Assembly (NCBI GenBank): GCA_964343365.1
Contig: CAYFJI010000001.1
Location: 31,102 to 95,101 of the forward strand
Origin: an uncultured Acidiferrobacteraceae bacterium
GTDB lineage: Bacteria > Pseudomonadota > Gammaproteobacteria > Arenicellales > UBA868
Length of the DNA: 64,000 bases
Direction: 5' to 3'
Below are positions 1-64,000 of this stretch, piece by piece. The first letter of the stretch is position 1; the number at the start of each line of letters is the position of its first letter. Under the pieces are notes generated by a model that did not search any database, was not told where the DNA came from, and worked only from the letters and a program-made list of their open reading frames with translations. Position numbers and translations under genes: made by a program.

Positions 1-1164
1 TATTCTCGTGCCACAATCGAGAGGAATTGGCATGTTTTCGATTCAGCTTTTGGTCAATATCCACATCATATTTGTTATGCTGTAAAAGCAAATTCGAATT
101 TAGCAGTTCTGGATCTTCTCGTGCGTTTAGGTTCTCACTTCGATATTGTATCGGTAGGTGAGCTAGAGCGTGTAATTAGGGCTGGTGGGAGTGCATCAAA
201 CGTAATATTTTCGGGAGTTGGGAAAGGTGAATCTGAGATTAAACGTGCTATTGAATTAGGCATCGGTTGCATTAACCTGGAATCTGAATCAGAGTTGGAA
301 CGAGTGGCAAAAATAGCCGTTGAACTGGGTAAGAAAGTGCCAATAGGAATCAGAATAAATCCCGAAGTTGATGCTAAGACACATCCATATATTACGACAG
401 GTCTTCGTGACAATAAGTTTGGAGTCGAAATAAATAAAGCAGCTGAAATGTTTCGTCGTGCGGCTGATATTGAAAGTATCATAATAAAAGGCATTGCCTG
501 CCACATAGGCTCTCAGATGTTAGAGATACAGCCTTTTTTGGATGCAATTAAAAAAGTGGTAGATTTTTTGGAAGACTTGTTGACAGATGGTGTTCAGATA
601 GATCACTTGGACATTGGGGGTGGGTTTGGTATTCGGTATAAAAACGAAAATCCACCCTTACCGGCTGATTATGTAAATGCTGTTGTTGATGTGATGGAGA
701 GCCGTAGACACCGTTTACCTGTTATGATCGAGCCTGGCCGTTCAATCGTTGGGAACGCTGGGGTTCTGATAACAAAAGTTGAATATTTGAAACATAACGA
801 CCAGCGTGACTTCGCGGTTGTTGATGCGGGGATGAATGATTTAATGCGCCCTGCCCTCTATGGGAGTTACCATGAAATTTTGCCAGCGAGGCTTGGCTCT
901 GAGTCTGCTGACTACAACTATTCTGTTGTCGGCCCAATTTGTGAAAGCGCAGATTTTTTGGGCCACGAAAGGAATTTGGCATTAGCCGAAACGGATTTGC
1001 TAGTGATTCAATCTGCTGGTGCCTATGGATTTGTAATGAGCTCTAACTATAATTCCAAACCTAGACCGCCTGAAGTCATAGTTGACCAAGATCAATTTTA
1101 TGTTGTTCGAAGAAGAGAGACACTGAATCAACTAATGGAGGGCGAGTGTTTATTTCCGAGATGA
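1..1164 (+). CDS. lysA: Diaminopimelate decarboxylase, 5' end cut by the window edge
   Basis: Frame 1 is open from base 1 (YSRATIERNW...HHICYAVKANSN, the PLP-lysine motif) and runs into the listed ORF. Fold-III PLP decarboxylase motifs are present: HIGSQ, DIGGGFG, EPGRS, CESAD. Confidence 0.9.
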   Translation, partial: YSRATIERNWHVFDSAFGQYPHHICYAVKANSNLAVLDLLVRLGSHFDIVSVGELERVIRAGGSASNVIFSGVGKGESEIKRAIELGIGCINLESESELERVAKIAVELGKKVPIGIRINPEVDAKTHPYITTGLRDNKFGVEINKAAEMFRRAADIESIIIKGIACHIGSQMLEIQPFLDAIKKVVDFLEDLLTDGVQIDHLDIGGGFGIRYKNENPPLPADYVNAVVDVMESRRHRLPVMIEPGRSIVGNAGVLITKVEYLKHNDQRDFAVVDAGMNDLMRPALYGSYHEILPARLGSESADYNYSVVGPICESADFLGHERNLALAETDLLVIQSAGAYGFVMSSNYNSKPRPPEVIVDQDQFYVVRRRETLNQLMEGECLFPR

Positions 1165-1174
1165 ACTGATCTTT

Positions 1175-2752
1175 TTGAGTTCCGTACCTCCCACTCCAAT
1201 TGTGAAGATGCTAAATCTATCGATTCCCGCTAGCCGTCTTTTTGTTTTCATCACGATTTCGATGGGCGTTATAGCCAGTATTTTGCTTTCGATCTGGAGC
1301 ATCACTATCGACGATGTGATTAACAACGATGGTATCGTCTACATTAGGGCAGCCGAGTTGTGGTCTCGTGGGGACTGGCAAGCTGCTCTAGGAGTCTACA
1401 AATGGCCTTTTTATCCCTGGTTGATTATGGTTTTTAGTGATGCGTTGGGAATATCATTTAAAACAGCAGGGCATGTGTTAAATACAACTTTCTTTTCTCT
1501 CGTGGTAGTATTTTTTGTGCAGACCGTTCGTGCTTTTGGTGGTCGATCAAGAATGGCCATAATCATAGCCATGTTAATCGCATTGCTTCACCCTGCGTTT
1601 AATGAATATCGGGCTTTTTTAATTAGAGACCCAGGATATCTGGCAGCCTATTTGCTTGGAATATATAGCCTAGTATGTTATCGATGGTCACTACGAGTAC
1701 GATATTCTGTTTTCGCTATATTGAGTTTTCTTGTCGCTAGTTTATTCCGTGTTGAGGGGCTAGTTTTTCTATTTGCAATTCCTATCCTTTTGTTGGTGAG
1801 TTATTCAGGGTCAACAAAATGGCCATGGTTGCGCTATATGTTTAGTTTGTCATTAATCCTAGTGTTGGGTTGTGTGTTAGGAGGTTGGTTCATTGTGACA
1901 GAGGATGGCCCTGTCGGGCTTTTATTGTTGCAAGATCCATTGGCTGTTCTCGTGGAGGGGTGGAGTCAAATTCGGATGGGAATCGATGAAAAGCTTTTAA
2001 TTTTTGAGGAACAATTTCTAGGCCCCTATTCTACTGGTTATGCATATTTGTTGTTTGTCTTAACCGCATTAAATGTGATTTTATCTTCTATAGTTTTTGA
2101 GTTAGAAATTCCATATGTAGTGTTAGTAGGATATGGGCTGTATTCACATTCCCTGGCCAAAGATCAAAGGTTGAAGAGATTATGGGCAAGTTTTATTGTA
2201 ATTAATCTTGGAATATTGACGGTATTTGTTTTAATTATGCTATTCCTTGCACCGCGTTACCCGTTAGCGATGACAATTACCATCCTAATTGCAGCACCAT
2301 TAATTCTAGAGAAGTTAATTTCAAATATCAGAAATCAGCAGATAAAAAAAATTGGAAAGTTTTTTTTGATAGTTCTCGCGATATGGGCGTTAGGTGAAAG
2401 TTATAGTGGACTATCAAACTTTACTAGAGCTGAACATCTACGTGATGCTGGATATTGGTTATATGATAAAACAGAAAAAACATCAGGCCCGATTTTGACT
2501 AATAATCGAAAAATTGCGTTTTATGCCAGTCAAAAGGGTGTCAGAGATGTGCTTACAATTAATAACGGTATACCAGTTTCTGAAATTCCTAACCTAGTCA
2601 AAGAGCTTGGTTGCGATTTTGCTGGAATACGTGTTAAGCGAGATGACATTTTCTTAGAATCAGAATTAAGGAAAGCAATTAAAAGTAAACCAGTGAGTGT
2701 CATCGAAAACGAACATGGTGACAGAGTTTTGTTGTATGATTTAAGGGGTTAG
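1175..2752 (+). CDS. Polytopic inner-membrane protein, GT-C fold (ArnT/PMT family-39-like) glycosyltransferase candidate
   Basis: About 11 hydrophobic helices are followed by a ~130-aa soluble C-terminal domain. An acidic DD..ND motif (ITIDDVINNDGIVYI) follows TM1, as in GT-C enzymes. Start is uncertain: TTG at 1175 or ATG at 1208. Confidence 0.45.
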   Translation: MSSVPPTPIVKMLNLSIPASRLFVFITISMGVIASILLSIWSITIDDVINNDGIVYIRAAELWSRGDWQAALGVYKWPFYPWLIMVFSDALGISFKTAGHVLNTTFFSLVVVFFVQTVRAFGGRSRMAIIIAMLIALLHPAFNEYRAFLIRDPGYLAAYLLGIYSLVCYRWSLRVRYSVFAILSFLVASLFRVEGLVFLFAIPILLLVSYSGSTKWPWLRYMFSLSLILVLGCVLGGWFIVTEDGPVGLLLLQDPLAVLVEGWSQIRMGIDEKLLIFEEQFLGPYSTGYAYLLFVLTALNVILSSIVFELEIPYVVLVGYGLYSHSLAKDQRLKRLWASFIVINLGILTVFVLIMLFLAPRYPLAMTITILIAAPLILEKLISNIRNQQIKKIGKFFLIVLAIWALGESYSGLSNFTRAEHLRDAGYWLYDKTEKTSGPILTNNRKIAFYASQKGVRDVLTINNGIPVSEIPNLVKELGCDFAGIRVKRDDIFLESELRKAIKSKPVSVIENEHGDRVLLYDLRG

Positions 2753-2765
2753 ACGCAATGAGCTA

Positions 2766-4247
2766 TCAGCCAACAGCTGGGATTTCCCTTTTTTTTTGTT
2801 GAGGGGAGTCGCGAAAGTTGGAAACCAGTGATTCATTTTTATAGCTACTGGTTTCAGATTGTTTGTGCAGGCTGTTATGCACCTGATCCTGCCTTTTAGG
2901 CTCAGTAGTTTTTTTTGTAAATCTTTGGTTCTCCTCTTTTTTAACCTTATTTTTTTGGTTCTTTTTATTCTGATTAAAACTGTTTTGTTGCTTTCCTACT
3001 TTCTTCTTTGAATGACGTGAAGAGGCAGCAGGCGCTTGAGTTTGGTGCAATAGACTTTCAGAAATATCCATTTTTTTTAGCCTGTGGCCGATAAATGATT
3101 CAATATCCATTAAGGATAGGGCATGTTCTTCGCAAGCAAAGCTTATAGCGTAACCGCTTTCTCCCGCACGTGCCGTGCGCCCAATCCGATGAACATAGTC
3201 TTCTGGGTCTTGTGGTAAGTCATAATTAAACACATGACTAACCCGGGGTATGTGAAGGCCGCGAGCGGCAACATCTGTTGCTACTAATGTCTGCTTTTTT
3301 TCATTTTTGAAATCAGAAAGTAATTTTTCCCTCTTTTTCTGTGGCACGTCTCCTGACAGCACGCCTGTCGTGTAATTGTGTGCATTTAGCCATTTTCCTA
3401 ATTGTTCGCAGGTGTTTCGAGTGTTGGCAAATATCAATACACGGTTACCGCCCATTTGGTTTATCACACCTAGTAAAAGAGGAAATTTTTCGTTGTTTGC
3501 AGGGTAATAAACCTGTTCAATCAATCCATCAGCTACAGGGGTTGTTGATTCTATAGTGACAGTTTTTGGGTCATTCATATGTTCGTAGGCTAATTCTTTT
3601 ATACGGTAGGATAGTGTTGCGGAGAAAAGCATATTTAAGCGCTTGCTTGGCGCTGGCATCTTACGAAGGATGTATCGTATATCTCTGATAAAACCGAGGT
3701 CAAACATCCGATCTGCTTCATCCAAGACAATTACTTCAACGTTTTTTAAATGGAAAACGCCTTGTTTGAAATAATCAATCAGTCGGCCAGGCGTTCCTAT
3801 AAGTATGTCGACACCCTCAGAAAGTCTCGATCTCTGATTTTGGTAAGCAGTTCCTCCATAAACTAACCCTAAGCGCAAATTAGTGTATAAACCTAAGGTT
3901 TTTGCATCTTCGTGTATTTGTATCGCTAATTCTCTGGTCGGAGCTAGCACTACAGCTCGAACTGATTTTTCTGATTCAGTGTTTATGGCTTCCCGAATTA
4001 GTAGTCGCTGATAAAGTGCTAGCAAGAAAGTAGCAGTTTTTCCAGTTCCAGTATGGGCTTGCCCAGCAATATCGGTGCCTTCTAAAACAAGAGGCAACGC
4101 CTGTGCCTGAATTTCAGTACAGTAGCGAAATCCAGTAGCAACAATGCCTTTTAACAACTCTGGTCGCAAGTTAAATTGATCAAACCTTTTGTTGGTTAAG
4201 TGAGTTAAATTCTCTTTTTTAGATTTAGTAATGGAAGGCTGGTTCAT
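2766..4247 (-). CDS. rhlB: DEAD-box ATP-dependent RNA helicase with a Lys/Asn-rich C-terminal tail
   Basis: Helicase motifs AHTGTGKT, DEAD (VLDEADRMFD), SAT and HRIGRTARAG are present. It is divergent from trxA-rho, as in the enterobacterial rhlB-trxA-rho arrangement. Confidence 0.8.
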   Translation of the reverse strand: MNQPSITKSKKENLTHLTNKRFDQFNLRPELLKGIVATGFRYCTEIQAQALPLVLEGTDIAGQAHTGTGKTATFLLALYQRLLIREAINTESEKSVRAVVLAPTRELAIQIHEDAKTLGLYTNLRLGLVYGGTAYQNQRSRLSEGVDILIGTPGRLIDYFKQGVFHLKNVEVIVLDEADRMFDLGFIRDIRYILRKMPAPSKRLNMLFSATLSYRIKELAYEHMNDPKTVTIESTTPVADGLIEQVYYPANNEKFPLLLGVINQMGGNRVLIFANTRNTCEQLGKWLNAHNYTTGVLSGDVPQKKREKLLSDFKNEKKQTLVATDVAARGLHIPRVSHVFNYDLPQDPEDYVHRIGRTARAGESGYAISFACEEHALSLMDIESFIGHRLKKMDISESLLHQTQAPAASSRHSKKKVGKQQNSFNQNKKNQKNKVKKEENQRFTKKTTEPKRQDQVHNSLHKQSETSSYKNESLVSNFRDSPQQKKREIPAVG

Positions 4248-4559
4248 AATAATCGTTTACTGATGAACATTTAATTCTAATGTCCTATTTTTCTGTCTGG
4301 GCAAAACTTTTCAGCGATAGAATAAGCGCGAATTCTTAGGTTCAGTTGCTACAAATTTTTTACTTTTGAAAAAAATATCCCTGTTAAGTAGAATAGAGGC
4401 TGGGTAAAAGTTTTACCATCTTGAAGTTAGGCCTGTTTCGCGAGCGCCGAGAAATGATGGTTTGGTGTTTAGTTCAAATGAACCATTGTGACATAATAGC
4501 ATAACTCGGCCAAAGCCGCTTCTTCATACATTTAGATTAAAAAATTAAGGTGACATTAC

Positions 4560-4892
4560 ATGTCCGACTCCGACAATATTTTTCATATTAGTGATGAATC
4601 ATTTGAAACAGAAGTATTACAATCCGAAAAGCCAGTCCTGATTGATTATTGGGCTGAATGGTGTGGACCATGCAAGATGATAGCGCCAATCCTCGATGAA
4701 ATAGCTTTGGAGTATTCTGATCGATTAAAAGTGGTAAAGTTAAATATAGATGATAACCCTCAAACACCTCCTAAATATGGTATTCGTGGAATTCCAACGC
4801 TTATGGTATTTAAGGGTGGACAGGTCGAGGCTACCAAAGTCGGGGCGGTGTCTAAGACCCAACTAACAGCATTTCTTGATGATAATCTTTAG
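4560..4892 (+). CDS. trxA: Thioredoxin 1
   Basis: 110 aa with the WCGPCK active site and full-length resemblance to TrxA. It lies directly upstream of rho. Confidence 0.95.
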
Positions 4893-5101
4893 GTTAGGGG
4901 CATTGTTTCTATTAAATAACAAATTACTGGACTTTGGGGGGTAGCTGGTGGTAACCTCTCGCGACAGCCTATAGAAATAACAGGCTCAATATCTGAACCC
5001 ACCCGAATTTTCCCTTGGTCAGAGTTCTTCTCGTTGTCGGCGCGCTGACGCAATTTCGGTTGATGGGCAATTTACTATTCCAAAATTGATGGCTATTACT
5101 T

Positions 5102-6364
5102 ATGTCCCTTAGTCTTACTGAGCTTAAAGAAAAAACACCGACACAACTCGCCGCATTTGCGCGAGAATTAAATTTGCAAAATGTCACTCGAATGAGAAGA
5201 CAAGATCAGATCTTTTCGATCTTGAAAACTCAGGCCAAGAGAGGTGAGAAGATAAAAGGCGAGGGTGTTATTGAGATATTGCAGGACGGTTATGGATTCT
5301 TGAGATCGGCTAGCAGTTCATATCTAGCTGGACCTGATGACATCTATGTTTCGCCAAGCCAGTTGCGTCGTTTTGGTCTACGAACTGGAGATACTGTAAG
5401 CGGATTAATACGACCACCAAAAGATTCAGAACGTTACTTTGCTCTTTTAAAGGTAGAAACGATTAACTTTCAATCACCCGATGAAGCTAAAAGTAAAATT
5501 CTATTTGAGAATCTAACCCCTCTTCACCCTAATGAACGTATCAGGCTAGAGCAAGAAAACGGATCAACCGAAGATCTAACTGGAAGAGTTATCGATCTTA
5601 TAGCACCTATAGGAAAAGGTCAGAGAGGGCTGTTAGTATCAGCGCCGAAGACTGGTAAGACGGTTATGTTGCAGCAAATAGCTCAATCGGTCACAGCATC
5701 TCAACCAGACTGTGTTCTCATGGTTTTGCTGATAGACGAGCGACCAGAAGAAGTTACAGATATGAAAAGAACAGTAAATGGTGAAGTAATTTCGTCTACA
5801 TTTGATGAGCCAGCATCTCGGCATGTTCAGGTAGCGGAGATGGTGATAGAGAAAGCTAAACGTTTAGTAGAACATAAACGAGATGTTGTAATTCTTCTAG
5901 ATTCAATAACTCGTTTAGCTAGAGCATATAATACAGTTCAGCCAGCATCGGGTAAGGTACTGACTGGTGGTGTAGATGCTAATGCACTTCAAAAACCTAA
6001 ACGGTTTTTTGGTGCGGCCAGAAATATAGAAGAAGGGGGCAGCCTAACTATCATTGCTACCGCATTGATTGATACCGGCTCGAAAATGGATGACATCATA
6101 TACGAAGAATTCAAGGGAACTGGTAATTCAGAGATTCATCTAGACCGTCGTATATCGGAAAAAAGAGTTTATCCGGCGATCACGATTGGACGTTCTAGCA
6201 CTCGCAGAGAAGAGCTTCTAACCGAGCCCAGTGAACTCCAGAAAATCTGGTTGTTGCGAAAACTCCTACATCCAATGGAGGACGTTGAGGCTATAGAGTT
6301 TTTGCTCGATAAGTTAAAAGCGACTAAGAACAATGCTGAATTTTTTAAGTCTATGAATCGATAA
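5102..6364 (+). CDS. rho: Transcription termination factor Rho
   Basis: 420 aa with an N-terminal Rho RNA-binding region (GYGFLR), a Walker A (APKTGKT) and a conserved C-terminus (VYPAI...SSTRREELL). Confidence 0.97.
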
Positions 6365-6454
6365 GAATGTAGTTATTGCACTATTCTTTATTCTTGTCAT
6401 ATTATTGACGGTTACTGATTCAAAATTTTTTAAATTAGTTAGGTGGTAAATTAT

Positions 6455-6661
6455 ATGAAAACTGATATTCATCCAAAATACGAGACAATAAAAGTTACTT
6501 GTCATTGTGGAAATAGTTTTGAGACACGCTCAACTCTGGATACGGATCTTAGTATCGAGATATGTTCTGAGTGCCATCCTTTTTACACGGGTCAGCAAAA
6601 AATAGTTGATACTGCAGGGCGGGTTGGTAAGTTTCAAAAAAAGTACGGAAGACAGAGTTGA
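6455..6661 (+). CDS. rpmE: 50S ribosomal protein L31 (zinc-ribbon C+ form)
   Basis: The product begins MKTDIHPKY and carries CHC...[10 protein letters not shown] cysteines. AGGTGG lies 8 nt upstream of the ATG at 6455; the listed ORF starts earlier, at GTG 6443. Confidence 0.92.
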
Positions 6662-6937
6662 AATTTGATATGAGCCTTGTTTATGACTTAGGAGTCTTTT
6701 GAATCAGTATAGAATATCAACGAGCTAAATTATTTAGCAGGCCAAGGAGAAATCCGGCTTCTTTTTTCAAAAAAAACACCGCCAAGTCAATTAATTTTAG
6801 TTTCTCAGGAGTATTCTTAACGGTCGGTTTTGACTAAGATTGACCAACAAGAAAGTGCGTTCGATCATGACTTTTTAAGGGTTAGAGTAGCTAATGACGA
6901 TCCTTTTGCAGAGAGCTTTAATTAAATTGTGATTACT

Positions 6938-7540
6938 ATGAATAAAAGAAATTTTATTATTCTTTTTCTCATTTTCTTATCAATTACTGCTAGTCTTGCA
7001 TACTACTTGGGTGTTCGTCTTTCTTACAATTCGGGTGATGTTGATTTTTATGCTAACGTTGGAGGTGATTTTACGTTAAGGTCTGAATTCCGGCCCGTTT
7101 CACTATCAGATTTCCAAGGAAAGGTAGTACTTTTGTTTTTTGGATTTACCTCCTGCCCAGATTATTGTCCAACCGAATTGGCGAGAATTGCATCGGCTAT
7201 TAGAACACTTTCTGAAAATGAAAGAAACCAAACTCAAGTACTCTTTGTTACCATTGATCCCGAAAGAGATACAATCGAAAAAGTTAGCCAGTATACAAAA
7301 TTTTTTCACCCAAATATTTTGGGACTAGTTGGAACTCCCGAGCAAGTGCGAGATGTGGCCGATAAATTTTTTGTGTTTTATGAAATTGTCAAAGATCCCG
7401 ATTCCGATATAGCATATACGATTGATCATACTTTAACTACCTTCCTTATAGCTCGGGATGGGCGAGTGAAAAAGCTAATTGATAAACATTGGACGAGCAC
7501 ACAGTTAGCTGATGCTGTTCGCGTTGCGTTACGAGATTAG
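6938..7540 (+). CDS. SCO1/SenC family copper chaperone / thiol-disulfide protein
   Basis: An N-terminal membrane anchor, a CPDYCP (CxxxC) motif and a downstream DHT histidine in a thioredoxin-like fold. The ATG at 6938 is preferred over the GTG at 6929. Confidence 0.8.
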   Translation: MNKRNFIILFLIFLSITASLAYYLGVRLSYNSGDVDFYANVGGDFTLRSEFRPVSLSDFQGKVVLLFFGFTSCPDYCPTELARIASAIRTLSENERNQTQVLFVTIDPERDTIEKVSQYTKFFHPNILGLVGTPEQVRDVADKFFVFYEIVKDPDSDIAYTIDHTLTTFLIARDGRVKKLIDKHWTSTQLADAVRVALRD

Positions 7541-7557
7541 TCCAGGGATTGCTGATC

Positions 7558-8451
7558 ATGAATATTTGGCAATATGCAGATTTGCTTGAAAAAAAATTAT
7601 TGGCCAACAATCTATTTTTTGGACATGGGGTAGATAATGCTTTTGATGAAGCAGTTTGGCTGATAATGTCTGGGGCTAATATCAAAGAGGAAGCTTTAAA
7701 TCAGAAACTAAATTTAAGTGAAAAACAGATGTTAGCTATTGATGTTCTTGCTAATAAACGAATCAAAACACGCAGACCGCTATCGTATTTGTTGAATAAA
7801 GCATGGTTTGCAGGCCATGAGTTTTATATTGATGAGCGCGCCATTATTCCTAGATCATACATTGGAGAGTGGATACCGGAACGATTCAAGCCTTGGTTAG
7901 TGAATGAAAAAGTTGATATGATTCTTGATCTATGCACTGGTTCGGGTTGTATTGGCGTTGCTTTAGCAATGGCATTTCCAGAGTCCAAAGTTGATGCAAC
8001 TGATATTTCATCGGATGCGTTGGATGTAGCGAAGATAAATGCTAAAAAGTTTTTGATGTCTCACAAAATGCGTTTTTTTCAGGGAGATTTATTTAACGCG
8101 CTACCAACAGTTATAGCGTACGACCTGATTGTTTGTAATCCTCCTTATGTGAACGATGTGATAATGAATTCTCTCCCAACCGAGTATGAATTTGAACCTC
8201 AACTAGCCCTAGCTGGGGGCAAGGATGGCCTATTTTTCATAAGGAAAATTCTTAGAAAGGCTCGTCACTATCTTAACAGTAAAGGAGTTATTTTTATCGA
8301 AGTAGGCAGTGCAGCAGAATCTGTGGAGCAAGCTTGGCCCACAGTGCCTTTTACATGGTTAACATCATTTAGTGGTGACTCACCTATATTACTTATTACA
8401 GCAGAGCAGCTGGATACTTACAAAAAACATTTTGATTATTTGGAAGCATAA
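7558..8451 (+). CDS. prmB: Ribosomal protein L3 N5-glutamine methyltransferase
   Basis: Collinear with E. coli PrmB: NKAWFAGHEFYIDERAIIPRS, DLCTGSGCIG, and NPPYV as the catalytic motif. Confidence 0.85.
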   Translation: MNIWQYADLLEKKLLANNLFFGHGVDNAFDEAVWLIMSGANIKEEALNQKLNLSEKQMLAIDVLANKRIKTRRPLSYLLNKAWFAGHEFYIDERAIIPRSYIGEWIPERFKPWLVNEKVDMILDLCTGSGCIGVALAMAFPESKVDATDISSDALDVAKINAKKFLMSHKMRFFQGDLFNALPTVIAYDLIVCNPPYVNDVIMNSLPTEYEFEPQLALAGGKDGLFFIRKILRKARHYLNSKGVIFIEVGSAAESVEQAWPTVPFTWLTSFSGDSPILLITAEQLDTYKKHFDYLEA

Positions 8452-8464
8452 TCAAAGAGCTAAT

Positions 8465-8647
8465 TTATATTTCAATCATCTCAAAATCATCCTTACCAAC
8501 GCCACAGTCGGGACAGGTCCAACTGTCGGGCACATCTTCCCAACGGGTGCCAGGTGAAATTCCATCTTCTGGCCAACCTTCTGCTTCATCGTAAATTAGT
8601 CCACAAACAACACACATCCAACTCTTAAATTTTTGATGTTCGTCCAT
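8465..8647 (-). CDS. Rubredoxin
   Basis: 60 aa with two CxxC pairs (CVVCG ... CPDCG) and the conserved WxCPxCG...F core. Confidence 0.9.
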
Positions 8648-8872
8648 TTATAATAGCCATAATCTCGATCGTACGAATATAATTCGCACTAAAGTCCCGT
8701 AAACGTCGAATTGTTTAATGTTCAAATCTCAGACAAGCGAAAACTATTCGGGCAAAGTAAACCTTTGCTCAAATTTTCACTTAGCCGCAATAAACCAAAG
8801 CGTCGACAATTAGTCAGACGCAATTAAACGAAAGAGGAACCAGCAATCTAGACTCTAGAAAGCTAGTAGAGG

Positions 8873-9085
8873 TCAGTCGGTTGGCACGACGTCTTCTGCC
8901 GCCGGGCCTTTATCCCTTGTCACTAACCCGAATTCAACTTGCTGACCTTCTGTAAGCGTTTTGAACCCCTCGCCTCTGATTTCACGGTAATGGACGAATA
9001 CATCGTCCCCATTTTCCTGAGCAATAAAGCCGTAGCCTTTTCGCTCATTGAACCACTTTACAGTTCCTGTATGCCGTTCCGACAT
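8873..9085 (-). CDS. Cold-shock protein, CspA family
   Basis: 70 aa with RNP1/RNP2 motifs ([20 protein letters not shown]). Confidence 0.92.
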
Positions 9086-9189
9086 GACACCTCCAAATGT
9101 TCACTTAAACCTGATGTAAATGTGTTGTCTCGTTGCGCGACAACAACTGGTGACATTCTAACGTTGTTAATACCCAAATTGAAACAGCA

Positions 9190-10146
9190 TTATCTAGGGG
9201 TTTTGTTGTTTTCACACAACACTTTGAATGTTGTTTCGCCACTGGCATTAAACCATTCTTCGATTAATCGAAAAGCAATTGAAAAAGATGTTGGGGGTAT
9301 AAATTTGCCATTCCTTAGTCGTTTAGCAAGTTGTTCCCGACTTAACCATTGTGCATGTTCGAGTTCTTTATCGTGAAGTTTAATTTCAGTTGATCCCTTT
9401 GCTACTGCTTTATACCCCAGCATCAAGGAATTTGAGAAGGGCCAAGGTTGAGAGGAGTGGTAAGATACTTCAGCTACTTCCACACCCGTTTCTTCAGCAA
9501 CTTCACGCACTACTGCTTGCTCTGCACTTTCGCCAGCTTCGACGAATCCGGCAATGGTCGAATAACGGAATTGTGGCCATTCTGATTTTCGACCAAAGAG
9601 CGCTTGATCTTGATGCTCGACGAGGACAATTATTGCGGGATCGATTTTTGGATAGTGTTCGTGTTGGCAAGCAAGTTGCGAACACACCAAGACATTTCCA
9701 CCTAGGGAATCGGACGTGGGTGATCCACATAAGCCACAGTTTTTATGGTCATTTCGCCAGCTTAACAGTGTTATGGCGCAGCCTAATACTGCCGCATCCT
9801 GAGCATTTAGGAGATGTACAGAATGAAGTAGATCACTAAATTCCTTACATTCGTCTGAATTTGGTTCAACTTGGGTTGCAAAATAGTGCGACTTACCCAC
9901 ATATCCTATATAAACTGGTGCAGTAATGCATTTAAATCTAGAAATATCATGCTTAGTAAACTCAGCTTTTTTTACTTGGCTCTGATTTTTTAAAAGGAGG
10001 ACTTTTTTGTTCCAAATTGGAAGAAATTTAGTATCTTGGCTATCAACAAGCGCATTTAAAGTACTGTTACTACCTAAAACACGCGCTGACCTGTCAATTG
10101 TAGCGCTAGCAAAGAAATTTTGGTAACTATACTGAAGATGATTCAT
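9190..10146 (-). CDS. nudC: NAD(+)/NADH diphosphatase (Nudix, NudC type)
   Basis: Zinc-ribbon cysteines (CGLCGS...CSQLAC), a Nudix box (GFVEAGESAEQAVVREVAEETGV) and the NudC signature SQPWPFSNSLMLGY. Confidence 0.8.
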   Translation of the reverse strand: MNHLQYSYQNFFASATIDRSARVLGSNSTLNALVDSQDTKFLPIWNKKVLLLKNQSQVKKAEFTKHDISRFKCITAPVYIGYVGKSHYFATQVEPNSDECKEFSDLLHSVHLLNAQDAAVLGCAITLLSWRNDHKNCGLCGSPTSDSLGGNVLVCSQLACQHEHYPKIDPAIIVLVEHQDQALFGRKSEWPQFRYSTIAGFVEAGESAEQAVVREVAEETGVEVAEVSYHSSQPWPFSNSLMLGYKAVAKGSTEIKLHDKELEHAQWLSREQLAKRLRNGKFIPPTSFSIAFRLIEEWFNASGETTFKVLCENNKTPR

Positions 10147-10331
10147 TGTAAAGGTGGCAAAAATATTGCACCTAATATTATTGTCAATTTTGCACAGGTG
10201 CTAGCATACTATGTTGTACTCAATTTCACAGTCTTATTTTAAAAAAATTAGGAATTAGTCAACTACTTATACACTAACTGTACCCATTATTATGTTGAAA
10301 CAAATGTTAATGGAACTTAAGGGAGCTTTTC

Positions 10332-12068
10332 ATGCTTAAGGAAGTTCGTTCTTTGCTAGAACAATCAATAGCTTCTATTGAGGAAGTGGATAAGGCTATT
10401 AGACAAAATAATATCGTTTTTCAAGTCCATCACATACGGCATCAAAATCATGGAGACATCGCTAGTAATGTAGCGATGTTATTGTCAAAGTCGTTAAGGG
10501 CAGATTCTCGCCAAGTCGCAAAAAAAATCTTAAATAATCTTCCTCTTTCTGACCTTGTTGAACGGGTAGAAGTAGCGGGACCCGGATTCATTAATTTTTT
10601 CCTTACTAATGAAGCATGGTCTAAGGTCATAAAAGATATCCAAGTTAATGGTGCAGCTTACGGATGCAGTAATGAAGGCAAGGATAAGCATGTGTTGATC
10701 GAGTATGTGTCCTCTAATCCCACTGGCCCATTGCACGTTGGTCATGGTCGTGGCGCGGCTTATGGTGATGCGCTGGCCAGGATATTTCGGGCCACAGGTT
10801 TTACCACAGAGTGTGAATACTACATAAACGATGCTGGTCGACAAATAGACATACTGGTATTAAGTGTATGGTTACGTTATTTAGAGCTTTTGGGAAAGTC
10901 TTTTACATTTCCAGATGGCGCATATCAGGGCGACTACATAGTTGATTTAGCCAATAATTTATTAGAACAGGATGGAGATTTGCACTGTGGAAACTTAGGG
11001 GCGCTTATGCAATCTCTACCAAGCTCCTTAGATTCGAAAATTGATTTATTGGTAACTCGTATGAAGGAGCAACTCAATAATGAAGCTTTTTCGAAAATTC
11101 GAACACTCGCAGTCGATAAGATAGTATCTAGTATTGAGAAAGATCTTCGTCAATTTAATGTTGAGTTTGATGCCTGGTATGCGGAAAGTAGCCTAATCAA
11201 ATCCGGCGCCTTAGATCGTGTGTTAGATAAACTTAAAACGAGTGGGCATCTATATCAGGAGAATGGTGCATGGTGGTTTCGCAGTAGTGAATTAGGAGAT
11301 GAAAAAGATCGAGTAGTGATTCGAGCAAACGGAAGCCACACCTATTTTGCTTCAGATATAGCCTACCATATAGATAAATACGATCGAGATTACGATTGGC
11401 TTATAAACGTTTGGGGCTCAGATCATCATGGTTATATATCTCGCATAAAAGCATCAATGGGAGTCCTTAACAGGAATGCTGATAACCTAGAAATATTAAC
11501 AGTACAATTTGCGACTTTATATCGTGACGGTGAAAAAATAGCAATGTCGACCCGTAGCGGAGAATTTGTGACATTGCGGGATTTGTATGAAGAGGTTGGG
11601 GTAGATGCTGCTAGGTTTTTCTATGTCTCGCATAAACCTGAGCAACATATGGACTTCGATCTTGATCTTGCAAAAACTCAATCGTCTGACAACCCTGTGT
11701 ATTATGTCCAGTATGCTCATGCTCGAATTTGTAGTGTGTTTAAACAAATGGAAAATCGAGCTATAACTTATGATCTGGGCAAGGCAAATTTAATCCTTTT
11801 GAGGGAGCCACAAGAACTTGATTTGTTACGATCGCTATCACGTTACCCTGAGATAGTAAATCAAGCGTCGAGAAAATGTGAGCCCCACCAAATAGCCTAC
11901 TTTTGTAGAGAATTAGCTAATGATTTTCATACATATTACAACGCATATCCTTTCCTGGAGTCAGAGGATAGTTTACGATTAGCCCGGTTGTCGCTGATTG
12001 ATTCAATTCGGCAAGTACTCAAAAATTCATTAACCCTTTTAGGCGTCACTGCACCTGAGAAAATGTAA
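10332..12068 (+). CDS. argS: Arginine--tRNA ligase
   Basis: 578 aa class I aaRS with HVGH (PLHVGHGR), an MSTRSG (KMSKS-equivalent) motif and a C-terminal DALR-type anticodon-binding region. Confidence 0.95.
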   Translation: MLKEVRSLLEQSIASIEEVDKAIRQNNIVFQVHHIRHQNHGDIASNVAMLLSKSLRADSRQVAKKILNNLPLSDLVERVEVAGPGFINFFLTNEAWSKVIKDIQVNGAAYGCSNEGKDKHVLIEYVSSNPTGPLHVGHGRGAAYGDALARIFRATGFTTECEYYINDAGRQIDILVLSVWLRYLELLGKSFTFPDGAYQGDYIVDLANNLLEQDGDLHCGNLGALMQSLPSSLDSKIDLLVTRMKEQLNNEAFSKIRTLAVDKIVSSIEKDLRQFNVEFDAWYAESSLIKSGALDRVLDKLKTSGHLYQENGAWWFRSSELGDEKDRVVIRANGSHTYFASDIAYHIDKYDRDYDWLINVWGSDHHGYISRIKASMGVLNRNADNLEILTVQFATLYRDGEKIAMSTRSGEFVTLRDLYEEVGVDAARFFYVSHKPEQHMDFDLDLAKTQSSDNPVYYVQYAHARICSVFKQMENRAITYDLGKANLILLREPQELDLLRSLSRYPEIVNQASRKCEPHQIAYFCRELANDFHTYYNAYPFLESEDSLRLARLSLIDSIRQVLKNSLTLLGVTAPEKM

Positions 12069-12074
12069 AATCTT

Positions 12075-12707
12075 ATGTCTCAGGGGCCTCAACATCGAAA
12101 ATATGAGCGAAATCAGGAAAGCACGCGATTAATTTTTCGTTTTGGCTGGTTAACACTTTTCACAGGAATCTTGGTTGGGGCGCTTGCCGTAGCTTTCTAC
12201 AGCGGAATCAGAAGTGGAGACCCACATCGTTTGGGTAGTGGTTTGACTCAATTATTTGAAAAGCCTTCAAATGAGAAAAAAAAGGTGATAGAAAAAAAAT
12301 CAGTGAGTAGCCGGGAACCAGTTAGAACTACTTTTGATTTTTTTACTGTGTTGCCAGAAATTGAACGTTTGATCCCCGAGGTTCCTGACAGTACTAATAC
12401 TAAGTTGTTTTCTGAGATAGATAAATCTGTTAATGGCGAGGAGTACGGCAATATAAAAGATTCTGAGGGTTATTATATGTTGCAAGTTGCCTCATATAAT
12501 TCAGAAGTCGAAGCTATTCAAATGAAAAATAAACTTAGGGATGCTGGATTTAGTGTTAGTATTCAGCATATTAGTATCCAAGATCAGGGTGACTTTTACC
12601 GTGTTCGTATCGGCCCCTTTTTTTCTATGAATGCATTGGAAAAAGTAAATGGCCGTTTATCTCGTATGAAAATCGAGGCTCTCCGACTTAAAGTGTCACG
12701 TCCTTAG
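12075..12707 (+). CDS. SPOR-domain membrane protein (septal peptidoglycan binding)
   Basis: One N-terminal TM helix, a low-complexity linker and a C-terminal SPOR-like repeat (YMLQVASYNSEVEAIQMKNKLRDAGF...FYRVRIGPF). It sits 6 nt after argS. Confidence 0.75.
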   Translation: MSQGPQHRKYERNQESTRLIFRFGWLTLFTGILVGALAVAFYSGIRSGDPHRLGSGLTQLFEKPSNEKKKVIEKKSVSSREPVRTTFDFFTVLPEIERLIPEVPDSTNTKLFSEIDKSVNGEEYGNIKDSEGYYMLQVASYNSEVEAIQMKNKLRDAGFSVSIQHISIQDQGDFYRVRIGPFFSMNALEKVNGRLSRMKIEALRLKVSRP

Positions 12708-12709
12708 CA

Positions 12710-14392
12710 ATGAAATCTGATAAATGCCCAAGTAGAAGTGGTGGAAAGATTTTAGTAGATGCTTTAATTTCTCATGGCGTTAGTCATTTGTTTTGCGTTC
12801 CCGGAGAAAGTTATTTGCCTGTATTGGATGCCTTGTTTGATCAGGATTCGATCCAGACTATTACTTGTCGTCAGGAAGGTGGCGCAGCAATGATGGCAGA
12901 TGCATACGGAAAGCTTACAGATAAACCCGGAGTGTGTTTTGTAACAAGAGGACCTGGAGGGACTAATGCGGCGTCAGGTTTACACGTTGCTCAACAGGAT
13001 TCGACGCCATTGATTCTTTTTATTGGCCAAGTTCATAAGAGTATGGCAGGTAGAGAAGCTTTTCAAGAGGTTGACTTCAAACTTATGTTTGGCTCCATTG
13101 CTAAGCTCGTCGAGCAGATTGACGACCCAAAACGCATTCCCGAGATTATTAGTCGTGCTTTCCACACCGCGGTCAATGGTCGACCAGGCCCGGTTGTAAT
13201 CACGCTGCCGGAAGATATGCTTCTAGTACCTGCTGAGGTGGAGAATATGGAAGCTTACAGAAAGACTGAGCCTAGTATTGGAGATTTCGAGGTTAAATCA
13301 TTAAAACTTTTGCTTTCTAACTCAAAGAGGCCTTTAGTGATATCAGGAGGACGGTCATGGTCGAAAGAAGCACGTAAAGCTTTTCATAACTTTGCGGCCG
13401 TTTGGAATTTACCGGTTGCAGCAGCATTCCGTTACCAAGATTGTTTTGATAATAGTGATGATCATTATGTCGGAGATGTTGGAATTGGTATTAACCCAAG
13501 ATTGAGATCTGCGATTCTAAACGCAGATCTATTGATAGTGTTTTGTGTGAGGCTTGGTGAAATCACAACTTCAGGATATAAATTAATCGATGTTCCAAAG
13601 CCGAAACAGCTTCTTATACATGTTTACCCTGGTGCCGAAGAATTAGGGCGCGTTTATCGTCCGACATTGGCAATTAACGCAGGACCAAACCGTTTATTCA
13701 AGGCTTTAGGTGAGATAGAACCATCGTGTGAGCTCTCTTGGGACAAATGGCGCAAGGATTTGAGAGAATCCTATGTTAATTGGTCTAAACCAAAATCCCA
13801 ACCTGAGCTAGTTCAGTTAGGTAACATTATTCAAGATATATACAATGAACTCCCCCCTGATGCGATAATTTCAAACGGCGCAGGAAACTATACAGCTTGG
13901 CTCCATCGTTATTACAAATATCGAGAATCAGGGACTCAGCTCGGGCCGACTTCAGGTTCGATGGGTTATGGATTGCCCGCAGCTATCGCTGCTAAACTTT
14001 TAAACCCTAGTCGGATAGTTGTTGCCTTCGCGGGTGACGGATGTTTCCTTATGACCGGCCAAGAGTTGGCGACAGCGGTGCAATATAGTTTGGGGATTGT
14101 AATTATTGTTATAAATAATAGTATGTATGGGACGATCCGAATGCATCAGGAAAGATTATATCCTGGCAGAGTTATCGGAACTGATTTGCGCAATCCAGAT
14201 TTTTGTACATATGCTAGGGCGTTCGGCGCAGATGCTGAAAAGGTGCAACAAACAAAGCATTTCCTACCCGCATTTCAAAAAGCACTCTCGCGAAATAGAC
14301 TAAGTTTAATAGAAGTTATTACTGACCCCGAAGTAATTAGCCCTAGCAGCACTATTAAAGAGCTCCAAACCTCGAAAGGCATTACTAACTAA
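12710..14392 (+). CDS. Thiamine-diphosphate-dependent enzyme, acetolactate-synthase-like; substrate unknown
   Basis: 560 aa with three-domain ALS-like collinearity: an N-terminal PYR domain (GPGGTNA) and a C-terminal PP domain with GDGCF...NNSMYG, the ThDP/Mg motif. Confidence 0.8.
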   Translation: MKSDKCPSRSGGKILVDALISHGVSHLFCVPGESYLPVLDALFDQDSIQTITCRQEGGAAMMADAYGKLTDKPGVCFVTRGPGGTNAASGLHVAQQDSTPLILFIGQVHKSMAGREAFQEVDFKLMFGSIAKLVEQIDDPKRIPEIISRAFHTAVNGRPGPVVITLPEDMLLVPAEVENMEAYRKTEPSIGDFEVKSLKLLLSNSKRPLVISGGRSWSKEARKAFHNFAAVWNLPVAAAFRYQDCFDNSDDHYVGDVGIGINPRLRSAILNADLLIVFCVRLGEITTSGYKLIDVPKPKQLLIHVYPGAEELGRVYRPTLAINAGPNRLFKALGEIEPSCELSWDKWRKDLRESYVNWSKPKSQPELVQLGNIIQDIYNELPPDAIISNGAGNYTAWLHRYYKYRESGTQLGPTSGSMGYGLPAAIAAKLLNPSRIVVAFAGDGCFLMTGQELATAVQYSLGIVIIVINNSMYGTIRMHQERLYPGRVIGTDLRNPDFCTYARAFGADAEKVQQTKHFLPAFQKALSRNRLSLIEVITDPEVISPSSTIKELQTSKGITN

Positions 14393-14394
14393 TC

Positions 14395-15186
14395 ATGAAT
14401 CATTTGTTGAATCTTGATCGATATCCAATTGCAAACCTCGGAGAAGCTGATGGGAAAGCACTGGTGCGTCGCAGTGTGGAATGCTTAATGCGAACTGGTA
14501 TCTTGACACTCCCAGGCTTTGTTCTTGAGGAAACAATACGAAAAATAAACGAAGATTTAAAACCCGTTTTAGCTCGATCAGCTTTTAGGCATACCAGGCA
14601 TCACAATATTTACTTCGATGATTCTTTTGATCAAATACCACCAAACCATCCAGCGCTACGCCAAGGCATGACGATGAATCATACCATTAGTGGAGATCAA
14701 ATTCCCGATAACCCTATATGTAAAATTTATCAATGGCCATCTTTGGTTAAATTTCTGAGTACTATTCTAAAAAAGAAAGCTCTTTATATTATGAGTGACC
14801 CTATTGCAGCACTTAATGTGCTTGAATACAGGCCCGGCGAACCTGCTCTCAATTGGCATTTTGATCGATCCGAATTCACTATAACTATTCTTTTATCGTC
14901 GGCTACTTTCGGTGGAAAATTTCAGTATCGTAGCTCTCTCCGAACAAAAGAGAATCCCAATTATGAAGGTATTGCTAGACTTTTAGCGGATCAAGATTCG
15001 AAAGTGAAAACCCTGTCGCTTGATCCGGGCACTTTATGTGTTTTTAGAGGTGTGGAAACAGCGCATCGAGTTACTCCCGTTATAGGTAAAGTTAGTCGAA
15101 TTGTTGCTGTGTTCTCATATTATGAGCGTCCTAATGTACGTTTTAGTCCAACGGAGTTACTGGGATTTTATGGCAGGACTGAGTAA
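14395..15186 (+). CDS. Fe(II)/2-oxoglutarate-dependent dioxygenase-like protein
   Basis: A candidate HxD...H facial triad (NWHFDRSE ... ETAHRV) in a ~260-aa protein. It starts 2 nt after the TPP enzyme. Family assignment is by eye only. Confidence 0.5.
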   Translation: MNHLLNLDRYPIANLGEADGKALVRRSVECLMRTGILTLPGFVLEETIRKINEDLKPVLARSAFRHTRHHNIYFDDSFDQIPPNHPALRQGMTMNHTISGDQIPDNPICKIYQWPSLVKFLSTILKKKALYIMSDPIAALNVLEYRPGEPALNWHFDRSEFTITILLSSATFGGKFQYRSSLRTKENPNYEGIARLLADQDSKVKTLSLDPGTLCVFRGVETAHRVTPVIGKVSRIVAVFSYYERPNVRFSPTELLGFYGRTE

Positions 15187-16676
15187 TGTTCACGAAGCAA
15201 ATTTTTTTGTATTTTTCCCATAACGTTCCTTGGGAGGGAGTTTAATCGAACGATGCGTCTGGGTACTTTGTAGCTGGCCAATTGATTTTTTAGTGCATCT
15301 ATAATTGCATTGTCATCAGATCGAAAAGACGCTTCAGTCACAATACACGCTACCAGTGCCTCTCCAAGATCAGGGTGGGATACTCCAATCACAGCTGATT
15401 CAATTATCCCAGGAATCGTATTCAGGGAGTCTTCTATTTCATTTGGATAAACATTTAATCCACCACTAATGATCAGATCACGATTGCGTCCCATTAGTGT
15501 TATACGCCCATTTGTGCTAACTGTAGCTATATCGCCCGAAATAAAGAAGCCGTCAGATCGAAATTCAGCAGTTGTTAATTCTGGCTGCCCCCAATATCCT
15601 GCAAAAACATTTGGTCCTTTTACTTCGAGCATTCCAATCTTTCCAGGCGATAATTTCATTCCATTTTCTGATGTTATGCGAACTTCAATATTGGGCAACT
15701 CAAAACCGACCGTTCCCGGTAAGCGTTTTCCATTTAAAGGATTCGATGCGATCATTCCAGCTTCAGTCATTCCATATCTCTCAAGAATTTCATGTTTTGT
15801 TTTTGACTTAAAATCAATCCATGTTTGAGGTAATAACGGTGCTGAGCCAGATATAAAAAGTCGAATGTTCTCACATAGTGATGCATTGAGAGATGGATGT
15901 TTCAGGAGTCTCGTATAAAATGTAGGTACCCCCATCATTACGGTTGCCCTCGGAAGTTGATCAATAACGAGATCGATATCAAATTTCTTGAGGTATATGA
16001 TTTTAGATGCATTAAGCATGGCACAGTGGATCGCAACGAATAGCCCGTGAACATGAAATACTGGTAGTGCATGGAGCAACACGTCTCCAGGCTGGAATCC
16101 CCAAATATGATGAAGCGTTTGGCCATTACTCGATAGATTGCCATGGGTTAGAACTACACCCTTAGGTTTTCCAGTAGTCCCAGAGGTATAAAGAATAGCC
16201 GCAGGTTGGTTATTCTTAGTTTCATTTATCAGGTTAAATGGCTCACAATTATTTGCTAAATCTATAAATGAACCTTCGTTAGATGCATTTATTGTTGCTA
16301 TTTTTGCACCTATCTGTTTTGCTGCTGCTATTTTACCTTTATCTTTTTTATTTCTTAAAATGACTACGGTGGGTCGAGCGTTATCCAAAAAATATTTGAA
16401 CTCACGATCAGTGTAAGTCGGATTCAGTGGTACGAAAATAGCCCCTAAACGAAGTGCCGCCAGATATATCAATACAGCTTCAGGAGATTTATCAATGGAG
16501 GCCAAGAGGCGCTGGCCTCTATCAATACCTAAATTTTTTAGTGCAGCGGCAAATATCGACGTTAATCTATCGATATCGTTGTAGGTGATCGATCGATCAT
16601 TCGGTATCTCGATGAATGTAGCATCATCATTTTTGGAAAATCGATCGCGCAGAATTTTGTACAGGTTTTCGCTCAA
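15168..16676 (-). CDS. AMP-forming acyl-CoA synthetase, malonyl-CoA synthetase (MatB)-like
   Basis: Adenylation motifs YTSGTTGKPKGV and GYWG are present. The N-terminal ~110 aa are collinear with rhizobial MatB as I remember it. The 3' end overlaps the convergent dioxygenase gene by 19 nt. Confidence 0.7.
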   Translation of the reverse strand: MSENLYKILRDRFSKNDDATFIEIPNDRSITYNDIDRLTSIFAAALKNLGIDRGQRLLASIDKSPEAVLIYLAALRLGAIFVPLNPTYTDREFKYFLDNARPTVVILRNKKDKGKIAAAKQIGAKIATINASNEGSFIDLANNCEPFNLINETKNNQPAAILYTSGTTGKPKGVVLTHGNLSSNGQTLHHIWGFQPGDVLLHALPVFHVHGLFVAIHCAMLNASKIIYLKKFDIDLVIDQLPRATVMMGVPTFYTRLLKHPSLNASLCENIRLFISGSAPLLPQTWIDFKSKTKHEILERYGMTEAGMIASNPLNGKRLPGTVGFELPNIEVRITSENGMKLSPGKIGMLEVKGPNVFAGYWGQPELTTAEFRSDGFFISGDIATVSTNGRITLMGRNRDLIISGGLNVYPNEIEDSLNTIPGIIESAVIGVSHPDLGEALVACIVTEASFRSDDNAIIDALKNQLASYKVPRRIVRLNSLPRNVMGKIQKNLLREHYSVLP

Positions 16677-16989
16677 ATACCACCACCCTATTTGTTAATT
16701 AGCCAGTGTGCAGCACTTACTCCATAGACAATTTTAGCAACAAACCAAGAATGATATTAAAAAAAGCCAATCGACAAAATATATGCGAAAATTTACATAT
16801 TGGACTCATAAATAAGATCAGATTGTTCAAAAATGGGCTTTATAGAAACAAATTTTGTAGGGAGAAGAACAGTCGTTGAGCTATATGAAAAAAAAGTTTA
16901 TCCTGATCTCCAGGTTTCAGGAAAAAGACGACTACTTTGAAAGTTAAGTTGTGCGTAGATTGTCTAGATCAAAACTAACGGAGAAAAAA

Positions 16990-17334
16990 ATGTCTGAATT
17001 CAGTGAATTGAAATGCGAGGCCTGCCGGGTAGGCGCTCCTCTGGCGACGGCTAAAGAATTAAATGCGTTTTTGAGTGCACATAGCAGTTGGACATTAACC
17101 GATTTTGATGGTGTAACTATTATTCAGAAAACATTTAAATTTTTGAATTTTGTTGATGCCCTTGCTTTTACTAACAATGTAGGTGATATAGCTGAGAAAG
17201 AGGGTCACCATCCAGCCTTATTAACGGAATGGGGAAAAGTTACAGTCAAGTGGTGGACCCATAAAATTTCTGGCTTGCATCTAAATGATCTAATCATGGG
17301 CGCACGCACCGATGATTTATATGAGTCGAAATGA
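16990..17334 (+). CDS. phhB: Pterin-4a-carbinolamine dehydratase (PCD/DCoH)
   Basis: The EGHHPALLTEWGKVTVKWWTH motif is the PCD signature. The ATG at 16990 is preferred over the listed GTG at 16951. No phenylalanine hydroxylase gene is adjacent. Confidence 0.85.
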   Translation: MSEFSELKCEACRVGAPLATAKELNAFLSAHSSWTLTDFDGVTIIQKTFKFLNFVDALAFTNNVGDIAEKEGHHPALLTEWGKVTVKWWTHKISGLHLNDLIMGARTDDLYESK

Positions 17335-17399
17335 TATTAGAACAAAGATTTATCGTGCTTAGAATATGTTCGAATGATTCATGTTGAGATCATCATTGG

Positions 17400-18374
17400 A
17401 TGGATAGAACTGAACGTTTTTACACCATAGATCGACTCTTACGCAGTCATCGGGGTATTTCTTTAAAAAAAATGATGGATGAACTAGAAGTCTCTAGAGC
17501 AACAATTCGACGAGATTTAGAATATATGCGAGATCGCATGGCAGCCCCGATCGTATGGGATCGTGTTCAAAGGGGCTATCGATACGAGGACATGGATAAC
17601 GAAGATCAACGTTATGTTTTGCCGGGCCTTTGGTTTAACGCATCTGAGATATATGCACTATTGACCATGAATCATTTGTTGAGTCGATTGAAGCCAGGCC
17701 TGTTGGAATCTCATATAGAGCCATTAAAAGATCGAGTCCGCCGGTTATTGGGTAGTGGGGATCATTCGGCAAAAGAGGTTGAGCGTCGAATTCATATATT
17801 ACATATAGGAGCTCGACCAGTAGACTCAGCTGTATTTGAAACTATCACTAGTGCAGTTTTACGTCGTCGCAGGTTACTGATACGCCACTTAAATAGACGG
17901 ACAGAAACACATATGGAACGGACGATATCCCCGCAAAGGCTCGTTTATTATAGAGATAATTGGTATCTAGACAGCTGGTGTCATAGTCGTAATGCATTGA
18001 GAAGTTTTTCAGTTGATGCAATAGAGCATATTGTCCTTTTAGAGAATGAATCAGCGCAAGAAATGCCTGATGAACAACTTGAAAAATTGTTAGCTACTGG
18101 ATACGGTATTTTTGGTGGCGAGAATACTTATGAAGCCGTGATCAGATTTACCCCAAGAGCTGCTCGATGGGTATCAAGGGAAAGATGGCATTCTCAGCAA
18201 CGCAGTTCATATGAAAAGGATGGAAGCTATTTGCTAACCGTGCCTTATTCCAATGAAACAGAGTTGATTATGGATATTTTGCGACATGGGCCGGATGCAG
18301 AAGTTATATCGCCGATGAGCTTGAGAAAGAGTGTTATAGCTCGCCTGAGAGAAGCAAATGAACTTTACTCCTAG
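17400..18374 (+). CDS. WYL-domain transcriptional regulator (HTH-WYL-WCX, YafY/PafBC-like architecture)
   Basis: An N-terminal winged HTH (LEVSRATIRRDLEYMRD), a central domain containing the literal W-Y-L motif (YYRDNWYLDSWC) and a C-terminal extension. Same strand as recC, 187 bp upstream. Confidence 0.8.
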   Translation: MDRTERFYTIDRLLRSHRGISLKKMMDELEVSRATIRRDLEYMRDRMAAPIVWDRVQRGYRYEDMDNEDQRYVLPGLWFNASEIYALLTMNHLLSRLKPGLLESHIEPLKDRVRRLLGSGDHSAKEVERRIHILHIGARPVDSAVFETITSAVLRRRRLLIRHLNRRTETHMERTISPQRLVYYRDNWYLDSWCHSRNALRSFSVDAIEHIVLLENESAQEMPDEQLEKLLATGYGIFGGENTYEAVIRFTPRAARWVSRERWHSQQRSSYEKDGSYLLTVPYSNETELIMDILRHGPDAEVISPMSLRKSVIARLREANELYS

Positions 18375-18561
18375 GGTCAGGTGTCCATTTTTATAAAATT
18401 AAAAAATATCTTTAAGAATTTAAACTTCTCATGGCCAAATAAAGTTGGTTTCAGATGTTATTTTTGATTCAATTTAGTGGGTCATCTGGAGAGACACTTA
18501 GTGGTAGAGAATCTATCCATATTAAATCCAACCAATTTTAATTTATGATTTGCGCTTCTAT

Positions 18562-21500
18562 ATGTTGCATTTACGCATTGGTAATCAGTTAGAACAATTA
18601 TCAAATCGTCTAATAGTCGATTTAGGTAGACCGGCTAAGAGTGTTTTTGACCCAGAGCCTGTCATAGTTCCTGGGATGGCTGTTGCTCGTTGGCTTTCAC
18701 TTCGAATGGCGCAACAAACAGGTATATCTGCCAACATTTTTTGGCAATTACCGGCAGATCTGGTTTGGTTCCTATTTCAGAAAATTCTGAAAAACGTGCC
18801 AAAGACAAATGGTTTTACTTCAGATGCCTTAGTTTGGAGAATATATGATGCCTTTTCTGACATTCAGTTTATTAGCAAGCATGAATCGCTGCGCAATTAT
18901 CTAGAAGAGGGGGACCCTATAAAGAGGTGGCAATTATCAGAGAAAATTGGTCAACTTTTTGAGCAGTACCTCATTTATCGGCCTGATTGGATATTTGAAT
19001 GGGAGCGGAAATCAATTAATCATTGGCAGGCAGAGCTTTGGGTATATTTAATTGATAAAGGCGTAGCCGAGCATTGGTTGATCTTGCAGAATAAGATGTT
19101 GCAACTTTTGGATACAGATGAATCTATATTGGTTACGTTGCCTGAACGTATAAATATTTTTGCGGTTCCTACGCTGTCCACAGTTTACCTAAACATGCTT
19201 CAGGTTTTGTCGAGACACATTGATGTGGTGGTTTATCACAATAATTTTACAAAAATTCACTGGGTTTGGACAAAATCTATTTTTGATAGCAATGATCATG
19301 AGAAACAATTAATTTCAAATAGTGAATTATTTAAAGATGAACAGGAAACGAATGCCCTTCTTTTTGCAATGGGTCGGCAATGTAGCGAACAAATGAATCT
19401 TTTAATTGAGCTCGATAGTCTCGTAGAGGAAGAGTTTATTATGCCCAGTGTCACTGGGTTACTCGGTTGCATTCAAAAAGATGTCTTTATAGCGAGAATA
19501 CCAATTAAAAATAGCAAGTTTGAAGTAAATGAAAGTGACAAATCTTTGCAAATCCACATATGTCATGGGATTATGCGAGAGGTAGAAGTTTTGCACGATC
19601 AAATACTTGATGTATTACAGACAAATAAGGATTTGTCGCCGTCCGATATTTTAGTTTTAGCTCCCGACATTGAGGTATACGCTCCGTACATTAGCTCAAT
19701 TTTTGGGTCTGCTTCTGGAGATTGTCGTGTACCTTGGCACCTAAAAAATTCGGTATCGATTCATGGAGGCTCATTAATCGATACATTTTTCTTGTTATTA
19801 GATTTGCCTTTCCATAGGTTTGAGATTGATAAAATAGGTGAAATCCTTGAAGGAAATTCATTAAGAAGTCGTTTCAAAATTTCTGATATCGACAAAGAAA
19901 AGATTCTTTCATGGATTAAAGATATTGGTATTTATTGGGAGTTTGACCAGCATGAGATTGATGAACTTAATTCTTTGATACTGCATAAGTATACATGGAA
20001 AGCGGGTATTGATCGATTATTGTTGAGTTACGCTTACGGTAAGGATGTGACATCATTACCTGAATTTTCGTCGGCTATAGAATTTGATCAAGAAGAGGCG
20101 GCTACTATCGGTTGTTTGAAAACAATTATTGATAAATTACTTTGTTTACGTCAGGATCTGAAGAATCCGCGTCGGCTAAATGACTGGGTCGATCTTTCTA
20201 ATAAAATTATCGAAGAGTTTTTCGAAATTGATAACGAAATCGACGATATTATTTTACTTCGCAAATCTCTTGAAGAGTTTTTAAAGATTTCAACTGCAGG
20301 TCATTCTCTAACTGACATGTCATTGGTAGTTTTTCGAGAGGCTCTCAGAAAGAACATAAAGAAACAACCAGCAACTCAACAAGTCACCGGAGCCGTAATG
20401 TTTGCATCCTTATCACAAGGAAATATAGTACCGGCTCAAGTGATATATATCCTGGGCCTAAATCAAGATTCCTTCCCTCGCAGAGAAAATAGGTACATTT
20501 TTGATCTAATAAAGATGTATCCAAGAGTCGGAGACAAGCGATTACGTGATGAAGATGGCCATGCTTTCTTCGAGGCAATTTTGTCCGCTCGCCATCGGCT
20601 TTATCTGAGTTATGTTGGCAGAGACGCAACTGATGAAACTGAATATTTGCCTTCCGCATTGTTATCCGCATTAATTGATTATATTGATGAGATCTGCAAA
20701 AAAAATAATGGGGTTTCAGGTAGTACAGCTATAACGACAAATCACCCATTGCATCCTTTCAGTTTTGATTATTACAATAAATTCGCTAAAAATATTTTTA
20801 GTTATTCCAATAATTTTATGCCTCCCATGAAGGCAGATCCACTTCCAATTCGACCGCTACTTAGAGAATCTTTGCCTCCAATCTCCGATGAATATATATC
20901 ACTAGAGAGACTAAACCGGTTTTTTTTGAATCCATCAAGGATGTTAATAAAAGATCGCCTAGGAATTCATCTGGAGCGCCCTAAGGATGTTGCATCAATT
21001 TTTGAACCAATAGCTTTTGCACGATCTACACGCCGGCGTGTGACCGACTTTGTTGTTAATGCAAGGTTGCATGATGAGAGCTATGAGTGCGTTTTTAATA
21101 GACTGAAGATTAGTGGAAAAATGCCAGTGGGGATCTCCGCAGAGCTACTTTTAGATGATGTTTGGTTAGAGACGACATCACTTGTGTCTAAATTAAGACC
21201 TTTTATATCAGAATGTTTTACGAAAAATAAAAAAATAGAAATCAATGTTGATGGTATGCAGTTAAACGATGTCATTCCAGACTTCGGCGACAATGGGCTA
21301 ATAAGATATACAGTCACAGATTCAAACGAAGCTTTTTTCCCTATTAAATTGATAGAGTTTTGGATTTTGCATTTAGCGGCAAATTCAATTAGTGAGGGAC
21401 CCTCTATTGCAACCCGGATTTTTACACCTAAAAAAAATTTCAGTCTGCGTCCAACAGTTCATTCACTAGAGTTATTGAAAGACTTGGTTCTCCTATATAG

Positions 21501-21756
21501 AGAAGGAATGTGCAGAATTTTAAGATTTTTCCCACGTACGTCTTGGGTGTATGCTAAATCCCGAATTGATCCTTTAGCTTCAGCAAAAGCGGAGTGGTAT
21601 GGATCAACAAAATACCCAGGAGAACAAAAAGATAATTATTTTTCTCTTGCTTTTCGCGATAATCTAGATTCAGCTCTTAATGAAGAATTCGAATCAGTAG
21701 CAAAGAGAATATTTGTTCCTCTAATAGAGGATTTCGTTAAAGAGGACAACAATTGA
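18562..21756 (+). CDS. recC: Exodeoxyribonuclease V gamma subunit
   Basis: ~1064 aa. The N-terminus MLHLRIGNQLEQL...DPEPVIVPGMAVARWL is collinear with E. coli RecC (MLRVYHSNRLDVL...). The stop overlaps the recB start (TTGA). The listed ORF starts 12 nt earlier, at a TTG. Confidence 0.9.
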   Translation: MLHLRIGNQLEQLSNRLIVDLGRPAKSVFDPEPVIVPGMAVARWLSLRMAQQTGISANIFWQLPADLVWFLFQKILKNVPKTNGFTSDALVWRIYDAFSDIQFISKHESLRNYLEEGDPIKRWQLSEKIGQLFEQYLIYRPDWIFEWERKSINHWQAELWVYLIDKGVAEHWLILQNKMLQLLDTDESILVTLPERINIFAVPTLSTVYLNMLQVLSRHIDVVVYHNNFTKIHWVWTKSIFDSNDHEKQLISNSELFKDEQETNALLFAMGRQCSEQMNLLIELDSLVEEEFIMPSVTGLLGCIQKDVFIARIPIKNSKFEVNESDKSLQIHICHGIMREVEVLHDQILDVLQTNKDLSPSDILVLAPDIEVYAPYISSIFGSASGDCRVPWHLKNSVSIHGGSLIDTFFLLLDLPFHRFEIDKIGEILEGNSLRSRFKISDIDKEKILSWIKDIGIYWEFDQHEIDELNSLILHKYTWKAGIDRLLLSYAYGKDVTSLPEFSSAIEFDQEEAATIGCLKTIIDKLLCLRQDLKNPRRLNDWVDLSNKIIEEFFEIDNEIDDIILLRKSLEEFLKISTAGHSLTDMSLVVFREALRKNIKKQPATQQVTGAVMFASLSQGNIVPAQVIYILGLNQDSFPRRENRYIFDLIKMYPRVGDKRLRDEDGHAFFEAILSARHRLYLSYVGRDATDETEYLPSALLSALIDYIDEICKKNNGVSGSTAITTNHPLHPFSFDYYNKFAKNIFSYSNNFMPPMKADPLPIRPLLRESLPPISDEYISLERLNRFFLNPSRMLIKDRLGIHLERPKDVASIFEPIAFARSTRRRVTDFVVNARLHDESYECVFNRLKISGKMPVGISAELLLDDVWLETTSLVSKLRPFISECFTKNKKIEINVDGMQLNDVIPDFGDNGLIRYTVTDSNEAFFPIKLIEFWILHLAANSISEGPSIATRIFTPKKNFSLRPTVHSLELLKDLVLLYREGMCRILRFFPRTSWVYAKSRIDPLASAKAEWYGSTKYPGEQKDNYFSLAFRDNLDSALNEEFESVAKRIFVPLIEDFVKEDNN

Positions 21757-24700
21757 CTTTAAGTCCTTTTGATATTTCGACAGTACAGCTTGAAGGGATG
21801 ATCTTAATTGAAGCATCGGCTGGCACTGGTAAGACCTATGCTATAACTTCACTCTACATTCGATTACTTCTAGAACGTAAATTATCAGTCAAAAATATTC
21901 TAGTAGTGACCTATACTCGGGCTGCCACCAATGATTTACGAAAACGAATTCGCCAAAAAATAAAAAGCACTGTTCGAGAGTTAGAGGATGAATCAAATAT
22001 ATCAGATAGTTGGTTGAATATATTTTTATGCGATTCTCTTGATATTGATCAAGCACGGAGAAATTTACGAAGAGCTTTGTTGGAATTTGACCAGGCTGCA
22101 ATTTTTACGATGCACGGTTTTTGTCAGCAAGTTTTGTCCGATACTGCTTTTGAAACTAGGCAATCGTTTTTTACTGAAATTATACCGGACGAAACTAAAT
22201 TACTCGATGAAGTGGTTAATGATTATTGGAGAAAGGAGATTTATTCAGCGTCGAGACTGTGGGTTAGTTGGTTGCAAAACAAAAAAATAGTAAAACCAAT
22301 TGATTTACAAAAAATTGTAAGGAATATACTAGGCAAGCCTTATGTTGAATTTGTGACCATTAATAACAAAAAAAATGAACAATATTTTGATCAAGGTAAA
22401 CAGAAAAACTTGGAGCAGCTTGAAGAAAGAGTGAATCTGATTTTTCAAAAACTTGCTTTAGTTTGGCAAGATTCGAAGGAAGTGATAGCTGAGATGCTTA
22501 TATCTGATCAAAACTTAAATCGAGTGAGGTATCCGAAGAGTAGCATTCCTCGATGGATCGAGGACATTGATCTTTTAGTAGTGAATAGAAGAATCAATTA
22601 TAACTTCTGGAAAAAATTAGGTTTTTTCCATAAATTTTGCTCATCGTTTCTGGTGAGTGGTAAGGCTACCAGAGAAGGAGGTAATCCACCGACACATGTA
22701 TTTTTTGATGTATGTGATGAGCTGACTGAAACGTTGGCGAAGCTAGAGTCGGTTTATCAGGAAAATTTTATAATTTGGAAAGCCAATCTGCTTGATTTTG
22801 TGAATCAAACCATCTCGAAACGAAAAATTAAACTACAGCTTAAATCCTATGATGATTTGTTACTCGACCTACAGTATGCCCTTCAAGGCCAAGGTGGAGC
22901 ACAACTAATAAAAAGACTTCAGCGAGATTATCTGGCTATTTTGATTGATGAGTTTCAAGATACTGATCCAGTTCAGTTGGACATATTTCGTTCGATTCAT
23001 TACAAATCTAAAAACCCCTTTTTTATGGTTGGCGATCCGAAGCAAGCAATATATTCGTTTCGTGGCGCTGATATTTTTTCTTATTTAACAGCCCACCAGA
23101 TCGTAGATGCCAAATACACTCTTTTGGAAAATTATAGATCTGTCCCTGGCTTGGTAAATGCAGTTAATTCACTTTTTACCAAGATAGATAAGATTGATTC
23201 CTTTTTTTTTAAAGAAATCACGTTTTCTGAAGTGTCTTCGATGGGGACTATTCCAGAATACAGCATTAATGAAAAGATGTATCCGCCAATGGTAATTTGG
23301 CCAATCAGAGGAAAAGAGAAACAGAAAAATTTGTCTAAAGAGCAGGCTAGGAATGATTGCGCGGAAGCTGTAAGTGCAGAGGTAGTAAGAATATTAAGCA
23401 GTGACGCAACTTTAGGTGGCAGAGCGGTGCGACCAGATGATATCGCAATATTGGTTCGAACCCACTACGAAGGTGAGCTAATTGAAAAAACATTGGAAAG
23501 GGTTGGAATACCGAACATGCGAAATCTTCAAAAAAGTGTTTATCAGACTGATGAGGTAATAGAATTACAAAGTGTCCTTATGGCTATAGAAAAGCCTAGA
23601 AATCTGAGCTTGATGAAGGCCGCATTGTTAACAAGTTTTTATGATTACGATGTGCAGGATATCTCCAATTGGTCTGAGGTGGATCAGCTTTTACATACAG
23701 TGACAGATGAATTCCAGCACTATCGGGAGACCTGGAGCAAAAATGGTCTAATGCGAATGTTCCGCGAATTTGCTACTAAAAACAATACTTTTCAGCGGTT
23801 GCTATCTCGAAAAAACGGTGATCGCAAGTTGACCAATATATTTCATCTTGTCGAACTGATTGAGGCCCATTTTGGCACAAAGCATGATCTCGGTTCGGTA
23901 ATCAGATGGTTGTCAAAACAATCAAAAGATTCAACAACACAGGGAAAAGAAACGCTCATTCGTTTAGAGAGTGACTGCGCGCGAGTCAAGATCATGACAC
24001 TCCATAGCAGTAAGGGTTTGCAATTCCCAATAGTTTTTCTTCCATTTTCATGGGAAGGAGAATTTCAGCATTCTCATTTCGATACTGTCTTATTTCATGA
24101 TACTGAAAGATCGAATTTGTTAACGGTAGATTTTGGATCACAGAGGGAGAATTTTGAAAAAAATAGATTACGCTCTATTGAAGAACAATTAGCTGAGAAT
24201 TTAAGATTGTTATATGTAGGGCTTACGCGAGCTGAAAGTCGATGTTATTTTACTTGGGGTCCAGTCAAAGGCGCTGATACCTCTGCTTTGGCATGGCTTT
24301 TGCATCGCCCTAAAGGAATGGAGATCGACGGAGGCAGAATCAATAAACTTAAACAACAGTTTCCAAAGTTGATTGAAGAAGATTATTTAGACAATTTAAA
24401 TAGTTTTGCGCAGCAAGCGCCAAAATCGATCATAGTAGAAAAAATGCCAATTTTAACTAAGGGACTAGTTTACGATAAGTGCTCCATTCCAGAATTTTCT
24501 GCGCGTACAATTGATAGAGAAGTTGGAAAAGCGTGGTCACTTACTAGTTTTAGCGGCTTAACAGCTGGTCGGGATGCAAATGCTCCAGATTATGATACAA
24601 CAGGTAAATTATTCTCGGGGTCAGATAAGGACACTGATGGCAGAAAAGACATTTTTTCATTTCCAAAGGGCAGGCGTTCTGGTACTTGCATTCATAAAAT

Positions 24701-25388
24701 ATTCGAAGAAATAGATTTTTCAGAAAGAAATACAGAAGCCAGAAAGGTCAAAGTTGAGGCCGCGTTACGATTTTACGGATTTAAACCAATTTGGCTGGAA
24801 GTGATAAACAATATGCTCCTAAGAGTCTTGGAAACACCTCTTGATTCATCTGGCTCAATGGTTTTAAAAAAAATAGATCAGTCACATCGCATTGATGAGA
24901 TGGCGTTTTTTTTCCCTATAACAGAATTTCGATCGACCCATCTTATTACGATATTGAATAAACACGGATTTTTCAAAAATACGAAATTATCAGATTCGAT
25001 AAAGGAAATTAGCTTTGATCCTATTCCAGGTTTTATGAACGGTTATATTGATCTCATATTTAAAAGCAGAGGGAAATTCTGGATTGTCGACTATAAATCA
25101 AATTATTTAGGTGATGAATTGGACAGTTATCGTCTGGAAAGATTGAATTCTGTAATGATTGAAGAGCAATATTTTTTGCAGTATTTAATTTATGTATTAG
25201 CTCTGCATCGATTTTTATCTCAGAAGTTGAGTGATTACCAATATGGAAAACATTTCGGCGGCGTGTATTATCTTTTTGTTAGAGGTATTGATCCAAATTA
25301 TCCAGGAAACGGAGTATTTTTTGATCGGCCATCAGAGGCCTTGATCGAGGATTTAGATAATCTTATAGGTGGCAAATTATTTTCATGA
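21753..25388 (+). CDS. recB: Exodeoxyribonuclease V beta subunit (helicase-nuclease)
   Basis: SF1 motifs ASAGTGKT and DEFQDTD, plus a C-terminal PD-(D/E)xK nuclease (IDLIFK...IVDYKSN). TTG start is inferred; the stop overlaps the recD ATG (ATGA). Confidence 0.93.
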   Translation: MTLSPFDISTVQLEGMILIEASAGTGKTYAITSLYIRLLLERKLSVKNILVVTYTRAATNDLRKRIRQKIKSTVRELEDESNISDSWLNIFLCDSLDIDQARRNLRRALLEFDQAAIFTMHGFCQQVLSDTAFETRQSFFTEIIPDETKLLDEVVNDYWRKEIYSASRLWVSWLQNKKIVKPIDLQKIVRNILGKPYVEFVTINNKKNEQYFDQGKQKNLEQLEERVNLIFQKLALVWQDSKEVIAEMLISDQNLNRVRYPKSSIPRWIEDIDLLVVNRRINYNFWKKLGFFHKFCSSFLVSGKATREGGNPPTHVFFDVCDELTETLAKLESVYQENFIIWKANLLDFVNQTISKRKIKLQLKSYDDLLLDLQYALQGQGGAQLIKRLQRDYLAILIDEFQDTDPVQLDIFRSIHYKSKNPFFMVGDPKQAIYSFRGADIFSYLTAHQIVDAKYTLLENYRSVPGLVNAVNSLFTKIDKIDSFFFKEITFSEVSSMGTIPEYSINEKMYPPMVIWPIRGKEKQKNLSKEQARNDCAEAVSAEVVRILSSDATLGGRAVRPDDIAILVRTHYEGELIEKTLERVGIPNMRNLQKSVYQTDEVIELQSVLMAIEKPRNLSLMKAALLTSFYDYDVQDISNWSEVDQLLHTVTDEFQHYRETWSKNGLMRMFREFATKNNTFQRLLSRKNGDRKLTNIFHLVELIEAHFGTKHDLGSVIRWLSKQSKDSTTQGKETLIRLESDCARVKIMTLHSSKGLQFPIVFLPFSWEGEFQHSHFDTVLFHDTERSNLLTVDFGSQRENFEKNRLRSIEEQLAENLRLLYVGLTRAESRCYFTWGPVKGADTSALAWLLHRPKGMEIDGGRINKLKQQFPKLIEEDYLDNLNSFAQQAPKSIIVEKMPILTKGLVYDKCSIPEFSARTIDREVGKAWSLTSFSGLTAGRDANAPDYDTTGKLFSGSDKDTDGRKDIFSFPKGRRSGTCIHKIFEEIDFSERNTEARKVKVEAALRFYGFKPIWLEVINNMLLRVLETPLDSSGSMVLKKIDQSHRIDEMAFFFPITEFRSTHLITILNKHGFFKNTKLSDSIKEISFDPIPGFMNGYIDLIFKSRGKFWIVDYKSNYLGDELDSYRLERLNSVMIEEQYFLQYLIYVLALHRFLSQKLSDYQYGKHFGGVYYLFVRGIDPNYPGNGVFFDRPSEALIEDLDNLIGGKLFS

Positions 25389-27133
25389 TGGAGCAAATCA
25401 ATATGGCGTGGAATCAGGGCTTACTTAGCGATATTGCCTTTCATTTTTGTGGGCTAATATCGCGTCTAGAACCAAATTCCAATCACGAATTAGTGCTTGC
25501 AGCTGCCTTAGTTACAGAAAATTCTGTGTTAGGAAAAACATGTCTTGATCTAAACAAGGTCGCAGATACTCTGATTTTTGGAGAGGTTAAGCATGCCTCG
25601 TTTGTAGCCCCTACTATTAATCACTGGCTCGCGGCGTTACGTCAGTCGAGCCTGGTTGGAACTTATGAGATGGAGCGCCCTCTGGTATTGGAAGACGATA
25701 ACCGACTCTATTTGTATCGTTATAGACATTTAGAAAAAAGGTTGGCTGCTAGTATAAAAATTAGATGTGAAATGGCAGATTTTCCAATTGAAGTTAATAA
25801 AATAGAACATGTCCTATCAAAAATATTTCCTAGTCTCGAGGATAATTCAGCGCAGAGGAAGGCTGCGGCTTATGCTATTCGTAAGCCCTTAACTATCATC
25901 AGTGGTCGCCCAGGTACTGGCAAGACTTCTACGGTGGTATATATTTTGGCGTTGTTAAAAGCTCTGGAGTTGGTAGAACCAGGTCGAATAGCACTTTCCG
26001 CTCCGACAGGGAAGGCTGCAATACGGTTGCGAGAATCAGTGCGCAGAGTTTCTAGGAATATTTTGGGTGAAGGTGATTGGATGTCGATAGAGGCTATGAC
26101 TTTACATCGTTTACTCGGCCATCAACGCAATAGCGCCCGTCCTTTTTATGGCAGCCATAGACCAGCTCCCTTTGATGTTGTTGTGATTGATGAGGCTTCG
26201 ATGGGTGGCCTATCGTTGATGACCCATTTGTTTGAATCTCTTATGCCGACGTGTCGTCTAATTCTTTTGGGCGATCATAACCAGTTGTCTTCAGTAGATG
26301 TTGGAACTGTATTTAAAGACATATGTGATGCTGCGCAGTTCAAACCGTTATCAGATTCTCTAATTGAATTAAAGAAAAGTTGGAGATTTTCGAAGGGAAG
26401 CCATATAGGGCGTTTTGCTACTGCAGTGACTAATTCTGATACTAAATCTATCCTTAAAATACTTGGTGATGATATGCAATCTGAAGTCATCTTTAGGGAG
26501 TACAAATCACTGGAGCAGCTAGGAAAAATGATTGAACAACAATGTTTGGATAGCTTTTCGGATCGTATAGATATGGCTATCCGCTGTACCTCGCCACCTG
26601 AGATGTTTGAAGCGTTTTCAAAAATTCAATTGTTGGGTGTTCAAAAAAGAGGAATTGGTGGTGTCGATTCACTGAACCAAATTGTGACGAGACAGCTATT
26701 TCTTAGGGGTTTAATACCAAAAAATGAATCGTTCTATCCAGGTCAGCCCATCTTGATTACACAGAATAATTATGACCTAGGATTATTTAATGGCGATATC
26801 GGAGTTGTGTTAAAGGATGCGAACAACGGATTTTTGCAGACGATTTTTCGGGGTACCGATACCAGTTGGTTTCCTATAAAAAACCAATTACTTCCTCCGT
26901 ATGAACAAATGTATGCTATGACAGTGCATAAGGCGCAAGGTTCAGAATTTGAACGAGTTATAATTATATTGCCACTTGCCACATCTCCTATACTGTCTCG
27001 CGAGCTTCTCTATACTGCTATCACTAGAGCAACACGGCAGGTTGAAATTTGGGGTGCCAAGCCGCATCTGTATTCTGTTATAGATAATGATAGTGTCGAT
27101 AACACGAATTATCGGAATCATCTTTTTATTTAG
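25385..27133 (+). CDS. recD: Exodeoxyribonuclease V alpha subunit
   Basis: SF1B helicase motifs GRPGTGKTS, VIDEASM and TVHKAQGSEF, in the third position of the recCBD unit. Confidence 0.93.
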   Translation: MMEQINMAWNQGLLSDIAFHFCGLISRLEPNSNHELVLAAALVTENSVLGKTCLDLNKVADTLIFGEVKHASFVAPTINHWLAALRQSSLVGTYEMERPLVLEDDNRLYLYRYRHLEKRLAASIKIRCEMADFPIEVNKIEHVLSKIFPSLEDNSAQRKAAAYAIRKPLTIISGRPGTGKTSTVVYILALLKALELVEPGRIALSAPTGKAAIRLRESVRRVSRNILGEGDWMSIEAMTLHRLLGHQRNSARPFYGSHRPAPFDVVVIDEASMGGLSLMTHLFESLMPTCRLILLGDHNQLSSVDVGTVFKDICDAAQFKPLSDSLIELKKSWRFSKGSHIGRFATAVTNSDTKSILKILGDDMQSEVIFREYKSLEQLGKMIEQQCLDSFSDRIDMAIRCTSPPEMFEAFSKIQLLGVQKRGIGGVDSLNQIVTRQLFLRGLIPKNESFYPGQPILITQNNYDLGLFNGDIGVVLKDANNGFLQTIFRGTDTSWFPIKNQLLPPYEQMYAMTVHKAQGSEFERVIIILPLATSPILSRELLYTAITRATRQVEIWGAKPHLYSVIDNDSVDNTNYRNHLFI

Positions 27134-28080
27134 TTTTTATTTATTGGGTATCCCATTTTTTCAAGTTCTAGCTGAGGGTGGGATGCAGCGAGAAGAGCAT
27201 TAGATTCAGAAAAATGCTTTTTCGAAAAGTCTAAAATAATTGATGGTATAGATTGTTCATTAGTTTTGGTATGTAATTTATTAAGGCGTCTATCTATTGC
27301 TTTAAATATTCTCCAGCTCTCGGTCGAGATGATACCACCTGGATTCAGTCGAGATTTTCGGTATCTGTTCAGAATTCGGGCAAGTCCTAAAAACCGTTGC
27401 GATATTCCAACATTGATCTTAAGTTCCAAGTCAGATTCTCCCAACCCATGTAAATCCAGGGATTGATAATTACGATTAGATGCAAAATTGAGTATATCTA
27501 AAACTATCTTTGAAGCTTGATCTAGCAATTTTTCATGACAAGCTAGGTGAACATTTTCGGCGCCAAAAACATCCTCATAATATTTAACTAGATAATAGTA
27601 GTTTAGGCGATCAGTTAGCAATTTTTGTTGACTAACTCCCTCCTTTTTCAAAAAACCTGAAAGATGGTTCGTTCCTCCTAGCTGAAGATATTCTTTGTAT
27701 AAAGCCAGAATCATGCTAGGTTGATTTCGAGTAATAATAATTATTTTTGCATCGGGATCCAAATCTTTCAGCCGATGGCAATACTCTTTTGTTGATACAG
27801 TGTACGGATAAAGTAGATCGCCAGTTAACAGCTCTTCCGACAATACAAGGGTATCAAGGTTGCCCGGTGATTTGAGCTGTAACTCATTGAAGGAGCGATT
27901 AGCATGAGCATAAGAATATGTAAGTTCCCCGATTGTAATGATTTCATTCATAAAATCATACGTTTCTTCGGGATTGGAATGCCGAGGAAAGAATATTGAA
28001 TTAGCTTTAGGGAAAATCGAATTTTGCAGGAAAGTACTACCGGTCTTCATGAAACCAATATGAAATACAGACTTCAACAT
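27130..28080 (-). CDS. Sulfotransferase-family-like protein
   Basis: An N-terminal P-loop-like 5'-PSB motif (FHIGFMKTGSTFL) and a later ITRNQPSMILALY segment resembling the 3'-phosphate-binding RxP...S.Y motif. Assignment is by motif only. Its stop codon overlaps the recD stop. Confidence 0.45.
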   Translation of the reverse strand: MLKSVFHIGFMKTGSTFLQNSIFPKANSIFFPRHSNPEETYDFMNEIITIGELTYSYAHANRSFNELQLKSPGNLDTLVLSEELLTGDLLYPYTVSTKEYCHRLKDLDPDAKIIIITRNQPSMILALYKEYLQLGGTNHLSGFLKKEGVSQQKLLTDRLNYYYLVKYYEDVFGAENVHLACHEKLLDQASKIVLDILNFASNRNYQSLDLHGLGESDLELKINVGISQRFLGLARILNRYRKSRLNPGGIISTESWRIFKAIDRRLNKLHTKTNEQSIPSIILDFSKKHFSESNALLAASHPQLELEKMGYPINKN

Positions 28081-28233
28081 ATTGTGTATTGCTGGTCTTT
28101 ATTGATAGCATTCTCTGACCGGGCATTGCTAATTAACGATAATAAATTTGGAAGAGATTTTTTGTTCAAATGCATATCTAAACGAATGTGGTTGCAATGA
28201 GTACGACTATAGAGCGCAAATTTAAGGATTTTT

Positions 28234-29346
28234 TCATGACATTTCAGTTATTAAATGTTGAACTTGTTCGCCTATGGCAAGACTGGCAGATAGCGAGGGA
28301 GAGGATAAACCAAGAAGATCGATCCAACTATTGGTTGTGTCTTTCTCAATTATTAAATCTCTGGAAGAATTCCCAGTCTGCTCAAGTTTTGGTGAAATTC
28401 CCGCAAAATATGGTTGTAAATCTTCCCTTTGAATTGTTGGAAGAAAATTTCTCACTGAAGAAAAAACAAGATCGACAGTGTTTTCTGCTACAGACCAATC
28501 ATTAGGTTTAGTTAGATATGAACAAACTGGGCCAAACTGAGTAATGCCATCCAACCTAGGAATGCAGTCTACTCGTGGCTCTGGAAACCCGGGGACAGTT
28601 GCGTTTATCACAATGTGTTTAAACAAGTTTTTTTTTGTGCTACAGGCAAAAGAGCCCTTCTCCCAGAATATCTTTGGTTGTTGTTTATGGGGGAAAATTT
28701 GATTTCTTAAATTTAAAGCCGATAGCCCAGCAGCGTTCACTATATAGCGCACTTTGGGTTTATAGTCAGTTTGTGATTCAGTGATAATTTGCCAAAAATT
28801 ACCAGACCTAATCGCATTTGTAAATTTAGTGCTGTGCGCAACGATTACGTTTTTAGATTGCGCCACCTCTATCAATCTATGCGTAAATTCGATTCCGTCA
28901 AAAATTCCCGTAGATTTTGAAAATAAGGCAGCTTTTGCAACCACATTAGGAACCATTTTTCGAAAAAATTTTTGGTCATAGACAATAAGATCTTTTACTC
29001 CATTTTCTTGCCCGTTTTGAACCACCTTTTCTAATGCGGATAATTGATTTTCAGTATTGGCAATTATAAATTTTCCACACCTACGATGTGGCACATTGTA
29101 TTTTTTGACGAACTCCCACAATAATTTGTTACCTCGTACAGCTACTCGTGCTCTCATACTTCCCGGTGCATAATAGCAGCCACTATGAACCACCCCTGGG
29201 TTATGACCAGTGATTTTTGAGGCGAACGTTCGCTCTTTTTCTAGTACGATGATTGATAAGCCGTATTTTGAGAGCGTGTAAGCACAAGCCGCCCCAACGG
29301 CACCCCCTCCAATAATTGCTATATCAGCGTCTAATTTACTTTGCAT
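28234..29346 (-). CDS. FAD-dependent oxidoreductase, L-2-hydroxyglutarate oxidase (LhgO)/DAO family
   Basis: An N-terminal GxGxxG (IIGGGAVGAA) and TGHNPGVVHSGCYYAPGSMRA, collinear with LhgO ([21 protein letters not shown]). Confidence 0.7.
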   Translation of the reverse strand: MQSKLDADIAIIGGGAVGAACAYTLSKYGLSIIVLEKERTFASKITGHNPGVVHSGCYYAPGSMRARVAVRGNKLLWEFVKKYNVPHRRCGKFIIANTENQLSALEKVVQNGQENGVKDLIVYDQKFFRKMVPNVVAKAALFSKSTGIFDGIEFTHRLIEVAQSKNVIVAHSTKFTNAIRSGNFWQIITESQTDYKPKVRYIVNAAGLSALNLRNQIFPHKQQPKIFWEKGSFACSTKKNLFKHIVINATVPGFPEPRVDCIPRLDGITQFGPVCSYLTKPNDWSVAENTVDLVFSSVRNFLPTIQREDLQPYFAGISPKLEQTGNSSRDLIIEKDTTNSWIDLLGLSSPSLSASLAIGEQVQHLITEMS

Positions 29347-29348
29347 AT

Positions 29349-30428
29349 CTAATCATTAAATTGTAGTGCAATAAAGTTTTTATGAAACTGCTCCATGTGT
29401 TCTTGACTAGATCCGCTAACTGTGATTCCAGTATCAAAAGGTGGTAGCCAACCACTACGAATATGAATATTCCTTTTTTTTAGTTGTGTCTGAATTGAAT
29501 CTACAATAAAAGTTTCTCCAAGTTCAACGAAAAGGTAATTAGAAACATTGCCACCATAGACTATAAAACCTTTATCAAGAAGTTTTTGTTTTAGCCAGGT
29601 CAGAGATGTCTTAATAGTGCTAACGTAGTTATCCACTATTTCTGGGTTTTCCATGAAAAAACTTGCAATTTCACCATTGGTCGTGCTTACCTCATATCCT
29701 GAACGGTATTTTGAAATGCGTTCAATGATATGTTGCTGACTCATCATAAATCCAAATCTTATTCCAGCTAAACCGAAAGCTTTTGAAAAAGACCGCAACA
29801 CTATAATATTTTCAAACTCACCAATCAAATTTTTTGCTGTTGGAGCGCCGAACGAGAAGTAAACTTCATCTATGATAAGAAGTACACCTTTTTCAAGCAG
29901 GTGTTCAGCAAGATGTCTGACATAGCTAAGATCAAAGAAGTGCTCAACTGGCATGTCAGGATTGGCAACAAATACCGCAAACGTATTTGAATCAACTTTT
30001 TCAAAAAACTCTTCTTCGTTGATGGTATGGTCTCTTTTGTAGAGGATCTTTCGAGAGCCAATGTTGTATAAATTAGGATATATCGAATATAGAGCGAATG
30101 TAGGATAGGGTATAACCACATTTTTCCCGGGACTCCCGAAGGCCTCATAAACCATTTTGATGGCTCCTGAAACTCCCTCAGTAATAAAAAGGCAATTTCG
30201 GTCAAGCTCTACCCAATTTTCTAATTTAGAATAATATTTTTCTACGTCTGGATAGTGACTGAGCGAGCACTGCGCGATTTTTTCCAGAATTCCACGCTTG
30301 ACGTCTTCTGAAAAAGGGTATGCTCTTTCATTTCGATCAATGCATATGTCTTCAAAGATATTTCTGTCACAATTACCCCTCTTTCTTTTTATATCCACTA
30401 AGTCCCTAAGATTAGTATTTTTTTTCAA
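29349..30428 (-). CDS. PLP-dependent aminotransferase class I/II, HisC/CobD-like
   Basis: The SFSKAFGLAGIRFGF motif holds the PLP lysine in the HisC-family context. ~360 aa. Its stop lies 2 nt upstream of the flavoenzyme start. Confidence 0.7.
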   Translation of the reverse strand: MKKNTNLRDLVDIKRKRGNCDRNIFEDICIDRNERAYPFSEDVKRGILEKIAQCSLSHYPDVEKYYSKLENWVELDRNCLFITEGVSGAIKMVYEAFGSPGKNVVIPYPTFALYSIYPNLYNIGSRKILYKRDHTINEEEFFEKVDSNTFAVFVANPDMPVEHFFDLSYVRHLAEHLLEKGVLLIIDEVYFSFGAPTAKNLIGEFENIIVLRSFSKAFGLAGIRFGFMMSQQHIIERISKYRSGYEVSTTNGEIASFFMENPEIVDNYVSTIKTSLTWLKQKLLDKGFIVYGGNVSNYLFVELGETFIVDSIQTQLKKRNIHIRSGWLPPFDTGITVSGSSQEHMEQFHKNFIALQFND

Positions 30429-30442
30429 AAACGAATCCCTAT

Positions 30443-31174
30443 TTATTTTTGCCAGAGTTGATCTAAATCTTCAAGGGTAATGCTAGGCTTTTCCGATTCT
30501 TTTTCAATGCATATCGTAATCATAAGAATATCCTGGGTAGGCGTTACTGCTTGAGGCGTGGGTTTATGACGATAACCATATACTTCCAGTGAATCACCGC
30601 TAGATATTAAGGTTTTAATAAATGTTTTCGCCTCTTTGATGTTAATGATGCAGTAAGGCATGATTGTTTCACCATCCCACTTGTTATCGAATGCAACTCT
30701 TAGATAAGAAACTTTTGGATTCTCAATTGTTTCTCCGGGGTGGATCCGAAGGTCAAAGACAATGTATTTACGGGAGATGGCATACATTTGTTCTATGATT
30801 TTTCTCCAGTGCAGTAAGTGATGCAGAACTCCAAAACAAAATACAAAATCCATTGTGCTATTGCTGAAGGGAATGTTGTAGCCATCGTAACAAGTAAAAA
30901 TTGCCTGTTCACCATATTTAATTTTTGCGAGCGCTACAAATTTTTCAGAAATATCGATACCATGGTATTTAATTTTTTTATTTTTTTGTGAGCAAAAAGC
31001 GTAGCCTCCCCCACAAGCACAGCCAATGTCTAAAACCGTTTCCACAGCTGAAAGGTGCTTAATAAGAAACCAACTTTCAGATTTTGATAGATCTTCTAGT
31101 GTGTTTCTATTTTTCGAGTAGTGGTATTCGCTACCACTCGTTACTTCGTAGCCGTTTTCAATATGTCTTAGCAT
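30443..31174 (-). CDS. Class I SAM-dependent methyltransferase
   Basis: Motif I is VLDIGCACGGG, followed by an acidic post-I residue (YHGIDIS). 243 aa. Confidence 0.7.
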   Translation of the reverse strand: MLRHIENGYEVTSGSEYHYSKNRNTLEDLSKSESWFLIKHLSAVETVLDIGCACGGGYAFCSQKNKKIKYHGIDISEKFVALAKIKYGEQAIFTCYDGYNIPFSNSTMDFVFCFGVLHHLLHWRKIIEQMYAISRKYIVFDLRIHPGETIENPKVSYLRVAFDNKWDGETIMPYCIINIKEAKTFIKTLISSGDSLEVYGYRHKPTPQAVTPTQDILMITICIEKESEKPSITLEDLDQLWQK

Positions 31175-31272
31175 TTTTTCAAGATCTAACCCCTAAAGAA
31201 TTAGGTAGCAAATATCAATATAGCAGACTTATGTGAACAGTGCGCTTAAGCGAAAATTTTTTCTTCCTATTG

Positions 31273-32763
31273 TCAAGATTGACTGCGTTTGCTATCTGCA
31301 GGTTGCGTAAGGTGTTTATAAATTCTTTCCGACACTTGATCACTCAGAAAACAATAATCACGGTCTAGATGACCTAATTCAGGAATTACTGAAGAATGCT
31401 GAATTTGTAAAACCTTATTTGCAAATTCTTGGTAAGAGGTAAGACTTAAGTCTTGGAGATCGCGAGTGACGAATTGATAATTTCGACCTCCGGGATTTAG
31501 AAAATACCCCAATCGACCATATCCTCTAAGCTCTATAACAACCGTTGACGCCCAAGAAACCGTTATACCCGATCGGAACGCATGCTCATAGGTATTTTCA
31601 CTCTCGGGAATGATCTGGACATTACTGTCTTTAAAAAAATCATCTTCAAATTGACCTTTATAACCGGGATGATGTTTGAATCCTAACCTCAAGTCGGAGT
31701 GTTTCAGAGATAAGGCATGCAACCATTTGAGATGCTCCATATAATCGTCAAGATTAGTGTCATAAGTATTCGTATAACGTAGTACTTCGGGGGTAGTGAA
31801 TCCGTTGCCGCCAATACAAATTACGTGCCATCTCACTTCCGGGTCGTTAGAAATAGATCCTACACTTGCCTCAAGAAAAAATGATCCAACTGGTTTAACA
31901 TTATCAAAATTAGCTCCTAGTTCGATGGCTGAATTAGCCGTTTTTAAGCCGTAGGTGAAGAAAATATCAGCGTCATAAAAAAATCCATTTGGTCCAAACT
32001 GATGAATATTTTTTTGAATCACAGCGGATATTTGGCCACCGTAAAGTTTAAATACATGATTTTTCACCGAATCGGTATGATAGTGTTGAAAGTTGATTAG
32101 GTATTTGGCCTTTTTATTTTGCAATAAACTTTTGTAAAAAAAGAACGAATCTATAATTTGCATGGCAATGTAGATTAAATTAGTGCCGATTTCACGAGAA
32201 ACTATTTTATGAAGCCGGAGTCCTGATATTAAAGCAAATATTTCCGAATTTTTTATGTGATAATTTCGGTAGCCATGACGCCAGCCTCGTCGAGCTTTAG
32301 TGATTATAGAAATATTAGGGAAGTCCAAAGGCAGGCCAAGAGTGGAAACAACACACACATTGCGAACTCCAAATAGTTGGATCAATTTCTTATATCTAAG
32401 TAAATGAATGGTAGTTTCAACTTCGATTAAGAGATGATAGTTTTCTGGATCGTTTTTTTTTGTCTCTCTAAACCCATATATGTAAGCTAAGTACCCCAGA
32501 TAGACTAGCTGTGCTCTGGGGATACATTCTGTCAACAAATTCTCTTTAAATCCCTTGCGGTCAATATAGTCAACTCCTTCAGCTAGCTTCCTCATCAAAA
32601 ATTGCTTTACGACAGGTTTAGGCAGGTCAAAATTTTCATCAAACCAGTTATACCAAGGCTCTAAAGCGTCTTGCGCGGCAAATTCTTGGATAAACAGATG
32701 TAGCTCTCTTATGGATTCGTTAATCGACTTTTTCCTATCATGCCTATAGTCTTTAAAATCCAT
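31273..32763 (-). CDS. Hypothetical protein (496 aa), possibly a GT-B-like transferase
   Basis: A long uninterrupted ORF inside an operon-like array. I recognise no signature motif. The C-terminal half shows a motif order (QHYH ... DIFFTYG ... HHPG ... SWASTVVIEL) shared with the 464-aa orphan at 51732-53123. Confidence 0.55.
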   Translation of the reverse strand: MDFKDYRHDRKKSINESIRELHLFIQEFAAQDALEPWYNWFDENFDLPKPVVKQFLMRKLAEGVDYIDRKGFKENLLTECIPRAQLVYLGYLAYIYGFRETKKNDPENYHLLIEVETTIHLLRYKKLIQLFGVRNVCVVSTLGLPLDFPNISIITKARRGWRHGYRNYHIKNSEIFALISGLRLHKIVSREIGTNLIYIAMQIIDSFFFYKSLLQNKKAKYLINFQHYHTDSVKNHVFKLYGGQISAVIQKNIHQFGPNGFFYDADIFFTYGLKTANSAIELGANFDNVKPVGSFFLEASVGSISNDPEVRWHVICIGGNGFTTPEVLRYTNTYDTNLDDYMEHLKWLHALSLKHSDLRLGFKHHPGYKGQFEDDFFKDSNVQIIPESENTYEHAFRSGITVSWASTVVIELRGYGRLGYFLNPGGRNYQFVTRDLQDLSLTSYQEFANKVLQIQHSSVIPELGHLDRDYCFLSDQVSERIYKHLTQPADSKRSQS

Positions 32764-32776
32764 TGAAACAGGGCAA

Positions 32777-33457
32777 TCAGTTATCAGATATTTTATGTTG
32801 GTGTATTAACTCACAAAGTTCAAAATCTTCCTCAGAGTCAATATCCCACGATATTATTTGATCCAGTAAATAAAAGTTTGGGTTAGAGCCCACCAGTGTC
32901 GCCTGCTTAATCAAATCTTCGCGTTTTCGTATGCTGATGGCAAAACTTAAAATAATAGCCGGATCAAGATCCTGAGAGCGGGGCCAAGGATAAGCCTTAA
33001 AATTCAATGGTTGATTCTTCCAAAAAATATTACTACGAATCTCATAGGCTGAAAGAAGACAGTCAAAACTATCTGACATCGAATCATATTGTTTAAGTGC
33101 TTCGGTGTACGCTGCACTAGTTACCAGGGGATTTGTTACATTTATCCAAGCAATGTGGTCGCCCGAGATAGAGTTTCCAATATAGGAATACACTTCACTC
33201 ATTGGTACTTCGCTAGTTGAATAATCAGGATCTCTCACATGAGTTTCGTAGCCATTTTCACTTGCTATTTTTAAGATCCTCTCATCTTCTGATGAGACAA
33301 TAATTGAAGAAAATCCCTCGGCATCCTTAAGTTGCTCCAGCTTTAGTTTAAGCAAGTTGGTTCCAGAGAAATGGCGAATGTTCTTTTGATGTACGCGATC
33401 TGATTCACCTTTTACTGGAATCAGACCGACAATCTCTTTCTTCATACTAGTACTCAA
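32777..33457 (-). CDS. Cytidylyltransferase, acylneuraminate cytidylyltransferase (NeuA/KdsB-like) family
   Basis: N-terminal GLIPVKGESDRVHQKNI (compare IPARGGSKRIPxKNI), then SSEDERI ... NVTNPL, collinear with CMP-sugar synthetases. Confidence 0.65.
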   Translation of the reverse strand: MSTSMKKEIVGLIPVKGESDRVHQKNIRHFSGTNLLKLKLEQLKDAEGFSSIIVSSEDERILKIASENGYETHVRDPDYSTSEVPMSEVYSYIGNSISGDHIAWINVTNPLVTSAAYTEALKQYDSMSDSFDCLLSAYEIRSNIFWKNQPLNFKAYPWPRSQDLDPAIILSFAISIRKREDLIKQATLVGSNPNFYLLDQIISWDIDSEEDFELCELIHQHKISDN

Positions 33458-33477
33458 TTACTGGTTCGGTAAAATTA

Positions 33478-34977
33478 CTATTTGGTTAGAGCGTATTTTC
33501 TATCACCACTTGAGTTTTTTCCACTCATCGAAAACGCTTGATATTTTTCGCGACTCGCTTTTCTTCGCTCTCGGCCAAGGTCGTTTAATTCTTGATTGAG
33601 ATTTTCTGCTTCCAATTTGAGCTGATCGGGTGCGATGTCGTGTGGAACTATATTGACATTAGTATATGTCATCCGCGTTACTTTAAAGTTGGGAACGAAA
33701 AGGTTGTTTTCTTTAACCAGATCCCAAATAGGTGTTCCTGGTAAAGGTTGAGTGAGAGAAACAGAATAGCTGTCAGCATCCATCTTTCGGGCAAAATTAG
33801 CAGTCGCTTCACGCAGAATCTTTGTTTCAAAGGGAAATCCCATCATAAAATTTGCATGAACCAGTAGACCTTCATCATGTGCAATTTGACAGGTAGCTAA
33901 TACTTCTGAATGATCGAGTCGTTTCTTAGTTACTTCGTTCAGAAAATCCTGATCACCGTGTTCCACAGATATGGCAAATTGTTCAAAGCCTGCCGAAGCC
34001 ATTGCTCGGTACATTTTTGCCCTCTTGCCTCTATTGACAGGCATGTCAGCTCTTACTGCGTTCGGTAATGTAATTCTAAGATTGAATTCAGCGATTCGTT
34101 GGCAGATATCAATTACCCTTTTATAGTTTACCGTGAAATTATCGTCTAATATTTGAAGTTCCTTAATATTAAATTTTGTTATCAATTTTTCTACTAGTTC
34201 AGCAACCCGCACCGCAGAAAGCGCACGAAACGCGTTGCCGGTGAATTCGGGACTGGTGCAGAAATAACAGTGTTCTGGACATCCTCTCGATGTCATGATG
34301 CTACCAACCCTACCTGATTTCACAAATGGATTGTGGGGCATTCCAATCTCAAAATATCGCTCCATCGGAAATAAATGGAAAGCAGGATCAGGCAAATCAT
34401 CTAATTTTTTATTAAATGCTGGAGATGGATTTGAAATAATTTTTTTATTTTTTCGGTATACTAGTCCGTCCACATCAAAATAGTTTTGCCCTGAAAAATA
34501 CTTGTCCGAGAATTCTAAAAAGGTGTATTCCGCTTCGCCTTTCAACACGAAATCTATACAAGTTACTTCCCTCATAATGTCGACCGCGGTGTTTGAAGCG
34601 TGGTTTCCTCCCATCAGTAAAGGCGTATTAGGAAATCTTTTCTTTAGGCCGTTGGCAACCGAGAATGCACACTCAGTCATTGACGAAAAAAGGGAAGTGA
34701 TTCCAATTAGATCAGGGTCAAAATTTTCTAATCGACGGACAATGTTTTCGGTTTCTAATCCATATTGAACAAAGTTTGGGTCATCATTAAGCTCAACAAT
34801 TGTGTCGTATCCTTCGACTACCGCATCGATGCATAGAACATTACCAGCATAGCCATTTTCTTCGAGCACTGCAGCAAGGTATGCCATTCCTAGAGGTGGC
34901 TGAGCTTTCCTCACTTGGTTTTTATCACTGATGACTTGAGGAGAAACCAGAGCTATTCGTCGGTTTGCGTTGTCCAT
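33478..34977 (-). CDS. B12-binding-domain radical SAM enzyme (class B)
   Basis: An N-terminal Rossmann-like cobalamin-binding region (IALVSP...LGMAYLAAVL...IGITS) and a radical SAM CxxxCxxC (SRGCPEHCYFC). 499 aa. Confidence 0.85.
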   Translation of the reverse strand: MDNANRRIALVSPQVISDKNQVRKAQPPLGMAYLAAVLEENGYAGNVLCIDAVVEGYDTIVELNDDPNFVQYGLETENIVRRLENFDPDLIGITSLFSSMTECAFSVANGLKKRFPNTPLLMGGNHASNTAVDIMREVTCIDFVLKGEAEYTFLEFSDKYFSGQNYFDVDGLVYRKNKKIISNPSPAFNKKLDDLPDPAFHLFPMERYFEIGMPHNPFVKSGRVGSIMTSRGCPEHCYFCTSPEFTGNAFRALSAVRVAELVEKLITKFNIKELQILDDNFTVNYKRVIDICQRIAEFNLRITLPNAVRADMPVNRGKRAKMYRAMASAGFEQFAISVEHGDQDFLNEVTKKRLDHSEVLATCQIAHDEGLLVHANFMMGFPFETKILREATANFARKMDADSYSVSLTQPLPGTPIWDLVKENNLFVPNFKVTRMTYTNVNIVPHDIAPDQLKLEAENLNQELNDLGRERRKASREKYQAFSMSGKNSSGDRKYALTK

Positions 34978-35049
34978 AATCCTTATTTAACCATTTGATT
35001 CATAGCTCAACCATAGGCTAGAGGAAAAATTATCGAAAATTTGCCGGTT

Positions 35050-35961
35050 TTACGGTAATTTTTGAGTCGATGCCGAATTTGTTGTACTAACTAGTGATAG
35101 AAAAATACCCACGCTGATGATGACAGCTATCCCTGCCCATGCCCAGGTATCAGGTAGGTCACCAAAAATCCAGTATCCTAAAACTGCCTGCATGATGATT
35201 TCCGTATAGAGATAGGGTGCCAAAAGTGAGGCTTCCGCAAATTCAAATGAACGAATCAGGAGTAGATGCCCCATCGCGCCTGTTAATGCCATGGTCACCA
35301 TTAGTATAAAGTCAGTGTATGTTGGTGTTATCCAAAACCAGGGTATCAGCAAGGTCATGACTACGAAGCCTCCTACAGATTGATAAGAGAGCGTAACCAA
35401 TGGTGGAGCTTGACCAGCTAAGAAGCGAGTTGAGAGAATGTAAAGAGCAAAAAAAGTAGCGGCTGCAAGAGCCAGCAGAGAAGCCCAGTGAAATCCATCT
35501 AAACCGGGACGTACAATCATTAGGACGCCAATTAAGCCGAAGCCTGATGCTAGCCATCGATTTGTTGGGATTTTTTCTTTTAGAAATAGCGCGGATAGAG
35601 CTACTAAGATTACCGCATCAAAGAATATGATAGCTATCGCGTTTGCTAGAGGAATGAATTTTATTGATCCCCAAAAACAGGCAGTGCACGCTAAAAGAAG
35701 CAATCCCCTAGTTGTTTGCAAAACTGGTCTTTCCGTGATGAAAGACTTTGGTCCATGTCGCCACAGAGCCAAAGGCGCGATAACTATGAAGTGGAAAAAA
35801 AACCTTGCCCAAACGAGTTGCATTATCGAGTATTGGTCGCTCAATGATTTGGCAATTGCATCCATAATAGGAACAATTAGCATTGCTATAACAAGCAAGA
35901 CGATACCAACGATTTGTTTTTTTTGTGTTGAAGAGTGATCCATGGATGTATGATTTTTCAC
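35050..35961 (-). CDS. DMT-superfamily (EamA-type) transporter
   Basis: About 10 predicted TM helices arranged as two EamA-like halves. 303 aa. Confidence 0.8.
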   Translation of the reverse strand: MKNHTSMDHSSTQKKQIVGIVLLVIAMLIVPIMDAIAKSLSDQYSIMQLVWARFFFHFIVIAPLALWRHGPKSFITERPVLQTTRGLLLLACTACFWGSIKFIPLANAIAIIFFDAVILVALSALFLKEKIPTNRWLASGFGLIGVLMIVRPGLDGFHWASLLALAAATFFALYILSTRFLAGQAPPLVTLSYQSVGGFVVMTLLIPWFWITPTYTDFILMVTMALTGAMGHLLLIRSFEFAEASLLAPYLYTEIIMQAVLGYWIFGDLPDTWAWAGIAVIISVGIFLSLVSTTNSASTQKLP

Positions 35962-36078
35962 ATCAAATTTGGTTTACAGATACTCTCTGTTCATGAAGTT
36001 ACTCAAATTAGCTTTTAAACTATGTCTTACAAAAATGTTCGCAAGTTAAGTTAAACAAATAGAGGGTGGATTAAGAAT

Positions 36079-37128
36079 TTAGACTTCGCTCAGATTTGGC
36101 ACTTCATCACTAAGCTTATAAACTTTTTTCCATTTTTCGTCTGCGCAATAGATTTTGTAAACTAATTCCATCGTATGCAAAGCTTCTTCTGCAGATCCGT
36201 TGATGATTTTTTCATTATTTATAATAGCCTCAGAAAATTCTTCTATCTCACGTTCCCAGGACGGGTCACTGGTATAACGCTTTGCAATTTCCATAGGGCT
36301 ACCGGAATCTTGCTCTGATTGGTGGATTATTGTAATAGTTTCAGCACCATAACTACGTGTGCCGGTTAATAATCCAGCTAGAACGATGGCGCCTTTTTCA
36401 AGAGTAATTTCGAGATTGAAACGGTGCTGCCATTGCGTTGCAGAGGAGTGTAGCATTGCAACGATCCCATCGTCAGTCCGCATAATAGCGTATGCATTGT
36501 CTTCAACGTCATGATTCCAGTAGTTGTTCGATATAAAACTGAATACTTCAGTAAATTCACCTGCAAAAAGCCTCATGAGGTCGACCATGTGAATGCCTTG
36601 ATCCAAAAGAATTCCACCGCCTGCAATTGATCGCTGAGTTCTCCACTCTGAAGCGAAGTTAATTATGGCAGATTTACCATAAACTCCCCTTAAGTTGACT
36701 ACTTTTCCAAGAGTGCCGCTTTTAACGAGTTGAAAAGCTTCGACTACCGAATCATGATAGCGGTGGTTAAAGCCATATTTTAACTGTAAGTTTGGGTGTT
36801 TTTTTTGGCATCGGATTACCTTCGCAATGTCATTCAAATTTTGACCAGGTGGTTTTTCGCAAAAAACATGAAGACCTCGTTTTAAACCTGCAATAGTAGC
36901 AGCCGATGCGACATCATTACTGAGACATACAAATAAGACATCAAGTTCTTCTTTGAGTAGTTCTTCATAGTCCACAAAAGATTTAATGCCAGGTTCTGCT
37001 AACGCAGATTCTCTAAATTTTCGGTCGGACACAGCAATGGTTTTGAAAGTCGAAGTTTTGTCAACATACTTTCTACGTAATTGGCCAACGACACCATATC
37101 CTGCAAAACCTACGCGAAGTTTTCTCAT
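36079..37128 (-). CDS. Gfo/Idh/MocA-family NAD(P)-dependent oxidoreductase
   Basis: An N-terminal Rossmann motif (VGFAGYGVVG), the EKP motif (FCEKPPG) and GFNHRYH, typical of the family. Confidence 0.85.
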   Translation of the reverse strand: MRKLRVGFAGYGVVGQLRRKYVDKTSTFKTIAVSDRKFRESALAEPGIKSFVDYEELLKEELDVLFVCLSNDVASAATIAGLKRGLHVFCEKPPGQNLNDIAKVIRCQKKHPNLQLKYGFNHRYHDSVVEAFQLVKSGTLGKVVNLRGVYGKSAIINFASEWRTQRSIAGGGILLDQGIHMVDLMRLFAGEFTEVFSFISNNYWNHDVEDNAYAIMRTDDGIVAMLHSSATQWQHRFNLEITLEKGAIVLAGLLTGTRSYGAETITIIHQSEQDSGSPMEIAKRYTSDPSWEREIEEFSEAIINNEKIINGSAEEALHTMELVYKIYCADEKWKKVYKLSDEVPNLSEV

Positions 37129-37178
37129 GACAGTAGTACGATTGTGTAAATTTTTTGTTATAAATTTGTAGTGGGCAG

Positions 37179-37496
37179 TTAGTTGTGTCCGCTAATCGCG
37201 GCATGCAACGGCTTTGTCTTCTCGAAAATTTCTTTCTGTTCCGTGCTAGCCTCTGTTTGATTTTTCTGTTTCCATTCGTGAAAAGGCATCCCGTATATCA
37301 TCTTGCGCGCCGCATCGTAGTCTAAATCGATATTGTTTTCTTCAGCGCTAACATGAAGCCATTTAGAAAGGCAGTTTCTACAGAAGCCAGCAAGATTCAT
37401 TAAGTCTATATTTTGTACGTCATTTCGATGTTGTAGATGTTTTACAAGGCTCCGAAAGGCAGCAGCTTCGATTTTGGTTTGTGCTTCTATTTCCAT
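37179..37496 (-). CDS. DUF1244-family small protein
   Basis: 105 aa. AAAFRSLVKHLQHRNDVQNIDLMNLAGFCRNCLSKW matches my recollection of DUF1244. Confidence 0.6.
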   Translation of the reverse strand: MEIEAQTKIEAAAFRSLVKHLQHRNDVQNIDLMNLAGFCRNCLSKWLHVSAEENNIDLDYDAARKMIYGMPFHEWKQKNQTEASTEQKEIFEKTKPLHAAISGHN

Positions 37497-37525
37497 AATG
37501 GTTTCCTCAATTGGATGTTTGTTGT

Positions 37526-39025
37526 CTAGCGCTCAAACGATTCTTTTTGTGCTGCTGAGCTAAGTGGAACAAGAAACTGCAGTGGGTCAGGGGTTATTTT
37601 CTGACGGGCGTCTTCTAAGCTTTTGCTGCCTGCGTAACTTACAGAGGATCGAAGATGCCCACGGATTCTATGCAGTATATCGATTACACTTCCTTTATAT
37701 GGGACTTGTATTTCCTGTCCTTCCGCTGGGGTGTCTAGCATTTCTTGATCAATTTGATTTCCGGATGTTTCATATAAAGATTGTAGGACAGCCTCAGGAG
37801 AAGTCATTCCTCGATAGATCTTCTTTTTAGCTTGCGTTGCGGGATCTACTATTAATTTTCCAGGAGCTTCATCTGTTCCTGACAGGGCGCTACCTAACAT
37901 GACAGTATCAGCGCCACAAGCCAGTGCTAGGAAAATGTCTTTGTCGAACTGAATGCCACCATCTGCAATTACTGTAATTTTACCACCGACCTCAGCCCAC
38001 ACTTCCCGAATAGCCTGTAATTGTGGAATTCCAGCTGCCGTTTCTAATCGGGTACGACATCCCCTGCCAGGACCGACGCCAACTTTTACTCCATCGACGC
38101 CCAGTTGCATCATAAATTTGGCAGCTTCACCTGTAGCCACGTTTCCGGAAATAAGGGGTGTATCAGGAAATCGCTCTTTTATTTTTTTTACACCATATTC
38201 AAGTACCTTGGAATGTCCATGTGCAATGTCAACAAAAAAACAGTCCACTCCTGAGGTCACCAATTCTTGCGCTCTTTCTAGATAATCCCCAGTACATCCA
38301 ATTGCGGCTGCTGCTAAGAGGCGCCCTTTGATATCTTTGCTGGCATATGGTCGTTCTCGCAGAAAGCGTAGATCTTTTCGAGTAATTAAGCCTAGGATAT
38401 TTTTTTTATTGTCAATAAGAGGTAGACGTTCAATTCGACCTTCAAACATTAATCTATCGGCATCATCAATGCCAACATCGTACGGAGCAGTTTTTAGTTT
38501 CTCAAGAGGGGTCATAAAATTCTCTACAGATAAATTGTCGGATGTACTCTGCCATGGCATGTCACGTCTTGTAAGTACGCCGGCAAGTATATTGCTTCCA
38601 GGCTCAGTTTCTATCAGGATCCCATTGATATTATGTTTTTTGCAAAACGTTCGTGCTTCGCCAATAGTGGCACGCAAGGGCAAACAAAGTGGGTTATCAA
38701 TAACGGCGCTGTGACTACGCTTAACTTCTGTAACAATGTCAGCTTGTTTCTGAATTGATTGACCTCGGTGAATCACTCCAAGGCCTCCCTCAAGTGCCAT
38801 AGTCTCGGCCATGCTACCATTAGTTACACTGTCCATATTTGAAGAGATTATAGGTAGCTCGAGGTTTGTCCCAGCGACTAATGATGAAGTTAAAGAAATC
38901 TTGGATCTCGACTTTGCGATCCCTTCTTGGGGGCGAAAAAGGAAATCATCAAATGTTTTTCCGATCCAGGCCGGATTCAAAAAGCTTTGCTTCATATTTT
39001 TATCACCATTCTTGTGTCCCTTCAC
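37526..39025 (-). CDS. IMP dehydrogenase/GMP reductase-family protein with a CBS pair; divergent paralogue
   Basis: TFDDFLFRPQ, a CBS-pair insert, a TIM-barrel core (FVDIAHGHS, GNVAT) and a catalytic-loop Cys in an unusual context (GVGPGRGCRTR versus the canonical GIGPGSICTTR). The likely start is the ATG at 38995 (MKQSF...) rather than 39025. Confidence 0.8.
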   Translation of the reverse strand: MKGHKNGDKNMKQSFLNPAWIGKTFDDFLFRPQEGIAKSRSKISLTSSLVAGTNLELPIISSNMDSVTNGSMAETMALEGGLGVIHRGQSIQKQADIVTEVKRSHSAVIDNPLCLPLRATIGEARTFCKKHNINGILIETEPGSNILAGVLTRRDMPWQSTSDNLSVENFMTPLEKLKTAPYDVGIDDADRLMFEGRIERLPLIDNKKNILGLITRKDLRFLRERPYASKDIKGRLLAAAAIGCTGDYLERAQELVTSGVDCFFVDIAHGHSKVLEYGVKKIKERFPDTPLISGNVATGEAAKFMMQLGVDGVKVGVGPGRGCRTRLETAAGIPQLQAIREVWAEVGGKITVIADGGIQFDKDIFLALACGADTVMLGSALSGTDEAPGKLIVDPATQAKKKIYRGMTSPEAVLQSLYETSGNQIDQEMLDTPAEGQEIQVPYKGSVIDILHRIRGHLRSSVSYAGSKSLEDARQKITPDPLQFLVPLSSAAQKESFER

Positions 39026-39303
39026 TTTTCGGAAATTTATCGCGCAACGGCGATAGTATCAAGATATGGCTTACAACTGGTAAATTATTAAGAAAGTCGA
39101 AGGAGCCACTAATCGGTTTTTTTGGCTGAAATCTTTAAAGGTATCTCCTACGTATAGCCTATTTGACCTTTTTTATTTTTTAAAAAGATTATTGAAACAC
39201 ATGGGTAGTGATTTTTTCTCTGACTGGAGGGCCTCACGACCGAGACTCCTAAGTTTTTTGTTTAAGAGATGACTTGTGTGTAATGAATGATAAGGATAAA
39301 TAA

Positions 39304-40071
39304 TTACAACGATGATTGCAGGTGGCCACCGTCAACGACGATAGTAGTTCCAGTCATGTAAGACGAAGCGTTGGATGCGAGAAGGAGTAGCGAACCTGAA
39401 AGCTCTTCCGGCCTTCCTATTCGTCGTTGCGGAATATTTTTTACAATACCCTCGCCTTTTTTTCCCTCAAAAAAATCTTCATTCATTTCGGTCATAAAAT
39501 ATCCAGGAGCTATAGCATTGACCCGTATATTTTCTTTAGCCCATTCTAGAGCTAGGCTTTTGGTCAGTTGAATGAGCCCTGCTTTCGATGCTGCATAGGA
39601 ACTTACAGCTTTTGCAACCCGATATCCCATAATAGAACTAATATTAATTATTGTCCCCGGTTGGTTTTGTTGAATTAATCGTTGTGCTACTTGTTGTGCC
39701 ACCAACCAAGCACCTTTAAGATTAGTATCGATCACACGATCCCATTCTGATTCAACAATTTCTGTAGCTAACAGAGTATTAGCCACACCAGCGTTGTTTA
39801 CTAGAATATCTATCAGTCCCAATTCCTTTTCTAATTGGTCAAGAGCAGAAACAATTGTTTCTATTTTAGTTACGTCCATCTCATGAAACGACGCCGTGGC
39901 GCCCATACTGTTTAATTCATCTGTAAACTGGCTTAGCCTATCTGTTCTTCGGGCCACAAGAGCTACCTTAGCTCCAGCCTTGACCAGAGTTTTTGCGAAA
40001 TGCTGACCGAGACCACTGGATGCGCCTGTGACGAGCGCAGTGTGACCCTTTAAGCTAAAAAGTGTTTCCAT
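39304..40071 (-). CDS. Short-chain dehydrogenase/reductase (classical SDR, FabG-like)
   Basis: TGASSGLG cofactor motif, NNAG, and the catalytic YAASKAG (YxxxK). Confidence 0.85.
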   Translation of the reverse strand: METLFSLKGHTALVTGASSGLGQHFAKTLVKAGAKVALVARRTDRLSQFTDELNSMGATASFHEMDVTKIETIVSALDQLEKELGLIDILVNNAGVANTLLATEIVESEWDRVIDTNLKGAWLVAQQVAQRLIQQNQPGTIINISSIMGYRVAKAVSSYAASKAGLIQLTKSLALEWAKENIRVNAIAPGYFMTEMNEDFFEGKKGEGIVKNIPQRRIGRPEELSGSLLLLASNASSYMTGTTIVVDGGHLQSSL

Positions 40072-40791
40072 ACCAATTCTGCATCCTACACGTCAAAGAA
40101 ACGACAGTTTAACCGAAACCAATCCAGAGGTTTGAATGCAAGAGATACTTTGATTATATTGGGCTTAAGACAAGATAATTAGCGTAATTTTTGATACGTG
40201 ACCTCGAGCCATCCAGCCCTGCGATGGACTAATTCACCTTCGATAACCAGCCATCCTAGAGTATTCTGTATACCTTCGTGCCCTTTTGTGTGGGTGATTT
40301 CGCAATAAAGTCGATTGTAGTGCTATTTGTTTATAAACAGCACGTTTGGCTAATGACTATTATGAGTTCGAAATTCATTAGATGCACGAAAAATAAAGCT
40401 TAACATTTTGTTAGATTCGTATTCTTAAAAGCGGCTTTTTTGATTTGTTTAATTCTCAGATCATCAGATTACAAAAAATTTAACCTAATTTTTAAAATTA
40501 AATAAAATTTTTTCAAATCCAATGTTGTTGCGGAAATGCTTTTGAATCGATTTAGCCCCCGATTTTTAGGTCTAATCTTGCTACCAGTAAAATTATGTCC
40601 AGAGTATAGAATCGAAGGAGTATGAATTTTCGAGTTTGTTCCATACCTATTGAGTTATCTCTGATGAGGTAGAAAAATAGCTACCAATACAGCTAAACTA
40701 AAGGTAATCAATTGACTAGACCCAATTCAAATGACACGGACTAGCCATAGATTTTTTTAATTAACGGTGATACCAAAAAGGATATAGTAAA

Positions 40792-41550
40792 TTGATCGAT
40801 TCGCATTTTGTGGCTTTTCCGGTGCTTCAGAGAATTGTTAAAATTTTATTCCTAGTTCTCTCCATTGCAGGAGTATCTGTTTGTGCGGTTGCTGATGATA
40901 TTCCCCAGGCAGTTACTCAAGCGATCGTTGAAATTTTTCCTACCACCAAACCTAGTATTATTGAGGCAAGCCCACTACCAAATATATTTGTGGTGGTGAT
41001 TGGGACAAATGTGATTTATATCTCCCATGATGGTCGCTATGCGATCTCTGGAGATTTGATTGAACTAGAGTCCGGCAAGAACTTGTCTGAGAATGTTCGA
41101 AGTAGTCTTAGAAAAAATATTATCGCAGACCTGGATGAATCGGGCTTGGTAATCTACAACCCACTCCAAACCCGAACTACCATAACTGTATTTACGGATA
41201 TTTCTTGCCCCTACTGCGCGCGCTTTCATGAAGAGATGGATGACTTGCTGAGTGCCGGCATTAGAGTACGGTACGCCGGTTTTCCACGAGCAGGTATTCC
41301 ATCTAAAGCTAATGATGCTTTGGTCTCAGTTTGGTGTTCGGATGATCCAGAGACAGCTATGACTGATGCTAAATCAGGCAATTATGTGGAAGAGAGGAAA
41401 TGTGATACATCTATAGATAAACATTTAGAGATTGCGGAAAGAATTGGTATTCGTGGTACACCAACGATTGTTTTGGCTAATGGAGACCTTATACCTGGTT
41501 TCGTACCAGCAGATGAGATTATTAGGGCGATCGACGTAAACTTGGATTAA
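40792..41550 (+). CDS. dsbC: Periplasmic disulfide isomerase DsbC/DsbG family
   Basis: Signal-like N-terminus, dimerisation domain, CPYC active site and GTPT cis-Pro loop. TTG start as listed. Confidence 0.75.
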   Translation: MIDSHFVAFPVLQRIVKILFLVLSIAGVSVCAVADDIPQAVTQAIVEIFPTTKPSIIEASPLPNIFVVVIGTNVIYISHDGRYAISGDLIELESGKNLSENVRSSLRKNIIADLDESGLVIYNPLQTRTTITVFTDISCPYCARFHEEMDDLLSAGIRVRYAGFPRAGIPSKANDALVSVWCSDDPETAMTDAKSGNYVEERKCDTSIDKHLEIAERIGIRGTPTIVLANGDLIPGFVPADEIIRAIDVNLD

Positions 41551-41661
41551 GTTTTGCTAATCGAGTTTGTAGGTTCTTTTTAAATTGAAATCCGCGGTTA
41601 AATTTATAGCACTGTTAGCTGTCAATCTTGCAGCTAATCAAAGAGCTAGAGAATAAATAAC

Positions 41662-42204
41662 ATGCATTTTAGAAATGTATTCCTAAGAGCTCTTATTTTT
41701 AGTGTGGTTTTTTTTGATTCCCCTCTAATGGCTGATGAGATCTTAGATACGCCATTTTTTGCGATATCAAATTCTCCATATGCGTCAGACTTCAGTTTAT
41801 CTGATGAGAGAGGCAAGACATGGAGTCTTTCAACATTACAAGGCAAAGTAGTGGTGCTAAATTTTTGGGCGACCTGGTGTGTACCGTGTCGCAAAGAGCT
41901 GCCCAGTATGCGTGTGTTAACAGAAACACTGGATAGTGAACGTTTTCAGTTATTAGCAATTAATGTTGGTGAAGATTTATCAGATATTCAAAAGTTTATT
42001 GGGAATTTTGATCCACCATTGAATTTTCCTATATTGCTGGATACGAATATGAAAGTAGTTAGCGAGTGGGGTGTGAGGGGCGTGCCAACCACCTATATTA
42101 TCGACAAAAAAGGGCGATTGGTAGAATTTGCAGAAGGTGAAGTCAATTTTACACAGAAAACGATGGTGGAAAAACTCAGGTACTTCATTGTAGACGATTT
42201 TTAA
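41662..42204 (+). CDS. TlpA/ResA-like periplasmic thiol-disulfide oxidoreductase
   Basis: Signal peptide, NFWATWCVPCRKELP active site and the GVPTTYIID motif. Confidence 0.75.
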   Translation: MHFRNVFLRALIFSVVFFDSPLMADEILDTPFFAISNSPYASDFSLSDERGKTWSLSTLQGKVVVLNFWATWCVPCRKELPSMRVLTETLDSERFQLLAINVGEDLSDIQKFIGNFDPPLNFPILLDTNMKVVSEWGVRGVPTTYIIDKKGRLVEFAEGEVNFTQKTMVEKLRYFIVDDF

Positions 42205-42231
42205 GATTAATTTATAAAAAATATTATATTC

Positions 42232-42759
42232 ATGAGAACGCTAAAGTTTTTTTTGCCAATTTCGATTTTTTTGGTATTGATTGCTTTTTTAACTGTTGGT
42301 TTGAGTCTTGATCCTGGGAAGGTGCCTTCCCCATTGATTAATCGACCGGCGCCAAATTTTAAATTGCCAGAATTGGTGAAAAAAGGCTCGGAATTTTCTA
42401 CTTTGGATCTCCAAGGAGAAGTCTGGTTGCTCAATGTTTGGGCTTCCTGGTGTGTTGCCTGTCGTGATGAACATAAATATTTGCAGATATTGGAGCGCGA
42501 GAAGATGGCCCAATTGATTGGCCTTAATTACAAAGATAAAGCCGAAGATGCTATTCTTTGGCTGAATACTTTTGGTAACCCATATTCCAGTATAGCTGTA
42601 GATTTAGTAGGTGATGTAGCCATCGATTGGGGCGTTTACGGTGTCCCAGAAACCTTTGTGATTGATTCGGAAGGAATGATCCGATATAAGCACATTGGAC
42701 CAGTCAACCAAAATGTCCTGGACAACGAAATTTTGCCACTTTTACGACGGATTCAATGA
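42232..42759 (+). CDS. ccmG: Thiol:disulfide interchange protein DsbE/CcmG
   Basis: N-terminal anchor, NVWASWCVACRDEH active site and the GVYGVPETFVID motif characteristic of CcmG. No other ccm gene is visible here. Confidence 0.75.
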   Translation: MRTLKFFLPISIFLVLIAFLTVGLSLDPGKVPSPLINRPAPNFKLPELVKKGSEFSTLDLQGEVWLLNVWASWCVACRDEHKYLQILEREKMAQLIGLNYKDKAEDAILWLNTFGNPYSSIAVDLVGDVAIDWGVYGVPETFVIDSEGMIRYKHIGPVNQNVLDNEILPLLRRIQ

Positions 42760-42793
42760 AAAGTTTCTGGTTAAATCAGGATGAAAAAACACG

Positions 42794-43666
42794 TTAGACG
42801 ATCTTTCTGAGATCATACTCGAGAATACCTTCGGCCCCATTTTGGCGCAATTTTGGGATTAGATCGCGGACGATATTGCTATCAACGACAGTTTCAAGCG
42901 CTACCCAGCCTTTATCTGACAATTTACTTATAGTGGGTGAATGTAGGCTCGGGAGCTGGGCAATAATTGCTGCCAGATTTTTTTCAGGAGCGTTCATTTT
43001 TAGTGCCACCTTTTGTCGTGCTCGTAACGAAGCTTGAAGAAGTAATGCAATTTGCTCTATTTTATCCCTTTTCCAGGGATCAGATAGGGCCTCTTTGTTG
43101 GTGATTAAGCGGGTATGTGTGTGCAACAAATCACAGATTATGCGTAAACCGTTGGCGCGAATAGTGTTGCCTGTCTCAGTAATTTCAACTACCGCATCAA
43201 CAAGTCCTTGTACAGCTTTGGCCTCTGTAGCCCCCCATGAAAATTCCACCTCACAATCGATATTTCGTTCACTCAGATATCGACGAGTAAACTGAACAAG
43301 TTCAGTAGCAATCTTTTTTCCATTCAAGTCTTCAAGTGATTGAATAGAAGAGTTTTCTGGCACTACCAGAACCCATCTACAAGGTTGGTTGGAAGTTTTT
43401 GAATATACTAAATCGCAGACTTCTTCAACTTCAATTCCACTTTCGAGTATCCAATCAAGACCCGTAAGCCCTAGATCTAAGCTACCTTGACCCACGTAAA
43501 TTGCCATTTCCTGAGAGCGTACTAACGCGCATGAAATCTCAGGATCGTTGATACTCGGGAAGTAATTCCGTGATTGCGGACGTATTTCCCACCCAGCTTG
43601 TCGAAATAAACCAATAGTTGCGTCTTCTAAACTACCCTTTGGTATTCCAAGATTTAATTTACGCAT
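42794..43666 (-). CDS. hisG: ATP phosphoribosyltransferase, long form
   Basis: 290 aa. MRKLNLGIPKGSL..., with catalytic and C-terminal regulatory domains collinear with long-form HisG. No other his gene is adjacent. Confidence 0.9.
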   Translation of the reverse strand: MRKLNLGIPKGSLEDATIGLFRQAGWEIRPQSRNYFPSINDPEISCALVRSQEMAIYVGQGSLDLGLTGLDWILESGIEVEEVCDLVYSKTSNQPCRWVLVVPENSSIQSLEDLNGKKIATELVQFTRRYLSERNIDCEVEFSWGATEAKAVQGLVDAVVEITETGNTIRANGLRIICDLLHTHTRLITNKEALSDPWKRDKIEQIALLLQASLRARQKVALKMNAPEKNLAAIIAQLPSLHSPTISKLSDKGWVALETVVDSNIVRDLIPKLRQNGAEGILEYDLRKIV

Positions 43667-44070
43667 AGCTTAAGAATCCTTAGGAGATGCCAGCTCCGAA
43701 TAATAGGTGGATTTGACGGCAATTATCGCACAGACTTGCAAGCAGAAACGCCTTGCGAGATATATACGCTGTTAAACAACCTATAAAGTGAAGCCTCATA
43801 TTTTAAGGTAGTCCGACCTATAGTGCGGTAAAAGGCCTACCTGGCACCGTAGCGCATATCAATACAGTGTTTGTTATTTTGCTCATAGTAGTTTTCACCC
43901 TCAGGCTTCGATACATAGTGATTTTTTCCTTAGCAAAGTTGAACTGAAGGTTTCTAAAGATAATGTGCGAGCTTCTCCATCTTAGTTGCTAATTCTCTGA
44001 CGTAAACGGTTGATCTAAAAGTGGGAAATAATAATTCTTGTTCATCAAATTGGCTCGATCTAAGACTAAA

Positions 44071-44079
44071 TTATTCACA
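44071..44079 (+). promoter_or_regulatory. DnaA-box-like 9-mer TTATTCACA
   Basis: Exact match to the relaxed DnaA box consensus TTWTNCACA, inside an AT-rich part of a 705-bp gene-free gap. Confidence 0.35.
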
Positions 44080-44247
44080 TTATTTGATTGATGTGAGTGT
44101 TTTGTTAAATTATATAGAGCAGATCATTATCGAGAGGCTAACTTATTCTTAACTGATTGATTATAATGGGAAAAATATGTTGCTCAAGAAATGAGCAATT
44201 CAAAGAAAACCTGAGAATACTATGATATTCCAATGATTATAGAGCAT

Positions 44248-44268
44248 TTATTCACAGAGTTATCCACA
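44248..44268 (+). promoter_or_regulatory. Tandem DnaA boxes: TTATTCACA, gag, TTATCCACA
   Basis: A perfect consensus box TTATCCACA (44260-44268) sits 3 bp after a one-mismatch box (44248-44256) in the same orientation, ~105 bp upstream of the priA ORF start. A weak inverted box, TGTGGGCAA, lies at 44275-44283. Confidence 0.5.
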
Positions 44269-44371
44269 ACAAACTGTGGGCAACTCTGAAGTCCTTTTTT
44301 TCTCAATACCTTACCAAAGTTCGTTACGAAATGACTCGCGCCTTTCTCTCTAAATTAGGACTAAACAATTC

Positions 44372-46609
44372 TTGAAAATACAAAAAAAAGATCCTCGCGA
44401 AACTGTAGTTAAAGTGGCATTGCCAGTGCCTCTTAGGAGAACATTCGATTATCGCTTATCTGATGATCAATGCCGAGTTAAGCCTGGATTTAGGATCGAA
44501 GTTGAGCTTCAGAATCGTCGGATGGTCGGTTTAGTAATGAAAGTAGGATCAAATTCGAGTGTTCCGCTGCATAGGCTTAAAATGGTGAGTGCTGTCATCG
44601 ATCAAGAGCCGTCTGTCCCGCCTAAGTTTTTGAGATTTCTTATGTGGGTATCTCAGTATTACCACCATCCAGTCGGTGAGGTTATTCAGTCAGCATTACC
44701 GAGCGTGATTCGTAGAAATCAAGTGATGCGCCCAAATTTGCCTGCACGCTATTTTTTGACACCGTCTGGTCAGTCGGCTTTAATTGATTTGTCCAAGCGT
44801 GCCAAAGTGCAAAAAGAAATACTATCCGCGTTAAAAAAGGCTGGTACTGAGGGTTTATTGGCATCGAAACTGAATCAACTGTTTATTAAAAGTCCAACAA
44901 CAACCTTAAATTTGTTGCAAAATAGACACTGGATTTATTCTGAATCTAGGGTTGAAGATTATTTGCTGCAGGGTGCTCAAGAAAGGACACCCGCCCTTAA
45001 CCCATCACAAATCAAAGTAATTGACAAAATAAAGTCTAATTTCTTCACCTATGCGCCATTCCTTTTGCAGGGTGTTACGGGTAGTGGAAAAACAGAAATT
45101 TACTTAAGAATAGCATCTAGTATATTGAAGTCTGGTCATCAAGTTCTTGTTTTGGTTCCAGAAATTGCTTTGACGCCACAACTTTTGGATCGGTTTGAAC
45201 ATGGCATCGTTGGAAAAATAGCAGTAATGCATTCGGGCCTCACGGATCGTGATCGTCATATTGCTTGGTGGTCAGCCAAACAAGGGCTTGCTGACGTTAT
45301 TGTTGGCACACGTTCCGCAGTGTTTATACCATTAGCGCGACCTGGCTTATATATTATCGATGAGGAGCATGATCAGTCTTACAAGCAACAAGATGGATTC
45401 CGCTATCATGCAAGAGATTTGATAGTGAAACGAGCTCATCAGGATGGAGTTCCTGTAGTCTTAGGTTCAGCGACTCCATCATTTGAGTCGATAGAGAACG
45501 CTCAGCGACAGCGTTATCACCACCTGCAACTTCAGAGACGAGCTGGGGGCGCAATTCTACCCTCTTTTCAACTATTGGACTTAACACGACTACCTACAAG
45601 GTTTGGCATCACCGCACCTGTAATTCATGCTTTGCAAGAACGTTTAGATCGGCAGGAACAGAGCATTGTTTACGTCAATCGTCGCGGATTTGCTCCAATT
45701 TATATGTGTGTGTCTTGCAGTTGGCAAGCTCGATGCAATAGGTGTGAGATTCGAATGACTCTGCATCAAACAACTCGACACCTGCTTTGCCACCATTGTG
45801 GGCAGTCACGTGCTTTGCCAGAAAATTGTCCAGAATGCGGTCATGCCAAATTTTATCCAATTGGCGAAGGTACGCAAAGAATCGAAGATGCATTAAAAAA
45901 AGAGCTACCGACAGCTCGAATTCTGAGAATTGATAGTGATGCCATACATTCTTCAATTCAATTTAAAACTATTCTGACACAAGTGAAAAAGAGAGAGGTA
46001 GATGTACTTGTTGGTACACAACTTTTGGGAAAAGGCCACGATTTTCCAGCAGTTACTTTAGTATGCATTTTAAATGCTGATAGTGGTCTCTATAGCATTG
46101 ACTTTAGGGCGGCGGAGAAATTATATCAACAGTTAACACAGGTGGCCGGAAGAGCTGGCCGTGGCCAAAAACCCGGCCAAGTTTTGGTTCAAACAAGATA
46201 TCCTGATGATGCTTCCTTTTTAAAACTTTCAAGAAATGATTTTGATGGTTTTGTGAAGTCAGAACTGTCACAACGACGTTTAGCTGAATGTCCACCATTT
46301 AAAAGATTTGTGCTATTGCGTGCTGATTCTTCTGTTCGAGGTGCTTCCCTTAAATTTGTCTCTGCTGCTGCCGCTTCTGGCCGGCGTAAACTAATGGCAC
46401 TAAATGAAGCTAGTGTACAAATATTTGACCCAGTGCCATCCCCAATGGAGCGTAAAGCTGGACGTTATCGTGCTCAGTTGCTTGTAACGAGTTTAGCCCA
46501 AGGCCCGTTGCATGATTTTCTTGATCAATGGATAGAAGATATAGAAAAGCTTAAAGAGAGGCGCCTATCACGTTGGTCGCTGGACGTAGACCCAGTAGAG
46601 ATGTACTAG
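44372..46609 (+). CDS. priA: Primosomal replication-restart helicase PriA
   Basis: N-terminal VALPVPL...FDY, Walker A GVTGSGKTEIY, DEEH box (IIDEEHD) and a Cys-rich zinc insert (CVSCSW..CNRC...CHHCG...CPECGH). The exact start (TTG 44372 or a downstream GTG) is uncertain. Confidence 0.92.
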   Translation: MKIQKKDPRETVVKVALPVPLRRTFDYRLSDDQCRVKPGFRIEVELQNRRMVGLVMKVGSNSSVPLHRLKMVSAVIDQEPSVPPKFLRFLMWVSQYYHHPVGEVIQSALPSVIRRNQVMRPNLPARYFLTPSGQSALIDLSKRAKVQKEILSALKKAGTEGLLASKLNQLFIKSPTTTLNLLQNRHWIYSESRVEDYLLQGAQERTPALNPSQIKVIDKIKSNFFTYAPFLLQGVTGSGKTEIYLRIASSILKSGHQVLVLVPEIALTPQLLDRFEHGIVGKIAVMHSGLTDRDRHIAWWSAKQGLADVIVGTRSAVFIPLARPGLYIIDEEHDQSYKQQDGFRYHARDLIVKRAHQDGVPVVLGSATPSFESIENAQRQRYHHLQLQRRAGGAILPSFQLLDLTRLPTRFGITAPVIHALQERLDRQEQSIVYVNRRGFAPIYMCVSCSWQARCNRCEIRMTLHQTTRHLLCHHCGQSRALPENCPECGHAKFYPIGEGTQRIEDALKKELPTARILRIDSDAIHSSIQFKTILTQVKKREVDVLVGTQLLGKGHDFPAVTLVCILNADSGLYSIDFRAAEKLYQQLTQVAGRAGRGQKPGQVLVQTRYPDDASFLKLSRNDFDGFVKSELSQRRLAECPPFKRFVLLRADSSVRGASLKFVSAAAASGRRKLMALNEASVQIFDPVPSPMERKAGRYRAQLLVTSLAQGPLHDFLDQWIEDIEKLKERRLSRWSLDVDPVEMY

Positions 46610-46898
46610 TTTTTTGGCCAGATTCTTTTTAACTTGCTATAGTTGAACTTGTTTGTGGAAAGATTACAAAACATTGCTGAACGTGGAGATGTTACTCTAA
46701 GATGGTCGCATATGAGCTAATATGCAGGTTGAACTCTTATGCAAATTCTTACTAATATGCGGAGCGATGAAATATAGTTTCGTAAAATATGATAGGTAGA
46801 GCAAGGACTCGCATGCGAACTGATTAAGCAAATTTGATGTAGTCGACCGAGGATAGTCATAATCCTTACAATCAACTAATCTGGTTAATAACAATCTC

Positions 46899-48623
46899 AT
46901 GTCAAAAAAGATAGATTCTTCGGCTATTTTAGCAATAACTTTCGGTGGGCATGATACTTCAGCAGCTTTAATGATAGGGGATGAGCTTGTGGCGGCGTGT
47001 GCACAAGAGAGGTACACATTGGACAAGCACAGCCGTCGATTTCCCCTTGATGCAATAAACGATTGTTTATCAATAGGCAAGCTAAATATTACAGATCTTG
47101 ATCAAATAGCTTTTTGTGATGATACCAAATATTTGGTTCGAGAACGTTATCTTAGACCCGCTCTTGAAGACAATGAACGACTTAACTTTTTGTTGAATGA
47201 TATTGAAAAAATTCCAGAAACGTTGTCAATTGACGATAGGATACGTGATGAAACTGGTTTCACGGGAGAGATTAGGCAATATCGACATCACCTTTGTCAT
47301 CTCGCAAGCGCATATTATCCAAGCGGTTTTAATGAGGCCTTATTAGTTAGTTATGATGGCATGGGAGAGTGGGAAACTGGTTTGTTGGGGACTGGAAAGG
47401 ATGGCGAAATCAATGTACAAGAAAATCAAGTTTGTTTTCCCCACTCATTGGGATTGGTATATTCTGCCATTACTTTTTATCTTGGTTGGCGGCACCATTG
47501 CGATGAAGGAATAATTATGGGATTGGCACCGTATGGTGATCCAAAAGCTAATATTCCTGAATCTAGCCGAACCTATATTGGACTAATGGAAGAAATGATT
47601 GTTGAAACAGGAGATTTTAATTATGAGATTGATCAACGTTGGTTTTCTTATTACCGTGAACGAAACAAATGGGTTAGTGATGAATTCATAGAGTTGATGG
47701 GACCTAAACGCGAATCAAATACAATGGTAAATCCCCACCATATGAATTTAGCGGCGGCGTTGCAGATGAGATTAGAAACGGTGGTTCTTAATCAGTTGAA
47801 GCGTGCGAGAAAACAATTTGACATTCCACGCCTTGCTATGGCGGGTGGAGTTGCTTTGAATTGCTCGATGAACGGAAAGATTGAATCAAGTGGCTTATTC
47901 GATGAAATATTTGTTCAGCCAGGTAGCGGAGATGATGGAACAGCGATCGGTGGTTGTTATCTGGCTCGAAAAACGTTCAACCGAAGTATGAAACCAGTTC
48001 GTATGAATAATTACTATAAGGGTTATCGTCCAAGGGGAAATGAGATCGATGAAGTTGCGAATAGCTCTGATTTGGAATACACGAAACCTCATGATTTTTA
48101 TGGAGTCATTGCGGAGCGACTTGCGTCGGGGAAAATTGTTGCTTGGTTTCAAGGAGGGGCTGAGTTCGGCCCACGTGCACTCGGGAACCGCAGTATTCTT
48201 GCCAAACCATATCCTGAATCAATGAAGGATTTTATTAACGAGAGAGTAAAGTTTCGAGAATATTTTCGTCCCTTTGCTGGCGCTATATTATTTGAACATC
48301 TAGCGGATTATTGTGATATCTCGCAATTAAGCCCCCACATGTTGATTGCCTGTAAGATCCATGAAGAAAGGCAAAAAGAGGTTTCTGCTGTTGTTCATGT
48401 AGATGGAACTTGCCGGATTCAAACGGTTGACGAGAGTGATAACTTGCGTTTCAGGAAATTGATAGAAGCATTCTACCGATTGACAGGTGTTCCGGTCATT
48501 TTAAATACATCTTTTAATGTTAAAGGTCAGCCGATCGTAAATACTCCCCAACAGGCAATCGATACTTTTAAGAAAACAAATTTAGATTGTTTAGCTCTTG
48601 GAGATTTGTTTTTTGAGAAATAG
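46899..48623 (+). CDS. NodU/CmcH-family carbamoyltransferase
   Basis: N-terminal ILAITFGGHDTSAAL, metal-binding HHLCHLASAY, and a C-terminal YrdC/Kae1-like half (GGVALNC, GPRALGNRSIL). 574 aa. Confidence 0.85.
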   Translation: MSKKIDSSAILAITFGGHDTSAALMIGDELVAACAQERYTLDKHSRRFPLDAINDCLSIGKLNITDLDQIAFCDDTKYLVRERYLRPALEDNERLNFLLNDIEKIPETLSIDDRIRDETGFTGEIRQYRHHLCHLASAYYPSGFNEALLVSYDGMGEWETGLLGTGKDGEINVQENQVCFPHSLGLVYSAITFYLGWRHHCDEGIIMGLAPYGDPKANIPESSRTYIGLMEEMIVETGDFNYEIDQRWFSYYRERNKWVSDEFIELMGPKRESNTMVNPHHMNLAAALQMRLETVVLNQLKRARKQFDIPRLAMAGGVALNCSMNGKIESSGLFDEIFVQPGSGDDGTAIGGCYLARKTFNRSMKPVRMNNYYKGYRPRGNEIDEVANSSDLEYTKPHDFYGVIAERLASGKIVAWFQGGAEFGPRALGNRSILAKPYPESMKDFINERVKFREYFRPFAGAILFEHLADYCDISQLSPHMLIACKIHEERQKEVSAVVHVDGTCRIQTVDESDNLRFRKLIEAFYRLTGVPVILNTSFNVKGQPIVNTPQQAIDTFKKTNLDCLALGDLFFEK

Positions 48624-48763
48624 GAGAGAATTGCACGGTATTTCAATTTAGAATACATTTTCTTCAAAAACAATGTTCAAAATAGAAAAATTATTAGAAA
48701 TGTATTTGAGTTTTAGAAAATACTATCAACAAAAAATTTTGGTTAATAGACTCTAAGTATAGT

Positions 48764-49681
48764 ATGAATAAGTCATTAGAAAAAAGCACTAGAAAGGTTT
48801 TTCATGACATTCATTTAGATCATTTGTCTGATCCAGATGTTCGAGAGCGTCATTCTAGATTGGTTGATCCCGAAATAATGAGTCTACCCAATGATTATTT
48901 TTCTGGCTTGACATGTGGAGATCTTGGATGTGGCTCTGCGGTTCATGGTACGGTAAATCTTTTATCTCTGGGCGTGGCTCATGTTTATGCGTTGGATCTA
49001 GATGATTCATTTATCAAATCAGCAAAAAAACGACTCGAAGATAATCTTGATTTTGAAGGGCGATGGACTCTGGATATTGGATCCTTGTTAGACTTGCCAT
49101 ACGAAAATGAAAGATTTGATTTTATTCTTTGTGCAGGTGTGATCCATCATGTTTCCGATGATCATCGCGCGATAGATGAGATCTATAGAGTTTTAAAAAA
49201 AGGTGGAAAGGCATATTTATCTGTTACTGGCGGTACAGGTCTTTTGAATCGGTTTTGGATGGATATTGCGCGGGATGAATATTTTAGAAGCGACGAAATG
49301 CAGAAAATCATTCGAGAGGGACGACTGGAGGAATGGCTGAAATTGCAACTGACCGATTTGCGAGAAAATATCGAAAGAGACGATGACGAATCTTATCAAT
49401 CATCTACATTGTTTATCGATAGCTTAATTCAATTGATTGATAACGATTTGGTTTTAAGCATTAGAGATGTACTCGAAGCACCGAAGTATAAAACTTACAG
49501 TGAAGCGCAATGGTTCAGCCTTCTTAGTGATTGTGGTTTTAAGGAAACCTATAGATTCTTTAAGAAGCCGCGATACAAGAATGTAAGAAAAGTGTTTGCT
49601 CCCTTGTACCATAATTATAAGAATCCATTAGCACGGATTCTCTACGGTGATGGTTCGATGAATGTAGTTGTTACCAAATAA
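48764..49681 (+). CDS. Class I SAM-dependent methyltransferase
   Basis: Motif I GDLGCGSAVHG, LDLDDS and FDFILCAGVIHHV motifs. 305 aa. Confidence 0.7.
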   Translation: MNKSLEKSTRKVFHDIHLDHLSDPDVRERHSRLVDPEIMSLPNDYFSGLTCGDLGCGSAVHGTVNLLSLGVAHVYALDLDDSFIKSAKKRLEDNLDFEGRWTLDIGSLLDLPYENERFDFILCAGVIHHVSDDHRAIDEIYRVLKKGGKAYLSVTGGTGLLNRFWMDIARDEYFRSDEMQKIIREGRLEEWLKLQLTDLRENIERDDDESYQSSTLFIDSLIQLIDNDLVLSIRDVLEAPKYKTYSEAQWFSLLSDCGFKETYRFFKKPRYKNVRKVFAPLYHNYKNPLARILYGDGSMNVVVTK

Positions 49682-49897
49682 AAGAGCAGGAAGGCCTTTC
49701 TAGGCAGCATACTGAAAAACAGGTGTAGGGGGCGAGAATAGTCAATTTCTGGACTGTTAAACGCGCATAATGATTTGTATATATAAATAAGGATGAGCGC
49801 TCTGAAATGGAATTTTTATTCGGTTCTGTTGTTGCTACCCAGCTTCGCTTTAATCTATACGTAGGGCGTAAGCAAGAAAAATCTCGGTCATAGCAAC

Positions 49898-51709
49898 TTG
49901 GCAAAAAAAATCAAACCGTCAATGCGTCTTGTGCATTTATCTCCGATCCGATCGAGTATTCATCGTTTAGTACCCGCGGTAATCGCAATCATAATAGCGG
50001 GACTTGCAGAAACTTTAGGGATAGGCTTGTTGTTGCCGATATTAAACTTATTTCAAAATCCAGAACTCGCAGTCAACTATTCTCTAGAAATAAAAAAATA
50101 TTCCGGGATAGAGCTAAATTTATCAGATATAACGCGGGCTCTATTTCTGGCACTAGTGCTTTTTTTTCTGATAGCAGGGATATTCCAGTTAGCAACCGAT
50201 ATGTTGGTTGCTAGACTGATTGAAGGTTTTAAGGCGGTTTGGCAGGAGCAAGTTTTGGCTAAATATCTCGTTCAAAATTATCAGTTTCACATTGATAGTA
50301 TGAGAGGTCAACTTATACAACGGCATATGGTTCATACGGATATGGCTGGTGAGTTAGTTTTGCAGATCTGTAATCTCTTACGGGATATTGTACTAGCGGT
50401 GTTTGTGTGTCTAATGCTCGCTATTTTCTCCCCAATTTTTATGGGGTTACTTGTAATTTTTATCGGGCCAGTGTTTTACCTTACGTTGATCTATTCCCGG
50501 AACACTATCAACAAGAAGGCTGAAGAAGCACAAACTTATGAAGGAAAAGCATTCTCTTTGAGCTCAGAGATTTTAGATGGCATTAAAGAGATATGGGCAT
50601 TTGGTATACAGAAAAGTATGAGCAAGAAATTTTCTAATCTAGTTCGTGATAGGAGGGACAGAAAAATATTTATTCGTTCTATTCAGAACATTCCCAGTGT
50701 GTTTCTAAGAACTCTAACCTTGGTAGCATTTACTGGAGTCTTATATTATTTAGTTGTTGCGGATCGGGGTGATCTGATCGGCGTATTGGGAGTATTTGGT
50801 ATTGGTTTATTCAGGGTTAATGGTGCAATTGCTCGTATCAATGCTTCTTTGGTGAAAATTTTTGGAAGCTGGCCATCGATTCGTATAGTAGCGGAAGAGT
50901 TAAATAGACCTGATAGCTCAAATGATAGTACAGTTGCGAAAATTCCGTTAGTTGACAAGATTACGTTCAATAATGTGTCATTTTCACATCCCAATAAAAG
51001 ATCATTTGCAATAAAAGATTTAAACCTAGAAATTGAAAGAGGAGCTATTGTAGGAATTGTTGGTCCGTCGGGCAGCGGAAAGAGCACATTACTCGGTCTT
51101 CTCTTGGGATTTCTAGAACCCGATAGTGGCGAAATACTGCTTAATGAAAGTGATATCAGAGAATATTCTCCAACTAGTTGGTTACAAACCATTGGATATA
51201 CTGGGCAAGAACCATTCGTTTTATCGGGAACTCTTTTTGACAACATAACTTTGGCGGAAACTAAAATAATCGATTCAGAAAAAATGGAGATAGTTAAAAA
51301 CTTAGCAAATTTGACCTCGTTTCTTGATTCATTGCCGTTGGGCTTAGACACAATAATTGGGGAAGGGGGCCTTGATTTGTCGGGAGGCCAGAGGCAGCGT
51401 TTAGCTATAGCCCGAGCGATTTATAGAGATCCCGCTATTTTTATTTTTGATGAAGCCACTAGTAATCTAGATAATAATTCGGCAAATTTAATACTTAACA
51501 ACCTAAAAGAATATTGTAAGCAACAAAAAAAGACATTAATCATGGTTGCTCATAAACTATCTTTAGTCTCGGATGCGGATATGATTATAGTTATGGAAGA
51601 TGGATTTTTGCGAGAAAAAGGACGGCATAAAGAACTCATGTCAAACAAAGACAGTTTATATCGAAACCTACATGAGAAGCCCAATTTCCTGGGCTTGGAA
51701 GAAGAGTAG
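49898..51709 (+). CDS. Fused ABC exporter (6-TM domain plus NBD; MsbA/PglK-like architecture)
   Basis: An N-terminal half with ~6 TM helices. The NBD has Walker A GPSGSGKST, signature LSGGQRQR and Walker B IFIFDEATS. Start is either TTG 49898 or ATG 49922. Confidence 0.85.
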   Translation: MAKKIKPSMRLVHLSPIRSSIHRLVPAVIAIIIAGLAETLGIGLLLPILNLFQNPELAVNYSLEIKKYSGIELNLSDITRALFLALVLFFLIAGIFQLATDMLVARLIEGFKAVWQEQVLAKYLVQNYQFHIDSMRGQLIQRHMVHTDMAGELVLQICNLLRDIVLAVFVCLMLAIFSPIFMGLLVIFIGPVFYLTLIYSRNTINKKAEEAQTYEGKAFSLSSEILDGIKEIWAFGIQKSMSKKFSNLVRDRRDRKIFIRSIQNIPSVFLRTLTLVAFTGVLYYLVVADRGDLIGVLGVFGIGLFRVNGAIARINASLVKIFGSWPSIRIVAEELNRPDSSNDSTVAKIPLVDKITFNNVSFSHPNKRSFAIKDLNLEIERGAIVGIVGPSGSGKSTLLGLLLGFLEPDSGEILLNESDIREYSPTSWLQTIGYTGQEPFVLSGTLFDNITLAETKIIDSEKMEIVKNLANLTSFLDSLPLGLDTIIGEGGLDLSGGQRQRLAIARAIYRDPAIFIFDEATSNLDNNSANLILNNLKEYCKQQKKTLIMVAHKLSLVSDADMIIVMEDGFLREKGRHKELMSNKDSLYRNLHEKPNFLGLEEE

Positions 51710-51731
51710 AAAATTGCTAAAGAATATTTAC

Positions 51732-53123
51732 ATGCTTGAAAATGAGTGTGGGCATTATACAAAAATTTTTTGTAACTTTCTTCCCGAGCATATGAAAGCA
51801 CTAGCGTTTTGCACGCCAGCAAGTTTTCGTGATCCTGAATCTGATGAGATGTGGCATCCCATTTTCTACAAAAAAAGGCCCCCAGAGCTATTCTTTTACC
51901 ATATTATTGGCTGTAGTCGCGCCATTCTCAGTGGATTCAAAAAATTTGTCCTCGGAAAATTTGGTAGCAGTAAGTTAGTAGTGTGTGATGGGGCAACCCA
52001 TTTATCATTTGGAAATGAAGTAGTTTGTCGGATAGAACCGGGAGGCAAGATATTCACAGAATATTTGTCGGAGGATGACCGAAAAAATACTCACTGGATG
52101 ATAGTTTCTGGCGCAGGAAGACTAGATTCTGTCTCAAGACTCCATGTGCTGAGTTTGCTCTACCAGTTTGTTTTAGCATGGATTAAGGCGTCAAATCATA
52201 CGCGAAAATCTTCTACAAGTTCACTTGTTTCTTTGCAAGTTTTTCGATGGATTCTTTCTTTAAGATGGGTGGTTCAATGGACATGGTGGTGTGCAATAGA
52301 GAACGCTATTTGTATAACTCATCCTGATAAAATTTTCTGTGTACATGAATTTCATCCTCTTTCACGCATAGTTTGGTACGTTTCAAAAAAGAAAAATATT
52401 AAAACAATCGCTGTTCAACATGCCATCATTAGTCGCGAAAAACTATGGTATTTTTCTACGAAAGCTGAAAAAGAAGCAGGCCTTTGTTTCCCAGATGTCT
52501 ATTACGTTTACAGTAATTCAGATCGAGATCTATTGCTGCCATATTTGCCCGCAACAACTAAAATTGAAATAGCATGTGGCCCAAGATACACTAAGTGGAA
52601 GATGCATATAGGACGCTGGTCAACTGCGGTTGGGAGTCAAAAAATTTTATTGTTTGTTCCTTCCTTAGCGTGGTGGGATAACCTCACAGTTCTCGAGGGG
52701 GTTAGAAAATGTGTGGAGCTAAATGAACGAAGTTACTTGATTGTAGTCAGATTGCATCCAAACGGGTCTGTCGCGCTAAAACAGAAACTTAGGCTTTGGC
52801 GCTGGGCAGGCTCTGAAAAGATTCGCCTTTCATCTGCAAATATTCATGATGACTTATTGGCAGCATCGGTCATAGTGGGCGCTACCTCCAGTGTTTTGAC
52901 TGAAGCTGCGCTGTTGGGTTGCCCTTCAATAAGTCTTGGTAATTCAAATTTTTCATACAGTCCAGTATATGCTGATCTAACGGTCAATATTTCCGACTTT
53001 ACTCTAGGTGATATAGATCAGGTGATGAAAAAGGAACAAAAAACAAGCGATGTAGTTCAGTTTCATGCAAAATCATTGGGAATGAATGAACCAGCTTTCC
53101 GTTTATGCGACACTATCCAATGA
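51732..53123 (+). CDS. Hypothetical protein (464 aa from ATG 51732), GT-B-like C-terminal half
   Basis: The listed ORF (from 51600) overlaps the ABC gene by 110 nt, so the ATG at 51732 (MLENECG...), just after the ABC stop, is preferred. The C-terminus VVRLHPNG...GATSSVLTEAALLGCPSISLG resembles the nucleotide-sugar-binding half of GT-B/capsule-synthesis proteins. Confidence 0.5.
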   Translation: MLENECGHYTKIFCNFLPEHMKALAFCTPASFRDPESDEMWHPIFYKKRPPELFFYHIIGCSRAILSGFKKFVLGKFGSSKLVVCDGATHLSFGNEVVCRIEPGGKIFTEYLSEDDRKNTHWMIVSGAGRLDSVSRLHVLSLLYQFVLAWIKASNHTRKSSTSSLVSLQVFRWILSLRWVVQWTWWCAIENAICITHPDKIFCVHEFHPLSRIVWYVSKKKNIKTIAVQHAIISREKLWYFSTKAEKEAGLCFPDVYYVYSNSDRDLLLPYLPATTKIEIACGPRYTKWKMHIGRWSTAVGSQKILLFVPSLAWWDNLTVLEGVRKCVELNERSYLIVVRLHPNGSVALKQKLRLWRWAGSEKIRLSSANIHDDLLAASVIVGATSSVLTEAALLGCPSISLGNSNFSYSPVYADLTVNISDFTLGDIDQVMKKEQKTSDVVQFHAKSLGMNEPAFRLCDTIQ

Positions 53124-53154
53124 AAGCTAGAGAAAATTGTTTAAATTATAAAAA

Positions 53155-53973
53155 ATGATTATTAGTGGCAAGAGTTCCTTAGTAAGAATTGCTCGGAAGT
53201 CTTTGGCTCGCGCGGGCGTGATAAATCCTTTTAGAGGCTTGTTTAAAGAAATTGAGTTTGAGACATTAACTTATTGCAACAGAAAGTGTACTTATTGTCC
53301 AAATGTCGATTATGAAAGATTCGGCGAGGCAGAAAATTTTTTTATGCAAGAGGATGTTTTTACTACATTGATTGATCAGTTGGTTGACCTCAAATTTGAA
53401 GGCGAGCTTGCGCCTCACCTTTATGGTGAACCGATGGCTGATCCAAGGCTAAGTCAATGGATGGCGTATATAAGGAAAAAGTTGCCAGCTTGCAAAATTA
53501 AGATAGTTACCAATGGCGATTTTCTTGATGAAGCTAGCTACGGTGAGCTAATTAATTCGGGTATCGATTATTTTGTTATATCAAAGCATGGTGAAAAATT
53601 TAAGAAAGGATTTAGAGTGTTGTACGAAAAACTAAGTGAAGAAGAGAGAAACAACAGGCTTATAGTCCGTGATTTTTTTGACAATTTCTCCAAAGACCAA
53701 TCTATGATTAACACCCGAGGTGGGGAAGTTGCCGTAGAGCGTTCAGCTGAAAAAAAACAGCCAGTCAATTGTGTCTATGCAACTTACCCTGTGATCAATG
53801 TTTTTGGTGATCTTGTGCTATGTTGTCAGGACTACAAAAGTAACTATGTTTTTGGAAATATTGCGGAAAGCCATTTACGTGATTTGTGGTTCGACCCCAA
53901 CAATATTGCAATTAGAAGACGAATCTTTCAGTCGCATTTCGATTTGGAGATTTGCCAGAAATGTTACATGTAG
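53155..53973 (+). CDS. Small radical SAM protein with a truncated SPASM/twitch-like C-terminal Cys motif
   Basis: CNRKCTYC (CxxxCxxC) near the N-terminus. The C-terminal C-x12-G-x4-C (NCVYATYPVINVFGDLVLCC) and a terminal CQKC give 5 C-terminal Cys in total. 272 aa. Confidence 0.75.
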   Translation: MIISGKSSLVRIARKSLARAGVINPFRGLFKEIEFETLTYCNRKCTYCPNVDYERFGEAENFFMQEDVFTTLIDQLVDLKFEGELAPHLYGEPMADPRLSQWMAYIRKKLPACKIKIVTNGDFLDEASYGELINSGIDYFVISKHGEKFKKGFRVLYEKLSEEERNNRLIVRDFFDNFSKDQSMINTRGGEVAVERSAEKKQPVNCVYATYPVINVFGDLVLCCQDYKSNYVFGNIAESHLRDLWFDPNNIAIRRRIFQSHFDLEICQKCYM

Positions 53974-54065
53974 CTTGTTGGCTATTCGCGAATCACATAT
54001 TAAAAAGTTATTAAACATTCTTAATGGTAGCGACTATTATTTTCAAAATTATCGGGAAATGAGAA

Positions 54066-54476
54066 TTGGCTAAACATTTATTGAAAAAAGAGGAAAAAAA
54101 AATAATCTTTGATATCGTCAGAGCAGAAGAAGTAGACGTTAATTTGCTTTTTTGGAAAGAAAGGATAATAGGATTAAATATTTTCACGGTGCTTTTGTTT
54201 CAACCTCAGCAATATTATTTTTTATTTGAGAGGATTGAAGATGCGATAGTAGGAAAAAATTTTTTTCCATATTGGGAAAATAAAGATAAGTATAAGGAAT
54301 CAGAGAAAAATGACATATTAGAAATTCAATTGCATTGCTGGATTTCAGGTATCAAACGCATTCGAAAAAGGCAGGAACAGCTATTTGTGCCAGTGGATGA
54401 TGGTGCTTCCAGAAGAAGAAGTTTTTCACGTGTTTCTGAAACGATTAGATTTGCACTTAACAAGGCTGAAGAGTAA
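54066..54476 (+). CDS. Hypothetical ORF (136 aa), coding status doubtful
   Basis: An open frame with a TTG start and no recognisable motif or obvious SD. It fills the spacing between the radical SAM gene and the heparinase-like gene. Confidence 0.25.
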   Translation: MAKHLLKKEEKKIIFDIVRAEEVDVNLLFWKERIIGLNIFTVLLFQPQQYYFLFERIEDAIVGKNFFPYWENKDKYKESEKNDILEIQLHCWISGIKRIRKRQEQLFVPVDDGASRRRSFSRVSETIRFALNKAEE

Positions 54477-54517
54477 AGCTTTCTCTAATCAAAAAGCTTA
54501 ACCTAATCGATCTCATC

Positions 54518-55645
54518 ATGAGGCGTACTTTATTCACATCTGGTATATCAAAACCTTATGGGGAGTACTGGTTTTTTTTGCGATGGATAGTATTAAAATT
54601 TAAATTATTTACGGTAACTTTTTGGATCGTTCGGAAATTGATAAATAGAGCGCGATTAAGAGGAAATAGACTTAATGCTTATCCACCAGAAGTACGTGCG
54701 TTAGTTTTAAAGACTTCAATTTGTCTTAATTTTTCTAATATTCATAAAGTAAACACTCTGGAAAAAATTGAATGCAAGAAATTTGAAGGGCCAGAAAGCA
54801 TTCAACTGGCTAGTTGTGAGCTGGGTATTGTCGCTGGAAAAATTGACTGGCTCTTTACTTATTCAGATTCCGAGGATGAGGAATCTTTGCATCGTTGGAA
54901 TTTCTTAATACACCTTCTTGGTAAGAAAATTAAAAATCAGGAGCACTTATTTTGGGCTGGAGAACAAGTTAATGTTTGGGTTAATATGTTCCAACAAGAA
55001 ATAAAGTCGTTAAAAAAAAATCGAATTAGAGCGCTTCGATGGGAAAGTTATACACTCAGTGAGCGTTTAGCAAATTTCACTATCTTTTGTAAAATGTCTG
55101 GCATAAAACCCGCACTTCATGTAGTTGAGGCGCTGGTTGAACAAGCGAATCATCTGACAAGAAATTTGGAGTATCACGGGAATTATACGGGGAATCATGT
55201 TGTTAACAATGGCAGATGCCTTTATCTTTTTGGTAGTAATTTTGGGATCTCAAGATTTTCTGAATTAGGTCGAGATTTGATTATGCGCGAACTGCCGGAC
55301 TTAGTTTCCTCGGAAGGTTTCGTTCGTGAGGGAAGCACGCATTATCAATTTCTGATTACCCGTTGGTTGCTGGAAGTTAGGTTTTTTGCTCAATCTAATA
55401 ATGATTTTGATTTCCTCAAGATGTTAGATAAGTATTGTGAAAAGTTAGAAAGCAAATGCCAATTTTTCCAAACCGGCGATACTAAGGATTGCTTGAGGGA
55501 ATATCCACTATTTGGAGATATATCACCAGACTGTTCTCCAGAGTGGCTTCTCCATCTATCTTTTAGCCGACTGAGTAGGGAATCCAATTCTGAGGATTAC
55601 ACTTCATGTTTACCAGAATTATCATGGAACTGGATCTGGGAATAG
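54518..55645 (+). CDS. Heparinase II/III-family protein, N-terminal (alpha/alpha toroid) part only
   Basis: Motifs typical of the N-terminal domain: LHRWNFL, WESYTLSERLANFTIF, GNHVVNNGRCLYLFG. The ORF ends at TAG 55643-55645, before the beta-sandwich domain that normally follows in one polypeptide. Confidence 0.6.
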   Translation: MRRTLFTSGISKPYGEYWFFLRWIVLKFKLFTVTFWIVRKLINRARLRGNRLNAYPPEVRALVLKTSICLNFSNIHKVNTLEKIECKKFEGPESIQLASCELGIVAGKIDWLFTYSDSEDEESLHRWNFLIHLLGKKIKNQEHLFWAGEQVNVWVNMFQQEIKSLKKNRIRALRWESYTLSERLANFTIFCKMSGIKPALHVVEALVEQANHLTRNLEYHGNYTGNHVVNNGRCLYLFGSNFGISRFSELGRDLIMRELPDLVSSEGFVREGSTHYQFLITRWLLEVRFFAQSNNDFDFLKMLDKYCEKLESKCQFFQTGDTKDCLREYPLFGDISPDCSPEWLLHLSFSRLSRESNSEDYTSCLPELSWNWIWE

Positions 55646-55679
55646 AATCTCAAGAATCTTGATTAGCTGATAACTTACT

Positions 55680-56420
55680 ATGGCAAAGTTAGTTTACCCA
55701 GAGGACGGATGGTATAGATTTGAAAAGTTTGGGCAGTTATTATTCTTACGAGGCATTCCAACGCGTCATTTAATGCGAGCTGGGCACTATCATCAAGACG
55801 TAGGGCATTTCACCTTGCATCGATTAGGCGTGCCCATCTTAGTGGATGGAGGCCGACGAAATTATACTAGCGATGAGTGGGGTAGATTTGGCCTAAGACC
55901 AGAAGCCCACAATACTATAACTATCAATAATTATGGGATAAACCCGGATCGGCCGACTAGATTTCCAAGAAATTATGCTGACCCAAAATTAACGATAACT
56001 AATTTCGAAAGCGACGACTTGCTCCAAATCGATATACAAACTAGTGGTTTTAATCGCATTCATCCTTCCTTGAATTGGCATCGAAGAATACAAATGTACT
56101 ATGAAAGATTTGAAATCAACGATGTTATTACGGGAATCAATCAATATTTAATTGCTAGTTTTTTACATTTTTCGTACTCAATGCAAATGACCAGAGAAAC
56201 TAAGAATACCCTACGGTTTGGAAAAGGAGATGTGCAGGGTTTGTTCAAGTATGAGCACTCAAACCAGTGCCAGCCAAAATTATATAGAGGAGGTCAATCT
56301 CTTTTTGGGTGGCAGGCTACTACTTATGGAAAAGCCTTAGAGGCTCCAACTCTAGTTTTTCGAGAGCGGATTAAATTACCTGTCAAGTATTCTTACAAAA
56401 TTATTTGGGGTGAAGCGTGA
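55680..56420 (+). CDS. Heparinase II/III-family protein, C-terminal domain part
   Basis: AGHYHQDVGHFTLHRLGVPILVDGGRRNY...EAHNTITINN matches the Hepar_II_III C-terminal signature (HxHxD..sf.l...G..l.D.G...Y...aHNT). It is in a different frame from the N-terminal part. Confidence 0.65.
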   Translation: MAKLVYPEDGWYRFEKFGQLLFLRGIPTRHLMRAGHYHQDVGHFTLHRLGVPILVDGGRRNYTSDEWGRFGLRPEAHNTITINNYGINPDRPTRFPRNYADPKLTITNFESDDLLQIDIQTSGFNRIHPSLNWHRRIQMYYERFEINDVITGINQYLIASFLHFSYSMQMTRETKNTLRFGKGDVQGLFKYEHSNQCQPKLYRGGQSLFGWQATTYGKALEAPTLVFRERIKLPVKYSYKIIWGEA

Positions 56421-58267
56421 TGTGTGGTATTGCAGGAATATTTCGTTTCGATGGAAAGCCTGTGCAGCGAGAAGCTATCGAGCTAATGAACCAAAGTATG
56501 TTCGATAGAGGCCCCGATTCGGGAGGAATATATTTGGATCGAGATTTAGGTATGGGCGCTCGAAGGCTTTCGATTATCGATGTAGAGAATGGTAATCAAC
56601 CATTGACGAATAGGGATGGCCGTCTTTCTGTTGTGATGAATGGAGAGATATATAATCACTTAGAATTACGAAAAGATTTGCAAGCGAAAGGTTATGTCTT
56701 TAATACCAGATCAGATACGGAGGTATTGCTACACATGTATGATGAGTATGGCAAGAAGTGTTTGCAATACTTAATTGGTATGTTCGCGTTTGCAATATGG
56801 AATAAAACTGACAGAACACTTTGGTTGGCAAGAGATAGATTTGGAATTAAGCCTATTGTATTTTACCAAGATAAAAATATGTTTTGTTTTGCGTCAACAC
56901 AAACTGCATTGTTGAAACTACCAGAAATAAAAAAATCCCTAAATAGCGATGGCTTGCTTCTTTATCTTCTCTTATCCTATATTCCTGCGCCCAAAACAAT
57001 ATGGAAGGGCATACAAAAATTGTTGCCAGGTCGATCACTGAAAGTGGATAACAGAAGTATAGAGATTGAACAGTATTGGAATGTGACGTCAGGGCGTCGG
57101 AAAAATGGCTATGATCAAGAAGTAGATCACCAGATTAGGGAAATTTTTCATCGATCTGTTGAACTAAATAGTCGGAGTGATGTTCCAGTTGGTATCTTTT
57201 TAAGTGGCGGTCTTGATAGCACTGCGATAACTTCAAGTTACTGCCGACAGAAAAATAATGATGTTCATACTTTCACCGTTGACTGTGAAGGAAAACACTC
57301 AATGGAGGGTGATTTTGCCAAAATTGCGGCAAATCAATATCAGACTAATCATCATCATTATAAACTTTCCAGTGACCAGAGTTTTCTTGAACTAGATGAG
57401 TTGTTGGAAAAATTTGATGAACCAATAGGCGATTCAGCTAGTATATCTTCATATTACTTATCAAAGCGTGCCGCTGAAAATGGCATTAAAGTAGTTTTGT
57501 GTGGCGCTGGAAGTGATGAGCTGTTTGGTGGTTATTCGCGCCATTATAGAAATCGACGAAATTTTTTTTCCGGCAAGTCTTCCCTAATTCCATGGCAGTT
57601 GTTGCAGCGTGTTGGAAAATCGAATTTAGAGATATTGCACTATGCTTCTATTGGGTGGGATAGAGGAACCTCATTCGGGTTATCAACATCTGGGGCACAT
57701 ATAGGTTTGCTCAACAAACTATTAGACAATAAAGAAGTTTTGTTTGAGGGTTTACAGTTGGTCAGGGATCAGTTTAGTATGTTGATTCATCTAGAAAAGA
57801 CAGAGGGTTTCCAATACAGCCGACTCTTAACAGACATATCTAATTATCTACCCGACAATGTCCTAGCATTGTTCGATAAAACTACTATGGCTGCCTCTGT
57901 GGAAGGCCGTGTACCATTTTTAGATCATACACTTGCTGAACTAATATTTTCTGAGCCACCAGAAAAAATGTTATCTAATAATTTTGTAGATGCAAAGTGC
58001 AAACTAAAAAGCGTGCTTGCTCGGGAAATCCCAACTCAAATCCGGAATCGCAGTAAAGTGGGTTTTGACGGCCCGGTAAATTATTGGATCAACTCAAATT
58101 GTTCCTTTAGAGACCGCTTGCTAGATTTAGTTAATCCGGATCTAAAGTTATTAATTTCTCATCAACAAATAAAGACCCTCCTCAACCAAGAAACCTTGCA
58201 TCCAGGATTGGCTCATGTACTGTTTAAGCTATATGTTCTGGATTCTTGGTTAGAAAAACATGCTTAG
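56420..58267 (+). CDS. Asparagine synthase (glutamine-hydrolysing)-family amidotransferase, glycan-locus paralogue
   Basis: MCGIAGIF (Cys2 Ntn nucleophile), the RGPD motif and the PP-loop SGGLDST. The ATG at 56420 overlaps the upstream TGA (TGATG). Confidence 0.88.
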   Translation: MCGIAGIFRFDGKPVQREAIELMNQSMFDRGPDSGGIYLDRDLGMGARRLSIIDVENGNQPLTNRDGRLSVVMNGEIYNHLELRKDLQAKGYVFNTRSDTEVLLHMYDEYGKKCLQYLIGMFAFAIWNKTDRTLWLARDRFGIKPIVFYQDKNMFCFASTQTALLKLPEIKKSLNSDGLLLYLLLSYIPAPKTIWKGIQKLLPGRSLKVDNRSIEIEQYWNVTSGRRKNGYDQEVDHQIREIFHRSVELNSRSDVPVGIFLSGGLDSTAITSSYCRQKNNDVHTFTVDCEGKHSMEGDFAKIAANQYQTNHHHYKLSSDQSFLELDELLEKFDEPIGDSASISSYYLSKRAAENGIKVVLCGAGSDELFGGYSRHYRNRRNFFSGKSSLIPWQLLQRVGKSNLEILHYASIGWDRGTSFGLSTSGAHIGLLNKLLDNKEVLFEGLQLVRDQFSMLIHLEKTEGFQYSRLLTDISNYLPDNVLALFDKTTMAASVEGRVPFLDHTLAELIFSEPPEKMLSNNFVDAKCKLKSVLAREIPTQIRNRSKVGFDGPVNYWINSNCSFRDRLLDLVNPDLKLLISHQQIKTLLNQETLHPGLAHVLFKLYVLDSWLEKHA

Positions 58268-59054
58268 TTCAATTGAAAAAAAAATAAAAATATCAGTTGT
58301 ATGTCCCACTCATAATTCTGCGCGCTATATTACTAGAGCTATCTCTTCAATTTTTCATCAGGACGAAGGCCCAGATCAATTAATTTTTTGTGACGATGGA
58401 TCAGTAGACAATACTGTACCTATACTGCAAGACTGGATACAGAAGTTCTCTGATAGAGATACTGAAATGATTGTAAAGAAATTTCCTCATCAAGGTCCTG
58501 GAGCCACGAGAAACCATGGAATTGCTCTGGCGAGCAATCCATGGATTGCATTTCTTGATTCGGATGATACTTGGGAAAAAGTAAAGTTATTACGGGTACG
58601 CACGGAAATAGAAAAATCTGAACAAAAAAATTTTGTTCTCCATTGGGAAAAAAAAATATATTCCGATGGACGTCAAAGTCTAATGCGTCATGGAGAAGAA
58701 TATAAAAATGAGTCGTCGATTAGTCGGCTTTTATACAAAAAAAATATATTCTCTACCTCAGCGGTAGTTTGTCGAAGAGAATTATTGCAAAACCTTGGTG
58801 GATTTGACCCAACTTTACCCAATGCTCAAGATTATGATTTGTGGTTACGTGCATCCGATCAGATGAAGCTCTTGGTAATACCGGAGGTACTTGGTCATTG
58901 TTTTGATGAGGCTGATAGTATTAGTGCTAGACCATATGCAAACAGATATAAATCGCGACTTAGAGTTGCTTGGCGACATCGGAAGAAAGGTAGATCTATG
59001 GAATGTTACCTTAAATTTGGAAAAATTTTGTTTTCACGACAATGGTTTGTTTAA
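58260..59054 (+). CDS. Family 2 glycosyltransferase
   Basis: ISVVCPTHNSARYI, DDGSVDNT and the LDSDD (DxD) motif. 264 aa with no TM segments. It overlaps the upstream gene by 8 nt. Confidence 0.8.
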   Translation: MLSSIEKKIKISVVCPTHNSARYITRAISSIFHQDEGPDQLIFCDDGSVDNTVPILQDWIQKFSDRDTEMIVKKFPHQGPGATRNHGIALASNPWIAFLDSDDTWEKVKLLRVRTEIEKSEQKNFVLHWEKKIYSDGRQSLMRHGEEYKNESSISRLLYKKNIFSTSAVVCRRELLQNLGGFDPTLPNAQDYDLWLRASDQMKLLVIPEVLGHCFDEADSISARPYANRYKSRLRVAWRHRKKGRSMECYLKFGKILFSRQWFV

Positions 59055-59124
59055 TTATCTGATAGCCACAAAATGATCTCCACAGATGAATTTTTTTGCA
59101 AATAACCCTACCTAGGTTTTTAAG

Positions 59125-60168
59125 ATGAGCAATTATGCCCTTGAAAAAAGTTTTCTCTATTTCGGGGAAATTTTTAAAAAGAATAATCTCTTCAAGGCGT
59201 GGAAGGGCAGAGCTGCAATACTCTGTTATCATCGAGTATTACCTAATCTAAGTGCTTTGCCGATTGATAGTCCATTTCTCGGTCATGCAGTTTCAACAGG
59301 AAGATTTGAGGAACAAATTAAATATTTGTCAGAAAACTATAAGGTTGTTTCTTTGGATGAGGTTGGAAAGAGTATCGACCAATCGAAAGAAGAATTTTTA
59401 GTGGCTGTAACATTCGACGATGGATATAAAGATAATCTTGTTCATGCATTACCAATACTTGAAAAATTTAAGATTCCCGCTACGATATTTGTTACAACTA
59501 TGTACCCAGATGGTAATGAATGGATCTGGTGGATGGAACTTTGGGAAACATTGGAAGATAGGCAATCTTTAAGTGTTAATTTTTTTGATAAACACGAGGA
59601 GTGGAAATTTCGTACTAGTTTGGATCGGAAAAAATGCTATTCGAAACTACGAAACAGTTTTATTAGGCTAGATTATGATACTCGAGTTGCTTTCATGCAA
59701 GAAATTACTGGGAACATGAAGCGTCCTCAATATTCTGGTAACGTATTAACGTGGGAAGATATAAGATCCCTCAGTACACATCAGCTGATTGAGATTGGGG
59801 CACATACGCATACACATCCTAGTCTAGCATCATTGTCTTACGATGGTGCTCGGGAAGAAATTTTCCTTAGCAAGGAAAAATTGGAGAGACAATTAAACTG
59901 CTCAATAAAGCATTTCGCATATCCGTTTGGAGGAACACAGGAAGTGGGGCATCGAGAGTATAAATTGGCAAAAGAGGCGGGTTTCGAGACCGCTAGTATT
60001 ACTACACCCAGAGGTGTTCATCGCCAGAGCAGATGGGAGCTACCTAGATTTGTGATGTCTGAAAAGCACACATCTAGTTATCTAGAACTGAGATTGTCGG
60101 GATATGAATCCTTTTGCAGAGCTCTTGCTAATAATATAGATTATCGTCGACTACTAGTTTGGGGTTAA
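59125..60168 (+). CDS. Polysaccharide deacetylase (NodB-homology domain) protein
   Basis: TFDDGYKDN (motif 1) and HTHTHP (His motif). 347 aa. Confidence 0.8.
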   Translation: MSNYALEKSFLYFGEIFKKNNLFKAWKGRAAILCYHRVLPNLSALPIDSPFLGHAVSTGRFEEQIKYLSENYKVVSLDEVGKSIDQSKEEFLVAVTFDDGYKDNLVHALPILEKFKIPATIFVTTMYPDGNEWIWWMELWETLEDRQSLSVNFFDKHEEWKFRTSLDRKKCYSKLRNSFIRLDYDTRVAFMQEITGNMKRPQYSGNVLTWEDIRSLSTHQLIEIGAHTHTHPSLASLSYDGAREEIFLSKEKLERQLNCSIKHFAYPFGGTQEVGHREYKLAKEAGFETASITTPRGVHRQSRWELPRFVMSEKHTSSYLELRLSGYESFCRALANNIDYRRLLVWG

Positions 60169-60253
60169 CTTTATCGGCATGCAATTAAATATATGGCGCA
60201 GATATTTAGGATGGTATAACGTTGAATAAACTGGTCGAGGGCTGAATTGTTAG

Positions 60254-61279
60254 ATGATTACATATTTAATAACAGGTTCATGTGGGACAATTGGATCAGC
60301 GCTAGTAAAAAAATTTGCAAGTGATGGTTCAGACTGTCTTATACGTTGTTTCGATAACAGTGAAAGCCTGTTACATTTCCAGCAAAGGACATACAAGGAT
60401 AATCCAAAAGTAGAAACATATATTGGTGATATTAGAGATTTTGATCGTTTGACCAATGTTATGCATGGAGTAGACATCGTTCTTCATACGGCTGCACTGA
60501 AGCATGTTGGAATATGTGAGTATTCCCCCATGGAAGCAGTTCAAACAAATATTTTGGGTTTAAATAATGTAATCAAGTCTGCTTCCGAAGCTGAAGCCGA
60601 TAAATTTGTTTTTATGAGCTCGGATAAAGCAGTCAATCCAACAAATGTTTTAGGTACAACAAAATTAATGGGAGAACGATTAGTCACAGCAGCGAATCTT
60701 AATAAAGGAATAAATCACACTAAATTTTTTTCCCTTCGGTTTGGTAATGTTCTAGGTTCAAATGGTTCTGTAGTTCCAGTTTTTGAAGAGCAAATAATGC
60801 AAGGCGGGCCTTTAACATTAACCGATCGAAATATGACACGTTTCATTATGAGTGTTAATGACACAGTTCAGCTTGTTGAAAGATCGCTTGGTTTTGCAAA
60901 AGGTGGCGAAGTATTTGTAACAAAAATGCCAGCAATAAGAATCGAGAGCCTCGCTGAGGCGATGGTAAATCACCTAAACCAAGAATTACCACAATATACA
61001 GGAGCTATTGAGATAAAAGAGATTGGAAAGCAGAGTGGAGAAAAATTATTTGAAGAGCTTATGACCGAAGAGGAGTCAAAAAGGGCAATTGAAACTGAAG
61101 AATTTTTTATGATACTTCCAGCATTTCATGAATATTATTCTGAAACAATCTCTGAGTATGAACATGTTGATATGAAATTGAATATTGGATCTTATGTCTC
61201 CGAAAATGGTCCCTACTTAACTGAGGAAGAATTAATTGCTTTTTTATCGGAGAATGATGTGTTTAGGGCACAAAAATAA
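60254..61279 (+). CDS. CapD/PglF/WbpM-type nucleotide-sugar 4,6-dehydratase (soluble form)
   Basis: TGSCGTIGS Rossmann motif and SSDKAVNPTNVLGTTKL. This is the S/T-D-K catalytic block with a non-Tyr residue before G.TK, as in PglF/WbpM rather than PseB. Confidence 0.78.
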   Translation: MITYLITGSCGTIGSALVKKFASDGSDCLIRCFDNSESLLHFQQRTYKDNPKVETYIGDIRDFDRLTNVMHGVDIVLHTAALKHVGICEYSPMEAVQTNILGLNNVIKSASEAEADKFVFMSSDKAVNPTNVLGTTKLMGERLVTAANLNKGINHTKFFSLRFGNVLGSNGSVVPVFEEQIMQGGPLTLTDRNMTRFIMSVNDTVQLVERSLGFAKGGEVFVTKMPAIRIESLAEAMVNHLNQELPQYTGAIEIKEIGKQSGEKLFEELMTEEESKRAIETEEFFMILPAFHEYYSETISEYEHVDMKLNIGSYVSENGPYLTEEELIAFLSENDVFRAQK

Positions 61280-61330
61280 ATTCTTATTTTCTAAGAATGA
61301 AGAAGTTCGGCGAATAGTTCTAGCAAAAAA

Positions 61331-62518
61331 ATGTCACAAATACTAGTTTTAGGTGGAGATGGTTATTTGGGGTGGCCGACAGCGCTATATTTTTCAAGTC
61401 AAGGTCATGATGTAACAGTTGTTGACAATTATCTTCGGAGAACTCTCTCAAAGAAATTGAATTTGTCTAGTTTATTTCCTGTCCAATCTTTGGAAGCAAG
61501 GGCTGAACTATGGATGTCGGAAACAGGGAAAAAGATAAAAGTTGTTATTGGCGACTTAAGTAACGCAGATATAATGCGCTCACTTTTTGATGGTGGCGCA
61601 ACATATACCTGGCCAAACGATGCAAAATTTTCTGGGCCTCCAGAGACAATCATACATTTTGCAGAGCAGCCATCGGCCCCTTTTTCTATGATTGATTATG
61701 AAAGTGCAAACAAGACGATCCAAAATAATTTACTTGTAACCAATAACTTAATGTACGCAGTTAGAGATTATTCTAGAGAATCGCATATCATAAAGATTGG
61801 AACTATGGGAGAGTATGGAACGCCCAATATAGACATCGAAGAGGGTTGGATAGAAATAGAGCACAAAAATAGAAAAGATACTTTTCTGTTTCCACGGCAA
61901 GGGTCGTCGATCTACCATACCACAAAAATCATGGATACAGATCTATTGTGGTTAGGTGTGAGGATGTGGGGCCTTAGAATTACTGACCTTATGCAAGGCC
62001 CAGTTTACGGGATCAATACAGAAGAGATGTCACAAAACAAAGAACTAAGAAGTCACTTTAACTATGACTATGTTTTTGGGACCGTAATCAACAGATTTAT
62101 TTCACAAGCTATTTGTGAGCATCCATTAACTGTCTACGGTAGTGGGAATCAAGTACGAGGATATTTAAATATTAAAGATACTATTCAATGTTTGTCATTG
62201 GCGGAGAAAGAACCTGCAAAATCTGGAGAACTAAGGGTATTCAACCAGATTGTAGAAACCTTTAGTGTTAATCAGCTTGCTAAGTTAGTGCAGGAAGCGG
62301 GGAGGGAGCTTGGTTTTACTCCTGAAATCAAACATATGCAAAACCCCAGAAAAGAATCAGAATTACACTATTACAATCCAACATACACTGGGTTAAAAAG
62401 CTTAGGGTTAAAGCCAAATTATTTAACAATAGAGTCTTTGATTGATATTTACCAACTTGTTGGTGAGTATAAAGAAAATATAGAGAAGGATGTAATGGTT
62501 ATGCGATTAGATTGGTAA
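61331..62518 (+). CDS. sqdB: UDP-sulfoquinovose synthase homologue
   Basis: Near-continuous collinearity with plant SQD1 / bacterial SqdB as I recall them: GGDGYLGWPTAL, DNYLRR, HFAEQPSAPFSM, KIGTMGEYGTPNIDIEEG, YHTTKIMD, LNRF-like INRF, PLTVYGSGNQVRGYLNIKDT, FRVFNQ..ETFSVN, HYYN. Confidence 0.8.
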   Translation: MSQILVLGGDGYLGWPTALYFSSQGHDVTVVDNYLRRTLSKKLNLSSLFPVQSLEARAELWMSETGKKIKVVIGDLSNADIMRSLFDGGATYTWPNDAKFSGPPETIIHFAEQPSAPFSMIDYESANKTIQNNLLVTNNLMYAVRDYSRESHIIKIGTMGEYGTPNIDIEEGWIEIEHKNRKDTFLFPRQGSSIYHTTKIMDTDLLWLGVRMWGLRITDLMQGPVYGINTEEMSQNKELRSHFNYDYVFGTVINRFISQAICEHPLTVYGSGNQVRGYLNIKDTIQCLSLAEKEPAKSGELRVFNQIVETFSVNQLAKLVQEAGRELGFTPEIKHMQNPRKESELHYYNPTYTGLKSLGLKPNYLTIESLIDIYQLVGEYKENIEKDVMVMRLDW

Positions 62519-62573
62519 AGTAATAAACTTAATTCTAAATTCCATATTGCATAAGGTTAAATCCATTTAAGAT

Positions 62574-63743
62574 ATGACTACTTCACTTAGAACCTTTATT
62601 CGGGTTGCAAACGTTATAGAGGAAGCAAAGTTAGGAGGACCTCAAGTTCGAATAGTTCGAATTGCGGAGAATTTATCTGAACAAGTAGAGACTACAGTGA
62701 TAATGCCTCGCTCAAATTCTCGTGATTTCAAGGCATTACTTAGAAAAAAAAATATTAGATTTCATCTAATTTATCTAACTCGGATAACTAGAGAACCCTT
62801 TGTCGCGCTACAGTATGTTTTTTGTTTTTTGTTCGAAATATTATCTCTTTATCTTCTTTTAAAGAAAGAGAAATTTGATATTGTACATGTTAGTGGTGGC
62901 GCTTGGCAGTATAAAGGGATTATCGCTGGTAAGTTAGCTGGATCAAAGGTTTTGTGGCATCTTAATGATACAAGTTTGCCAAGTATTTTTAGGTATATAT
63001 TTAGACAGCTAAGTTTTATACCGGACTACTATGTTTTTGCGTCAGCTAAAACAAAGTCTTATTATCTGCCCTTAATTAAATCGCCGCACATACCAACAGG
63101 TTTGGTTAGGCAACCTGTCGACACCAAGGAGTTTTACCCAGACGCTATAATTCGATCCCGTAGAGGGAAAAGTGAGTTATCTGATAATACAATTACAATA
63201 GGAACGGTAGCAAATATAAATCCAGAGAAAGGATTAGAATTATTTATCTTGGTTGCAAGCAAACTAAATAGATTATTTAATAATCTGCGATTTATAGTTG
63301 CTGGACCAGTACACAAAACACAAAAAAAATATTTTCATGGATTATTGAAATATGCTGAGGAGTTACGAGTAAAGAATATTTATTTTTTAGGAAAAAGTTT
63401 GAATGTGCGTCAAACCTTATTAACTTATGATGTTTTTTTATGTACCTCGCTAAATGAGTCAGGGCCATTAACTTTATGGGAAGCAATGAGTATGGAGAAA
63501 GCCATAGTCACCACAGATGTAGGTGATGTCAGAGAGCATTTGTCTTGTGGCATATCTGGCGATGTTGTCAAGGTTGGAGATGCATCAGCTATGATAAATC
63601 GAACTGTAAAGTTGATTGAGGATAGATCAAGACGAGAAAAATATGGTGTTGCAGCGCGTAAAGTTGCTATAGACACCTTTGACACTAATATATGCGCTGA
63701 AAGCCAGCTAGACATATATCGTGAATTGACTGAATTTGATTAG
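62574..63743 (+). CDS. Family 4 (GT-B, group 1) glycosyltransferase
   Basis: The C-terminal half has the typical GT4 block (FLCTSLNESGPLTLWEAMSMEKAIVTTDVGDV). 389 aa. Confidence 0.8.
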   Translation: MTTSLRTFIRVANVIEEAKLGGPQVRIVRIAENLSEQVETTVIMPRSNSRDFKALLRKKNIRFHLIYLTRITREPFVALQYVFCFLFEILSLYLLLKKEKFDIVHVSGGAWQYKGIIAGKLAGSKVLWHLNDTSLPSIFRYIFRQLSFIPDYYVFASAKTKSYYLPLIKSPHIPTGLVRQPVDTKEFYPDAIIRSRRGKSELSDNTITIGTVANINPEKGLELFILVASKLNRLFNNLRFIVAGPVHKTQKKYFHGLLKYAEELRVKNIYFLGKSLNVRQTLLTYDVFLCTSLNESGPLTLWEAMSMEKAIVTTDVGDVREHLSCGISGDVVKVGDASAMINRTVKLIEDRSRREKYGVAARKVAIDTFDTNICAESQLDIYRELTEFD

Positions 63744-63884
63744 CATTCTTAAATATATATTTGAATATTTTTTTAAGCCAAATAATGAAGGTAATTTTTC
63801 GTCTAAAGTCGTTACAATTAAATTGAGGTTTATTGTATGAAATTTTTTGAGTACTCTGAGCTTAGAATTTAGAAAGATAAAGAT

Positions 63885-64000
63885 ATGAAAGTTCTTACTC
63901 AGAACTACAAAACTGGCCAACTAGAATTGACAGATGTGCCAATTCCAAATGTTAAGCAAGATCACTTAGTGGTTAGGACGACCGCGTCAGCTGTCAGCAT
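63885..64000 (+). CDS. Oxidoreductase, N-terminus only (MDR/alcohol-dehydrogenase-like start of a bi-domain oxidoreductase); runs off the window
   Basis: MKVLTQNYKTGQLELTDVPIPNVKQDHLVVRTTASAVS resembles the conserved N-terminus of the bi-domain oxidoreductases common in O-antigen/capsule loci. Only 38 codons are visible. Confidence 0.45.
   Translation, partial: MKVLTQNYKTGQLELTDVPIPNVKQDHLVVRTTASAVS

Follow-up and report, generated by a model that had tools for sequence, protein, structure and literature searches.

Sugar aminotransferases are normally of the DegT type, and the formation of Kdo8N provides an analogue for the amination of an ulosonic-acid unit. Amination of a sugar by WbpB, a Gfo-family enzyme, together with an aminotransferase is accompanied by production of 2-hydroxyglutarate (PMC8651671), and Fom3 methylates a CMP-linked substrate, CMP-phosphonate (PMC8158854). 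The window analyzed here is a 64,000-nt stretch from an uncultured marine Acidiferrobacteraceae bacterium (contig CAYFJI010000001.1, positions 31,102-95,101). Within it lies a nine-gene region for which no corresponding characterized locus was found, in keeping with a preliminary description that had matched it to no known pathway. An ulosonate synthase is absent from its cassette, and none was found elsewhere in the window. The absences listed earlier for the region itself were checked by using tblastn and family searches. NeuB was not detected by tblastn, and PEP mutase, KdsA, DegT, Wzx/Wzy, GT2, and GT4 were not found inside the nine-gene region.

Layout and gene families of the nine-gene region

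Nine ORFs, all on the minus strand, were identified between 27130 and 37128 in the ORF list of the window. The spacers had been given as 2-150 bp and were found to be 153, 2, 14, 98, 13, 20, 72, and 117 bp in coordinate order (2-153 bp). At one end, recD (25385-27133, plus strand) is convergent with the first gene (27130-28080) and overlaps it by 4 bp. At the other, the minus-strand run goes on past 37128 with DUF1244, an IMPDH-related gene, and an SDR gene (spacers of 50 and 29 bp), so the upstream operon boundary is uncertain. The nine genes are as follows:

27130..28080, minus strand: sulfotransferase-like protein (316 aa; Sulfotransfer_3, E 8e-4, 20.1 bits, cutoff 27)
28234..29346, minus strand: DAO-family FAD-dependent oxidoreductase (370 aa; DAO 1.6e-44; 2 bp after the aminotransferase gene)
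29349..30428, minus strand: HisC/CobD-like PLP enzyme (359 aa; Aminotran_1_2 2e-27)
30443..31174, minus strand: class I SAM-dependent methyltransferase (243 aa; Methyltransf_25/11/12)
31273..32763, minus strand: 496-aa "orphan" with a predicted GT-B fold (no sequence match in Pfam, NCBIfam, or PDB)
32777..33457, minus strand: CTP_transf_3 cytidylyltransferase (CTP_transf_3 1.4e-12; 226 aa from a TTG start)
33478..34977, minus strand: B12-binding radical SAM enzyme (499 aa; B12-binding and Radical_SAM domains; cluster motif CPEHCYFC)
35050..35961, minus strand: EamA/DMT membrane transporter (303 aa; EamA 2.9e-22)
36079..37128, minus strand: Gfo/Idh/MocA NAD(P) oxidoreductase (349 aa; GFO_IDH_MocA and C-terminal domains)

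The families claimed for these genes were each verified by using Pfam and NCBIfam, with the orphan matching nothing and the sulfotransferase call being weak. The catalytic motifs of the enzymes are intact. Given that no enzyme in the region reaches an equivalog cutoff, every substrate is a guess. The radical SAM enzyme, probably a methyltransferase, is nearest among curated families to the Sden_1168 P-methyltransferase (219 bits, cutoff 575), with HpnJ and BchE next; its PDB matches are TokK, AprD4, and CysS, and its homologues at 60-70% identity are located in O-antigen/capsule-type clusters. The cytidylyltransferase, for which gene callers place the start at an ATG at 33445 (four codons in, 222 aa), is nearest to PseF/NeuA (PseF 72.6 bits, cutoff 205.7), with CMP-Neu5Ac synthetases as PDB matches. 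The HisC/CobD-like enzyme, an aminotransferase or possibly a decarboxylase, has an intact lysine motif (SFSKAFGLAG), scored 171 bits against hisC (cutoff 277) and 118 bits against CobD, and matched histidinol-phosphate aminotransferases in the PDB; it falls in its own subfamily (~40% identity) in environmental genomes.

The DAO flavoenzyme scored 181 bits against LhgO (cutoff 299) and 147 bits against the type-2 glycerol-3-P oxidase (cutoff 460, full-length alignment) in NCBIfam, and its PDB matches are 3dme, an L-2-HG dehydrogenase, and GlpO. The Gfo/Idh/MocA protein comes closest to iolG (99 bits, cutoff 355) and to archaeal UDP-GlcNAc 3-dehydrogenase, and it also has matches in the PDB. The sulfotransferase-like protein carries an N-terminal GFMKTGSTFLQ, similar to the PAPS 5'-phosphosulfate-binding loop; its orthologue in locus L044 (68% identity) passes Sulfotransfer_1 (23.7 bits, cutoff 22), and the sister cassette likewise ends with a sulfotransferase-like gene.

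By eye, the region had been judged more AT-rich than its flanks and had been called an accessory island. Its GC content of 0.385 (window, 0.390) falls at the 40th percentile among 10-kb windows, its tetranucleotide distance to the window average is the minimum within the window, and no signs of recent acquisition were found at the region in composition, tRNA, integrase, or flanking repeats. The proposed check of presence and absence among relatives placed the region in every contig from organisms at ≥ 90% identity. Neither the AT-richness nor a recently acquired island was thus borne out. Promoter-like and terminator-like sites occur in the region at chance frequency.

Conserved cassette, orphan family, and second polysaccharide cluster

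The seven genes from the radical SAM enzyme to the sulfotransferase-like protein recur in the same order and orientation in another marine organism (loci L013 and L044), with 60-79% protein and 71% nucleotide identity and different flanking genes. The SAM methyltransferase is 72% (L013) and 68% (L044) identical to the copies in the same position. In the sister locus L013, no EamA gene precedes the radical SAM gene, and both EamA and Gfo/Idh/MocA are outside the conserved cassette, though co-oriented with it. Of the single unit of nine genes put forward earlier, seven were therefore retained; judged by gene order, this core is a portable, coherent cassette.

Parts of the cassette also recur in distant relatives. 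The aminotransferase-DAO adjacency is kept in L044, L045, and L046, and the aminotransferase-flavoenzyme pair turns up in Omnitrophota-type clusters whose other genes include B12 radical SAM and methyltransferase genes, a cytidylyltransferase, and clear sulfotransferases. L045 and L046, which are mutually syntenic and were counted as one independent lineage, contain aminotransferase-DAO-Gfo, B12 radical SAM, methyltransferase, CTP_transf_3, and sulfotransferase genes beside legionaminic-acid-type genes; the Gfo gene following their aminotransferase-DAO pair is non-orthologous to that of the window.

Word-indexed searching across 5.8 billion proteins recovered 9 relatives of the orphan, and a full HMM scan recovered 451 representative clusters; the orphan is a member of a large family lacking any database model, not a singleton. 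Its AF2 model (pLDDT 80, pTM 0.82) has a GT-B fold, and Foldseek matches were to UDP-GlcNAc 2-epimerases, PseG, a polysialyltransferase-CDP complex, and TagF-like capsule polymerases, the best being epimerases/hydrolases and not transferases (TM-scores 0.4-0.6). At the sequence level, similarity to Capsule_synth, Epimerase_2, and Glyphos_transf did not reach significance. A cytidylyltransferase lies near the orphan-family gene in 18 of 29 loci (CTP_transf_3 in 16; a TagD-type cytidylyltransferase with a CDP-alcohol transferase in two), and the loci without one are short contigs. The identities of the two proteins co-vary (cytidylyltransferase/orphan 73/65% in L013, 58/47% in L017, and 52/40% in L007). 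In seven loci the orphan is paired with an HMGL-type aldolase and a KdsB-subfamily enzyme passing its cutoff, and in others it is accompanied by NeuB or HpcH aldolases. From the model and this habitual adjacency, the orphan is plausibly a cytidine-nucleotide-dependent transferase, and the earlier suggestion that it transfers the unit is to that extent sustained.

A second polysaccharide cluster lies further along the window:

46899..64000, plus strand: second polysaccharide cluster (Pfam and NCBIfam)
Start of the cluster, plus strand: carbamoyltransferase, methyltransferase, then ABC exporter (49898-51709)
Next, plus strand: 507-aa protein without assigned function and radical SAM-SPASM protein (53155-53973)
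Rest of the cluster: small protein, split heparinase II/III-like gene, AsnB-like, GT2, deacetylase, FnlA/FnlB-like enzymes, GT4

This cluster runs ~7 kb past the window end, up to a Bac_transf gene. In at least five loci (L022, L025, L026, L027, and L038), orphan homologues share clusters with homologues of its radical SAM-SPASM protein (54-60%), AsnB (35-50%), GT2 (40-49%), and ABC exporter. We propose that the second cluster is functionally linked to the cassette and supplies the ABC exporter, GT2, and GT4; this link, like co-transcription of the cassette, is suggested by gene order in other genomes only. The word pathway thus fits as far as coherence goes, but the unit is not self-contained and is tied by comparative context to the 46.9-64+ kb cluster.

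A candidate tailoring branch for a surface glycan

The region may well encode a cytidine-nucleotide-dependent branch of cell-surface polysaccharide synthesis that tailors, activates, and transfers a unit. The product looks like a cytidine-activated building block that carries amino and methyl groups and probably sulfate, from a pathway undescribed so far. Only the gene families and gene linkage are observed, and from these we infer all of the following steps. The hydroxyl beside the carboxylate or phosphate of a small acidic precursor would be oxidized to a ketone by the DAO flavoenzyme and/or the Gfo/Idh/MocA dehydrogenase, and the ketone would be converted to an amine by the HisC-like enzyme. 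An N- or O-methyl would then be added by the SAM methyltransferase, and an unactivated carbon methylated by the B12 radical SAM enzyme, possibly on a cytidylylated intermediate (cf. Fom3). The cytidylyltransferase would join the unit to CMP, the GT-B protein would move it onto a glycan made and ABC-exported by the 46.9-64+ kb cluster, and the sulfotransferase-like protein would sulfate it. Sulfation, as suggested earlier, is plausible given the L044 orthologue that passes Pfam and the clear sulfotransferases of the distant analogue L046. Such a pathway would use a transferase family described in no database.

Tentatively, the unit could be a sugar acid of the 3-deoxy-2-ulosonic-acid type with its skeleton coming from elsewhere, such as the housekeeping Kdo pool, which would account for the synthase-less cassette. 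The HMGL-type aldolase/KdsB-subfamily, NeuB, and HpcH neighbors of the orphan family all make ulosonic acids and so support this identity. Against the tailoring branch as a whole stands the lack of an ulosonate synthase in both cassette and window, and we know of no HisC-like aminotransferase or DAO flavoenzyme that tailors sugars.

Alternative readings of the product

In a less likely reading, the unit is a three-carbon amino-alcohol or amino-acid phosphate in place of a sugar, N- and C-methylated and activated as a CDP-alcohol; as a candidate unit, a C3 amino-alcohol or hydroxy-acid phosphate falls only slightly behind the ulosonic acid. Here the DAO enzyme, aligned end to end with the type-2 glycerol-3-P oxidase and matching GlpO in the PDB also, would oxidize glycerol-3-phosphate or a similar C2-hydroxy phosphoester. 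The HisC-like enzyme would aminate the ketone to serinol-phosphate or a relative, which suits the natural HisC substrate, a 2-oxopropyl phosphate. The GT-B protein would then be TagF/LicD-like and make a phosphodiester decoration, consistent with the TagF-like polymerases among its Foldseek matches, and a free hydroxyl would be sulfated. PGDH-like 2-hydroxyacid dehydrogenase and HAD phosphatase neighbors in 11-12 of the 29 orphan loci point to C3 phospho-acid chemistry; L027 and L029 combine the TagD-type cytidylyltransferase and CDP-alcohol transferase with an Asp/Glu racemase-methyltransferase, and an Ldh_2 2-hydroxyacid dehydrogenase is additionally present in L045 and L046. A precedent that favors this chemistry is Cj1437 of a capsule pathway, by which DHAP is transaminated to (S)-serinol-P (PMC11800397). 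A dedicated oxidase, however, seems unnecessary because DHAP is abundant, and the orphan lacks a significant Glyphos_transf match. The window cytidylyltransferase is nearest to PseF/NeuA and is 52% identical to one directly 3' of a NeuB gene. To our knowledge, all characterized CTP_transf_3 enzymes activate a hydroxyl of a 2-ulosonic acid and not a phosphate monoester.

It is unlikely that the product is a soluble small molecule (an osmolyte, signal, or antimetabolite) exported by EamA, with the GT-B protein serving as an epimerase/hydrolase or small-acceptor enzyme. The co-oriented EamA exporter is directly upstream, the best structural matches of the orphan are UDP-GlcNAc 2-epimerases and PseG, one member of its family weakly matches Epimerase_2, and lipid-carrier and polymerase genes are absent from the nine-gene region itself. 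EamA is nevertheless outside the conserved cassette, essentially all longer orphan loci have a polysaccharide context (ABC exporters, GT2, Wzx, TagF-like, LicD, AsnB-like), and close radical SAM homologues also lie within polysaccharide clusters.

Highly improbable is a cassette that tailors and then transfers a phosphonate/phosphinate head group from a PEP mutase encoded elsewhere, through cytidylylation, P- or C-methylation by the radical SAM enzyme, and transamination or decarboxylation by the CobD/HisC-like enzyme. Among curated families, the radical SAM enzyme comes closest to a P-methyltransferase, a 52% homologue carries the JGI label "phosphonoacetaldehyde methylase", Fom3 acts on CMP-phosphonate, and EamA weakly matches a phosphonate-associated membrane protein. 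Yet the P-methyltransferase and PhpK scores (219 vs a cutoff of 575 and 79.5 vs 600 bits) are far below cutoff, and the nearest radical SAM relatives lie in ordinary deoxysugar and nonulosonate clusters. The PEP mutase family was unmatched among window ORFs ≥ 120 aa, and the PepM motif EDKx5NS occurred zero times in 544 kb (the window and 46 related loci).

That the nine genes are merely adjacent is scarcely credible. In its favor, co-transcription is read from gene order in other genomes only, promoter- and terminator-like sites occur as often as expected by chance, and EamA and Gfo are not conserved alongside the other seven genes. Chance adjacency is nevertheless largely refuted for the seven-gene core, whose order and orientation are kept in a different context with 71% nucleotide identity; the aminotransferase-DAO and cytidylyltransferase-orphan pairs recur in distant lineages, and several spacers are just 2-20 bp.

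Gene content and flanks of the region

Nine open reading frames (ORFs) were listed on the minus strand between positions 27130 and 37128 of the window, with spacers of 2-153 bp; recD is convergent with the first of them and overlaps it by 4 bp. Each family call made for these genes in the preliminary description was borne out by Pfam and NCBIfam, with no hit for the 496-aa orphan protein.

Genes of the region in order of position, all on the minus strand
From 27130: sulfotransferase-like protein, a weak call, KTGST motif intact in translation
28234-29346: DAO (FAD) flavoenzyme, nearest L-2-hydroxyglutarate oxidase and type-2 glycerol-3-phosphate oxidase, GGGAVG intact
29349-30428: HisC/CobD-like PLP enzyme, motif SFSKAFGLAG intact in translation
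Next: class I SAM methyltransferase (Pfam, NCBIfam)
31273-32763: 496-aa orphan, no Pfam or NCBIfam match
Next: CTP_transf_3 cytidylyltransferase, nearest PseF and NeuA
Next: B12-binding radical SAM enzyme, motif CPEHCYFC intact in translation
Next: EamA/DMT transporter (Pfam, NCBIfam)
36079-37128: Gfo/Idh/MocA oxidoreductase, nearest family iolG (Pfam, NCBIfam)

Equivalog cutoffs (NCBIfam) were reached by none of the nine proteins, which leaves their family membership certain but their substrates uncertain. The reported absence of NeuB-type synthases and PEP mutase was confirmed by tblastn and family scans of the window: two NeuB sequences gave a best E of 2.8, and no family hit to NeuB, KdsA or PEP mutase was obtained among window ORFs of at least 120 aa (Pfam, NCBIfam). 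The same databases detected no nucleotide-HexNAc 4,6-dehydratase, DegT-type aminotransferase or N-acetyltransferase within 27130-37128; the FnlA-like dehydratase gene at 60254-61279 is part of the second polysaccharide cluster and not of this region. The PepM signature EDKx5NS did not occur in any of the six reading frames of the window or of 46 related loci, which together amount to 544 kb. In the window, no TagD-type (PF01467) cytidylyltransferase was found using Pfam and no riboswitch or other RNA using Rfam, and promoter and terminator scans gave chance-level results only.

The impression that the region is AT-rich was not upheld by calculation (GC of 0.385 vs 0.390 for the window, the 40th percentile of 10-kb windows), and by tetranucleotide usage no other part of the window lies closer to the window average. 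No tRNA, integrase or flanking repeat was detected in or beside it; composition and borders thus give no sign of a horizontally acquired genomic island. The flanks consist of housekeeping genes, with RecBCD on one side and DUF1244, an IMPDH-related gene, an SDR, DsbC, two AhpC, HisG and PriA on the other; RhlB and Rho are also among the housekeeping genes of the window, and together with RecBCD, DsbC and PriA they point to a gammaproteobacterium. The DUF1244 and IMPDH-related genes (37179-39025) lie on the same strand as the Gfo/Idh/MocA gene with spacers of 50 and 29 bp, and because of this close, co-oriented spacing the operon may start upstream of the boundary at 37128. The IMPDH-related protein, which may be the true guaB product or that of a paralogue, scored 388 bits against the IMPDH cutoff of 481.5. 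An HTH-WYL-WCX regulator (17400-18374) is located directly upstream of recC-recB-recD, and a trio at 12710-16676 encodes a thiamine-pyrophosphate enzyme (PRK08199 subfamily), a HalD-like 2OG/Fe(II) oxygenase and a convergent AMP-binding ligase.

In a presence/absence check among close relatives, every contig with a RecD of at least 90% identity carried the region. Identical proteins were found only on marine metagenome contigs (TARA and other surveys), always with the same neighbours, and scans of the reference collection of species-representative genomes with the orphan profile and with RecD gave no relatives. The plasmid collection contained no homologue of the orphan or of the aminotransferase, and for the radical SAM enzyme none closer than about 27% identity.

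The seven-gene cassette and the orphan family

A single other marine sample supplied two contigs (L013 and L044) that together match window positions 34960-27170, a span reaching from the radical SAM gene through the sulfotransferase-like gene; nucleotide identity is 71%, gene order is kept and the proteins are 60-79% identical. The seven-gene core of this sister locus is flanked by unrelated genes, its outer flanks showing no relation to recD or EamA. Given these synteny limits and flanks, the conserved unit was taken to be seven portable genes (hereafter the cassette), without EamA and Gfo/Idh/MocA. Directly upstream of the sister cassette, where its synteny with the window ends, is a 78-nt direct repeat (L013 positions 294-371 and 521-598, two copies, 86% identity); ARAGORN found no tRNA there.

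More distant analogues were found in L046, an Omnitrophota MAG, and L045, a contig from groundwater, which are syntenic with each other and therefore count as one lineage. Their HisC-like enzymes (39-41% identity) and DAO flavoenzymes (35-36%) are followed by Gfo/Idh/MocA, Ldh_2, B12 radical SAM and, further along, CTP_transf_3 genes; the stretch before CTP_transf_3 holds a methyltransferase in L046 and a GDSL lipase-like gene in L045. L046 additionally carries two clear sulfotransferases, and both sets adjoin legionaminic-acid-type genes (LegG-, LegF- and PtmE-like in L045, HisH/HisF-like in both). From this content, the set of enzyme families has therefore recurred independently. No gene-for-gene counterpart was found among characterised loci, and the literature yielded no usable match for this gene combination or for the Shewanella P-methyltransferase.

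Just nine relatives of the orphan came up when 5.8 billion proteins were searched by a word index. An exhaustive profile scan returned 451 representative clusters at E ≤ 1e-3, so the family is real and of moderate size. It had no sequence match in Pfam, NCBIfam or PDB, including a profile search of PDB sequences with a 52-member alignment. The AlphaFold2 model (pLDDT 80, pTM 0.82) comprises a helical N-terminal domain and two Rossmann-like halves, and the predicted fold is GT-B: Foldseek matches (TM-scores of 0.4-0.6) included UDP-GlcNAc 2-epimerases, PseG, a CDP-bound polysialyltransferase and TagF-like capsule polymerases (8qoy, E 6e-6; 8a0m, E 9e-5), with many other GT-B proteins. The predicted GT-B fold with two Rossmann domains is shared with GT38 polysialyltransferase (5wcn), KpsC/KpsS and the TagF-like proteins, from which the orphan differs by an extra helical N-terminal domain of ~100 aa and by having no significant sequence match; UDP-GlcNAc 2-epimerases were also placed slightly higher by Foldseek than TagF-like or GT38 proteins.

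PF04464 (Glyphos_transf) matched neither the orphan nor its 52 relatives, and hhalign of the family against two Glyphos_transf (TagF-type) proteins was not significant (probability 3%). In this same non-significant comparison, the C-terminal K-H-H(P) strand end and S-x-x-S-T-x-x-x-E helix start of the orphan aligned in register with the K-x-H and DYS motifs of the TagF type. PF05159 (Capsule_synth, the family of the KpsC/KpsS beta-Kdo transferases) did not match the orphan and weakly matched 3 of 52 family members (best E 8.9e-4), and Epimerase_2 weakly matched one member. At the sequence level the orphan would thus appear to stand outside the TagF and KpsC families. We infer that it acts as a cytidine-nucleotide-dependent transferase; its family resembles GT-B transferases of this kind in habitually adjoining cytidylyltransferases.

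Neighbourhoods of the orphan family were gathered from 29 loci and their ORFs clustered. Of these, 16 contain a CTP_transf_3 gene, 2 more (L027, L029) combine a TagD-type cytidylyltransferase and a CDP-alcohol transferase, and the other 11 are short contigs. Cytidylyltransferase and orphan identities to the window co-vary (73/65% in L013, 58/47% in L017, 52/40% in L007), and the L007 enzyme, 52% identical to CTP_transf_3 of the window, is encoded directly 3' of a NeuB gene. Recurring neighbours are an HAD phosphatase and an NAD-dependent epimerase (12 loci each), a PGDH-like 2-hydroxyacid dehydrogenase (11), an ABC exporter (9), a radical SAM-SPASM protein and an HMGL-type aldolase (7 each), and heparinase II/III-like and AsnB-like proteins (6 each). 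The aldolase adjoins a KdsB-type cytidylyltransferase in 5 of its 7 loci, and the one KdsB-type representative tested (L014) scored above its curated cutoff. NeuB occurs in L007/L008 and L042, and an HpcH aldolase in L009. The shared theme is cytidine-nucleotide activation inside polysaccharide clusters.

Orphan loci without CTP_transf_3
L027, 12230-15492
L029, 2217-5458
L041, 1760-3815

Instead, these encode a cytidylyltransferase of the TagD type together with a CDP-alcohol phosphatidyltransferase-like protein and an Asp/Glu racemase; in L029 the racemase is fused to a methyltransferase, and clustering indicates the same for L041. All three sets adjoin a PGDH-like gene, and in L027 a sulfatase-family protein and a mannitol dehydrogenase are encoded as well. 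Such TagD-type loci suggest that the donor differs between orphan subfamilies.

Tailoring enzymes and the identity of the unit

The radical SAM enzyme exceeded the cutoffs of PF02310 (60 bits) and PF04055 (66 bits), and its CPEHCYFC motif is of the CxxxCxxC form; by domains and motif it is a class B (cobalamin-dependent) enzyme with predicted methyltransferase activity. Its nearest curated family is a P-methyltransferase (Sden_1168; 219 bits vs a cutoff of 575), and the PhpK model gave 79.5 bits against a cutoff of 600. Its homologues of 60-70% identity belong to ordinary clusters of the O-antigen or capsule type, one with hexose 2,3-dehydratase, FdtA, GT2 and Wzx and another with NeuB and a WecA-like transferase, and the enzyme is read as a probable glycan-tailoring C-methyltransferase. 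The sulfotransferase-like protein scored 20.1 bits, under the Pfam cutoff of 27; the call is supported because its L044 orthologue (23.7 bits) exceeds the Sulfotransfer_1 gathering score of 22. In the clear L046 sulfotransferases, an RSGTT loop aligns with its KTGST loop; hhalign of the sulfotransferase-like pair against these L046 proteins was not significant, and the single-sequence predicted structure of the window protein had a pLDDT of 34.

All of the chemistry is inferred from what was observed, namely family assignments, gene linkage and comparative context. The DAO flavoenzyme and/or the Gfo/Idh/MocA enzyme would oxidize a hydroxyl of the unit to a ketone, which the HisC-like enzyme would transaminate; SAM-dependent and radical methylation would follow, the cytidylyltransferase would cytidylylate the unit, the GT-B orphan would move it onto a glycan, and sulfation would probably come last. 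It is possible, though doubtful as a whole, that the orphan founds an unrecognised family of cytidine-nucleotide-dependent GT-B transferases and that the cassette builds a chemically undescribed surface-glycan decoration, either a sulfated, N-/C-methylated amino unit of the serinol-phosphate or amino-hydroxy-acid type or an amino-ulosonic acid, with flavoenzyme/HisC-type amination and with B12 radical SAM methylation at the cytidylylated stage.

As to the unit itself, we lean, at clearly less than an even chance, towards a 3-deoxy-2-ulosonic-acid-type sugar acid made elsewhere. To our knowledge, all characterised CTP_transf_3 enzymes use 2-ulosonic-acid-type substrates, and this identity is favoured because it fits those substrates, the aldolase- and NeuB-containing relatives, and the precedent of Kdo8N, which is produced in Shewanella through tailoring by KdnA/KdnB. 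The region shares with Kdo8N the logic of oxidation followed by transamination, using a HisC-like aminotransferase and a DAO or Gfo oxidant rather than an iron alcohol dehydrogenase. With the CMP-nonulosonic and CMP-Kdo pathways (NeuA, PseF, LegF, KdsB) it shares a CTP_transf_3 enzyme nearest PseF/NeuA, a dedicated transferase (here the GT-B candidate) and surface-polysaccharide genes nearby, but it has no NeuB/PseI/KdsA-type synthase, PseB/LegB dehydratase or DegT aminotransferase. Its CTP_transf_3 domain scored 48 bits (Pfam cutoff of 22.6), while the PseF model gave 72.6 bits vs 205.7, about one third of the cutoff. The region appears to work like a CMP-sugar decoration pathway, yet by its sequences it fits neither a Neu/Pse/Leg nor a phosphonate locus.

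A C3 amino-alcohol or hydroxy-acid phosphate is a less likely identity, at about one chance in a few. It agrees with the full-length match of the DAO flavoenzyme to glycerol-3-phosphate oxidase, the HisC substrate type, the PGDH and HAD neighbours, the TagD-type loci and the Cj1437 precedent (PMC11800397). In the Campylobacter jejuni capsule system for serinol-phosphate and ethanolamine-phosphate (Cj1437/Cj1436/Cj1435), a PLP enzyme likewise converts a C3 keto-phosphate to an amino-alcohol phosphate, and loci related to the region have an HAD phosphatase; however, attachment in C. jejuni is an amide made by an ATP-grasp ligase with no cytidylyl activation, and radical SAM enzyme, flavoenzyme and sulfotransferase are lacking.

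The flavoenzyme could instead recycle 2-hydroxyglutarate from a WbpB-like Gfo dehydrogenase (PMC8651671). WbpB/WbpE (WlbA/WlbC), which carry out 3-oxidation and transamination of a sugar, likewise pair a Gfo/Idh/MocA dehydrogenase with an aminotransferase, the 2-hydroxyglutarate-oxidase-like flavoenzyme could clear a by-product of 2-oxoglutarate/2-hydroxyglutarate cycling, and removal of D-2-hydroxyglutarate is needed for LPS synthesis (PMC8651671). The stereochemistry would not match, however, because WbpB makes D-2-hydroxyglutarate, cleared by a FAD_binding_4-type D2HGDH, whereas LhgO-like enzymes, the type found here, act on the L form; moreover, the aminotransferase is not of the DegT type, and Gfo/Idh/MocA is five genes away and outside the cassette.

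The remaining probability falls to another small acid, a soluble product or a phosphonate, the last being largely rejected because no PEP mutase was found in the window or, by motif, in 46 related loci. Fosfomycin biosynthesis (Fom1/Fom3) does resemble the region in encoding a B12 radical SAM methyltransferase beside a cytidylyltransferase. It has a MobA-like cytidylyltransferase in an antibiotic context, whereas the region has no PEP mutase or other phosphonate gene and a CTP_transf_3 enzyme in a polysaccharide context. FrbH, of the FR-900098 pathway, offers the precedent of a CMP-linked substrate being used by a PLP enzyme of the CobD/HisC type. For the proposed methylation of a CMP-linked intermediate, Fom3 sets the precedent that B12 radical SAM methylation is possible on such substrates (PMC8158854).

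What is new here is a transferase family without a database model and an unusual flavoenzyme/HisC-type amination couple; nucleotide-activated decoration of surface polysaccharide is already known in kind. Hypervariable glycan loci with uncharacterised enzymes are common. Surface glycans of abundant uncultured marine bacteria shape susceptibility to phage and grazers, and are a source of methylated and sulfated sugars in marine dissolved organic matter. The portable seven-gene cassette provides a defined target for discovering new decoration chemistry and an entry point to the ~450-cluster transferase family. The proposed pathway would extend both B12 radical SAM action on cytidylylated intermediates and their HisC/CobD-type PLP tailoring beyond antibiotic pathways; if it is an ordinary variation on nonulosonate or Kdo decoration, its value would lie mainly in better annotation.

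The second polysaccharide cluster

A plus-strand polysaccharide cluster of about 24 kb runs from 46.9 kb to the window end and for ~7 kb beyond (in L020, to about locus position 17100), separated from the region by ~10 kb of housekeeping genes.

Gene content of the second cluster, plus strand, from 46899
First genes: NodU-like carbamoyltransferase, methyltransferase, ABC exporter, 507-aa protein (51600-53123, between the ABC exporter and radical SAM-SPASM genes, no family hit)
Middle: radical SAM-SPASM, heparinase II/III-like (apparently split: 54518-55645, 375 aa, no Pfam hit, and 55680-56420, 246 aa, Hepar_II_III_C), AsnB-like, GT2, deacetylase
Last genes: FnlA/FnlB-like enzymes, GT4s, Bac_transf initiating transferase

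In five related loci (L022, L025, L026, L027 and L038), an orphan homologue shares a cluster with homologues of these genes (radical SAM-SPASM 54-60% identity, AsnB 35-50%, GT2 40-49%). The simplest reading of this comparative gene order is that the region contributes a decoration to the glycan that the second cluster builds.

The GC content of the second cluster falls to 0.33-0.35 in parts, a composition more deviant than that of the region. The 507-aa protein, called as 463 aa on metagenome contigs, contains in its C-terminal part a GATSSVLTEAALLGCP stretch of the kind typically seen in nucleotide-binding domains of GT-B proteins; it was tested as a paralogue of the orphan and is not one. 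The heparinase-like gene has undivided counterparts of 616-640 aa in L022, L025 and L026, with which both of its halves cluster, and L020 and L021, which are independent contigs, show the split as well.
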